DNA of 64,000 bases. It comes from Callorhinchus milii (lineage: Eukaryota). This document shows positions 1 to 64,000 of this stretch, piece after piece (position 1 is the first letter of the stretch; every line of letters begins with the position of its first letter). Below the pieces are notes generated by a model. It made no database searches. It had not been told where the DNA came from and saw only the letters and a list, made by a program, of their open reading frames with translations. The position numbers were made by a program, and so were the translations under genes. The DNA is taken from positions 123,692,001-123,756,000 of the forward strand of contig NW_024704742.1 in NCBI RefSeq assembly GCF_018977255.1. Direction: 5' to 3'.

Positions 1-1663
1 GTAAAGCACAAGGCACAGTTCACTTAAAAATGATCGAGTCATGAGCACACCATGCTCCATTTTCTGCATATAAAGATAAATTACAACTCAGGGATTGACA
101 TCCTTCAATCTTTGAATTGCGTTTTTTTCCCACAAGTAAGGATCCAAAACTACCAGGAATGTTTCAGGACAATTAATCACACAATTTCTATCACATCCCC
201 ATCCCCGCTGACAAGGTTTCCAACCTTCATGAACCAAATGATCAAATGGCCCAATTAGTATATTTTACCGAATAAAAATATCCATTTACTGATGTGCCAT
301 ATACTTATCCATTTACTTACTTCTTCCTAAAAAAAAATCTGATCTCCTTCACTCAACAAATGGTGGCCTGCTTCATTTCCCCCACCCAATCACTCCACCA
401 TTGGTGGGGAAGCTTTCAGCCATTCTCCCCCCACACTCTGGACTCTATCCTGCAGTCACTCTGACTTGCTTAGGTACTTGCTCTAATCAATTTTTTTTAG
501 CACTTAGTCTAAACATTGTCATCAAATTGAACTGCAGCCTAATAAACTGTATGAGACAGTCATCAGGCAAGACTTAGCTGCAGTGACGAGCGGTAGTCTG
601 CCCTGATGGCTAACAAAGATAGCAGCTCCTAAGGTGGACATTTTGCGTGATTATTTTTTCCATCAGAGGGGAACACTGGCTATTATTATTATTACTGAAC
701 AGATAGAAAACATTCTGTCATCCTATAAATCCAGAGCTCTCTAAAATTAGTTCCTTATATCACTCCGACTTGGATATTGCATACAATTATAGAATGTTCA
801 CAGTACAGAAAGTGACTTGAGGGGTCTGTGCTAGTGATAGATTTGTTCCCCTATTGTAGCTATCTACTTTAATGCCTTCCTGTTTTTACCCCATCCCCTT
901 TTGAATCCTGTTATACACAATGCCCACTTATGGTATATTCTAAAAACCCAACCTCCACTTTTTCCCTTCCCATGTTAAATCCTCAATTCAGGCTGTAATC
1001 AAATTGAACATCCTAATTCTTCACTACTTAGTATTCTAAGCCATAGACTGCTAAAACCACGGAGGAAAATGCACGCATGGTTCAGGAGGTTATAATAATA
1101 ATACTTGCAGTTAATGTAGTGGCTTATCACATCAAAGAGCTTCACACAATGAATTGCTTTGAAGTGTAGTAGTAGCTATTAGTAAGCAAAACTCACAATT
1201 GCTGTGCACCAGCAAAGCCACAAAACAAGACAATTTTGTGAATTTAGATGAGGGAAAACCAGGACCATGACACCTGGCGATCTCTCTACTCTTCAAAACA
1301 GAGCCGTAGCACCTAAACCGGGGAGACAAGATTTCAAACAATACAGTACTGATTCAAATGATTGTTTCCTTACTGATTCCATCGAACAGGCAACACAAAT
1401 TTGATTATCATAATATGAAATAGAACTGAAATATTCATAAGGGTATGTAGATAGGACAGGGGAACAGAAATACTGAACATCAACAGAGCAGAAGTGTCAA
1501 ATGTATTGAAAAGGTTAATTGGAACACAGAAACAAGATATAAGTGAGGCAGGAGGAAGTTGCTCGAATCTAAAGACAAACAAAAGCAGGATTATTAAAGA
1601 TGAAGAAATCTGAGAAGCCAAGAGGAACATTAAAGCACATTTCATTTTCCAAAGCACTGGTAC

Positions 1664-1795
1664 CTGTATTGAAATCGAGCTTGGACATCTGTAGAGCGTA
1701 AGCTTCACAATCTTTCTTGCTGAAGCTGAAAATGATAACAGGCTGAAAGTTCCTTTCCATTATCATCTTCACAATCTTGAATACATTCGATGGTC
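1664..1795 (-). CDS. MTREX: MTREX exon 11 (gene continues beyond window start)
   Basis: [44 protein letters not shown]. Confidence 0.97.
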
Positions 1796-2214
1796 CTATG
1801 AACATAATATTTAAAAAGTTGTAACATTTGTGCAAATCGTTAATATAATCAGCAACATATCTGCCCCATCATCGTCGGGTAAGCTGTCAGCCATTCTGCC
1901 CCCATCTCTGGAACTCAAGAGACCCTCAGACTCAGCCCCTCTTTTCCCACTTTCAAAACCCACCTTAAGACTTACTTCCTTGACTACACTTTTGGTCACC
2001 TTGGTAAAGAATGAGTTAGAAAAAAATAGATGAGTTTGATTACAAATAATGGGTTTAGTTTTCTTTATTAACAGATTTCTTGGTAAGAAATATATATTTG
2101 TTAAATTTCTAAAACATAAAATGAGGTTTAATATTTTAGAAAGGTGAAAACACATATTTCCACAAATTAAACTCCCATTAATGATTCGGGGAGGAGGAAA
2201 TAATGTAACATGAC

Positions 2215-3404
2215 AATCACCCTGGTATTCCAGCCACCTCCGCTCCCTTAAGACACAGGTGCATATCGCTGAACGCACCTGGCTCAAATCCATCGGCAGA
2301 TCTGGCTGGACCTTATCAAATCTTACTGCTCTGCCCTAGCCTCTGCTAAATCGTCCTTCTATTCCAGGACAATCTTGGAGGCCAAGGACAACCCCAGGCT
2401 CCTCTTTTCCATCACCAACCGATTACTCCACCCACCCTCTCACGCTTGGCCCATCCTCCCCTCCAACGCCAACCGCGAGGCGATGCTAGACTTCCTCGAA
2501 ACCAAAATCAAGGGGATCTGCTCAGATACCTCTGAGCGCCTCCCCATCTCTCCCTCAACACCCCAGGCCCTACCCATCCCTCGCTCCGCACCTTCGAACT
2601 GGTCTCTCACTCCTCTCTCACCACCACTATAACCTGCATGCACCTGACCACCTGCTCCCTTAACCACATCCCTACCCCTCCCCTTACCTCCCAGCTGCAC
2701 CTCCTTGCCCCTCTTCTCACAGACATCATAAACCTCTCCCTGTCCACTGGCACCACTCCCACTTAAAAAACGTCCGTAATCACTCTATCCTTAAAATTCC
2801 TCCCTGGACCCATCCCTGCTCTCAAAGTACTGCCCCATCTCCAATCTCCCTTTCCAAAAGACTGGAACGAGTTGTTGCTTCCCAGCTTCGCTATTTCCTC
2901 TCCTGCGACTCCCTTCACGAACCCCTCAAATCGGGTTTCCGTGCCGCCCACAGTACAGAAACAACCCTGGTCAAAGAGATAAATGACATTTTGTCCATCT
3001 GCGACCAGGGTTTCCTCTGCCTCCTTGACCTCTCTGCTGCCTTCGATACCATTGACCACTCTATGCTCCTCCCCCGCCTCTCCTCATACCTCAACCATCA
3101 TGGCTCTGTCCTTGAATGGTTCCAATCCTACCTCTCACACTATCTCCACTTCATCTCCACAAATGGATTCTCCTCTAGCCCCCCCACCATCTCGTGCGGC
3201 GTTTCTCAGGGCTCTGTCCGTGGTCCCCTCCTCTTCAATATCTATATGCTCCCTCTTGGTGACATCATCCACAGATATGCGGATGACACCCAACTCTACC
3301 TCTCTGCCTCCACCCTTGACTCCAGGGCCACTGGTGTCCTGACAGAATGTCTTTAGACATCAAGTCCTGGATGAGAGCTAACTTTCTTCAGTTGAACGTC
3401 AACA
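2215..3404 (+). mobile_element. L2-clade LINE fragment (degraded RT)
   Basis: [38 protein letters not shown] with frameshifts. Confidence 0.9.
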
Positions 3405-3980
3405 ACTTGCACTTATGAAGCGCCCTCCATGCAGGATAGCGTCTCAGAGTGCTTAGACTTTACAGACGATTAAACATTGTTGAAAGAAGAATAAAGGTGC
3501 AAATTAAACACAAGCTTGCAGGAATTCAGGTTTGCTGAGGTACTAATCACTCAAATACTCCCCAGAGAGAAGGAACAGAGGGAAAGTCGCACTGGGACAC
3601 TTGCATGCATTTTCTAATGAACAGTTATAGAATAGCAGTATATATGCCTGGGGACAAGTTAACTGCTTCCTATTTTGCCCAGGGATATAATAATAATAAT
3701 CCTTGCATTTGATATAGCACTTTTCACGCCTTCTAGACGTCTCAAAGTGCCTCACCGAATAAACTGTATAGTGAATTGACTGTATACTTGTTAGCGAATT
3801 GCGGCAGCCAATTGCTCACAGCAGTGTCCCACAAACAGCCAGTGATTGAAGTTGACACAAACCTTAAATTTTAGTGGCACAGTTTCTTAAATTTTAGCTG
3901 GCATTTCAACAGGTTCTACCTTCACCAGCAGTCACAACCCTTACCACAAACACATCCCAAATTAAATTTATTTTCTGTAC

Positions 3981-4083
3981 CTCTTGTTCCTCCTTTTCGA
4001 CCCCTCTGATCACCTTTTGCTTGATCACCTGCATCTCTCAGGACCTGCATGGCTGTGTTAAAGTTATCTTCTCTAAAATCTCC
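3981..4083 (-). CDS. MTREX: MTREX exon 10
   Basis: GDFREDNFNTAMQVLRDAGDQAKGDQRGRKGGTR. Confidence 0.96.
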
Positions 4084-5316
4084 CTTTTAAACAAAAACAT
4101 CTTGTTAAATCCATTCTTCCCAAAGAAAAGGTAAATAGTTTTAGTGTAAGAATGTCATTCTTTACATATTTGCAAGAATTCACTATGGTTTTCCAATCCC
4201 TACCTTAAATTCTAAATTTTAATGAATGTTTTCTTAGCAGATCAAATAAAATGCCATCAATCTGTTTATGTTGGAGTCAAATACAAGGTCATTCTACATT
4301 TCTACACTTCTGAACTTCAAATGAAATGTAAATGGCAATCGACAGAGGAAGAGAACAATCTTTGGGGTATGTAAACACAATAGGGGCAAAACCTAGTTTG
4401 TTGATTAGAACTGATAAATTTAGATCATTCTTTCACTGTCGTCTTTTTCTTAAAAAAACTTACATAAACAACTTGGCTAAATACACGTCACCGGAAAAAT
4501 AAAAATTAAATGTGGCACAAACTTCTTTATGAGACAACATATTACTGACAACAAACATCTGCTGGCTCTTCAGTGCACAGTTGTGTAAGCTGACCCATTT
4601 CCCTGTTCCAGCTGCAATGTTAAACTGTGCAAACAAATACACAAATGCATTGCTGATCCAAGGAAATAGTCACTGCCACCAATTTTGCTCCTTGCAATTA
4701 AGTAAAGGTACAGCTAGTCCAGCTACATTTTATCTTATGATCCAAGCTTTTACTTATAATAGCACTTAAGAGCAGCTCTTAGCTGACAGCTTCCTTCTTC
4801 ATTTTCATAATACCATCTTGAAATAATCACCCGTTGTTGAAATGTTTAGCACTTCACTGCTGAAGACATGGCAACAAAGTTCCTACAAAACAGCATTTCT
4901 CTTTATTAACTCTGATAACAATATGCAGTTCTCAAGACAGATGTTGGAACTGTTTTTTTTAAAAACAAAGTATCACATTTAACAGCACTATAAAAATGTT
5001 CCCTACCACTTTAAAATATTTGTTTTAAAAAAGTGATTGGACATACAATAGATCAAATGTTAGCAAAGATAAACCTTTTGCAAAAAGTAAGGAGTAGCTG
5101 ACATTTGATTTACTGATGCAACACAATGGAAAATTATGCAATATCATGAACTCCTATAAATATTTTCAGTGTTTATAAAGAAAACTACACTGTTCAAGGT
5201 CATGAGCAATACCCCTCATGCACAATATTCCTCCCCCCAATTCTAGATCTTGTAAATGCCGCATGTAAAGTTACATTAACTTCTTATAACACATTATAAA
5301 AATCACCTTTACTTAC

Positions 5317-5415
5317 ATTTTCATCAACAACTAGGTGCAGTCCATCACCTCCTGCTGGAAAGATATAGTGTTGCAGAGGTGTGGGTCTGTAGTCTGTATA
5401 TATCACATGACAGGG
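5317..5415 (-). CDS. MTREX: MTREX exon 9
   Basis: [33 protein letters not shown]. Confidence 0.97.
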
Positions 5416-5469
5416 CTACATGTAACAAAATGGAAAATTGTTATGGTTCTAACTGTAACCTTATATAAA

Positions 5470-5825
5470 AATCTTTGCATTTGATATAGCTCCTTATCAC
5501 ATCTTCTAGACGTCTCAAAGCGCTTAACAGAATATGCTGTAAAGTGAATTGACTGTATGTTTTGTGGGCTAAATGCAGCAGCCAATTGCATACAGCAGTG
5601 TCTCACAAACAGTCGTGGATTAAGTGACCATTTTTTTTTGAAGGAGTTATTACCCCCCAGAAAAGCCATCCGCCAATCGAGTAACAACTGGGTTCCTACT
5701 TACTGCTAGGTAAACAGAGGTGTGTGGAGTAAGGAAACTTGCCCAAAGTTTCTCCCTGCTGGGAATCAAACCCAAGTGCTCTCACTTGCCAGGCGAGTCC
5801 TATAACCACTGAACTACAGGACTCC
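5470..5825 (-). mobile_element. tRNA-derived SINE (long form with central insert)
   Basis: Head with A/B boxes, body and AAATGCAA(A/G)GA tail shared with other copies. Confidence 0.88.
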
Positions 5826-7324
5826 ACATAAAATAAGAAGCCCACCCCCCGTAGTTGGGGTACATAAAATCCTAACCAGGCTTATAATAGGGCACAAATC
5901 CCAATCAGAGTTTCCACATTGCGACATCAATAACATGACCTGTATCACTGTTATGAGCACACTAGGCCAGCCAGATTCCCAATGCCAAAACGGCAACAGT
6001 AAGGAATCAGTCAGCATGATGAGTGAACCAACATCATAAGAAAGCGAAATATTGGGGCTCCAGCCACAAGTCTAAAACTTAATACAGTACCCGGTTTGTA
6101 AATCACACATTTGATTAAGAAAGAAATTGTTTCATTACTTGTAAATAATGCAATACTAGTAGTCAAGAAATGGAGGGTCCTGGCACGTGTGACTCAGTGA
6201 CAATCGGAAGGTTTGGATCAACCTTCACATATATGTGCATTGTAGATAACTGATACTTATCAGCACCAAGAATAAGTCACATAATCTTGGTGACAACTGA
6301 TGACTGCTCCATTTGCTAGCAGTCAGGAACTACGTATGTGAAGCATTCAACAATGAACGTTCCAGTGCAAAGTTGGCACATTATACATGATTTGGGCAAT
6401 CTTGAGCAGCAAAGAACTTTAATTGCCCAGTATTTTTTCATGCAAATTATAATGTAGATGTAATCTCCTGCTGTAGATGGAGATTAAGATGAAGCAAAAA
6501 TTACTTAAGTGGGTTACTTGATTAGTTCAGGGATTTAAATTATAGTGGTCTAATTACATTTACGTCTGCAATGTCATTTGTTAATTAAACTGCTCGTTAG
6601 TATTCCTGAAATCTTCCAAGCATTTCTCTAATTTAGTGTTAGAGCATAGTGTTCAACCAAACATGAGCTAAACCCTGAGCAGTCCTCACTTTATGGAGTA
6701 AGCTGCCACCTAGTGTGACAAATGCTGTGTTAGAATCTATCAAGGGTATAACTCCTAAATTCAGCTGAAATACGTTCAGTGCATAGTTTGATATACATTT
6801 TTAAATTATGGCTGTATTTCACCCTATTTGTTTGTGTCAATCTGGCTCATGTCAATTTGTAGAAATCTTGCCTATCCCATCTGGCTGTTGTTAAAGATGC
6901 CATGGCACTATTCTAAAAGAAAAGGGAGTTTTTCCCTGGTGTCCTGGCCCCCAATAAAATTAGACATTCACTTTGTGTCTGTTCACAAAAAAACTCTGAT
7001 CATCATAGATGGATCATCACAGGTTGGTAAATATACTGCTGATGAAGAAACAGAAAGGATTGCTAATTAGAGGAAAACACAAAAAGTACATTTTAAAAAT
7101 TAAACTTTTCTATAGCAATGAAAAAAGATTGTTTGAGAAATTACTGAAATTAACACTACAGAAACAAAAATCTCACATTATTGGCATATAACATAATCCT
7201 TGCATTTGATATAGTGCCTTATCACGACTTTGAGAAGACTCCAAACACTTCACAGATTATACTGTAAAATTAATTGACTGTATAATTTGTGGGCAAAACA
7301 CAGCAGCCAATTGTCCCAGTGTAC

Positions 7325-7890
7325 CAGAGGGTTTTGAGGCAGGATTTGAAGGAGGCTAAGGAGGGGGCGAGGTAGAGTGATTGGGGGATGGAATTCCAGA
7401 GGTTGGGGGCAGAGTGGCTGAAGGCTCTCCCACCAATAGTGGGGCGGGTGGGTCGGGGGTCGTGGAGGCCAGAGCCAGCGGAGGGAGCGGGCGGGTTGGT
7501 AGGGGGTTAGGCGGTCACAGATGTAGGGTGGGGCGAAGCCATGGAGGGCTTTGTATGTGAGGACCAGGATCTTGAACTGGATCCTCTGAAGGATAGGGAG
7601 CCAATGGAGTCGGGTGAGAATGGGTGTCATCCGCATACACATGGAAGTTGACCCCATGTCTGCGGATGATGTCACCAATGGGGAGCATGTAGATATTAAA
7701 GAGGAGAGGGCCAAGGACAGAGCCCTGGGGGACGCCAGATGTGACCATGCGGGGGCTGGAGGAGAAACCGTTAGAGGCAACAAAGTGGAGACAGCGAGAG
7801 ATAGGATTCGATCCAGACAAGGGCAGGTTTGCAAAAATTAAGTAAAGAGGAGAGGCGGTGTATGAGGATGGAGCAGTCGACAGTGTCGAA
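7325..7890 (-). mobile_element. L2 LINE fragment with internal deletion
   Basis: [21 protein letters not shown] joined directly to LHWLPI; matches the 21360-23690 copy. Confidence 0.88.
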
Positions 7891-8858
7891 GGTGTGGACC
7901 CAAAACGCTCTCACTTTCCTTTTTCCATAGATGCTGCCTGACCTGCTGAGTGTTCCCAATGACTTCTGTTTTTGTTTCAGATTTCCAGCATCTGCAGTAT
8001 TTTCGTTTTGAGAATAGAACACTAAACCTAGCAAAGGAGCTCATACTATGAAATAGGGCACTTCCAGTCACACTGTATGATAGGTACTTAAAAGACAGCC
8101 AATAATTAATGATATATTGTCAGGGAGATTCAATGACCTGGATTGAATTCTTAATTTTTAGCTTCTATTCTTAAATTGGTACACCAGCCCAATGTCATAG
8201 TAGCCAGATTTGACATCCCTTGGGATGTTCTGCCAACAGGAAAGGCAATATATAAATGTAAATTTGCATTGTACTGTTTCCAAAAGTCCACAACAGTGCT
8301 TTATTACTACTATATTACCAGACTTTGGCAAAGTATAAAAACTAGAAAAGAAAAAGGAGAGAAAATAACTAGTTACTTACACCTAATAAGCAGAACATGG
8401 ATACATTCATCCATACTATGATAAAGTGGATGAAAATATCAGAATAGGAAAGGGATATGAAGCCAAAAATATCTGTTGCTCCATAAAGCGAGAATATATC
8501 CACCATAAACAATTTGCATTCATATAGCACCCCTCACGCAGGGTAATGTCTTTGAGCACTTGTGGAACATTAAAAAGCTTATGCTAGCAAGCCTAGAACT
8601 GAATTTTGCTCAACACCAGAAAAATACCAACAATGGGTTACTTTTAGTGGAACTTTCAGAGTTCAGGAAAGCAACGATAATGAGCAATAATTAGCAATAG
8701 TAGCTGTTGATAAAACTCCAAGAGACATGAAGAAAATGTATACTCCAAATAAACACTGATAGAAACAAGTCAACATCAATTCCTCCAATGTACTTAAATA
8801 ACAATCTCTATTTGCTCAGAATATTCTGTTTTATGGGATTCAAATTATAGTCAATTAC

Positions 8859-8983
8859 CTGCTTATGGAGGTGACAGATCCACTCAGCAAACTGACGTGC
8901 ATTGGGAATAGTTGCGGAAAGGAATACATAGTGAACATTGTCTGGAAGAAGGATGATTGTTTCCTCCCACACAACACCTCGCT
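8859..8983 (-). CDS. MTREX: MTREX exon 8 (SAT motif)
   Basis: [42 protein letters not shown]. Confidence 0.97.
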
Positions 8984-9509
8984 CTGAAAATAAACAGTTG
9001 GAATTGTTACTTTAAATTACCATCAAAAACATTTCCTTCTTTTAAGTCCAAAATCTTCTAACAATGAGGTAAGAGGAACAACCACCCAACAATCACAATT
9101 CCAAAAAACATTAATTTTCATTAACTCCCAACAATTTAAAGTTATTAAGTAATTGTTTCCCTTTCACAATAGTATTTTTTGTTTGTTTTGCTCCCAGGTT
9201 ATTATTTTACTCTCTTTCAGTGTCCCTCAATTAAGATACTGGAAACTACACAAAGTATAGAACTGAGCAATGTTTTCCAACCTTCCCTCCAGAAAAGTGC
9301 CTGACCTTCTCAACATTGTAGGATGATATATCATAGCATCTTAAATATCATGTTTTTATGTTACACTACCTCAAATATGAGGTAGAAAAATTAAAGCGAT
9401 GCAATTAACATCCTACCAGACTCTTACAGTACTGGGAATACTAACACATGTGCCAAAGTCTCTGTAAATTATATAACTAGTCATGATTTGTAGGCAATTG
9501 ATCACTCAC

Positions 9510-9600
9510 CAGCATCTCTCATGTAATGGATTTCATCAAAGACAACCCAGGCTACTTCCCTCATAACCTCTGATCCTCTGTACAGCATACTTCTCAAAAT
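9510..9600 (-). CDS. MTREX: MTREX exon 7 (DEIH box)
   Basis: [30 protein letters not shown]. Confidence 0.97.
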
Positions 9601-9950
9601 CTGCAAGTGAAAAGCAGAGATATGGCTCACAAATCATCACCTCTTTAGAAGATTAACAGACTCATTGTAATGTTTGACTTGAAGATCTGGGAATACGTTA
9701 TTCACTTTGAAGTGAAGGCCTCGTAACATTCTCGAAATGGACATTGGCAGAAAGTTAACTAGACATTTAAGAGAACATTTTCAAGCTATTCAAGAAAGAA
9801 TTATACGTTACTTTTATTAGATAAATGTACATATTTTACTTCAAACATTCATGTTTGAATAGAATGAGATTTGTAGATATTACTGTTGGTTTCAGCTTTG
9901 CACTGTGGAGACTCAGAAAAGTAAGAATTGAATGCGTGGGTGAACATTAC

Positions 9951-10125
9951 CTCAGTTGTCATGACCAGACAGGACGCAGTTGGATTGATAGTGACATCAC
10001 CAGTCATCAGTCCCACATCCTGAAACTCTTCATACATCTCACGGTACTTCTGATTACTCAAAGCTTTGATGGGACTGGTGAAGATAACTCGTTGCTTGTC
10101 GCGTAAAGCTAGTGCTATTGCATAC
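9951..10125 (-). CDS. MTREX: MTREX exon 6
   Basis: [58 protein letters not shown]. Confidence 0.97.
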
Positions 10126-10306
10126 CTAGAGAGCAAGAACAAATTGCTCAGAAGAATTGGTTTAAAATTACTGCTTGTAAATGCTTTCTTTAATGAAATG
10201 TGGTGCTTTCTTTAATTAGTTATTCTCCATTCCCCCCCAATCAACAAAATCCATTTAGAGAACATTGACATATCATCAGTTTACCTCACAACTAATGAGT
10301 ACTTAC

Positions 10307-10419
10307 TCGGCACAAACAGTTTTGCCAGCTGATGTGTGCGCTGATACAAGCACAGACTGGTTGTTATCCATACATGAAATAGCCTCTCTTTGAAAAGCAT
10401 CAAGAATAAAAGGGTATTC
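10307..10419 (-). CDS. MTREX: MTREX exon 5 (Q motif, Walker A)
   Basis: [38 protein letters not shown]. Confidence 0.97.
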
Positions 10420-12060
10420 CTGTAATCAAAAATATATATGGATCAGAAGCATAGAAAATTAGGTATTGTCTCAATAAGCTAAGGTTATTTTTCCACATTA
10501 ACTTTCCTCAGCCTGTTTTTGCCCAATCTAATCAGGTTTAGAGAAGTCACAAAAGCAATAGAAACTAGATTGCTGCTGCTTAGCCACAATTTAAAATATA
10601 CATTTGAAGCTTTCAGTGCATTTGAGCACTACATTTGACATAGAAATGCAATTTGTAGCCGCTTAATATTAACATTTAATTGGATATTAATATTCACATC
10701 CATGCTGGACATCATGTAAGTCATCAAGTAGTTTTATTGAACATCTTCAATGAAAAACTGTAACCATATGTACATAAATTTTGTTTGACGTAACATATTT
10801 GCTATAGTTAGACCAGCAACTTTTTACTTAACAATTCTGTGCAGTATCCTTTTTAATCTTAACTACTGAGGTAATCTCAACTGTTTAGCTGTCCATATAA
10901 AAGCAAACCACCATCAGAAACTCTATAATGTATCATACATTTCTTGTCTTCAGCAAAATAGCCACTAGAGGTTTGCATTTTTCAGTCCCTGTTCCAGCTG
11001 TGAAGAAAATACTAAACCTCTACCCACAGTCTAATTCACTTAATAGTTTCTTCCTAATAGACTTGAGCTTGATGAGAGAAAATTTCAAACTAGATTACAA
11101 TTCAATAAAGTTATTTGACTTACTGAGATTGTAGTTAATATTTAAAGGCATTTAAGTATTTGTAGTTCACCAAATACGCAAAATGAATAATGAAGGATTA
11201 ATTTTCCTTATTGCTTTTGAATAGGAGAGATCTGCACACATAGCATGAGAAAGATCTAATCAAAGATAGTGTTTAAGTAGCTAAGCCAACATGTTTATTA
11301 AATTACAAAAGATGGTGGTTCCATCACAGCATATACATTTTTGAAAGAAACTCCCATCTTTAACAGTTCATGAAAATAATGAGCAGGTGTGACAGAACAA
11401 ACCAAGTATAAACACGTTATACAACTAGTTAATACATAGGCTAAAGGTCTAAGGTAAACAGGGTTGTTGCAAGCCAGAAACTAACCCAGACCTGAATGCT
11501 GAGGTACCACACAACAGGAAATTTAGCAGCAGTGCAGCAATGGGCAAGTTACTGAAATAACAACAACTTACATTTGTATAGCACCTTTCATGTCAGGAGG
11601 ATGTCCTAAAGTGCTGAACAGTCAGGGATCCGCACCCAAGCTGGTGGATGGGATCAGGAGGGGTGGAGGGCAGGGAAGGTAGGGTTGGGAGGGTGACCGA
11701 AAGCACGGTCGCAGAGGAACGGTATCCCATTCACAAACAATACTACAACCCATCATACAGTAAAACTCACATAAGTATGATCTGTATAAATCGGATAATC
11801 GCCTAAGTTGTAAATCTGCCCAAGTCCAGTTCAAAGTTTATATTCTACGCAAGTTTGACATAACTTATGCTTTGCATAAATCCATATTAAGCCCTTTGAG
11901 GTGTTTCGAAGACATGAGAAGGTGCTGTATCAAATGCAAGGATTATTATAAATGTATGGTCCCAACTGAAGTGACTCATGTGAAGATTACTATATTTCTT
12001 TCCAGTATAGCATAACATTTAAATACGCCAAACAAAAGTAGACTTTTAAGAGGACTATAC

Positions 12061-12123
12061 CTTTGCTGCTTTTCCTATGCGAGGTTTTAGCTGTCGATAT
12101 TCATCACCCTTTGGAAGCACCAC
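12061..12123 (-). CDS. MTREX: MTREX exon 4
   Basis: VVLPKGDEYRQLKPRIGKAAK; AG/GT. Confidence 0.93.
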
Positions 12124-12172
12124 CTGAAAATTTAGAGGAAGACGTCAATCACAATTAGTCACTTGTCAAAGA

Positions 12173-12760
12173 ACAACAACAACAAAATTACATTTGTATA
12201 GCACCTTTCACGTCGGGAGGACAACCCAAGGTGCTGGACAGACAGAATAATGGATCCGAGCTGGGGGTCGGGGAGAGTGAAGGGCAGGGGGAAAGCAGGG
12301 AGATTGAAAACCCGGTCGAAGAGGAGGGTCTTGAGATGGGTCGTGAAGGTGGTGAGGGAGGGGCAAGGCGGAGGAACTGCAGGATGGAGTTCCAGAGGGT
12401 GAGGGCAGAGTGGCGGAAGGCCTGCCTGCCAATAGTGGGGCGAGAGACGCGGGGGACATGAAGCAGGCTGGAGCCCGCTGAGCGGAGGGGGTGAGCAGGA
12501 TCGTAGGGGGTTAGGAGGTCGCAGAGGTAGGGGGGAGCAAGACTGTGGAGGGTTTTGAAGGTGAGGATCAGGATCTTGAACTGTATCCTCTGTATGATGG
12601 GAAGCCAGTGGAGTTGGGCAAGGATGGGGGTGATAGGGTCACGGAGCCTGGTGCGGGAGAGCACACGGGCTGCAGAGTTCTGAATGATCTGCGGCCTGTG
12701 GAGGGAGGAGTTGGAGAGGCCGACAAGCAATGAATTTGCATAGTCGAGCCTCGATGTAAT
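12173..12760 (-). mobile_element. L2 LINE 3' fragment
   Basis: [22 protein letters not shown], stem-loop tail and (TTG)n end. Confidence 0.92.
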
Positions 12761-12925
12761 GACAGAACACTGAGAGGAAACTCTTAGGCTTGTGAAAATT
12801 ATGTTATTATCGTAAAGGTGACCACATGGCAATCCATAACCCTGCAACATTTACATACATTGTAGAATAAACATGAAAAATACAATCAAGCAAAAGCTTT
12901 TAATCATTAGAAAAAAAAATCTTAC

Positions 12926-12992
12926 CTCATGGTTACAGCCCTCTACAGTTTCAATTAGCTCCACTTTCACCTTTGGCATCAAGTCTGCAAGA
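12926..12992 (-). CDS. MTREX: MTREX exon 3
   Basis: LADLMPKVKVELIETVEGCNHE; AG/GTAAG. Confidence 0.93.
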
Positions 12993-13481
12993 CTAAATAT
13001 TAATCAGCAATATTTAGCTATACTTTAACCGATATATTGTAATGAAACACCATAATATGAAGAGAGTCACAGTTGAATCAATTCAAGCCTTATGTCAAGG
13101 ATAATGACAAAACTAACTTGACAACCTTGAATACGAATTTGCTATCAATATTCAAGGTAGCCCAAGCCTTTAACTACGAATACATTTTTATGGTGGCTTT
13201 CACGTCGGGAGGACGTCCCAAGGCGCTGAATCCCAATAATACCCTCTGACTATCAAGTCATATAATTGGTTACTCTATCAAAATGTTTACAATAGGTTTA
13301 CAGTGGCCTAGTGAGAATAGTCATTGCTATATTTTTAATTTTAAAGTAATTAATCTTCCAATATTAATTTTGTGATCTAAATAAATGCAAACTTGGATAT
13401 TACATGTTCAATGAAACAGCAAATGCTATTATATATAGTGGTTATGAAAAATGATTAAAGTATAAAAAACGTTATAATTAC

Positions 13482-13622
13482 TTAATTTCTTCCATGGAGA
13501 TGACCTCAAGTTTGGGCTTTTTCCCAAACAAGACATCTTCTGAACCATCAGCCTCCAGGTCACGTTTGTTCTTGGCAGAGGAGACGGCATTTGCTCCTCG
13601 AGCCAATCCATCGTTGGTCTTT
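13482..13622 (-). CDS. MTREX: MTREX exon 2
   Basis: KTNDG...KNKRDLEADGSEDVLFGKKPKLEVISMEEI; AG/GT boundaries, phase consistent. Confidence 0.92.
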
Positions 13623-14500
13623 CTACAAAGCACCACAAAGCAAATTAGGACCATTTTCAAAACAAATCTTGATTTGTTTCAAACACAAATTGTTATGAAG
13701 TTATATACTTTCCCGCTTCCCTTGGCACAGCTACAAATGAAATCAATATCTGACAATTGTTGAATGAGTTTTCATTATCATGCATCAAAAAGAAATCCAA
13801 AAATTGACGAGAGAATTGGGTCAAGTGCAAATACCTTGAGTTTTCAGATTACAAATTGTAAACTCAGACAGCAAAACTGTTGCTGTTTGTTGGGTTTTAC
13901 AGTATTAGATTGTCTAAATTAAAACAGTACAACCCTGTTATAACTCAATAGTTGGGATCATAAAATCCAACTCATTTTATAACAGGGCTCAATCATCAGT
14001 CATCACTTTACATTCACTCTGCATGTGCACAGAGAGCCAACTGGCTTCCTACTTGCTAAAGAATGGCCAACTTCTGGCTCATCAGGTCACTGTAACACCT
14101 TCTGTAACTTTCTTATGAAATCCATCTACCTTACTCCCTCCTTCTCCACTTTCAAAGACAATCTAAAGACTTCCCTCTTTTACAAACAAACAAAAATACA
14201 TTTGTTTAGCGCCTTTCACGTTGGGAGGACATCCCAAGGTGCTGGACAATCAGTGTTTCGGACCTGAGCTAGGGTTTTACTATGCGTTTTGTCAACATCC
14301 CATCTACAAACTGCTCCAGCCTTCTTCCACGTCAGATTCCCAGTTTATTTTGAGATGATCTCCCTAAGTAAAAGATGCTGTATATAAAAATGGATATTGT
14401 TGTTCATTTTTGGCCAGGACTCTAGATCTCCATTCCCTTTTTCCAACAGTGTCATGAGATAATAATAAAAATCCTTGCATTTTGATACACAGGACATTTT

Positions 14501-14803
14501 GGAGTCCTGTAGCTCAGTGGTTAGAGCACTCGCTTTGCAAGCGAGACACCTGGGTTCAATTCCAGGCAGGACGAAACCTTGGGCAAGTTTCCTTACTCCA
14601 CACACCTAATAATAAAAAAANCAATAATAAATTGGTCATTTTCAATCCACGACTGTTTGTGGGACACTATTGTATGCAATTGACTGCCGTGTTTCACCCA
14701 CAAATATACGGTCAATTCACTTTAGAATCTACTCTGTGAAGCGCTTTGAGACGTTGAGAAGGCGTGAAAAGTGCTATATCAAATGCAAGGATTATTATTA
14801 TTA
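14501..14803 (+). mobile_element. tRNA(Ala)-derived SINE, full length
   Basis: GGAGTCCTGTAGCTCAGTGG A box, GGTTCAATTCC B box, CTCGC-TTTGCAA-GCGAG anticodon arm, (ATT)n tail. Confidence 0.92.
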
Positions 14804-14804
14804 T

Positions 14805-15122
14805 ACCACCTTACCATGTCGTTGAGACGTCTCAAAGCACTTCACACAACATCCTATAAGTGGATTGACTGTATTTTGTGGCCGAAATGTGGCAGCCAGT
14901 TGCACACAGTCGTCGTGTATTGAATGATCAAATTATTTATATTTTTTTAAAGGATTATTACCCCAGAAAGTGATCGGCCAATCGGATTCCTACTTACTGC
15001 TGGGTAAACAGAGGTGTGTGGAGTACGGATACTTGCCCAACGTTTCGCCCTACCGGGAGTTGAACCCAGGTCCTCTCGCTTGCGAGGCGAGTGCTCTAAC
15101 CAATGTGCCACAGATACTCCAC
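14805..15122 (-). mobile_element. tRNA-derived SINE, tail-to-tail with the previous copy
   Basis: Reverse complement of SINE head and body. Confidence 0.85.
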
Positions 15123-15239
15123 CACAGGGATGTTTTAACATCCATCTGAGAACAGGCAGACTGGCCTCTTGAAGGCTGGCAGCGCGGGCAACGCAGCACA
15201 CACACAGCACTGGCGTTTCAGGTAGACCATGACCTTAAA

Positions 15240-15675
15240 AACAACAAGATTCCATTTATTGAGCGCCTTTCACGTTGGGAGGACGTCCCAAGGCGCTGCG
15301 CAGTTTGGTCAGGACCCGAGCAGGGGGAAATGGTCAGGGTGAGGGGAGGGAAGGGAGGGAGTGAGGAGGGGGTAGAGTAGAGAGAGGAGCTGAAGGCACG
15401 GTCAAAGAGAAAGGTCTTGAGACCGGCCTTGAAGGAGGAAAGGGAGGAGGCGGCAAAGGCACTGGAGGATAGAGTTCCAGAGCCTGGGGGCTGAGAGGCT
15501 GAAGGCCCGGCCACCGATGTTAGGGCGGGGGATGTGGAGCAGACCGGAGCCAGAGGAACGGAGGGTATGGGCAGGTAGGTAGGGGGATAGTAGGTCAGAG
15601 AGGTAGGAGGGAGCGAGGCCGTGAATGGCCTTGTAGGTGAGGATGAGGATCTTGAATTCGATCCTCTGGGGGATT
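15240..15675 (-). mobile_element. L2 LINE 3' fragment
   Basis: FKAGLKTFLFDRAF and L2 tail. Confidence 0.88.
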
Positions 15676-15928
15676 GATATTGCTCTTGAACTTACAACCT
15701 TTTGACCCGGTCAAGAATCTCAGGCTGAAATAAAATATTTTAAGCATTTCATCAGATTATGATATCCGTTAGTATTTCCACAAACAGGAGTCCACTCAGA
15801 TTGTTGCGTTATTGGTTAACTATCAGTGACAAATCAGTTTGTAAGTCAACTGTTTTCTACAGTCAGCATTATCACCTGTAGTCACATTATTTTCGGGGAT
15901 ACTTATGGAAGCAGATTCATGTTTACTT

Positions 15929-16693
15929 GTCTGTGTGTGTGTGTCTGACTATGTTTGTGTGTGTGTGTCTGACTATGTGTGTGTGTGTCTGACTACGTTT
16001 GTGTGTGTCTGACTGTGTGTGTGTGTGTCTGACTGTGTGTGTGTGTCTGACTGTGTGTGTGTGTCTGACTGTGTGTGTGTCTGACTATGTGTGTGTGTGT
16101 CTGACTGTGTGTCTGACTGTGTGTGTGTCTGACTGTGTGTGTGTGTCTGACTGTGTGTGTGTGTGTCTGACTGTGTGTGTGTGTGTCTGACTGTGTGTGT
16201 GTGTGTCTGACTGTGTATCTGACTATGTGTGTGTGTGTCTGACTCTGTGTGTGTCTGACTGTGTGTGTGTGTGTGTGTGTGTCTGACTGTGTGTGTGTGT
16301 CTGACTGTGTGTGTGTGTGTGTCTGACTGTGTGTGTGTGTGTGTGTGTGTGTGTCTGACTGTGTGTGTGTGTGTGTGTGTCTGACTATGTTTGTGTGTGT
16401 GTGTGTCTGATTGTGTGTGTGTCTGACTATGTTTGTGTGTGTGTGTGTGTGTGTCTGACTGTGTGTGTGTGTGTCTGACTATGTCTGTGTGTGTGTCTGA
16501 CTATGTTTGTGTGTGTGTGTGTGTCTGACTATGTTTGTGTGTGTGTGTGTCTGACTATGTGTGTGTGTGTGTCTGACTATGTGTGTGTGTGTGTGTGTGT
16601 CTGACTATGTGTGTGTGTGTGTCTGACTGTCTGTGTGTGTCTGACTATGTTTGTCTGTGTGTGTGTGTGTCTGACTATGTCTGTGTGTGTGTG
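15929..16693. repeat. Compound (GT)n-CTGACT microsatellite array in MTREX intron 1
   Basis: About 760 bp of GT runs punctuated by ctgact(a). Confidence 0.97.
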
Positions 16694-16694
16694 T

Positions 16695-18250
16695 ACCGGT
16701 GCACGTGTTACCCGCTCGCGTGTACCTCCACCATAATAATACGGTCACTCAACCCACGACTGTTTGCGGGACACCGCCGTGTGTGCAATCGGCTGCCGCG
16801 TTTCGCCCACAAACCGCGCAGCAGTCACTTCGCTTCGCGGTATACCCCGCGAGGCGCTCTGAGACGCCGCCGAGAAGACGCGATAAAAGGACCATCGCAG
16901 CCAGAAGCCCGCGCGGCGCAGCTCACAGAGGCAAACGGCGGCCACGTGAACGCTCTGTCCAGCCTCCGGGGGGGGGGGAAGCCTCGGCCTTGGAAGCCTC
17001 GAAACAATCACAGGCGGTAAAAAAAAAGGGGCCCCCGGGGACAGCCCGTCCTCTGAGCCCCGCGCCTGAGAGCAGAGTCAGGCGGCGGCGCGGCACAAGC
17101 TCACAGGCCGCTCCGCGATCGGGGGGGGACCCGGGCCTGGCCCAGGCACCCGCGGCTCGTCCTTCCCCTCACCCGTGTTTCCCGCCGCCGCCTCCTCCTC
17201 CTCCTGCTTCTCCTTTCCCTTTTTTCGCCGATTCCTCCTCGAACACACTGAACAGGTCCTCGCCGAACGCGTCCGCCATCTTGGCCCGGAGCGCGCCACC
17301 CACCGCGCTCCCACAATGCAGCGGGGGCGCGCGACCCACGGCGGCCGCAGAGGGACAAACGCCGCGTCGGTCGCGTCGGTCGGTTCTCGCAACCGAGCGT
17401 CAATAAAAGCAGAGACCGCTCAGCGGGTCAGGGCAGCACCTCACGCAGTTGAACTAAAAATCGCCTTTGTAGCCCAAAGTCCACCAAGCGATAGCCCCCC
17501 CAAAAAACAGCCCAATATTTTGATTTCAGGTTGCAATGCAGATTGGTGTTTTCGACGGGTGTGGAAGCGAAGGTCTTCAGAGGAGCGGAGGAACGTTTCG
17601 CGGATTTAAGTTTAAAATTGAAGGCAGTCGAAAAAAATAATAAAGTTTTCGCCCACAAATACGCGGTCGGAATTCACTTTCGGGGGTGTGTTCTGTGAAG
17701 CGCTTCGAGACGTCTCGTACAACAACAACAACAACAACAAGATTCCATTTACAGAGCGCCTTTCACGTCGGGAGGACGTCCCGAGGCGCTGGACAGTTGG
17801 GTCGGGACCCGAGCATTGGGGGGGAAATGGTCAGGGGAGGGGAGGGGAGGGAGGGAGGGAGGAGGGGGTAGAGAGTCGAGAGGGGAGCTGAAGGCTCGGT
17901 GATAAGGCTCCCGATCAAATGCAAGGATTGTTGTTATTATTTTTCACGCGCGCAGCGCAACAGAGACCCGCGAACTTGCCCAAATCTGGCAACAACGGGC
18001 TCCGGCTCCAGCTCCAATGGTCGACGCCAAGAGCCTCACCACTTTTGTGGCGGAGGGGGTGGCGTTCTGTCTGCCTCACGCCAACCCATCGCCGCGCGTA
18101 ACATTTTCCAAACCAGAATGAGAGTTCCGTTGCATCCCACCAATCCATGGGAATAACCTTGCGCCCGGAAGGGAACGCTCGCTCTTCACAGAGGGAAGCA
18201 TCCTGCTCACATAATTGCGGAGAGTATTAGGCGCAGGTTGGCAAGAGCCA
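16695..18250. promoter_or_regulatory. CpG island / MTREX promoter
   Basis: Abrupt GC- and CpG-rich block spanning MTREX exon 1 in an otherwise CpG-poor window. Confidence 0.85.
17173..17279 (-). CDS. MTREX: MTREX (SKIV2L2/MTR4) exosome RNA helicase, coding exon 1
   Basis: ATG at 17279; MADAFGEDLFSVFEEESAKKGKGEAGGGGGGGGKH resembles the MTR4 N-terminus (MADAFGDELFSVFE); GTGAG donor; inside CpG island. Confidence 0.95.
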
Positions 18251-19693
18251 AGGCTGGGGGATCCCACAGTGTGAGTTGGGTACCTCGTCATGAGAGCACC
18301 AAAAGAAAATTGTAACCATTTGCTGGTGGCAAAACCTTTGACATGATTGGGATGGATATTATCACAATTTTTTGTACTGCCTGGTTTTAGCTTATCAAAT
18401 TGCCCTCAGCAGCCGGTTGCATTTAGCAAAATGCACTCATATAGCACTCTTCATGTTGGTTAATGTCTCGGAGCGTTTAAGGGAATTACTATTTCCAGCT
18501 ACTTCCTCAATAGCCTCCCTCAAGCCCATACAACATGCTGAATTCTCGTAGGTACAAATGTTAAATTGAGATTGCCCGGATCAGACAATAGAAATCCAGG
18601 TACACCACGCAATCTCTTCCTTATGAGGCAAAAATATTAATAACCTTTCAGACAATAATGTTTTCCAATTGTATTCTTTAACTAATATATTACTTTAAAA
18701 AACAACTACTGTACAGTCCAGAGAGTAAAGATATGAAATAAAAAACAGACTCGAACAGAAATTAAATAAATATAAATAAATATAAATAAATTATACACTT
18801 AAGAGTTTACCAACTTCCTGAAAGTACTTTTAGAATATCACAGTCCAAGATTCACATTCTCTCTCTCTCTCTCGCCTTTCTCTCTCTCTCTGAGCAGATG
18901 TGCTTCCACCTGTACTCAGCTTGTGTGTTTCTGCTTTCTGGCTCTAACAATTAACAACAACAAGATTACATTTGTATAGCGCCTTTCACGTCGGGAGGAC
19001 GTCCCAAGGTGCTGAAATTAAGCTGTAATTTACATAATTTACATAATTTATAATTTATACAAATAAATAATTTACGTAATCTACATAACATTTACATAAG
19101 TGCCAGCCCGGCTCAGTTGGTAACTCTCACCTCTGTATCTGAAGGTTGTGGGCTCAAGCCCGATGTTGGGTCTTTGAACTCAAATCGTCTGAGGGAGGGG
19201 GGTTGAGACTGAAGGAGGGAGCACTGCATTGCTGGGATTTTTTGAGCAGTGCCATGGGAAATATAATGTCATTAACAACCTTACCAACTAGGGTGACATA
19301 ATTGAGTCACTCTGTGTCGCAGTCCCCCTCGTCCAGTTCCTGAGCTTGGTGGGTCCGCAGTATTCCAGTGCACTGCTGAGGACAGCACAGTCAGGCTGAC
19401 TCATTGGTGGAGTTGGAAGGGCGGACCAGTCACTGGGAGCAAAATCCTAATGGGTGGTTGTAGCTGGACAAGCACTCGCAATGGCAAGCTATGCTTTTTA
19501 GCTGGTTAGACTCCAGCAGTACCCCAACACACACTCTGAGGTCTCCAAGCCATGACTCTTGCCAACCTGCGCCTAAGAATTTCTGAAATTAGGTACACAG
19601 GATGCAACCCTCCAGGGAGAGAGTGTGCATTCCATTCCAACAAACTATCTCTGGAAAATCCATGTATGGTTTGGTTTGGATACTCTTAAGTAT

Positions 19694-20016
19694 GATAATA
19701 ATAATAATAATCCTTGCATTTGATATAGCGCTTTTCACGTCGGGAGGACGTCCGAAAGCGCTTCACAGAATACACTGTAAAGTGAATTGACTGTATATTT
19801 GTGGGCGAACGCGGCAGTCAATTGCGCACAGCAATGTCCCACAAACAGTCGTAGATTGAAAATGACCAATTTATTATTGTTTTGGGTTTTTGGAGGGATT
19901 ATTATTAGGCTCTGTGTGGAGTAAGGAAACTTGCCCAAGGTTTCGCCCTGACTGGAATTGAACTCGGGTCTCTCGCTTGCAAAGCGAGTGCTCTAACCAC
20001 TGAGCTACAGGACTCC
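19694..20016 (-). mobile_element. tRNA-derived SINE, full length
   Basis: Near-identical to the 45243-45565 and 59257-59568 copies. Confidence 0.93.
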
Positions 20017-20764
20017 ACACGATGATGTGTTTTCACATGTGTCGAGACACCTGGCAAAAGAAACCCAGTGTGCATTTATTTTCCCAAAACATCCAACTTC
20101 ACTTTTCTCCAAACTAAACCACTCTGCTATGTGATCTATGACCAGCAGTTTCCTATATTCTTCATCATATTTCCTAATATGCTAAGATGAGCAAAAGTAG
20201 GAATTGCCTCCCCCTGTCATTTTCAAATCATTAATATAGATGGACCAATTTGTTTGGTCACCCGGCTTTCTGAGACATGCAGAATCTCATGTGTCATGTT
20301 TAAGAGTATTCAAACCAGACTAGGAGTTTCATGCACGTTTCTTCTCCCTCCAAATTTCTTCCTCCTCTCTGAAGGCGCTGACTCATGCTGGGGTACAGTT
20401 CTACGGGCATCAAGTGTCCTCCATTACCTGATCCCAAGTGGGCATTCTTCATGTATGAGCCAAGACAGTGAGCTTCAGCAGGTTATTCGACTGTGGTGGG
20501 GGGAGGAATCGCAGCCAAGTCTGATCCTAACCTCAGCAAATGTCAATCCTCGCACTCAAAACACTCTTTCTAAAGCAATCATTACAAAGTCACGAGGAAC
20601 AGAATCCTTGGCTGTTTTGGTTTCATTTCTCCCTCTCCATTCCAGCCCAGAATTATTGGCACCAGTTACAACACCCACTGCCACGAAAGATGATTCACAT
20701 CAGCTATATAAGCACTGTATGGCAATCAAATCTGATCTTTCAGTTTCATGCAATTTAGTTTCAC

Positions 20765-21280
20765 CAACAACAAAATTAGATTTATAGAGCGCCTTTCACG
20801 TTGGGAGGATGTCCCAAAGTGCTGAACAGTCAGGTGTTGGAGCCTGAGCATGGGGGAGGGGTGGTGTCTGGGTGAGTGGAGGCAGAGAAGTGGGAGGTTG
20901 ACCAAAGGCACGATCAAAGAGAAGGGGTTTGAGACCAGCCTTGAAGGAGGCAAGGGAGGAAGCGAGGTGAAGCGACTGTGGGATGGAGTTCCAGAGAGTG
21001 GGGGCAGAGAGGCTGAAAGCCCGGCCACTGATGGTAGGGCGGGTTGGGCAGGAAACATGGAGCAGACTGGAGCCCGCTGAATGGAGGGAGCGGCAGGTTG
21101 GTAGGGAGTCAGCAGATCAGAGAGGTAGAAGGGGGCAAGGCCATGGATGGCCTTAAAGGTGAGAACGAGGATCTTAAACTCGATCCTCTGGGGGATGGGG
21201 AGCCAGTGGAGTCGGGTGAGGGTGGGAGTGATGGGGTCGCGGAGCCTGGTGTGTGAGAGTACACGAGCTGCAGAGTTTTT
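20765..21280 (-). mobile_element. L2 LINE 3' fragment
   Basis: ORF2 C-terminal remnants and tail. Confidence 0.88.
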
Positions 21281-21359
21281 TCACCTGACCAGGTGAAAAG
21301 TGACACTTAAGAATTCTAGACATTTTCTCTCAAATCTGTTGTATTCTCTAGTGTGTCTG

Positions 21360-23690
21360 AACAACAACAGCAACAACACGATTACAGTTGTATAGCACCT
21401 TTCACGTCGGGAGGACATCCCAAGGCACTGGACAGTGTACAGCATTTCAGACCCGAGCTGGGGTCAGGGGGGGAAAAGGGAGGGGAAGGGGGGGTGACCG
21501 ATGGCATGGTTGAAGAGGAGGGTTTTGAGGTGGGAATTGAAGGAGGCTAAGGAGGGGGTGAGGCAGAGTGATTGGGGGATGGAATTCCAGAGGTTGGGGG
21601 CATAGTGGCTGAAGGCTCTCCCACCAATAGTGGGGCGGGTGGGTTGGGGGACGTGGAGCAGGCCAGAGCCGGCTGAGTGGAGGGTGCGGGAGAGTTGGTA
21701 GGGGATTAGGAGGTCACAAAGGTTGGGTGGAGCGAGGCCTTGGAGGGCTTTGTAGGTGAGGACCAGGATCTTGAACTGGATATTCTGAAGGATAGGGAGC
21801 CAATGGAGTCGGGCGAGAATGGGGGGAGATGGGGTCACGGAGTTTGGTGCGGGAGAGGACATGGGCTGCAGAGTTTTGGATTAACTGCAGCCTGTGGAGG
21901 GAGGAGTTGGGAAGGCCGACAAGCAGGACATTTGCATAGTCGAGCCTGGAAGTGATGAAGGCATGAACAAGAGTTTCAGTGGCCTGAGGGGTGAGGTAGT
22001 GGCGGAGTCGGGCGATGTTACGGAGGTGAGGGAAGGCAGAGTGGGTCATGGCTTGGATGTGGGTAAGAAAAGACTGTTGAGGGTCAAACAAGACACCGAG
22101 GTTCCTGACTGACTTGGTGAGTTGTAGTGTGCAGCCATGGAGGTTGATGCTGCCAGAGCCTGAGGTGCTGAGGCGCTGGCGTGAGCCAATCAGGAGGGCC
22201 TCAGTCTTGTTCACATTCAACTGTAGGAAATTTGCCCTCATCCAGGACTTGATGTCCGACAGGCAGTCTGTCAGGACAGCAGTGGTCCTGGAGTTGAGGG
22301 TGGAAGCAGAAAGATAGAGTTGGGTGTCATCTGCATACATATGGAAGTTGACCCCATGTCTGCGGATGATGTCACCAAGGGGGAGCTTGTAGATATTAAA
22401 GAGGAGAGGGCCAAGGACAGAGCCCTGGGGAATGGCAGATGTGACAGTGCGGGGACTGGAGGAGAAACCATTAGAGGCAACAAAGTGAGAGATAAGATTC
22501 GATCCAGGCAAGGGCAGGTCCACAAAGGTTAAGTAAAGAGGAGAGGTGGTGTATGAGGATGGAGTGGTCAACAGTGTCAAAGGTGGCAGAGAGGTCGAGA
22601 AGGACAAGGAGGCAGAGGGAGCTCTGATCATAGATGTTCAGAATGTCATCAGTGACTTTGACCAGGGCTGTTTCCATGCTGTGGGCAGCGCGGAAGCCGG
22701 ATTGGAGGGGTTCGAAGAGGAAATGTCAAGAAAGGAGTGGAGCTGGGACGCCACGACTCATTCCAGGACCTTTGAGAGTAATCGGAGGTTAGAGATGGGG
22801 CGGTAGCTGGAGAGGAGGAATGGATCCAGGGAAGGTTTTTTCAGGATATTAGTGATGATGACTGTTTTAAGGTGGGTGGGAACTGAACCAGTGGATAAGG
22901 AGAAGTTGATGATGTCGGACAGGAGAGGGGTCAGAAGGTGGAGCTGGAAGATGAGGAGAGAGGTGGGGATGGGATAGGAGCAGGTGGTGGGTTTGAGTTT
23001 GTGAACAATGTTGATTTGGGATTTGAGGAAGTCCAGCATATACTCACAGTTGGAGTTTGAGGAGAGGATGGGTGAGGCGTGGGAAGGTGGACGGAGGAGA
23101 TGGTTTGTGGTGGAAAAGAGAAGCCTGGGGTTGTCCTTTGCCTCCAAGATAACGTTGGAGCAGAAAGAGGATTTGGCAAAGGCAAGAGCGCTGCATTAGG
23201 TCTTGGTATGGTGAAGCCAAATCTGCCGATGGACCGTTAGTTTGGATTTGGTCCAGGCACGTTCAGCAGCTTGCACTTGTGCCTTGAGGGAACGGAGATG
23301 GCTGGTGTATCAGAGGGAAATTACGGGAGTATGAGGCAGTTCGGGAAGTGAGGGGGGGCAAGGGAGTCTAGAGGGAGGAGAGTGAGTTGTGAAGAAAAAA
23401 GAGCAAGGAGGATAGATCGGTCACTGAGGGCCAGAGGTGTAGGAGTTTGGATGACTCCAGGGCAGTGGAGAGGGAGAGGGAGGAAATTGTTTTCCACAGA
23501 TTGTATGTGATGGTAGAGAGTTGAGAAGGGGGAAGGGGTACGGAGGTGTCAAGGGAGATTAAGTGGTAGTCCAAAATGGCTTTGTCGTTGATGGTGATGT
23601 CCAAGACGGTGAGGCCCCAGGTGATCACCAGCTCAAGGGGATGGCCACTGCCAGTTGTTCCACTGCTCAAGTGATTGCTTTCACTCCAGT
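21360..23690 (-). mobile_element. Longest L2 LINE copy (endonuclease remnant, RT, 3' tail), degraded
   Basis: GHPLELVI...DYHLI endonuclease remnant; [43 protein letters not shown]; multiple frameshifts. Confidence 0.93.
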
Positions 23691-23984
23691 TTTTTATTAC
23701 CATTGTCAAGTTATGTACAGTGTTTATTCCATTATTTCAACAATCTATTAGTTTAATCATCACCTACATTACAGGAAGTTGCAAGTAATGAGCAAAGAAA
23801 GCCTTATACATTTTGGTTTGTTTTCCCAGGCAAAATCTTGCAAGAAACTGTGCAACAGGAATTTAAACCATTAATTATGTACAATGCAGAAATTAAGTAG
23901 ATTTTTATAAATTTTCAAACTGCAGTGTTTACATCATGTTTCAAACAATATTATTTTGGTGCATTGATACTTTATAAATTATTA

Positions 23985-25175
23985 AAACAACAACAACAAT
24001 TTGCACTTATATAGCGCCCTCCAAGCCGGGCGGCATCTCAGAGCGCTTAACAATGGTGGAGTCCAAGGCCAAGGTAAGGGGAGGGGGAAGATGACTCTAG
24101 GCACGGTCGAAAAGGAAGGTCTTCAGGCACAAGGGGGCAAGGCAAAGGGATTGAGGGAGTTGCAAAGTTTCGGGGTGTAGTGGCTGAAAGCATGGCCACC
24201 AATGGTGGAGCGGAGGATTTGGGGGACGCTGAGGAGACTGGACCCAGTAGAGTGGAGGCAGTGGGTATTGCTATGGGGAGAGAGGAGGTTACAGAGATAG
24301 AGGGGTGCCAAGAAATGGAGGGATTTAAACACTAGAGTGAGGATCCTGAAGTCGATCCGTTCTGCGACAGGAAGCCAGTGGAGTTTGGCAAGGACTGGAG
24401 TAATCGGAGTTTGATGTGGGTGAGAATGCAGGCGGCGGAGTTTTGAATAAGATTGGGATTATCACATTACAAAGAATATTATTCATTCATCAGATACATC
24501 AGGGATGGGCTGCCCCACCATCAGTGATATGGCCTTCAACTTCTCTGCCCCCACCCTTTGGAACTCCATCCCACATTCCCTTCACCTTACTCCCTCCCTT
24601 GCCTCCTTCAAGGCACGTCTCAAGACCCTCCTCTTCGACCGTGCCTTCGGTCATCCTCCTATCCTTACCTTCTCTCCCCTCCTCCCTTCCTGATCTCAAC
24701 CCTCTCCTGGGGTTGAAATTCTTGTTGGTCCTGCAGCCTTGGGACATCCTCCCGATGTGAAAGGTGCTAAATAAATGTAATTTGTTGTTGTTGCTATTGT
24801 GTTGCTACCCATGCATGGAAATTCCCATGATGAAATGGAACATACACACTCTCCCTGGAGAGACTCGCCCACCTGCTCCCTACCAACCTGCTCCATGTCT
24901 CCCGCCCGACCTGCCTTACCATCAGTGGCCGGGCTTTCAGCCGCTCTGCCCCCACACTCTGGAACTCCATCCACGGTCCCTTCGCCTCGCTTCCTCCCTT
25001 GCCTCCTTCAAGGCCGGTCTCAAGACCTTTCTCTTCGACCATGCCTTTGGTCTCCTCCCACCTCTCTGCCTTCCCTCACCCCTACACCATCCCTCCCCCA
25101 GCTCAGGCCCCAACATCTCATTGTTCAGCGATTTGGGACGTCCTCCCGACGTGAAAGGAGCTCTATAAATGTAAC
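23985..25175. mobile_element. Cluster of L2 3' fragments in both orientations
   Basis: Minus copy 23985-24455; plus copies about 24500-24790 and 24860-25175, each with L2 tail. Confidence 0.82.
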
Positions 25176-25574
25176 TTTGTTATCTAATTCCATAGAATAT
25201 TAGGCTCTTCACTAAAGCAAATGCTGGGCAATTCCTGAGTGTGCATTGGACTATTGCTGTTGTTTAATCAGTTAAAATCGTATGACTTGCCATTGAAAGT
25301 ACTGTCTGGTAAGCTTCCCACTATTTGTTCAGGTTTAACAGGAACTGAGTGGGAAGAATCCCTGCTCCCTCCAAATCCTGATGCTAGCCTACCATCAGCA
25401 GTGACCTAGAACGCTGCAGACCTGCCTGGCTCAGGAACCCCCACAGAAGATTGACTCAATCCTCACACTCTGTTGCTGAGAGTGTCATCTTGGAGCCAGA
25501 TCAGCTGGGGGGGTGGGGAGAAGAGGATTCCTTGCTGCCCCCTCCCCCCCTCCATACACACAAGCACAGGAAAA

Positions 25575-26330
25575 TAACAACAACAACTTGGTTTATATAG
25601 CACCCTCCATGCCCTACGGGCGCTTCACAGTAACAGATCCCGGGGCCGAGCCAGGGGATGGGGAGGAGGTGACCAAAGACACGGTCGAAGAGAAAGGTCT
25701 TCAGCAGGGACCTGAAAATAGGAAGAGAGGGGGCGAGGTGAAGGGAGTGAGGAAGGGAATTCAAGATCCTCGGGGGATAGTGGCTGAAGGCACGGCCACC
25801 GAGGGTGGATGGGAGGACTCGGGGGATGAGGAGGAGGTCAGACCCGGAGGAACGAAGGCAACGGGTACTGTTTTGAGGAGAGAGGAGGTCAGAGAGGTAG
25901 GGGGGCGCAGAGGAGTGCAGGGACTTGAATACAAGGGTGAGGATCTGGAAATTGATCCTCTCTGGGACAGGCAACCAGTGCAGTCTGGCAAGGACTGGGG
26001 TGATCGGGGAGCGGAGTTTGGTGTGGGTGAGTTTGTGGGCAGCAGAGTTTTGAATGATTTGGATTTATGGATGTTAGTGGAGGGGAGACCGGTGAGGAAG
26101 GCATTAGAGTAGTCCAGCCGAGAGCTGACAAAGGCATGGACTTGGGTTTCAGCGGATTTTGGAGTGAGGTATTAGCGGAGATGGGCAATGCGTCAGAGGT
26201 GGTAGAAGGTGGTGCTGGTGAGGGACCGGATGTGGGGGAGGAAGGATAATTGAGGGTCGAATATGACACCTAGGTTGCGTACGGGTTTGGAGAGTTTTAG
26301 GGGGAGGTCGGGTAGGTAGAGGAGGTGAGA
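25575..26330 (-). mobile_element. L2 LINE 3' fragment, divergent subfamily
   Basis: PVPERINFQILTLVFKSLH...LKTFLFDR. Confidence 0.88.
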
Positions 26331-26650
26331 GCCGTGAGATTTTAAACGTTTATATTTATAAAATAGCTGTTTATATTTGTTTATATTTGTTGCTCAGTTT
26401 GTGAAAGGATTAATACCACAGCACAATGAACATTCCACCCGCGTGAATCATGTTGGTTCTCAGAATTGTATCAGCAAACAAGTTTATAATTTCCAGAAGC
26501 TGGATCTTTAATCTGTAAACAATCTGACCTATTGTTAAAGCGCTGTTTAGTTGTCACTCCACCCATCTCGTTTGGAAGATTATCTTTCTGAAAGATCTGT
26601 AACTGGGTGACCACAGCAGTTGCTTGTTTACTTGCAAGTCAATTGGGGAA

Positions 26651-26845
26651 CTAAGTGAACCTAAGTGAACTGGATGGACGTGACGGGGAAACACCCTAGA
26701 AAAAAAACACATCACACTCACAGGGTGAACAACACACATGTTAGAGACCTCAGTGATGAATCGAAAGCTAAGTGGTTTCAGTTTCGATATCCAAACAGAG
26801 CATCGATCAGTTGGGCTGCTTTAAATAGACTGAACCGAAACAAAC
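26651..26845 (+). promoter_or_regulatory. Putative interferon-responsive promoter of the HELZ2-like gene
   Basis: GGTTTCAGTTTC ISRE-like at 26774-26785, GAATCGAAAG at 26758, tandem CTAAGTGAAC x2 at 26651-26670, TTTAAATA TATA-like at 26820, GAACCGAAAC at 26832. Confidence 0.65.
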
Positions 26846-26849
26846 ACCA

Positions 26850-26938
26850 GTTACTGTTGGGAGCTGCAGCTCTCACCATCAATGTGATGCAAAGGCAAGA
26901 GAAGGTGGATATCTCAACAGACAGCCTCAGAAGAAGTA
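26850..26938 (+). other. Putative first exon of the HELZ2-like gene (coding status uncertain, 5' end approximate)
   Basis: Downstream of TATA/ISRE; ATG at 26887 (MQRQEKVDISTDSLRRS); strong GTAAGT donor at 26939; homologous segment at 61563-61610. Confidence 0.5.
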
Positions 26939-27825
26939 GTAAGTGCAATAACTTATAACTTATAAATGATCTCTGTATATGATTGATGTTACCATCATCG
27001 TCTGTGCTCTTTTGCAATGTTATTCCCAATTGATTAATTCGCCACTTTTATTTCAAAATCAATTGAAACTGTACTTCGAAAAAGGCTATAAGATCTCTCT
27101 CCGGAGGTGAGAATTGGTTGCTGGCTATCAGTGTCCATCAGATCTTTTTAAATGAGATTTTTTTCTGAACGACTGGCTACACTCTGGATGTTACATTTAC
27201 TGCAATGGATGAACCACAAACGTAGTTCATGCCTCGTAAAATAGATAGCAGTTAAAGATAAACAAGGTGACTGATGTCCCACACTTGCACTATGGTAAGA
27301 AGATGGTTATGTGAACAGAAGCCAAATCCAACTGAGATAACTCACCAAATGTATCCATTTCATGTGAGTTTGGGACATTTTAGAATCGTAACACAAATAC
27401 AGTTAAAATCATTTAATTGAAGGAAGGGTCAATAATGAGTGAGAAATTCGTGAAGCCACCAGCTTTTAAAAAGATTCCTTCCTTACTCCACATACCTGTT
27501 TACCTAGCAGTAATTAGGAACCTGCTTGTTAGTTGATTGGTGGATCGCTTTTCCAGGGGTAATAATTCCTTCAAAAAAAATTGATCACTTAAATGCCAAC
27601 TGTTTGTGGGACACTGCTTTGTGGAATTGGCTGCTGCGTTTCTCCCACAAAATATACAGTTGATTCACTTTACAGTATTTTCTGTGAAGCACTTTGATAC
27701 ATTGCAATGATGTGATAAACTACTACATCACATGCAAGGATGATTATTATAATACAATGTGCTCTCAATAGCATTGATTCAATTATAACAAGGTTATAGT
27801 GTGCCCCCCATTCACTGCACATGTG

Positions 27826-27965
27826 CACAGCCAGCGCACAGCCCGCGCACAGCCAGTCCACAGCCAACCCAGCACAAGCTCACAGGCAGCCCAGCGCAAG
27901 CTCACAGGCAGCCCACACCCATCTCACACGCAGCTCACAGCCAGCTCACAGGCAGCTCATAGCTG
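27826..27965. repeat. Degenerate ~11-bp minisatellite (CAGCTCACAGG-like)
   Basis: Repeated cacagcc/cagctcacagg units. Confidence 0.8.
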
Positions 27966-28019
27966 GTGCAGAGCTGGTGGGGAACCGTAGCATCTTGTTT
28001 GACTACCCCAACTGCCTTT

Positions 28020-28630
28020 AAAACCCCCCATCCATGCTCTGCTCAGCTTTCCCTCACCTCTCAAACCTTTCCTGCCTCTGCCACTTTCTCTCTCCTACGC
28101 TAACTCACTGCTCACTGGGCCCCCCCCAGCTATTCCCTATCCAGGCTGCAGACTATCCAGGACTCTGTAGCACATATCCTCTCCTGCTGTAGATTCATGA
28201 GTCTGTCACCCCCATCCTTGCTCAGCTCCATTGGCTCCCCATTCCCGAGTGGATTCATTTCAAAAACCTTGTTCTCACATTCAAATTCCTCCATGGTCTC
28301 ACCCTATCTCTGTGTCCTCCTTCACCGTACTGATCCAGCTGCTCATTTAACTTAGAGAATACTGGGCTGCTTCATGTCCGCTTCCCTAAATGCCCCACGA
28401 TTGGTGGGCTGACTTTCACCCAGTGTGCCCTTGCTATGGAACTCCATCCCAGAGTACTTTGACTGTCTCTCTCCCTAACCTTGTAATAAGCCAGTCTCTA
28501 AACATATCTCTTTAACCATGCTTTTGATCATCTCTCCCCTCCCACAATGCTTGGCTCCCATTCCCACAACAGTATCAAGTACTTTGAGGTATTTTCCCAA
28601 CATGAAATGTGCTTTATAAATGTAAATTGT
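28020..28630 (+). mobile_element. Old L2 3' fragment
   Basis: ctccattggctccccatt (LHWLPI) remnant and tail. Confidence 0.75.
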
Positions 28631-28914
28631 ATTGGACTGTATTGCTTATATGTTGATTTGTATTTCTGATTATATTCCAGCTGTGATATCCAATTTACAC
28701 TATGTCCCAGCACAATGGGATCCATCCAGATTCCAAACATTCCTATGCATCTGTTGCTGTAAGTACATTGCTGCTGCGAAGTTTCTACGCCTCACTGCAT
28801 TTGCTCATTTAGGTTTTTGCAGAAAGTAGTTGGAAAGAAAAGGATTTCCTTAACTTGCAACAGGTCTTCTGTTGGAAATATTGTAGGACACTCCAACATT
28901 GTCCAAATACATTA

Positions 28915-29655
28915 GAATATACAGCACAGAAACAGGCCATTCGGCCCAATTAGTTTATGCTCCACATAAGCTTCCTCCTGCCCTTTCTCAATTAAGCCTT
29001 CAAGCATTACCTTCTATTCCTTTCTCCCTCATGTACCTATCTAGTTTCTCCTTAAATACATCTATGCTATTTGCCTCAACAACTTCTTATGGTAGCATGT
29101 TCCCCATTCTCACTCCTCTCTTTGTGAAGAAATGTCTTCTAACTTACCTATTGATTTATTTGTGACTATTTTATATTGATGGCCCTTGATTCTGGTCTCC
29201 CCCACAAGTGGAAACATCTTCCCTATGTCTACCCTATCAAAACCTTTCATCATTTTAAAGACCTCTATCAGGTCACCCCTTACCCTTCGTTTTTCAAGAG
29301 AAAAGTGTTCAATTATGTTCAGCCTTTCCTGATAGGTATAACCTCTCAGTTCTGGGATCATCCTTGTGAAACTCCTTTGCACCTTCTCCAGTGCCTCTAA
29401 ATCCCTTCTATAATGTGGGGACCAGAACTACACACAGTATTCTAAGTGTGGTCTAACCGAGGTTCTAAAGAAGTTTACCATAACTTCCCTGCTTTTTATT
29501 TCTACCCCCCTAGAAATGAACCCCAATGCCTGGTTTGGTTTTTTATGGCCTCATTAACCCGCGTTGCGACTTTTAGTGAATTGTGTATGTATACCTACCC
29601 CTAGGTCCCTTTGCTCCTCTACCCCAGTTAGGTTTTTATTTTCCAGGGTGTGTGT
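28915..29655 (-). mobile_element. CR1 LINE 3' fragment
   Basis: FTRMIPELRGYTYQERL...SLEKRRVRGDLIEVFKMMKGFDRVD, a CR1 ORF2 C-terminal motif. Confidence 0.9.
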
Positions 29656-30215
29656 GACGTATGTATGTATAAAGTTTGTAAAGCAAGCTTCTCCTAAGTC
29701 TTTGAAACAAAACTAATTATATAAAAATAATCCTAACATTTGATACAATACTTTTCATGTCAGGAGAAGTTTGTAACTATAGGTTGTAATCTAGTATCCA
29801 GTCTCATATAAAGTTTCCAAGAAGGAAGCTGAAAGAGATCTAAGGCTGTTGATTGAGCTGTTAGATTTATTGTCTAACAATATTATTAATTTATAAATAA
29901 ATCTAATATTAATAATAATGGTTATTATTGTCATAAAATTATTGTCTGAACAATCCACAAAAGGTACTTGTGGCATACAGTAGGTTACCCATCAAAACTA
30001 ATCTAAATTAATGAACATAAAGAGAACTTATTGTCAGAAGCTGCAGCAATAGACTGTTGCTTGTTTAAATAGCTTCTAATTTTNAAACAGTTCAGTTAAC
30101 AACATTATAATATAATTATTATAACATTATTTACATGTGGGAAATTGTGCATGATTTTAAACAAAAAAGTATTGGTTTGGTTGCATGTATTAACAAGATT
30201 TCCATTGTTTAACAG

Positions 30216-31189
30216 AGAAAAGGTGTGGATAACAGCAATGCATGCATTGTATATTTGGATGAGCTGAATTCTTTACGCTGTCAACTAGATCTTACCCTTG
30301 GCTGCTTCCAATGCTTCCAAAGAAAAAACAGTAGCTTGTACCACAGAGTACTGAATGACTGCCATGAATGTGCAGAAGATTTTCTCCTAGCCAAGGAGAA
30401 ACGCACGAACAATGTATGGAAAAATATTAGAGTGTGTCCACCATTTCCTTTTGTGTTTGTTGTCTGTAAATCTTCTCGAAATGGAGCACCTTGCAAGCTT
30501 CGCAATTGCACATTCGCCTCCTGCAAAGAAGAAGAAATTGTATGGAACTTTGAAAGTGAGCATAATCTTTCTCGAGCACAAATTAAGTCTTTCATTAAAA
30601 AGGTTCCCTATCAGGAACTGACAGCAGCTGATAAATTTTTATTAGAATTTGGTGGTAAATTTCAATTCCTTTGCCATACCTGCTGTTTGCAAGATCCTCC
30701 TACATTCAGCACAAAATCTCAAAATCAGGAAGTCTGCACTAACCAGCAGAAGCATGAGTGGCATCCTTTACTTGTGCACAAGGTGATTGAAAGCAATGAT
30801 GAAAACGGCATTCAATATCAGCCGATCAGAGAATTTACAGAGTACAACGACCGAGGCCTGTGTAGAAATTCAGACGCATGTCAGCAGACAGCTACAAATT
30901 GCAAATGGTCACATTCTATTGTAGAGCTTTCGTTTTGGTCTGAGGCACAGCGCCATGCCCGTTTTGATAAAAGCCTTGTTGAAAGGTCAGAGCAAAAGTA
31001 CAGCAACTATATCGCTCCACTGACAGGGTTTCATTGCAAGCTCTGTTTAGTGAAATGCACATCTCAGGAGGAGTTTCGACAGCATTGTGCCAGCTTGAGT
31101 CATGATACAAAACTGCATTCTCAAATCAATGAGAACTGGAGATTTAAGGACCCCCCAGAAAATGAAGATGCCTTGAACCTATGCCCTTG
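30216..31189 (+). CDS. HELZ2: HELZ2-like exon A (N-terminal zinc fingers)
   Basis: LDLTLGCFQC, CTFASCKEEEIVWNFE, EFGGKFQFLC, CKLCLVKCTSQEEFRQHCASLSH resemble the HELZ2 N-terminus; CAG acceptor, GTGAGT donor. Confidence 0.88.
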
Positions 31190-31748
31190 GTGAGTAAAAT
31201 TAAGTAAAATTCTTTTATACTTCCAAGTCTACAAAAGTGATCACCATTAAGTATCAAAAAAATTCTTGTCAATAATAACAGTGGTTAAAAAAATCTTCAA
31301 GTTGTTTACTGGTAATATGAAAATTGCACTCCATTTCTACAAAGACTTACAAAGAATGTTCATCACAGAAACAGAACATTCAGCCCAACATATCTGTGCC
31401 GGGATTTTATCCCACATGAGTCTCCACCCATTCCTGTACTAGTCAACAAGGTTCAAGAGTTGAAGGAATGAAAAGAGGAAAAAATATTTGAAGAGGTGAA
31501 ATGGAGGATAAAGTGAAGGATCTTGTTATGTGTAAAATAATGTTCAATTTATGTGTCAGCCCTAACTAACACAGTAAACACCAACTGGGATTTGAACCTA
31601 GTGTCTTTACCCACTAGGCTGCCAGAGAGAATCTGTGTTTAAACATGCCATATTCCTAATACGTTTAAATACAGAGTTCTTCCAGCTTTTTTTTAACACA
31701 CAAAAGAAAAGCTCATAATTGCCTGAAAACTCATTTGTATTTTACCAG

Positions 31749-31920
31749 TTTGCCAGAGGATTGTAAATGTAAAGTGAGCTGTTGTTATGCACATTCGAAA
31801 GAAGAACTCGAAGAATGGATTCAGCGTTTTAGATTTGAACAGAAAACAAATGAAGGAGGGAATTCTTACATCCTGAATATAATGCATGAATACCACAGCA
31901 GTGAACACGGATATGATGTG
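31749..31920 (+). CDS. HELZ2: HELZ2-like exon B
   Basis: CCYAHSKEELEEWIQR (CCCH finger); AG/GT, phase consistent. Confidence 0.9.
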
Positions 31921-31954
31921 GTATGGGCCCTTTCACTTTTCTGTGGCTGGTGTC

Positions 31955-32200
31955 AGCTTGACTCAATTAATAGAGCTTTATACCTCTGAGTCAGGAGGTT
32001 GTGGGTTCAAGCCATACTTCACGACATCGAGCTCACAGTTTCAGCTGATGCTCCAGTGGAATGTGACATTGTCAGTGGTGCTGTCCTATGGATGAAATGT
32101 TAAACTGAGGTCCTAACACCAAGCAATAAAGGTCCAAATGCATAACCGTATTTGAAAAGAGAAGGGAGTTTTTCCTGGTGTTTTGGACAATAATCCTCTA
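31955..32200 (+). mobile_element. DeuSINE-type (SacSINE/EshSINE-like) remnant; similar remnants at about 6890-6960, 19108-19180 and 50030-50440
   Basis: ctctgagtcag..ggttgtgggttcaagcc head and gaagggagttttcctggtgt..tgg core. Confidence 0.6.
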
Positions 32201-32469
32201 GATGAATTGGTGATTTGCTTCAACAACAAATTTACATATATATGGCATCTTCTCTTTGTAAAGGGCCAAGATTAGCAATGGCGATTAGCAATGGATGGGA
32301 AATTATAGGGTTTGAGCTTCCACATTAGTACTCAAAGATACAGCAGATTGATACTCAGGTGTAATTTGCCAGAATGCAATCTGGGTTAAGCACCACTACA
32401 ACCTTCATTTCCAAACAGTTATGCATTTTTGCCATTTTAATAAAGAAATAAACTTCTTATTCTGTTCAG

Positions 32470-32571
32470 CTGAATGAAACTGTAGAGGATGCCAGTGTAC
32501 ATTGTACTGAAGAGTTGGAAATATGTACAGAAAAGAGCCGACAACATGAGTGGAAATTCGAAGTAATATCG
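32470..32571 (+). CDS. HELZ2: HELZ2-like exon C
   Basis: LNETVEDASVHCTEELEICTEKSRQHEWKFEVIS; AG/GT. Confidence 0.85.
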
Positions 32572-32744
32572 GTATGAATATTGCAAAAATACTTTCACCT
32601 TTTAAGATGTTTTATGCAAAATCTGTATCGCATAGAAAGTTATAAATTGCTTTGAAAGTATCCTAGATAAAATAGTGTTTCCATAACTATTGTACTGTCA
32701 AACTGTCACCAGTGTATAATTTGAATTTAAAATATTATTACAAC

Positions 32745-32996
32745 AATAACAACAACAAGATTGTATTTATAGAGCACCTTTCACGTCGGGAGGACGTTCC
32801 AAGGCGTTGGACAGTTGGGTCGGGACCCAAGCAGGGGGGAAATGGTCAGGGTGAGGGGAGGGAAGGGAGGGAGCGAGGAGGGGGTAGAGAGTCGAGAGGG
32901 CAGCTGAAGGCATGGTTGAAGAGAAAGGTCTTGAGACCGGCCTTGAAGGAGGAAAGGGAGGAAGCAAGGCGAAGGCACTGGGGGATGGAGTTCCAG
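32745..32996 (-). mobile_element. L2 3' fragment
   Basis: Near-identical to the 15240 and 17720 copies. Confidence 0.88.
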
Positions 32997-33545
32997 TCAA
33001 CAGAGCACCCAAATTTATCAGAAGAAACAATTTAATCATATTATCTTTAAGTTAGATTAGCAGAAGTCATTCATAAGAATGCAATAAAAGCGAATGCAGC
33101 ATTAGATGGGTAGATTTCCAAATAATAATTGTGCTGGTAACTGAAAATCTCTCTCGTGACTACCCTTTTGAACTCTGAAGTAGATCAGGAAGTTCCCACA
33201 AGTTGGTGTGATGGACCTCTGGTTAGGAGCAGTCAGCGCTGTTTGCAACTTCAAGTCACTAATTGTGAATCGAGGCAACAAATACCAACCACATTTTCAA
33301 ACCCACTGTCACACTGGTCGCAACTCCATACTGTATCTTTAATGGATGTAGCTTTCAGTACATTCTGAAATGTGCCATGTGGTTATTAACCACTAAAATT
33401 AAATGTTCTCATTTTTTATTTTCAATACAACAACAAAATAGTCATTTATTATTTGCTATGAAATCAACAAGACCCCACTAATAATACCGCAATTCTATTT
33501 GTTTTAGATGAAATTCAGATTATAATGTCTCCTTTTATCTTTTAG

Positions 33546-34066
33546 AAAAGGCAACCATGTTACACCATTGCATTACTTAAAAGAGGAAAGGAATTTTCAT
33601 TGAAAAGAGACGGGTCTGTTTATGAACAAACCAAAACACAGCCATTGTTTCCTTCTGATGGCCCATTGCAAAAATATGTACGCTCCATCGAAGTGTACTT
33701 TTCCAGTAAAATCTGTGGAGTGTTTGACCAGTGGGTGACGTTTGACTTTGGAAAACGCCCTCTCCTTGTCCAGAAAATAAGGGTTATAGTTACTGACAGG
33801 AGCCGCATGGATGAAGCAAAAAAAGAAAAGAAACCATCTTTGTCATCCAACTGGGATCGTTCAAAGATGGAGATTGTGAGAAACACTGTACGTCTGAATA
33901 TGGATCATGAGCTGCTTCTAAGATATAAAAGCCCTGAAATGGCTTTTGATTTTACCAATCTTCATCAGGAGTTTCTACCAACATCCTTGAACTCTCAGAA
34001 TTACAGAAGTACAATGCACAATTTTCTGTACCAAGAAGAACAATGTCAAAAAAACACAATGGAAAG
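33546..34066 (+). CDS. HELZ2: HELZ2-like exon D
   Basis: GVFDQWVTFDFGKRPLLVQK and NYRSTMHNFLYQEE, HELZ-family motifs. Confidence 0.92.
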
Positions 34067-34299
34067 GTACATCGTAGCATTTGTAACCTATGTAACTTTA
34101 ACTGTGATATACTCTTGAGTAGTTTCAAAGTGATAAAGTCGCTCTAAAAATGCCAATCGTTCATCTACAAAAACACAATAATTCCATATTACAATAAATC
34201 CTGTGAAGCACTTTGAGATGTTTTTGATGACATGATAAGGTGCTATATCAAATGCAAGGATTATTATTATTATAATAAATTTGCCCATTTAATTTGCAG

Positions 34300-34923
34300 A
34301 GTGAAAATGTGTGTTGATGTTGAAATGAAGAAGCACATAACCACAAAACAAGCTTTACACTGTGCAGAGCCGGGTCATTATTTTGGCCAATTTCCAGCAC
34401 CGAAACAATTGGATTCTGATGCAAAAGATATTTTGTTGCACAATGTGAACACAGCCCTTATAGGGCTTGAGGGGAGCCTTCAGACAGTGTATGAAGTATT
34501 TGTTTTGAAAGAGACTCTTTCCGATGAACAAATATGTGTAATTATTCCAGAAAGTGTAGTTAAGAGATTGAATATCTCAGAACCTATGCAATACAAAATG
34601 GAAATCCAGTTTCAGGTTGATCGGGTTCACTTCTGCAGAATGCACTACGCTGTGGACAATATAAATCTTCAGGTGATTACCCCACGAAATCAGGAATATT
34701 CGCCTCCTCAAAATCTGACATTCCATGGCACCAACAATTTAAATGAAAAACAGGGAAGAGTCCTGGCGTACACCATGCAAGGCAATGCGATTGGAAAGCA
34801 AGAACCTCCGTTACTTCTTTGTGGACCATTTGGTACTGGAAAGACATTCACTCTCAATAGTGCTCTGGTTGAGATATTAAAGGAAAGGCATGCAAATGTC
34901 CTTCTTTGCACACACACCAACAG
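34300..34923 (+). CDS. HELZ2: HELZ2-like exon E (helicase 1 Walker A)
   Basis: EIQFQVDRVHFCRMHYAVD; PLLLCGPFGTGKTFTL; VLLCTHTN. Confidence 0.95.
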
Positions 34924-35917
34924 GTAGGATCTGTGGCGTAATTATTTTTTTCCTGGAGCATCTTTCAATAACAATTCTTTGCTTTTTTTTGCACAAATAC
35001 AGCAATACCAATAAAGCAGTTTTTCGAACCAGCCAGGCCACCCACCCAGCATTGTTTTATATTGCATTACTTTGCACAGCATTACAGAAAAGCTCTGCTA
35101 AGGATGCTCTTGAGCCAACCATTGAAAGACATACCTTTTTTATTGACTTCATGAAAGTTTTCATACAATCTTGGGCTGTAATAGGGGAGTTACAGAGTTG
35201 CAGATATAAACACGCATGATCACTGATCGAGGAGTTTATGTTGCTTTGTGCATTTTGGTGGAGATCCAAGTTTGCGGTTCCACAGCAATAGATGTCAGGA
35301 CTTAGTAAATTGTGGATCTCATTGGGAGCTGAGGGTGGGAGGGGATTTCAGCAGCTTGCTTTTGGGTAGGGAGCTGCTGGAGTAGTTGGGGACATGATCA
35401 TAACTCTGGAAGTGGGAAGGTGTATCATAATAACAACAAATTGCATTTGTATAGCGCCTTTCACGTTGGAAGAACGTCCCAAGGTGCTGGACAGTCAGGG
35501 ATTTGGACTGAAGCAGGTGGTTGGAATCAGGAGGGGTGGAGGGTAGGAAGTGTAGGAGTAGGAGGGTGACCTAAGGCACGGTCAAAGAGGAAGGTCTTGA
35601 GATGTGCCTCCAAATGGTGGGGGCAGAAGGCCTCACCACCGATGGTTGGGCTGACCATGTGGGGGATGTGGAGCAGGCTGGAGCCTGTTGAGCAGAGGGA
35701 GCGGACAGGGTGATATAAAGTTAGTATCATAGGTGCGGGAGGGCCAATAGAAAGGAAGTCCACAGATATTCATTGTCCTGTGAAAGGCGCTTTACAAATG
35801 TAATTTTGTTGTTGTTGTTGTGAGGTATGGCTGAGCAAGTCACTGGTGAAAATTTCTGATCCATTGGCTTGTCTAGAATTATTATTTTATAATGCTAAAA
35901 ATATCTTCTTTTCTTAG

Positions 35918-36677
35918 TGCTGCCGATCTCTACATACAAGAATACCAGTCTGAGTTGACACAGTGGAAACCACTTCGAGTTTACTACGAAAATCGCAGAA
36001 TAAATACGGTGGATCCCATTGTGCGTCAGTTCTGCCTGATCTCAGAAAGTCACCAGTTTGTATACCCAACTAAACATCAGGTAGAACAGTACCGTCTTAT
36101 AATTACAACTTTCAGCACTGCCTACGTCCTTCATAAAAGGGCCCCAGATGTGCGTTTCACACACATTCTACTTGATGAAGCTGCTCAGGCACTTGAAGGT
36201 GAAACTTTAATCCCTCTCCTGATGGCGGATGGGAACACTAAGGTGGTTGTTGCTGGTGACCACTTTCAGATCGCACCAAAGCTGTTCTCCAAGAAGTCTG
36301 TATTTTGTTTTCAGAGTTTGATACACAGATTATTTGAGCACTATGGTCAATTGAGTTATAGTACAATAGTACTGCATGAAAACTACAGATCTGTTCATGA
36401 AATTACAAATTTCCTCATAAAGAACATCTATGGAGTGAAATACTCTGGCCTGATCAAGGCAGTAGGGAATGAGTTAAAACACCCCAGTATTTACCCACTC
36501 GCATTCTGCCACATTGAAGGTGTGTGTGAAAAAGGGCTGATAACATCTTCCTGGCGCAATGTAACAGAAACTAAGCATGTCGTTCAGAAAGTTCAAGCAC
36601 TGCTTCAGTCCTGGCCACCCCAGTGGGAGCAAGAAAAGGAAAAACATATAGCGGTCCTGTGTGATGATTATGAACAG
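35918..36677 (+). CDS. HELZ2: HELZ2-like exon F (helicase 1 DEAA)
   Basis: SAADLYI; FTHILLDEAAQ; AGDHFQ; LHENYRS. Confidence 0.95.
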
Positions 36678-36913
36678 GTAAATTAACAGCCTTCAACTTC
36701 TCTATGATTTACTGTGACCAGAAAGTGTAAAGATGCTTTATAATCAATAATTATCTTATTCAAACAGTTAAAACGTGTCTAATTTACGATATTTACAAGC
36801 TGCGTTAATTGTAGCATCTGTTCAGTATTTTGAGACTTACTGTTTACAAAATTCGCGGCAAAATTTGAATTCGGTAAACTAAAATTTACAATTCAGCAAA
36901 GTCCCCCCCAAAA

Positions 36914-37375
36914 ATAATAATAATCCTTGCAATTTGATATAGCGCTTTTCATGCTTCACAGAACACACTGCAAAGTGAATTGACTGTATATTTGTGGGCG
37001 AACGCGGCAGCCAATTGCGCACAGCAATGTCCCACATACAGTCGTAGATTGAAAATGACCAATTTATTATTGTTTTTGGTTCAGTGATTAGAGCACTTGC
37101 CTCACAAGCGAGGTACCTGGGTTTGAGTCCCGGCAGGGTGAAACCTTGGGCAAGTTTCCTTACTGCACACGATAATCCCTCAAGAAAAAAACAATATAAA
37201 TTGGTCACTTCAATCCATGACTGTTTGTGGGACACTGCTGTGCACAATTGGCTGACGCATTTTGCCAACAAATCTACAATTAATTCACTTTTTACGGTAT
37301 ATTCTGTGAAGCGCTTTGAGACGTCTGGAAGACGTGAAAAGCACGATATTAAATGCAAGGATTATTATTATTATT
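36914..37375. mobile_element. Two fused inverted SINE copies (minus 36914-37080, plus 37084-37375)
   Basis: SINE tails at both ends, reverse-complement bodies. Confidence 0.88.
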
Positions 37376-37546
37376 AACATTATAAATTGGACCCTGCTGC
37401 CAAATTTCATTTAGAATAGGTTTATGATTATTATTAATTATTTTAAAGACTGAAATGCATTTCAGATTATAATGGTGAAGGGTACTATAATGGGAAATGA
37501 GATTACTGTTGTGTAATAAATGATTATTAACATTACTTTGTTTCAG

Positions 37547-37622
37547 GTACTTATGCTAAGAGGTTTGTTCCGAAGTGAAAAATTGGAAAAGATTTGTGTT
37601 GACAAGATCAATAATATTCAAG
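37547..37622 (+). CDS. HELZ2: HELZ2-like exon G
   Basis: VLMLRGLFRSEKLEKICVDKINNIQG; bridges the phases of exons F and H. Confidence 0.88.
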
Positions 37623-38123
37623 GTTAGTTACTTTTCTTTTAGGTGTATGTTAAAACTTAGATCTCATAAATTCACTGTATGATGTACTGAAAATCTAGAT
37701 AAGTACACACAATTACAAAACAATACAAACTTACAAACAATAGATTTCATCTTGAACTCAGGTGGAATTTCTCTGCCTAAATTGCTTATTTGGGTTTCTT
37801 ATTAGCAAATTCAAGTTACACAAATGGGGACCACCTCATAAGTCCCGGATGTATACCTGGAAGGTAAAGTTAGATCTAGACAGAAGGGAGTAGAAGGGCA
37901 TGGAAGGGAGAAATGAGTGAGTGCAGGCTCATATGAAGTATAAACACCATCATCACAGAATGGCTGGGCCAAATGGCCTGTTTCCGTGCTGTACAATCTA
38001 TGCAAATCTTTGTAAAAGCATCTTATTAAAGATTAAATACTAGTATTGGCATATAGAGGTATTTTTCAATGCTAACCACAGTAGAATACATTAGGATATT
38101 TTCTTGTAATTCCTGCACTAATT

Positions 38124-38445
38124 GGAGTCCTGTAGCTCAGTGTTTAGAGCACTTGCCTCACAAGCGAGAGATCTGGGTTCGATTCCCAGCAGGGCAAAAC
38201 TTTGGGCAAGTTTCCTTATTCCACATGCCTTATAATAATCCCTCAAGAAAAAAAACCACAATAATAAATTGGTCACTTCAATCCATGACTGTCTGTGGAA
38301 CATTGCTGTGTGCAATTGGCTGTCGCGTTTAGCCCACAAAATATACAGTCAATTCACTTTACAATATATTCTGTGAAGCGCTTTGAAACGTCCAGAAGAC
38401 GTGAAAAATGCTATATCAAATGCAAGGATTAGTATTACTATTATT
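38124..38445 (+). mobile_element. tRNA-derived SINE, full length
   Basis: Head, body and tail present. Confidence 0.92.
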
Positions 38446-38527
38446 AATAATACCAGTTCTTAACTGGTTTGATGACAAAGTCAAAACAATATGCTTTTTA
38501 CCATAGATTCTTTTTGGTTATTTTTAG

Positions 38528-41500
38528 GCAAGCAGTTCAGAGCTGTCTTTATTAGCACAGTGAGAAGAGCTGAAAATACCAAGAACGGATTCTTCAGTGA
38601 CATCTGTTTTCTGAACACAGCCATGAGTAGAGCAAAATCACTCATTACAGTTGTTGGAGATGCATTAGCTTTATGCTCCACTGGAGACTGCAAACAAGTG
38701 TGGGAAATGTTTCTAAATGAATGCATTCAAAATCATAGCCTTACATCGCCAGACCTGAGTGTGGAGGATGTAAAACAAAACATTATGAATGAACAGCAGA
38801 AAAANTCTGAACAAATTGCTGGCAACAGTAATGGTAACCAGGATTGCCACAACGATGAAGAAAGAAGTGATCGTATACTGGATGCTTTGCTGAATGATAT
38901 CTTTCAAAATGAGGCACGCCCTTCAGATGAAAACAATCAAGTCTTCATTGAAAGAATATTTCAACAAGTTACAGAAGAAGGAATGGTGGAATTGGCTTGT
39001 CATGGAAGAGTAACGGACCAGGATGCACGTGCACCCAGCTATATCAAGAGAGATAATTGGAAGAAGTATGAAGTACAAAGCCCAGAAAAATTAAAAGAAA
39101 TGCTGAACAAAGAGCCTGAAACATACAAACGTTGTCAATTGTGGATGAAATCACACGAGTGTGGAATAGCTTGCCCTGTCGATGGAACAGGTGACATTAT
39201 GGTAAATGGCAGGATTAACTGTGGAACAGCTTTTCCTGGAGAGGAAGTTGTGGTGCGGATAACAGAAAAGCATGAGGATGATATTCATGGTAAGGTCATT
39301 GGAGTCACAAAGAGAGAGATTGGAAAGCTTAAGAACATCATTTGCTGCATTGACCCTTATGACTGTAAGATAATGATTCCGATAAACAGATTAATGGTTA
39401 AGATACAAAACCTGACCAAAATGAACCAACCCCCAAATCATATATGTATCTGGGACGTTAATTCTTCACAGTCAAAGCGGACACTAAACAGATTTGAATC
39501 TGTACCAGTAAGTAACAGGAGAAACAAGCTTTTCACTGTCAAATATCTCAAATGGCTTCCACATTGCATTTACCCTCTGGGTATTGTCACAGAAGAGATA
39601 CAGCTGGGAAACAACAAGAAAAATGGAATGAATATTTTACAAATCCAGTATGACTTAAATGGAAACATATTCCCTTGCACAGAATCCCTCCAGCAGCCTT
39701 CAAGGGAAGGAAGAAAGGATTATACAAAGGACTGCGTTTTCACAATTGATGATAAGGGTTCCAAAGACATCGATGATGCCATCAGTGTCCGTGAGCTAGA
39801 TGGAAAATATGAAATAGGTATTCATATTGCTGATGTCGCAGCTTTTTTACAAAAAGATGGCGATGTTGACGTTGAAGCCAAGAATCGTGCAACCTCTTTC
39901 TATTCACCTTGCCATAAAGGTGAACCAATTCACATGCTGCCAAAAGAGCTCAGTGAGGTGCACTGCAGTTTACTGCCAGATTCAGTGAGATGTGCATTTG
40001 CAGTTCTGTTTTCTGTAGACAAAAGAAATTTCAAAATAGTTGAAAAGCCAACAATAGAAAGGACTGTGATCATTTCCAAACGTGCCTTTACATACAAAGA
40101 AGCTGCAGAGCTTCTTGCTCAGTCACCCAAGATACTGAATGCCACCAGCTTCGAAGGATGTATGAATATCGTAGTCAGCTTTGCAGATCGTCTTAGAGAA
40201 GAACGTTTGAAAGAAGGTTGGCATCTAGTCAGTCTCTTTAATACAATTCGCGATGAACACAGATCACGTGGTATGATTGAGGAACTTATGATTTTAGCCA
40301 ACAGAACAGTGGCAGAAATATTGCTGAGAAATGAAACAACCAAAAATCTCACTCCACTTCGTATTCAACCAAAACCTAATTCTTCAAAGTTGTCTGCTTT
40401 CCAAAATGTTGTGAAGCCAATCTTACCAATATCTCCATATCTAAGATCCCGCATAGAACATACCATGTCTGGCGCAAACCAGCCTTCATGTAGCACCTCA
40501 CTTAAAGAAGTATTTATTCTGGAACCTGTGTGGAGAAAGCTTATTGAGTTCCAACAATGTCATCGTTATGATAAAATGAAAGCCCTGCTCTTTTGTGAAA
40601 AGCTCCACCCCCAGCTGGCAGCTGCCCTAGAGACTGAGAAATTCTTTTGGAAGAAAGCCTGCATGATTCGTGCAGGTATGAGATGTGGTGATGATGCAAA
40701 TCATCATTGCTCTTTGAGAGTAGAAGCGTATACTTGGTTCACGTCACCAATAAGACGGTATATGGATATTGTGGTGCATCGACTTTTGGAGTCAGTTGTG
40801 TTGAACAAGAGTGAATCTCCTTATACTGCTGAAGAGATTGATGATATTTGCCGACATTTCAACCTCAAAACTGAGGACAGCAAAAAATATTCCTCACAGT
40901 CGGAACAGTTGGAAGAAGCAGAGGAACTGCAGAAAAATCCTAGACAGCAACTGGCTGTTCTTTTTAATGTACAAGAAGGAAAGTCCAGTCTAAGTGTTTT
41001 TTTTCTGGATCAACGGTTTGAAAACATGAACTCAACTCCTTTACTTTTTGGATCGTTGGGACTTGACCAGCAACCTGAATTTAAGGATGATTCGCTAACC
41101 TTAAAATGGAGGAGAAGGTTCTTCTGTCCAAATAAGAGTGCCATATTTCCTTCTGCTGTCACTGTTGTAGACAGTGCTGCACACTCTGTCAGCATACAGA
41201 CTGAGAAATGGATTGCATTGCAGAAAGCAATTGGCAAAAATGATCACAGCAGAGTTACAAAACTCTTAGAGGAAGAGAATCACATACAAAACAAAGCTCG
41301 TTCCCAGCAAAGTGTGAAAAGTCAAAAACTGACACCAAAACAGTCTGAACAAGATTATCAGTTGTTGTCAATGACACTTAAGAATGGCAGTGTGATAAAA
41401 ATGCAACAGGGACCAACCATGTACCGTGGCTTGCTGAAACCGAACTTACAGGTGGTTTACTTGAACAAGCAAGTAGACATTTGCATTGAACACGCTCGAG

Positions 41501-41993
41501 ATCCAGAATTGTGCTTCACAAAGACTGATTGTGGTGAAGTCAAAGGGGCAAATTTCATCAACATAAAAGATTACATTGAGAGATGGATTCCAGTTATTGA
41601 AATTGAGGCCGCTGTAAATTCTGTTATGCAAAATGACCCAATGGTGTTCCTCAATGTGGAAACATATTGGGTTGAGGGTTCACCTTCATCTGGGAGCTTC
41701 AAGATTGACAGTCGCTACACTGACATAGACAAACTAGAGATAGGTGATTTAGTTTGCATCCGGCATTCATATGCATTGAACGAATCAAAAGAAAAATCTG
41801 CATTACTAGTTGATATTAACCCTAATGAGTCAACATGGGTTGCACATTGTGTCATCACTGCTTTTAAAGAGGGATATTCTTACCGAGAAGTGACATTTCA
41901 ATTACATCACTGTGCATCGGAAGCTCCTCCTCATGTATATGTATTGAATCAGCCATCTACAATTGAGATCATATCACGGAGTGTTCCTGACAG
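38528..41993 (+). CDS. HELZ2: HELZ2-like exon H, 3466 nt (end of helicase 1, RNB/RNase II domain)
   Basis: LNTAMSRAKS; FTIDDKGSKDIDDAIS; IHIADVA; IEELMILAN; YTWFTSPIRRYMD; one N base at 38805 does not break the frame. Confidence 0.96.
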
Positions 41994-42919
41994 GTATGTT
42001 TCAAATATTTAACCTCTAAAACAAACCATTTTATTCACTTCTAATGTATGAATAGGCAATGTGTAGACAGCTTGTTCACCCCTCCTTAGTTACATTTTCT
42101 TAGATCCAGGTTTACTCTAGTGTTGTCTTGTTGAAGGAAGATATGAGATCAGTGAAGATAAACCTATTGAGAATACCATAGGGAAAAATGATTGAGATTG
42201 AATAGTTGGATCATCAACTTAACATAACATCTGAATTAACATAAAGGCCAAATCACTAAATTATTATTTGTACAAGGCATCTGCTCTCCGAGATTAGGTT
42301 ACAACATAAAAAATGAAGAACTTGTATTGTTTTATTACGCGAGCAGTATCTTACATTCTCAAAATATCTCAGAACAATTTTTAAGTAACTACTGTATTTT
42401 CAGTAAAGACTGCTTTTCAGCCACAAAAACAACAACAACAAATTACATTTGTATAGCGCCTTTCCTGTCGGGAGGATATCCCAAGGCGCTGAGTATTAGG
42501 ACACTGGTGAAACTCTTTTATTGGACACCCTCCTTCTCCTACTTACCCCTCACTCCATCCCTCTTCATCCCAACCTACCTGCTCGGGTGTGGATCTCTGA
42601 CGGTCCAGCACTTTGGGACGTCCTCTTGACAAGAAAGGCTCTATACAAATGTAATTTGTTGTTGTCGTTCGTTATGTTTAAAGGCTGCATGCAACCTGAA
42701 GAACAGGTTGCACGCAGCCTTTAAATTGCTCTTTGTTATGTTTTATATAATGTGCATTGTTTTGTCATTTTAAAAGTTAAACAGTACAATTTTTGTAATA
42801 GCATTGAAAACAAAGTGTAATGGAGATTACAATCACTTTCCAGTTCAGGAAGAAAACTTGCAAATGATTTCTCTGATTCATGCAAAAAACTAACATAAAC
42901 TTGTTCTACCACTTATTAG

Positions 42920-43005
42920 AAGAAAAATTGACACCATTAGGTCACTAGAAGAGAATAAAAATCTTGCCAGAAGCATAGCACTAAAAGACTTTTCATCAAA
43001 CCCAG
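42920..43005 (+). CDS. HELZ2: HELZ2-like exon I
   Basis: RRKIDTIRSLEENKNLARSIALKDFSSNP; AG/GT. Confidence 0.87.
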
Positions 43006-43423
43006 GTATGTGGTACAATCCTTTTCATTAACAACTTACCTGCTTATTTATAAAATTGGTTTTGTTTATCTAACAGTTGAAAACTCAAATGATGCCGTCA
43101 AAAAAGGTTCTTTAACTTAATTGTACATCTCAAGGAAATTTTAATATATATTCATTAATATATATAAAAATTTCCTTGAGATGTACAGTTAAGCTGAAGA
43201 AAGTTTTTTTTCTACTAAAGTAGACCAACCTATTTTACTGAAAGCTGAAAGCATACTGTTTGATGGTTCAAAATCTAGTTAATATTTTGTTCTATTCTTA
43301 TAAGTGAAAATCCCATTACAAGTGAGGAATGAAACGTCTGCTGATTCTGATGAACAGCATGTTTTTGTCCAGTATTTTTAATATGTTTAAAGTAATATTT
43401 ATGCAGTTAGTATATTTCAACAG

Positions 43424-43552
43424 AAATTAGAAGAACTCCAAAATGTCAAATGGAATGGAACATTCCAGGATTACCAGAATTGAACCAAACCCAAAGCAAA
43501 GCAGTGATGATAGCTTTAAATTCAGAATTCAGTGTGATTCAAGGGCCACCAG
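43424..43552 (+). CDS. HELZ2: HELZ2-like exon J
   Basis: WNIPGLPELNQTQSKAV...VIQGPP. Confidence 0.92.
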
Positions 43553-43956
43553 GTAAGACTATTTCATTGCTTAACGTTATGGTATTCGTGCATATTTGCA
43601 GCCTAAAACAAACAAATTACAATTATATAGCGCCTTTCACATCGGGAAAGATGTTGTCTTATACAAGTACAAATGTCAGCCTGAATCTTAAAGGACCATT
43701 GTCCTGTGTCCTTTTGGCAAAACACTGCTGTGGAAATAAAGAGCTTTAAGAATTCCTGTATTACAGAAGTAATGCAATGATGTCTGTAAATGTGCTTTAC
43801 ACCATCACAGTGTGTCTTTGTAATTAAGCAAAATATTTGCCAAACACAAAAGATAGATATTTTATAAAATCTTTGAGAAAAATGTCAATATTAATTGTTC
43901 TTTCCTATATTTTATTAAACAAATAGTTAACAAATATGCATTTCTATATTTAACAG

Positions 43957-44142
43957 GAACGGGGAAAACCATAACTGGAGCCTATATTGTTCTAAATTGT
44001 GTCAAACGCAACCAGACACACAGGGCTCAACCAATTAAATCCAAACATTTGAGAAATGTAATAGGTTACAAAATAGGAGGAAATGATCCCAGGCAGATCC
44101 TGTACTGTGGACCATCAAACAAATCTGTTGACGTTGTAACAG
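43957..44142 (+). CDS. HELZ2: HELZ2-like exon K (helicase 2 Walker A)
   Basis: GTGKTITG...QILYCGPSNKSVDVV. Confidence 0.94.
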
Positions 44143-44228
44143 GTAAAATAATAAGTAATCCTAAGGCATTATTTTCTGAAATGCATTTGCTGTTTTGGTA
44201 CTAGTAGTTTGTATTTATTTTTATTCAG

Positions 44229-44367
44229 AGACCCTACTGAAGGCAAACTGTAGCCTGTCCATTCTCCGGGTGTATGGGGAACAGATTGAACACCTTGCGT
44301 TCCCATTGGAAGATGTGCTGATATCTAAAGAAGCAAAAAGGGATTCCGGCATCAAAGAATGTTTGAA
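44229..44367 (+). CDS. HELZ2: HELZ2-like exon L
   Basis: LSILRVYGEQIEHLAFP. Confidence 0.9.
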
Positions 44368-44434
44368 GTAACCACTTAATTTATTGACGCTAGCTAATTC
44401 TTATCTGTTGCTCACCAGATAATCAGAAATAAGT

Positions 44435-44642
44435 TATAATAAATAATAATCTTGCATTTGATATAGCGCCTTATCACGTCTTCGAGTCGATCTGCCAATC
44501 GACTAACAACTGGGTTCCTACTTACTGCTAGGTAAACAGAGGTGTGTTGATTAAGGAAACTTGCCCAGTGTTTTGTCCTGCCAGGGAACAAACCCAGGTC
44601 TCTCACTTGCGAGGCGAGTGCTCTAACCACTGGCAGGACTCC
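44435..44642 (-). mobile_element. SINE with internal deletion
   Basis: Head plus central insert joined directly to tail. Confidence 0.8.
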
Positions 44643-45242
44643 ATGTTATGCACAAATGAATCACTCACTTTTTCCTGTTATGTAAATTCAATCACAGTGT
44701 AGTAAACCAGACTTGAAATCATATGGCTCACAAAAAGCATTTTACCAGTGTTTGTTTTGAATATTTTTAAGCCCAGTTCTTATTTGAAATTAAAAGTTCC
44801 TATTTTAAGTAGGTTTTAATAGTGTTAAAAAGGAGCATGGAAAATGGCTGACTTCTGGGGCATCTGGTCACCATAACCTCCGCTTGTGCTCCAAGCTCCA
44901 GAAACACCAGACAATTTATTTTGCAGTGCATATGTGCAGCGTGCAGGAAGTGGCATCAGCTAAGCCTCCTACACATAACTCACAACATGGAGAGAGAGAC
45001 ATCAGTGGTAACCTGACAACCCGGAAACCGGCTAATACTGCTGGAGCTAGGTGTACTCTGCTTCCAGTATAGCATGGGTTCACAGAAGATCCAAGCTATA
45101 AGCAAACTCATGTTCAACTGAGGTGCAACAGGGTTCGCCCTGTATGTACTTAGTTAAGAGGAAAAATTATATTAAAATGTACAAAAAAGGAGAAGGGGAA
45201 TGAGATTAGAATAGATAGCTCTAAACCGGAATGAAAATCAGC

Positions 45243-45565
45243 ATAATAATAATAATAATAATCCTTGCATTTGATATAGCGTTTTTCACATCGGGAGGAC
45301 GTCCCAAAGCGCTTCACAGAACACACTGTAAAGTGAATTGACTGTATATTTGTGGGCGAACGCGGCAGCCAATTGCGCACAGCAATGTCCCACAAACAGT
45401 CGTAGATTGAAAATGACCAATTTTTATTATTGTCTTTTATTTTGGAGGGATTATTATTAGGCGTGTGGAGTAAGGAACCTTGCCCAAGGTTTCTTCCTGC
45501 CTGGAATTGAACTCAGGTCTCTCGCTTGCAAAGCGAGTGCTCTAACCACTGAGCTACAGGACTCC
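45243..45565 (-). mobile_element. tRNA-derived SINE, full length
   Basis: Head, body, tail; possible AGCATA flanking duplication. Confidence 0.92.
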
Positions 45566-45989
45566 ACAAAAGCATAGACATAACAGACCAAAATTCCTCC
45601 CATCAGTCTGTATAGGTCTGTTCTAGGTACAGTAGATGCAAATTAAATATTTGAACATTTTACATTAATAATAATCCTTGCATTTGATATAGCGCCTCAT
45701 CACGCGATATTATTAGAGTCAGTTAAACATTGTTGATTAAATGAAATAGTAGGGAAATCATTTAGGTTTTATTTTGGTTCATTGCAGGGAATGGTCACCG
45801 AGAAAGAAAAATGCTGACCTCCCACAGACATTGTCATGCTAATTTAAAATCCCTGCTATGTTTGACCTTTTTTTCCATGTGCATTTTAGCCAGCAATAGC
45901 AAGCTGTGATTTCACCATATTCATAATAATCCTTGCATTTTGATATAGAAGCCCCATATTACACATACTATACAATGATTAATTTAACA

Positions 45990-46255
45990 CAGAGTGGTCC
46001 AATCTTTTGGCTGCTGAGGGCCAGATGCCGAATTTAAAAAACATCTGGTGCCCCATAAGTAATATTTTATCCTAATAGTTCAGTCTTGTTGTTGGGCAGA
46101 GCCTGAGGTCCCGGGGACAGTGTCCTAATTGGCTCGAGGCCTGTGTATCACTTGTATTTGCTTGTCGGACAATGAAGTTGGAAATGGATTGTGGGCCAGA
46201 TGAAATCATCCCACTGGCCCCTTTCAGCCCGTGGGCCGCCAGTTGGACCACCCTG
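45990..46255. mobile_element. hAT-type MITE
   Basis: TIRs CAGAGTGGTCCAA / TTGGACCACCCTG (12/13) and 8-bp TSD ATTTAACA/ATTTAATA. Confidence 0.8.
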
Positions 46256-46333
46256 ATTTAATATATCCAGTTATCACTTAATATTATTCAGCCATTTGAG
46301 TATTCTTTAAGTGGTAATGATTGTGCTTTACAG

Positions 46334-46465
46334 GTCCGTTGCCTTGCATTTCAAAATCAGGGATCCCAAAACAAACCCTAACGCTGAACAAATAAACAGA
46401 CTTTACATACGACTGAAGAAGAATAAATTTAAGTATCCTGAAGCAAGAAGAAAGACTTGCATGGA
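46334..46465 (+). CDS. HELZ2: HELZ2-like exon M
   Basis: KSVALHFKIRDPKTNPNAEQI. Confidence 0.9.
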
Positions 46466-46743
46466 GTAAGTTAAATCCCTTTGTTTTCTGTACTGCCAGT
46501 GACATCTGCGCGCTCTCTCCCTCCCTCTCCGCGTTGGATCAAGAAGGCGGGAAGTAATGCAGATTACAAAATGTCACACTGAGGTCACCAGTATGAGTGG
46601 TGGCCACACACCGAGGCCACCAAAACTGGGGTATTATTAAAGGATTAATCGGTTGAGGATAACTGGACATTCTGTAAAGCACCAAGGTTTAATAGACTTG
46701 TATTGAAATTCAAAATGCCGATGCGTGACTTGTTTTCTTACAG

Positions 46744-46936
46744 ATACAAGCAGCTTGTTTACAAAGCACAAGTCGAAGAACTAAAAAAGCACCAAGTTAT
46801 CTTATGTACATGCACAACTGCTGCTCGATCACTCATAATAGTCAACACAAACATCTTCATGTGCATTGTGGATGAAAGTGGAATGTGCACAGAGCCAGAG
46901 AGTCTGATTCCTATTGCATCCTCAAATGCAAAGCAG
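46744..46936 (+). CDS. HELZ2: HELZ2-like exon N (helicase 2 Walker B)
   Basis: VILCTCTTA; CIVDESGMCTEPESLIPI. Confidence 0.94.
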
Positions 46937-47239
46937 GTGTGTATTCCAGCCAGCCTTAACATTACATGACATTGAAGTGGCTACCCAACTAACTCATGGT
47001 CGAATGTACTTGTTTAACTGCTCTCATCTGAACTATTCCACAGCCTTAAGGTATTGCCAATTTAATCCACTCTTGTAAATTATTTATCCTAATTCTACAT
47101 TCTGCAGTCTAAAATTTAGGAACTGTAACAGGATTCATAGAGGTTAAATATTCGGGATGACATATTGATAGATTGATAAGGTCTTTAAAGTGTATGCTTT
47201 ATTTTTACCAGCATTCAATTCTTTATTTATTTATTGTAG

Positions 47240-47374
47240 GTTGTTCTAATTGGGGACCACAAACAGTTGAGACCAATTGTGAAAAGTAGATTGGCTGAAG
47301 ATCTTGGCCTGGGAATATCAATATTCGAGCGATATGCTTCAGAAGCATTGATGCTAAATATTCAGTATCGAATG
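47240..47374 (+). CDS. HELZ2: HELZ2-like exon O
   Basis: VVLIGDHKQLRPIV...SIFERY...LNIQYRM. Confidence 0.95.
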
Positions 47375-47760
47375 GTATGTAGAGAGTTCATCATTATAAT
47401 GACATATTAAGGTACAAAACATTGTCATCTTTAAAGCTAACTACATTGGTGCATACATCAAAGAGATATAGTGAATTTCACTGAAATTCTAATCCACACT
47501 GTATTTGGATTAATTGTGGTATAGTGTAAAGTATAAATATTAAAAGTTATAAATGCATTTGACTAAAGGTTTATTGAAGAGCATGTGGAATATGTTCTGT
47601 ATTTTAGACAAGACTGAGAATGCAATTTGTATGTTGCAGTTTTGGTAATTTTGAAAATAAACAAATACACAGGTCCAAAAATGTGTGGAGTAAACTGGAA
47701 GATTGTGAATCAAGTGCTTGCTAATCAGTTCATTGGCAATAATTAATTGTTTCTTCTTAG

Positions 47761-47982
47761 CACCCAGCTATCTGCAGTTTTCCATCTCAAGAATTTTATC
47801 ATGGAAAACTTAAGACTGCAGAAGTAGTTTATCATCGGACACCTGGCAAACAGAAGCATCCACATGAGACGGACTGTCCAATTATGTTTTGTCACACTGA
47901 AGGCAAAGAAACATTTCTTTATGTGATGTCTGAAGAAGGGAATGAAAAATCCAGGGCCAATAGCACAGAAGTAACATATGCT
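47761..47982 (+). CDS. HELZ2: HELZ2-like exon P
   Basis: HPAICSFPSQEFYHGKL...EEGNEKSRANSTEV. Confidence 0.95.
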
Positions 47983-48873
47983 GTAAGATTGAAAAAGTCT
48001 TTAAAGTGGAACAACTTGTTTCTGTTATTGTAACTTTTTCTTAATTTGTTGCAATTATATTTCTCCATTGGATATCAGCAATTTGTACACAGTGCTGATG
48101 TCTCTCAATCCAGTTCATTAGGGAATATAACAACAACAATAAATCAGTTGTATACCTCCTTTCACATTAGGAGGACATCACAAGGCGCTGGATAGTCAGG
48201 GATCCATATATCACGTGAACAAAATACCGTAATATTAAAATAATTCTGTTGCAAATATGCAGCACTATACAACCGTATAACCTGTTATAAGGCAGATTCA
48301 TAGAAGTTACACCACAGAAAGGTACTTTTTGGATCATTATTATTATCATTACAACAACAAAATTATATTTGTGTAGCGCCTAACATGCAATATTAATGAT
48401 AATGATAATTATCATCAAATGCAAGGATTATTATTATTAAGCACCTCCACTGAAGCTACATACCATCATTATCACATATGGTGTTGTGGCATGATCCTAA
48501 AGTGAAGAGGAAGCTAAACATAGAGCCCACGTCTCTAACATCACAGTTATGGAGTTAAGAAACCAACAGTAGCCTAAATAAATAATGGAATCCAGGTAAA
48601 GAGGGGCCAATGGCTTCTGGCCCTTTATTACCTGGATCTCTCTTGTGATCTAGAAATTACAGGAATTACAAGATAGGAAATACAGGATAGGAAGAAGCTA
48701 TTTGGTCTATCAAGTCAAAACTGCTGCTAGCTTATCCGTTGCAATCTATCTACCAGTTTTGTCAGCAGCAACAAGAAACTAGAAGTATTTTCAATGAAAT
48801 ATAATTTAAAAAGAGAAAATAATATGCTGACCTGGATCTAGTTCTCATTTAGTAGCCAGCTATTGTAACTTAT

Positions 48874-49231
48874 AATAATAATACTTGCATTTAATATAGC
48901 GCCTTCTAGATATCTTCTGGACGTCTCAAAGCGCTTCACAGGACATACTGTAAAGTGAATTGACTGTATATTTACGGGCGAAAGCCAGCAGCCAATTGTG
49001 CACAACAGTTGTGGATTGAGTGACCAATTTATTATTGGGTCTTTTTTGAAGGATTATTATCCCCGGAAAAGCGATCCGCCAATCGACAAACAACCAGTTT
49101 CCTACTTACTGCTAGGTAAACGCAGGCGTGTGGAGTAAGGAAACTTGTCCAACATTTCACCCTGCCGTGAATAGAACCCAGGTCGTCTCACTTGTGAGGC
49201 GAGTGCTCTAACCACTGAGCTATAGGACTCC
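48874..49231 (-). mobile_element. tRNA-derived SINE (long form)
   Basis: Head, central insert, tail. Confidence 0.9.
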
Positions 49232-49293
49232 ATAGCGAGGGTAATGAATTGTGATTGTAGGGAGAGATATAATAGGATATTTTTTTCATTCAG

Positions 49294-49450
49294 GTGAAAT
49301 ATGCAGAAGATCTCATTCGAAAAGGTAAAGCACTTGAGGAAGAAGTTGCCATTATTACACCTTACAATGCCCAGGTTGCAGAGATCAAAAAGGCCTTGAA
49401 GCAAAAGTACCTTAAACATGTTCGAGCTTCCACAGTTGTCCGCAGCCAAG
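49294..49450 (+). CDS. HELZ2: HELZ2-like exon Q
   Basis: VAIITPYNAQV...STVVRSQG. Confidence 0.95.
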
Positions 49451-50734
49451 GTAATGATAAAGGCTAAAAATAAAAACACGTTAATCATGAAATTATGCTT
49501 TTTTTTTCAGTGATATAATCATCCTAACAGGATACAAATTAACCTTTTTTTGAGTTAAACCGGAATGCTTGGTGGTCCAGAAATGCAAAGCCAAGGCCTG
49601 GGCCAGCTTCAAAACCAATTGGGTGTGGAGGAGGCAACATGGTGGATTTTATGTGGGTTATGGGCTGATTATTTATGCTCTCAGTTACTTTATTCTATTT
49701 TGCTTGATTGTCTTGCAAAGAAAGATCAAGGAAAAAGCGTACAGGTCCCCTGAGTAGTGTTAGCTTGGGGTATATGCCACTGTTGTGGATGGTTCTGGAG
49801 AAGGTGTCAGGAAACATTTCCAGACCATTTAATAATATAATAAACCTTGCATTTGGTATATAATGCATTTAATAATTTAATAAACCTTGCATTTGGCATA
49901 GCATCTTATTATCTCATTGAGACATCTCAAAGCACTTCACAAGGTTTTCCTCCAAGTTTAGTGACTGCGTATTTGTTGAAAAACAGAGTAGTGTCCCATA
50001 AAACAGCCAAGAAGTCAATGAGCAATTTGTTGAACAGGTTACCAGGAGAAACTCCCTTCTCTTTTCAATAATGCCATGGGATCTGTAATGTCTACCAGAA
50101 CAATGGGACTTTGGCTTCCCCAACGCTGCAATGAAGTGTCAGCCTAAACTATGTGAGTTCAAAGTCCCAAATTGGGGCATGAATGCACAACCTTCTGATT
50201 CAGAGGTGAGAGTCCTGCCAACTGAGCCAGATTGACACACAGCTGTCAGGTATCATAAAGAATCTTGTGGGTTAAAGCTCACATTGGGACTTTGAGTTCA
50301 CAATCTCGGATGATACTGGGGAGGGTTGTGTTGTCAGTGGGATTGTTCTTTGGATGAAATGTTAAAATGCTGTGTCATTATGATCCTTTAACACTACTGG
50401 GAAAGATAAGGCAGTTTCACCTGGGGCCCTGGCCAAAAATACACAGAAAATGTATTCGTCAGATTAGATTGATTGGGTAAAGTCCATGGTAGGGTGACTA
50501 TTTACGATCCATAAGATGTATTGACAGCGTAGTAAGCTGCTATATCAAATGAAGGATTATATTATATGATGGAATGGATTTGATGGGGTAAATTACTACT
50601 TTCTTGAAAACTGCTCTCTCAGCTCAATAGTTTTCCACGAAGCTCTCACTTACAATAACTGCTTACGAAGATTAAAGAACTATTGCTAAAATTTCTTTAG
50701 TAAGAGGCAATTATGGTTTATTTTGAAGTTACCA

Positions 50735-51500
50735 CTCCATGGTTGCACACTACAGCTCACCAAGCCAGTCAGGAACTGGGTGTCTTGTTCGACCCTCAAC
50801 TGTCTTTTCTCCCCCACAGTCAAGCCATGACCTGCTCTGCCTTCCCTCACCTCCATAACATCACCCGACTCCGCCACTACCTCACCCTTCAGGCCGCTGA
50901 AACTCTTGTTTATTGCCTTCATCATTTCCAGGCTCGACTATGCAAACGCCCTGCTTTCGGCCTTCCCAACTCCTCCCTCCACAGGCTGCAGATAATCCAG
51001 AACTCTGCAGCCCGTGTCCTCTCCCGCACCAAACTCTATGACCCCATCTCCCCCATTCTCACCCGACTCCATTGGTTTCCTATCCTTCAGAGGATCCAGT
51101 TCAAGATCCTGGTCCTCACATACACAGCCCTCCATGGCCTCGCCCCACCCTACCTCTGCGACCTCCTAACCCCCTACCAACCCACCCATTCCCTCCGCTC
51201 AGCCGGCTCTGGCCTGCTCCACGTTCCCCGACCCATCCGCCCCACCATTGGCGGGAGAGCCTTCAGCCACTCTGCCCCCAACCTCTAGAATTCCATCCCC
51301 CAGTCACTCTGCCTCACCCCCTCCTTAGCCTCCTTCAAGTCCCGTCTCAAGACCCTCCTCTTCGACCATGCCATCGGCGACCCGCATTCCCCTCCCCTCC
51401 GCCCGACCCCAGCTTGGGTCTGAAATGCTGTACCCTGTCCAGCACCTTGGAACATCCTCCCGAAGTGAAAGGTGCTATACAAATGTAATCTTGTTGTCTT
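50735..51500 (+). mobile_element. 5'-truncated L2 (~770 bp)
   Basis: [21 protein letters not shown], tail (TTG)n. Confidence 0.92.
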
Positions 51501-51856
51501 GTTGTATGTGTATTCACAGTATGTCCGTGACACCATATAGAGAAATAGGTTTTTCCTATTGTCCTGGAATTGATATTCCCTCCCAACCCAAACTGACTCA
51601 CAAAAATTCAAATGAATTGGCTCTGTCTATTTGTAGGATGTTGTTGGGTGTAACTTGCCTACAAATATAAAAACATTTACTTAATTTCTTATTTATCTCA
51701 TTCTGTAAAGCTTTGACATTGAGGAGCCATATAAATATAAGTTGTTGTTATCACAAAGAGAATTGTGTAACTAAAACAATATTTATTAGAGGAGTGGTTA
51801 GTTATTTTATGATGACGATTTGCACTGAAATTAACATTGTTTTATTATTGTTATAG

Positions 51857-52024
51857 GGTGTGAGTGGAACTACGTCATCCTGTCCACAGTCAGGTCTCTC
51901 CCTCTTTCAGAAATAGAAGATCATCCAAACATGTCATGGTTACGAAAGAACCTTGGTAGTTTAACAGATGCAAATCAACTAAATGTTGCAATTACAAGAG
52001 CAAAGAAAGGCTTGTGCATAATAG
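51857..52024 (+). CDS. HELZ2: HELZ2-like exon R
   Basis: CEWNYVILSTVRS...NQLNVAITRAKKGLCII. Confidence 0.95.
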
Positions 52025-52559
52025 GTAAGGATGTAATAGTCAGAAACAACCAATCTCTATTTTCACATTGATAATACATTTGATATTTATCACATGGAAT
52101 GAATGCAGTCCTGTGTCCTCCCCTCTGCTCTCCTACAATTCCTACAATGTTTGTTTGCCTACAAAAATAATCACCACAGTTGATAGCAATTACTTGTGAA
52201 GCACTTTTGAGTCATTTCAGCGTGCAAACAAACTATATCAATGCTCCTTTTTTAACAAAGGAAGGTGACAAAATGCTATTTACAGGATTATCCATGTTTT
52301 CCAATGGAAGCAAATCAAAAGCACTAATTAAAAAAATTAAATATTCCTGCAGTATATTTTTTCTCTTCCTCTGAGTCCGTTACTGGCCTCTATTTGACAA
52401 CTGTCCAACGTGTCATGACATTACAAGATATTGGCCAAGATTGAGGCAAAAAGTTAGTAAAATTGATGCCAAATCAACCAAAGCTGAGGTGAATTTGGAC
52501 ATTTTTGCCTACAAGCAAAACTATATATCTGTAAATACTGTACCTTTTTAATTTTTCAG

Positions 52560-52663
52560 GTAACAATAATTTACTGAAATGCCATCCTCGGTGGAGAAGA
52601 CTTCTGCAACATTATGAAGGGAAGAATTGTGTCTGGAATGCTGAAAATTATTCACCAGTTTAA
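52560..52663 (+). CDS. HELZ2: HELZ2-like last coding exon
   Basis: GNNNLLKCHPRWRRLLQHYEGKNCVWNAENYSPV-stop (TAA 52661-52663), followed by AT-rich 3' UTR-like sequence. Confidence 0.92.
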
Positions 52664-55574
52664 ACTGACTATGCACTTATTACTTATTGTCTAGGGCTGG
52701 GCCTTAACTACTATCATGTATAGTATAGCAACTATAGAGTTAACAGTGACTTTTATTGTGATGTTTATTTCTTTATTGTTTTATTATGAAAACAATTCTG
52801 ATTCTTTTTGAAAAAAAATGATTGTTCAGGACATTTGAAACTTGTTAAAACAATTTTTACCTCTTAAAAGATTTCCTAAAAGCCTGTTCATTTATCTACT
52901 TGCAGAGTTAAAATATTTATGCTTATATTCAGCAAATTTCAAACTTAATTTTAATCCATTTGTAATTTAGATTTTATTCACTATTTCTCAAGGAAAATAG
53001 TTGCTTCTATTAAATAGTAATATACTTCATATAAGTTGATTCTGTAATGTTGTAAAATTGTATTATGTTGGAAATTGAGAAGTTGCTATATGTCTGTTAG
53101 TTTTGTATTTAGAAAAGATCACTCTTGCAATCTCTCCAATTAATGAAATAGCTACTTTGTTTAATCATTAATGTTATGACTGATTACTTTGTGAAGACCA
53201 AAATTAAGACCAAGTGAAATTTGGTTGTGTAATGCTTCCTGATTACAGAATTCAGTCTTTCTCAATATCATTGAAGTCATGTAATATAGAGCATTAATAC
53301 TTGATATTCTAAATGTTTAAAAAATTGAGATTGGGATTGAGTCAGATTTTTTTGTGTAGGGTCGGGCTGGGGTAGATTCCGAGTGGAATGGATTAGGACT
53401 CTTTTGCCCTAGAATTTTTACATATATTTTAATCACAGTTCAATTATCAATTGGACAATTTGCACTGCATAGAAGCTGCGATGACTGTGGGTTACTGCTA
53501 TAGTTAGCTCCATATGGACTAACAAACGTAGAACCCTCTCTAACTGCACACCTTACTTTCAAATATTTTATTGGATTGCAGATCCACATTATTATTCAAC
53601 CTACACCATCAAGAATTGCACAACTTCTACCTCTCAGGAAGTGATTTGATATTTGCCTTCGCTTTATTTGAAGTCTGTTCATGTTCACAACGATGATTCT
53701 GTGGACCATGAACATGACCAGATGAGACGAAAGAATATGAAAAAGCATGAATTGAGTCATGGTGACCTGGCCATCAAGTGCAATACTTCCACAGGCAATG
53801 TCCAATTTACAAAATCCTTTCTCAGGAGACATATGTACATGTATATTGTAACATGCATCGGTCGGGTTGCCTGGGAGGTCCGATTAAATGCAGACCCAGT
53901 GGCTTGTTCTGGGGACAGAGCTGATCAGGACTTCAGGCACCAGTTCTGGCCTGGGCAGTGCAGGTACAGGCTGGCAGCCAGGGCACCATGGGCCCGTCAA
54001 CTTTAGGAACATTAGAAGATTATTATTATTATTACTTATCTGACAATCAGTAACAGACACAGTGTCCTCTACTGGCTACGTGAGACTCCTCCCATTGTTT
54101 AGCTGGTCCATTCCTAATGGCCTAATGAGTTGACCAGAGGGTGGGGGCGGGGGGTATGGCATGGGAGCACGGAGTCTGGAGAGGAGCAGTTTGAGGAAAC
54201 ATGTTCTAAGCATTAGGTGCCTCCTATAAGCATTTGCAATTAACTCAGTGTATTCAGTTGTAATAAAGTAAGTTATTCTTCTCATTATGGCTGAATGTAG
54301 TCTTCTTCATCCCAACAACCCCAGTCTGCTACAATATTGTAATGTCCACCTGTACAGGCAGCCAGTTGTCTGATGCATGCGGAAATTTAAATCAGAGGAT
54401 TGACTCAGTTGTGACATTCCTTGCCAAGCAAGTGACCTTGGAACCAGTTCAGCTCCAAAGGCTTACCTCCCCACCCCCACCACGATAATAATCCAAGTGA
54501 TCCAATTGAGAATATTCAGAATTCCACAGGGAGTAAGCTTTTTTTTCAAACCTGCCAACATGTCTGGCAGAAGCAATACAACTGTTGATGGTTGGTGACT
54601 CCTGAACACCAATTTAAGATTGCACACCCATGACTCCAATTTTCGCCAGACTCCACTGGATCCCTCTCTCTGAACAGATTGACTTCAAAATCCTCACCCC
54701 CATTCAAATTCCTTCACGGCCCAACAATTCCTACTTCTCTGACTTGTTTGTACTCCACTCTTCTGTCCGATCGATCTCTCAGCTGATCCAGGCCTGCTGC
54801 ACTTTCTCTAACTCACCATAGTCGATGCCTTCAGTTGCTAAACCCTTCTCTTAAACTCTCCGCCTCAATCCCTCCGCCTCACCCTTTCTTGAAGACCTAA
54901 CTCTTTGATTGCGCCTAAGGTCACCTCCCCCTTGCTCATAGTCTTACCTTGCTTCTGTACAGCAATCTAAGATGCTATCCTGTGTGAAGGGTGCTATATA
55001 AATGCAAGTTGTTTTAAGAAAGATAGCAAAGGGGAGATTAGAAAGAATTTGCTTAGACGGTGAGTTGTTTGGATGTGGAATACCCTGCTGGGTGAATTAA
55101 TTTCTGAGAGAGAACTTGACAGATATACAAAAAAAGAAATATTTTGCAGCAATAAGGGGAAAATGGGACTAAATGGATTGCTTTTTTAAGGAGCCAGATA
55201 CACTTTGAGCTGGATAGCATCCTTCTGTGTTGTAAATTTCAATTTGTGAAGCTAATTGTCGCAGAACATGAAGGAGCTGCTTAGATGCACTGCTGTCATT
55301 TGTAAGACGCTCTTCAACAAAAATCACAATTCCGGTGCAAGTAATCTGTTCTAAGGAGGTTATGATAACAGTATTTTTCAGCAGCATTATTGCAAAGTAC
55401 AGAAGTTTCTGCTGATTGTAACCATGCTGGTGTATGGATGCACCTAATACACTGCGCATTCACTATTTTGTACACGTGTACAAATATCTGGAAGCCATAT
55501 CCTCTACCATATAGGTTACCCACGTTCATTAACAATAATCCCCATTGTTGCCAACCTCCACTGGCTCCCAGTAC

Positions 55575-55845
55575 CTACAACAACAACAAGATTACATTTG
55601 TATAGCGTCTTTCACGTCCGGAAGACGTCCTAAGGTGCTGGACAGTGTACAGTATTTCAAACCCGAGCTGGGGTCAGGGGAAAGAAGGGAGGGGAGGGGA
55701 AGGTGGTTGGCCGATGGCATGGTCAAAGAGGAGGGTTTTGAGGCGGGACTTGAAGGAGGCTAAGGAAGGGGCGAGGCGGAGTGATGGGTCGGGGGTCATA
55801 GAGCAGGCAGAGCCGGCTGAGCGGAGGGAGCAGGCAGTTTGATAG
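55575..55845 (-). mobile_element. L2 3' fragment
   Basis: L2 tail and 3' UTR. Confidence 0.85.
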
Positions 55846-56222
55846 GAGATACCTACTCCCTACACTTCTCTTTACTTGAAACTTTTTCTTGTATCTTTAA
55901 AACCCATCGGTTTATCATACTTTTGGTTTACACCTCAACCCCTTCCTATTCGTATTGATCCCCATCGTTGTTATGAAGTTCTTCAAACCGTCATCTTATG
56001 TGATATAATCGGTGCTTTGCAAATGCAAATTGCTGTTGGAGTGTGCATTATTTATCTACTTTACAAATGTAATTTTGTTGTTGTTGTTGGACAGTGAGTG
56101 TTGTGAGCAGAACCTGTATCCTCTGAGTTTCTGTATCACTGCTGTCTTTATCTGTGTCAGTATTCACAGATGTGCACTTTTCAACAGAATTCACTTAACA
56201 ATAGTCAGGAACAAGAACCCTG

Positions 56223-57642
56223 GCTACCGCTCAGAGATGTTATCCTATGTGAAGGGTGCTGTATAAATGTAACTTGTTGTTATGCAATTGTGCGCAATTG
56301 TTTCGCCTACAAAATATACAGTCGATTCACTTTATATTCTGTGAAGCGCTTTGAGACCTCTCAAAGACGTGATAGGGTGCTATATCAAATGCAAGGCTTA
56401 TTATTATTGTTGTTATTATATTATTGTATAAGGTTAAAGGACACAACACAGGGGTAAGGCTTCAAAAGTGGTTGTGAAATGTAGCTTGAGTATAGCTTGC
56501 ACAGAAAATAGCTCAACTGATTTCGCAATATAGCCTGTTTGTCCTGTTATCCTGTACGTTCTTGCATTGCTATTTATTACTGATTCTTGTTTCACAAGGG
56601 TGTGAAAAGGAAACAAATTAAGTTACATCACTGCCAGGATGCAATGTGAGACTCACCACCCAAAGCTATGGTTGAAGCAAATAGTTTAAACAGGTGATTT
56701 CAGCATTCTTGAGGGCACTATACAATACAAATTGTTGTTGTGTAGATGCATTTAAAAGAATGCATTGACGAAGAAGGGAATAGAATGATATAGGAGGGAA
56801 TAAGGAGTGGGTGGAGACTCATGTGGAATATAAACACCGGAAATGGCACAGGTTGGGCCAAATGACCTGTTTCATTGCTGTAGAGTTTATGTAAATCTAC
56901 ATATATCTAAATTGTATATCCACTTTCTCTCTTTTTAGCTTGAACCTATGTCCCCTTGTTCTAGAATTTGTGACCATTATCGAGAGTTGCATTATGCTGG
57001 AATTTAGATGGGGTATTGTAGAATATGAATTGCACTTATCATCCATCATTATGGATATAAAGTACATCTGTACTGCTCTTTTGCTGCATACAGTTGTCGT
57101 TTGGGTCCTTCTGAAAGTTTCACACCCTCCACTCCACCATCGGTGGCCGTGCCTTCAGCCACTATGCCCCGAAGCTCTGGAATTCTCTCGCTCAACCCCC
57201 GCCTTGCCCTCTCCCTCCTCACTTTTAAATCCCGCCTAAAGACCTTCCTTTTTGATCGTGCTTATGGTCACCTCCCCCCTTCCTCTCTCCCTGGCTTGGG
57301 GTCAGACTCTAACACTGTCAAGCTCTCCGGGACGCTACCCTGTGTGAAGGGCGCTATACAAATGCAAGTTGTTGTTAATAATAATCCTTGCATTTGATAT
57401 AGCGTTTTTCACGTCGGGAGGACGTCCCAAAGCGCTTCACAGAACACACTGTAAAGTGAATTGACTGTATATTTGTGGGCGAACGCGGCAGCCAATTGCG
57501 CACAGCAATGTCCCACAAACAGTCGTAGATTGAAAATGACCAATTTATTATTGTTTTTGGTTTTGGAGGGATTATTATTAGACGTGTGGAGTAAGGAAAC
57601 TTGCCCAAGGTTTTGCCCTCTGCCTGGAATTGAACTCAGGTC
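56223..57642 (+). repeat. Copy 1 of ~1.42 kb direct duplication
   Basis: Identical to 58103-59522 (offset 1880) apart from about 4 substitutions seen. Confidence 0.95.
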
Positions 57643-58102
57643 AATAGTCAGGAACAAGAACCCTGGCTGATTTTATTTCCCTAACTTGATTTTGCTGTAA
57701 CCAATTTTAAATCTGTCCGATCTTCATTCCACTGTACCTTGCTATTAATTAACAAGTCATTCCAGGAAATTGAAACTGGTGGTACTAGCCTGTATCACTT
57801 AGTATCAATGCCACAGCACCTTTGCTCAGGGAACCATAAGGCAATTATAGTATTGACAGCTTCAAAGCGTACTAATTTCATGCAGCGAATGGCAGACTCA
57901 AAAGCACCAAAATGAACTGGAAGATTTGGGAGGGAAATCCGTTCTAGGTCGACTTTAATTTCCTTCTGTTTAAAGAAATACTCCCTGGTGTCTATCCTGT
58001 CTATCTTTAATGTGTTTAGTGTCTTTCCTGTCTATCCTTTACAACTTTGAACTGTGACCTCTTGTTTTGCCATTTTGTCCTATCTGAAAGTAAGTACAAG
58101 AT

Positions 58103-59522
58103 GCTACCGCTCAGAGATGTTATCCTATGTGAAGGGTGCTGTATAAATGTAACTTGTTGTTATGCAATTGTGCGCAATTGTTTCGCCTACAAAATATACA
58201 GTCGATTCACTTTATATTCTGTGAAGCGCTTTGAGACCTCTCAAAGACGTGATAGGGTGCTATATCAAATGCAAGGCTTATTATTATTGTTGTTATTATA
58301 TTATTGTATAAGGTTAAAGGACACAACACAGGGGTAAGGCTTCAAAAGTGGTTGTGAAATGTAGCTTGAGTATAGCTTGCACAGAAAATAGCTCAACTGA
58401 TTTCGCAATATAGCCTGTTTGTCCTGTTATCCTGTACGTTCTTGCATTGCTATTTATTACTGATTCTTGTTTCACAAGGGTGTGAAAAGGAAACAAATTA
58501 AGTTACATCACTGCCAGGATGCAATGTGAGACTCACCACCCAAAGCTATGGTTGAAGCAAATAGTTTAAACAGGTGATTTCAGCATTCTTGAGGGCACTA
58601 TACAATACAAATTGTTGTTGTGTAGATGCATTTAAAAGAATGCAATGACGAAGAAGGGAATAGAATGATATAGGAGGGAATAAGGAGTGGGTGGAGACTC
58701 ATGTGGAATATAAACACCGGAAAAGGCACAGGTTGGGCCAAATGACCTGTTTCATTGCTGTAGAGTTTATGTAAATCTACATATATCTAAATTGTATATC
58801 CACTTTCTCTCTTTTTAGCTTGAACCTATGTCCCCTTGTTCTAGAATTTGTGACCATTATCGAGAGTTGCATTATGCTAGAATTTAGATGGGGTATTGTA
58901 GAATATGAATTGCACTTATCATCCATCATTATGGATATAAAGTACATCTGTACTGCTCTTTTGCTGCATACAGTTGTCGTTTGGGTCCTTCTGAAAGTTT
59001 CACACCCTCCACTCCACCATCGGTGGCCGTGCCTTCAGCCACTATGCCCCGAAGCTCTGGAATTCTCTCGCTCAACCCCCGCCTTGCCCTCTCCCTCCTC
59101 ACTTTTAAATCCCGCCTAAAGACCTTCCTTTTTGATCGTGCTTATGGTCACCTCCCCCCTTCCTCTCTCCCTGGCTTGGGGTCAGACTCTAACACTGTCA
59201 AGCTCTCCGGGACGCTACCCTGTGTGAAGGGCGCTATACAAATGCAAGTTGTTGTTAATAATAATCCTTGCATTTGATATAGCGTTTTTCACGTCGGGAG
59301 GACGTCCCAAAGCGCTTCACAGAACACACTGTAAAGTGAATTGACTGTATATTTGTGGGCGAACGCGGCAGCCAATTGCGCACAGCAATGTCCCACAAAC
59401 AGTCGTAGATTGAAAATGACCAATTTATTATTGTTTTTGGTTTTGGAGGGATTATTATTAGACGTGTGGAGTAAGGAAACTTGCCCAAGGTTTCGCCCTC
59501 TGCCTGGAATTGAACTCAGGTC
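58103..59522 (+). repeat. Copy 2 of ~1.42 kb direct duplication
   Basis: See copy 1; here the terminal SINE continues intact to 59568. Confidence 0.95.
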
Positions 59523-60692
59523 TCTCACTTGCAAAGCGAGTGCTCTAACCACTGAGCTACAGGACTCCACAAGCAATTGTTAAAAGCAATTCAAACCCAT
59601 TCACCATTGGATAACATTCCTTCTTCCAAAAATGTTGACAAGATTTTCTGCCAAGTACCACCATTGTTTATCAAGTGCTTAGAGACTAAAATCAAATTGA
59701 GACGACAAAGTACTTCAGTTCTACTATACAATATCTGTGAATCTGATATATAACAAAACACAAGTCCAGAGATAGTAGGACTGGAATACTTTTAAGATGC
59801 CGTGAAGGACATGATATATTCTCAGTTTTCCTTCAAAACTAATAACCATTTTTTATTACATAAAGCTCAGCTAGTTCCGCCCTTCTACACGTCGCTTGTC
59901 TCTTCCACTTTATTGACAGCTGTGCTTTCAGTCACTAATCCCCCAAACTCTGGAATTCCCTGCCTCAATCCCTCCTCCTTGTCCCCTCTTTGCCTGTCTT
60001 CAGATTGCACCTGAAGATCTTCCTCTTCCTCTGCCCCCTACACACACTTTCTCCTCAGCTCAGAATCAAACTCCCCCGTTTTTGAGCACTCCAAGGCACG
60101 GATGTCGCTTTATGAATTGTATTGTTGTATATGGAAGGAGTCAATTTATTTTCGGCTCCCAATCCGACATGTGTATTCACATTATTTAAGACTAAATTTT
60201 ACAAGTAAGTGCCAAGTGATAAAACTTTCACAAACTTCCGCTAAAATTTCCACTAACTGGTAAAATTTAAAGTGAATGTTTCCACTAAGTGGTAAAACTC
60301 CAAATCGTAAAATTTTCACAAAGTTCCACTTTCTATGTGTTACCGCGTATGAAAAGCCTTAGCAGCATTCTATGATTTATACATTCTGCCCAGCCATGAG
60401 AGATTGAGGCAATCACCCAATTAATTACTTAGCAACTGGCAAAATAATGACATCATTTACTTGCCACAGCACACAATTATAAAAACAATAATATAAATAG
60501 AGTCTTTCAGAGGCATTTCACATAACTGACTCCAAGTGCTTCACACAATGACTGAGAGCCTGGGAGGGGACTTGCGTAGGGAGGGGAAAGGTGTCCATAA
60601 GCATGGACAATGAGATAGATTTTAAGGCTATCTTGTTGTTGATTGAAGCTTGAAAGGGAGGGTTTCAGATGTACAGTGAGACAAGGCTATGT

Positions 60693-61010
60693 GGAGTCCT
60701 GTAGCTCAGTAGTTAGAGCACTCGCTTTGCAAGTGAGTGACCTGAGTTCAATTCCAGGTCAGGGCGAAACCTTGGGCAAGTTTCCTTACTCCACACGTTT
60801 AATAATAATCCCTCCAAAAAAAACAATAATAAATTGGTCATTTTCAATCCATGACTGTTTGTGGGACACTGCTGTGCGCAATTGGATGCCGCGTTTGCCC
60901 ACAAATATACAGTCAATTCACTTTACAGTATATTCTGTGAAGCGCTTTGGGACGTCTAGAAGACATGAAAGACGCTATATCAAATGCAAGGGTTATTATT
61001 ATTATTATTA
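60693..61010 (+). mobile_element. tRNA-derived SINE, full length
   Basis: Head, body, (ATT)n tail. Confidence 0.93.
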
Positions 61011-61399
61011 TGAGGGGATTTGAATGTGGAAACCAAATAGAGGCAGCATGGGAGGATGGTTGGTTGGTGATGGAGAAGAGGAACCTGGGTTGCTTTGCCT
61101 TCCGAATTGATCATAAAGGAAAACTCATCATAACAAAAAACACATTAAAGTGCATTCAGAGAGCTATGTCAGGAATTTTGTTTTCCAATCTGGTTTGGGA
61201 GATGAACTTCTGAAAGATTGCAACTGGGCTCTTCAAATCTTCAATGCGAGATGCACTACAGGTTAATGAACACCCAGGGAAGGAAGCGACACGTCAACCT
61301 TTCTGGTGTGTCTCTACAACTACAGTAAACATCCTCGTTAAGGGAAGCGCAGCAAACGAAGAGAGAGAATGGGAATGAACCGAATACAACGAGTTAAAT

Positions 61400-61610
61400 G
61401 GGTTTCGCTGTCAAATCGAAAGTTACATGATGGTTTCGATTTTGAAACCAAAGGGCGTGAATCAGCTGGAGGTGCTTTAAATAGACAGCGCTATAACAGT
61501 ATCAACACAAACTGGGCGGCTCCTCTCTCCTCTCCTCTCTCCTCTCTCCAGATTTATTCATCATGAACTCAAGGACGACCATCTCAAAAGACAGCGTCGA
61601 GAAGTTAAAG
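61400..61610 (+). promoter_or_regulatory. Paralogous ISRE promoter plus putative first coding exon (ATG 61563-61610, MNSRTTISKDSVEKLK)
   Basis: Shares AATCGAAAG.TA, TGGTTTC, ATCAG.TGG...TGCTTTAAATAGAC and ATCTCAA.AGACAGC.TC with 26758-26935; GT donor at 61611. Confidence 0.55.
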
Positions 61611-62209
61611 GTACATATTACCCGGTGTCCTGACCATCTGTAGTCTGTTCCCTTTAATATCACTGCAAAATGACCAGCAACTTTTATTTTTTGTTTTACA
61701 AAGTTAATTCAGCCTGTGAACTGCGAATCGGGAAGTAAAAACTAAAATATAAATAACAGGGTCGTGTGTTAACCTTTGCCTTACAATCCTTACAGTGGCT
61801 GATGCATAACAGTAAGTAATAGCATTAAAGTTGCGTTGTTCATAGTAATTATTATTATTATTATTATTATAACCTGGGTTTGTCTCAATGGGATGTTTTT
61901 GATCTGTTGGTTACAACTCGATGCTGCATTTTCTGATGTTTGAGCTGTGGCTGAGAGTATTATATAAAATAAACAAAGGTAAAGACACACCATAAACAAC
62001 GTGACGTTTGACATCCAGAAAAAAAAAGCTCACAATGTAAGGAAATGATTACCAAAGAGAAGCAAAATCCACCTTACTGCACTCAGTCCAAATGTAATAA
62101 TATTAATCCTGGCAAATATATATTGTAAAGACTGTGCATTTTATGAACAGTGAATCAAACAAATAAACATTATTGGTATTAATATTATTTTTGGACTGCG
62201 ATAATGCAT

Positions 62210-64000
62210 AGATTTGTGACGAATCTAGTTGAATTTTTTTTGAGGAGGTCACTCACATGATAATAAGAGTGTGTCTATGGATGTTGTCTATATGGACTTT
62301 CAGAAGGCATTTGATAAGGTTCCGCACAAGACGTTATTAGCAAAAATGAAAGCGCCATGGAATCAGAAGTAATCTTGTTTCAGGGCTTGGGAATTGGTTG
62401 GAGGCAGGAAACAGAGAGTAGGGATAAAGGGAACGTTCTTTGATTGTCAGGATGTGACAAGTCCCTTGCAACGTCCTCCCGATGTGAAAGGCTCTATACA
62501 AATGTCATTTTGTATTGTTTCTGTATTGTAAGTGATGCTCCCAGGGGATGTGTCCTGGAACCTCAACTTTTCACGATATGTATATAAATGGCCTGAATGA
62601 AGAAATAGAGAGTTGTATGTCCAAATTTGCAGCTACCATGAAGTTAGGAGACACAATAAATTGTGTAGATGGGAGCAGAAAGTTACAAAGGGCCAGACAG
62701 ATTAAGTGAGTGGGTAAAACTGTGGCAGATGGAGTTCATGTGTGGAAGTTTAAGGTCATCCACTATGGATCCAAGAAAGTCAAATTGGAATATTTTCTTA
62801 ACGGTGAGAAACTAAGAACTGTGCAGGCTCAAAGGGATTTGGGAATCCACGCACACAACCATTAAAAACTAGATCACAAATACAAAAAGTAATCAAAAGA
62901 CCAATGGGATGTTGGCCTTGACCTCGGGGGGGGGGGGGGGCTGGAATACAACAACAACAAGATTACATTTGTATAGCGCCTTTCACATCGGGAGGACGTC
63001 CCAAGGCGCTGGACAGTGTACAGCATTTCAGACCCGAGCTGGGGTCAGGGGGGGAGAAGGAAGGGGAGGGGAAGGGGGGTGGCTGATGGCATGGTCGAAG
63101 AGGAGGGTTTTGAGGCAGGACTTGAAGGAGGATAAGGAGGGGGCGAGGTGGAGTGATTGGGGGATAGAATTCCAGAGGTTGGGGGCAGAGTGGCTGAAGG
63201 CTCTCCCGCCAATAGTGCCAATAGTGGGGCGGGTGGGTTGGGGGACGTGGAGCAGGCCAGAGCCGGCTGGGCAGAGGGAACGGGTGGGTTGGTAGGGGGT
63301 TAGGAGGTCGCAGATGTAGGGTGGTGCGAGGGCATGTAGAACTTTGAAGGTGAGGACCAGGATTTTGAACTGGATCTTCTGAAGGATAGGGAGCCAATGG
63401 AGTCGGGCGAGAATGGGGGAGATGGGGTCATGGAGTTTGGTTCAGGAGAGGACACGGGCTGCAGAGTTCTGGATTATCTGCAGCCTGTGGAGGGAGGAGT
63501 TGGGAAAGAGGACAAGCAGGGAGTTTGCATAGTTGAGCCTGGAAATGATGAAGGCAATAAGCAAGAATTTCAGCAGGGTGAGGTAGTGGCAGTCAGGTGA
63601 TGTTACGGAGGTGAGGAAAGGCAGAGCAGATCATGGCTTGGATGTGGGGAAGCAAAGACAGTTGAGGGTCGAACAAGACACCTAGGTTCCTCACTGGCTT
63701 GGTGAGTTGAAGTATGCAACCATGCAGGTACAAAGGTGTGGAAAAGATACTTCAGTTATACAGAGTCTTGGTCAGACCCCATCTGGAGTACTGCGTTCGG
63801 ATTTGGGCACCGTTTCTCAGTAAAGCTATGTTGGCACTGGAAGGGGGTATAGCGCAGATTCACCAAATGATACCAGAGCTTAAAGGCTTAAATTATGAGG
63901 CCAGGTCGCATAAACTTGGTTTGTATTCCCTTGAATTTAGAAGGTTGAGGGGTGATCTAATTGAGGTGTTTAAAATAATAGAGATTTTATAGGGTAACTA
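62210..64000 (+). mobile_element. Degraded CR1 LINE (RT to C-terminus) interrupted by L2 insertions
   Basis: MDVVYMDFQKAFDKVPHK; LQLYRVLVRPHLEYC; SLEFRRLRGDLIEVFKII. Confidence 0.88.
62948..63728 (-). mobile_element. 5'-truncated L2 (~780 bp) nested in CR1
   Basis: Reverse complement of the 50735-51500-like copy; TACAA on both flanks. Confidence 0.92.

Follow-up and report, generated by a model that had tools for sequence, protein, structure and literature searches.

A duplicated promoter and first exon behind a HELZ2-like gene of Callorhinchus milii, with a candidate helicase-degenerate paralog

What does a second copy of a promoter and first exon do when it stands behind a gene that is already complete? 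The question is raised by a 64-kb stretch of DNA from Callorhinchus milii (elephant shark), hereafter the window, in which an element at 61.5 kb (copy 2) resembles the promoter of an upstream HELZ2-like gene (gene 1; its promoter is copy 1). Our main reading, to which we give a probability of roughly 0.55, is that copy 2 belongs to a tandem partial duplicate, which would encode an IRF-responsive, helicase-dead 3′-5′ exoribonuclease. The following features are used below.

26562-27080, plus strand: copy 1, the gene-1 promoter together with the presumed exon 1 (alignment, motif scans)
26820-26827, plus strand: TATA-like element of copy 1 (motif scan)
30216-52663, plus strand: coding exons of gene 1, full HELZ2 architecture (XP_007890431.1, 2784 aa; stop codon at 52661-52663)
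61185-61727, plus strand: copy 2, duplicated promoter, first exon and start of intron 1 (alignment, colinear with 26562-27080)
61185-61228, plus strand: upstream block kept in copy 2 (83% identity to 26562-26607)
61414-61423, plus strand: IRF half-site with AA flank (AANNGAAA), kept together with 26759 of copy 1
61431-61450, no strand: TGGTTTC-n6-GAAACCA, comprising a minus-strand IRF half-site (61432-61441) and a plus-strand GAAA core (61444)
61476-61483, plus strand: TATA-like TTTAAATA, within 14 bp that the two copies share without a difference
61505-61610, plus strand: exon 1 of copy 2 (its 5′ end placed by way of the TATA-like element, its 3′ end observed in run X1)
about 61514-61551: CT microsatellite inside this exon
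61563-61610, plus strand: 16-codon, phase-0 frame beginning with an ATG (A at -3); the spliced partner extends it without a stop by at least 10 codons
61611-61616, plus strand: splice donor AAG/GTACAT, used in X1; its 9-mer is identical to the gene-1 donor at 34067

Gene 1 spans 26.9-52.7 kb, and its long exons were 99.7-100% identical to XP_007890431.1. It encodes OB_HELZ2 and RNB between two Upf1-like helicases, all catalytic motifs being intact, and follows the order of HELZ2, namely zinc-finger-aligning N-terminal region, Upf1-like helicase 1, OB_HELZ2, RNB, and helicase 2. This full domain order is shared with vertebrate HELZ2 (PRIC285/PDIP1), described as interferon-induced in PMC10516660 and PMC9839780. 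Exon A of gene 1 (acceptor at 30216) matched HELZ2 N-termini with E values of 1e-24 to 1e-34, over the whole exon in four of six queries, and matched no Pfam family. Since gene 1 is complete, with its stop codon at 52661-52663, its coding exons do not include the one at 61.5 kb. On its left, the minus strand of about 1-17700 holds an MTR4/MTREX RNA helicase gene, head to head with gene 1 and containing a CpG island (16500-17700, CpG o/e 1.05); to our knowledge, human HELZ2 is not adjacent to MTREX.

The start of gene 1 is itself problematic. Exon A requires phase 0 and contains no Met. In copy 1, the ATG at 26882 is directly followed by TGA, and the ATG at 26887 combined with the donor at 26939 gives phase 1 and a stop after 22 codons; no in-frame ATG was present along the best-scoring splice path (26882-26944, 30216-30232). 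An alternative in-frame donor at 26905 scored 4.6 bits versus 6.1 (matrix built on 17 gene-1 donors), an alternative in-frame acceptor at 30223 scored poorly (-7.2 versus 11.2), and the interval 26939-30216 yielded no convincing additional exon. A GTG at 30225 stands in a strong context (G at -3 and +4), and human HELZ2 initiates at a GUG in a comparably strong context (PMC10516660). The problem could reflect a frameshift, a one-base assembly error, use of the weaker donor at 26905, or non-AUG initiation. Among existing models, RefSeq uses a three-codon exon at 29665 and the UniProt fragment lacks a Met. An exon of the UniProt model A0A4W3JYX0 (38137-38193) lies inside a SINE copy (38123-38446) and is probably mis-annotated.

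An alignment of the two promoter regions confirmed the homology proposed in the initial annotation and extended it beyond the limits given there, to 61185-61727 against 26562-27080. The Smith-Waterman score was 114, and the background maximum in the same sequence was 45 for one set of 412 other windows and 49 for another of 437; the core of the alignment scored 75, versus a mean of 23 and a maximum of 43 in 1000 shuffles. Targeted BLASTN of copy 2 against copy 1 recovered the blocks at E values of about 1e-5 to 1e-7. Identity between the copies exceeded all 300 shuffles in the upstream part (123 of 193 aligned bases), the IRF/TATA core (56/72), the ATG-to-donor part (39/49), and the intron-start part (73/99); the 5′ UTR (34/45) was not beyond shuffles. 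Each of the six long shared blocks reported earlier was found once, at the expected sites (61414/26759, 61461/26806, 61581/26911), and the TGGTTTC common to both copies (61431 and 26773) accounts for two of its 12 occurrences on both strands of the window. The duplication of promoter and first exon is real.

For the region 61030-62230, aligned runs X1, X2, X5, and X9 were examined; their contigs carry no library records, and X1, X2, and X5 are putative RNA. All 30 bins were covered by X9 at a flat depth of about 9, with a single contig over 61036-61834. Because this coverage is continuous and flat, X9 is DNA-like and copy 2 is not an assembly error. That the similarity between the copies arose by chance, from a dispersed repeat or from an assembly artefact has a negligible probability. 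Such an origin would agree with the failure of the pair to be listed by whole-window self-BLAST (E 0.01) or by masked comparison, and the copy count spans the 64-kb window. The absence from self-BLAST points instead to an old, diverged match, and the score of 114 lies far above the background maximum. A dispersed repeat is ruled out in the window by the presence of two copies only, without a third copy of the promoter block where SINEs and LINEs recur many times, and by the single-level depth of X9, which rose to hundreds at the repeat adjoining copy 2. The divergence between the copies also speaks against a collapsed or doubled contig.

The canonical ISRE is the tandem GAAANNGAAA, and its GAAA half-sites are bound by single IRF molecules (PMC6954429). 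The earlier suggestion that copy 2 kept an ISRE was not borne out. The full GAAANNGAAA was present in copy 1 only (26774-26785, minus strand; half-site at 26759), and neither strict nor looser patterns detected a full ISRE in copy 2 at 61.1-61.7 kb. Copy 2 retains IRF half-sites at 61414 (plus) and 61432 (minus) and further GAAA cores at 61403 and 61444, with no tandem pair. The palindrome TGGTTTC-n6-GAAACCA, present at 61431-61450 as had been described, stands where copy 1 has its full ISRE. As a special signal it was rejected, since the window has 124 such perfect inverted repeats of 7 bp (spacer 0-10) and copy 1 lacks this one. The window contained 84 AANNGAAA sites, of which only three pairs lay 30 bp or less apart, and two of these pairs are the promoters of copy 1 and copy 2. 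IRF half-sites near a TATA box were thus kept in both copies, where we take TTTAAATA to be the TATA element of copy 2 from its likeness to the consensus.

The strict ISRE pattern matched at 26774 and 57766 only in the window. The latter match (57766-57777) lies 3.6 kb upstream of copy 2 and is at chance level (1.05 expected); it could be a distal element. CpG o/e was 0.78 at copy 2 (61200-61800), higher than at copy 1 (0.46) and over the window (0.42), which may reflect lower germ-line methylation at copy 2. According to PMC3688568, zebrafish IFIT copies that lack a typical ISRE showed no induction, and interferon induction of copy 2 is uncertain for that reason. Direct IRF activation would be a likelier mode for copy 2 than interferon induction.

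A 509-nt contig of X1 (depth 26) aligned on 61572-61610 only and departed at the predicted AAG/GT donor, which demonstrates that the copy 2 exon is transcribed and spliced; the pattern at the donor also supports the putative assignment of X1 as an RNA run. As the contig starts 3′ of the ATG, it is uninformative about the start site and the start codon. X2 and X5 yielded no contig on 61030-62230, which is no evidence of silence. The short ORF from the ATG at 61563 to the donor (61610/GT) was verified as 48 nt in phase 0, as was a splice donor in both copies (GTAAGT at 26939 in copy 1). Beyond the X1 joint, 30 nt remained open in the ATG frame (LHHPAGWASV). This partner had no match in the window at three mismatches (best ungapped, 20/30), and no frame of it scored above shuffles against gene 1, the paralog described below, or shark HELZ2. 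A homolog of the gene-1 exon at 32470 (32470-32499) was considered as the partner and rejected, with 4 of 10 residues in register, 14/30 at the DNA level, and 66% of shuffles doing as well. The initial annotation had used phase 0 to tie the copy 2 exon to a homolog of exon A; this tie fails, since the spliced partner resembles neither exon A nor any other gene-1 exon, and the phase match is therefore not evidence. The ATG at 61563 would be either a uORF or a true N-terminus. At 61602, X1 and X9 share an A-to-C allele that turns Lys into Gln at codon 14 of the exon, and two more variants were seen in X9 (61495 and 61722).

The same species has a paralog, XP_007890433.1 (1537 aa) / XP_042187754.1 (1590 aa), which is not encoded in the window and shares 72% identity with gene-1 residues 1189-2770. 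Its RefSeq accession and its EukProt index both come directly after those of gene 1. RefSeq accession order usually tracks genome order, and with MTR4 filling the left side, the paralog is probably located just beyond 64000; its presumed adjacency to copy 2 rests on this accession order. Models from three annotation sources have a common start Met at about gene-1 residue 1184, about 105 codons inside the homolog of the gene-1 large exon. The zinc-finger region and helicase 1 were absent in all five annotated members of the paralog cluster (protein models), and the exon-1 peptide of copy 2 is not at the annotated N-terminus. A search for exon A among proteins of 570-2000 aa found nothing; this result is weak, as known gene-1 fragments were also missed.

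Helicase 2 of the paralog is altered in five motifs: I, GPPGTGKT to APPGTGKN; II, DE to DD; IV, QYR to QYQ; V, SQG to SKG; and VI, TRA to TKA. The residues of motifs I, II, and IV were kept in 11 of 11 other rows, and those of V and VI in 10 of 11, the exception being one truncated row. Deviations from consensus occurred in 49 of 174 conserved helicase 2 columns in the paralog and 25 in gene 1. Over OB and RNB the two were similar (32 and 31 of 126 conserved columns, respectively). The RNB domain of the paralog contains the four catalytic aspartates and TSPIRRY, and its DDKGSKDIDD is the same as in gene 1. Structure matches were to 4ro1 and 9cy7 (cold-shock/OB and RNB) and, at the C-terminus, to 2xzo (Upf1-like fold). 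In human HELZ2, the DE motif is important (PMC10516660), and domains were inactivated through DE-to-AA and E-to-A mutants (PMC10516660, PMC9839780). Helicase 2 of the paralog is degenerate and predicted to be inactive. The tandem helicase-exoribonuclease gene expected from the first reading of this DNA was found in part: a close HELZ2-like paralog with the next accession exists, but without helicase 1 and with a degenerate helicase 2.

Identity between paralog and gene 1 was uneven. It reached 99% over residues 1481-1690 and 2054-2141 and fell to 62% over helicase 2; in the two former blocks, six control pairs showed 47-89% and 46-81% identity. The longest identical run was 136 aa, versus 14-39 aa in the six control pairs. 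The 99%-identity blocks would fit gene conversion, and as predicted proteins were compared, they could also be assembly cross-talk.

These data would be accommodated by the following mechanism. A HELZ2-like gene and its promoter would have been copied together by local duplication, so that the copy would have its working promoter and exon 1 at 61.2-61.7 kb and its body, XP_042187754.1 (1590 aa), beyond 64000. The zinc-finger and helicase-1 exons would have been lost from the copy, with exon 1 then spliced to a different second exon, and helicase 2 would have lost its ATPase residues, the RNB nuclease core being held near-identical to gene 1 via gene conversion. After viral sensing, the half-sites, which lie upstream of the TATA-like box, would be occupied by IRF proteins. 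The product would be an ATP-independent 3′-5′ exoribonuclease acting on single-stranded RNA, and the dead helicase fold may be retained as an RNA-binding or scaffold module. According to PMC10516660, human HELZ2 needs ATP and active helicases to pass through duplex RNA and digests single-stranded RNA without them; the paralog is therefore predicted to act on single-stranded RNA like RNase II/DIS3L2. Helicase 2 was more important than the RNB domain for LINE-1 restriction by human HELZ2 (PMC9839780), and a helicase-dead copy may accordingly lack that function, which speaks against a strong antiviral role.

The weak step is the link from promoter to paralog, which we infer: copy 2 probably drives the shortened paralog, yet the 30-nt partner matches no window, gene-1, or paralog sequence, and no sequence therefore connects the two. 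The same mismatch would be explained if the copy 2 promoter now drove a non-coding or unrelated transcript and the paralog used another start. The annotated paralog N-terminus, which differs from the exon-1 peptide, agrees with such a transcript, as does the acceptor of the gene-1 large exon; it is in phase 1, so that a phase-0 exon 1 cannot directly join the homolog of that exon in frame. We consider this alternative unlikely, since a promoter copy right behind gene 1 and a next-accession orphan paralog are most simply the products of one duplication. It is quite improbable that copy 2 begins a second HELZ2-like gene of full length, with an N-terminal half missed by annotation. Exon 1 has the phase 0 that exon A needs and stays open for 10 codons into its partner, the annotation of both C. 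milii genes is fragmentary, and the exon-A search covered proteins of 570-2000 aa, above the 179-569 aa range. Nevertheless, the partner is unlike exon A, even though non-coding parts of the copies match at 64-78% of aligned bases, the same internal Met start recurs in the three annotation sources, and helicase 2 is degenerate irrespective of the N-terminus.

A further alternative accepts that copy 2 drives the paralog and regards the paralog as a decaying, functionless partial duplicate, with an RNB domain derived from conversion or assembly cross-talk. Decay would agree with the missing N-terminal half, the five altered helicase motifs, and the lost full ISRE, and the RNB identity is tied to gene 1. 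We regard it as doubtful: a 1590-aa open frame is held in the model despite 62% identity in helicase 2, the half-sites, TATA-like box, and donor are the best-preserved parts of the promoter, and the copy 2 exon is spliced. If the promoter-paralog link fails, copy 2 is an ordinary duplicated promoter.

Returning to the partial duplicate of our main reading, the origin of the pair within the HELZ2 family was addressed by searches and trees. HMMER against 1.84 billion representatives gave two close matches among the 150 listed, both from C. milii, and the next at about 34%; relatives above 50% could hide behind representatives. Two word-based queries of the large exon region, which gave 29 and 26 matches, revealed no close relative in another species. 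Gene 1 and the paralog showed about 30-35% identity to shark HELZ2, and both were placed outside the clade of lamprey and all gnathostome HELZ2 in a FastTree analysis of 187 rows (a coverage filter kept 204 of 228 proteins, and 17 near-duplicates were then removed). A quick IQ-TREE mixture tree on 26 chosen rows and 1393 of 3142 columns, with the fastest columns removed, again placed them outside, and the AU test rejected a clade forced with sharks (p-AU 1.8e-48). Neither protein grouped with shark and ray HELZ2, with the caveat that the stem is long (0.78-0.97) and attraction of the pair to the root is therefore possible. The deep position suggests an unrecognised second vertebrate HELZ2 lineage. 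As for the lineage-specific antiviral expansion suggested previously, the specificity stood, with no close relative in the other species searched, and the expansion did not, as there are two genes.

A bolder extension, which we offer as speculation with little probability, is a two-tier antiviral RNA-decay pair in a second ancient vertebrate HELZ2 lineage, present in chimaeras and found in no other species searched. A full helicase-nuclease under a true ISRE would act on structured RNA after interferon, and a helicase-dead nuclease under IRF half-sites would act ATP-independently or as a decoy after direct IRF activation, with conversion keeping the nuclease cores identical; gene 1 may then start at the GUG at 30225, convergent with hominid HELZ2.

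Compared with known systems, the paralog retains the OB_HELZ2, RNB, and helicase-2 fold of HELZ2, without the first 1180 residues. Like the stand-alone 3′-5′ exoribonucleases DIS3L2 and RNase II-R, it combines cold-shock/OB and RNB without a working helicase, and by analogy it probably works like these enzymes; it differs from them in its HELZ2 descent, its C-terminal Upf1-like fold, and the IRF-type sites of copy 2. Vertebrate IFIT genes are tandem ISG duplicates with gained or lost ISREs; like the C. milii pair, they are lineage-specific and have proximal ISRE motifs that differ between copies (PMC3688568). Unlike IFIT, the C. milii pair comprises two genes, one of them a partial copy, and is a candidate for induction. 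HELZ2 has been described as an ancestral ISG (bioRxiv 10.1101/693333). No paper on chimaera HELZ2-like genes or on a helicase-dead HELZ2 paralog was found among titles and abstract starts, a search mostly outside subscription papers. Callorhinchus, sharks, and lampreys are not mentioned in the searchable text of the PMC10516660 supplement, apart from its alignment pictures.

A duplicated promoter is nothing unusual for tandem immune genes, and automated annotation already exists for both proteins. The RefSeq/UniProt 'helicase with zinc finger domain 2-like' models (XP_007890431.1 for gene 1; XP_007890433.1 and XP_042187754.1 for the candidate second gene) bear automated names, have no start in the duplicated first exon, and leave the dead helicase and the identity mosaic unremarked. 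New here are the putative helicase-dead, nuclease-intact copy, its possibly converted nuclease core, and the deep branch. In PMC10516660 and PMC9839780, the helicase and nuclease parts of HELZ2 have so far been separated only by engineered mutation. If our reading is true, an intact gene with a naturally helicase-dead copy next to it would provide a test of the nuclease acting alone, and the pair would test whether the response is divided between half-site and full-ISRE promoters, in the lineage in which the interferon system makes its first appearance.

Of ten ORFs located between the genes or in the flanks, nine had no credible Pfam family and one was a LINE reverse transcriptase. Rfam detected only tRNA-like SINE heads in 52.6-64 kb. 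tRNA-headed SINEs and LINE fragments were located in the flanks and in the first intron of copy 2 (59500-59562, 60695-60762, 21717-22637, 62945-63727). In addition, 56223-57642 and 58103-59522 form a 1420-bp direct duplication with four mismatches and a period of 1880, which is either a recent duplication or an assembly artefact.
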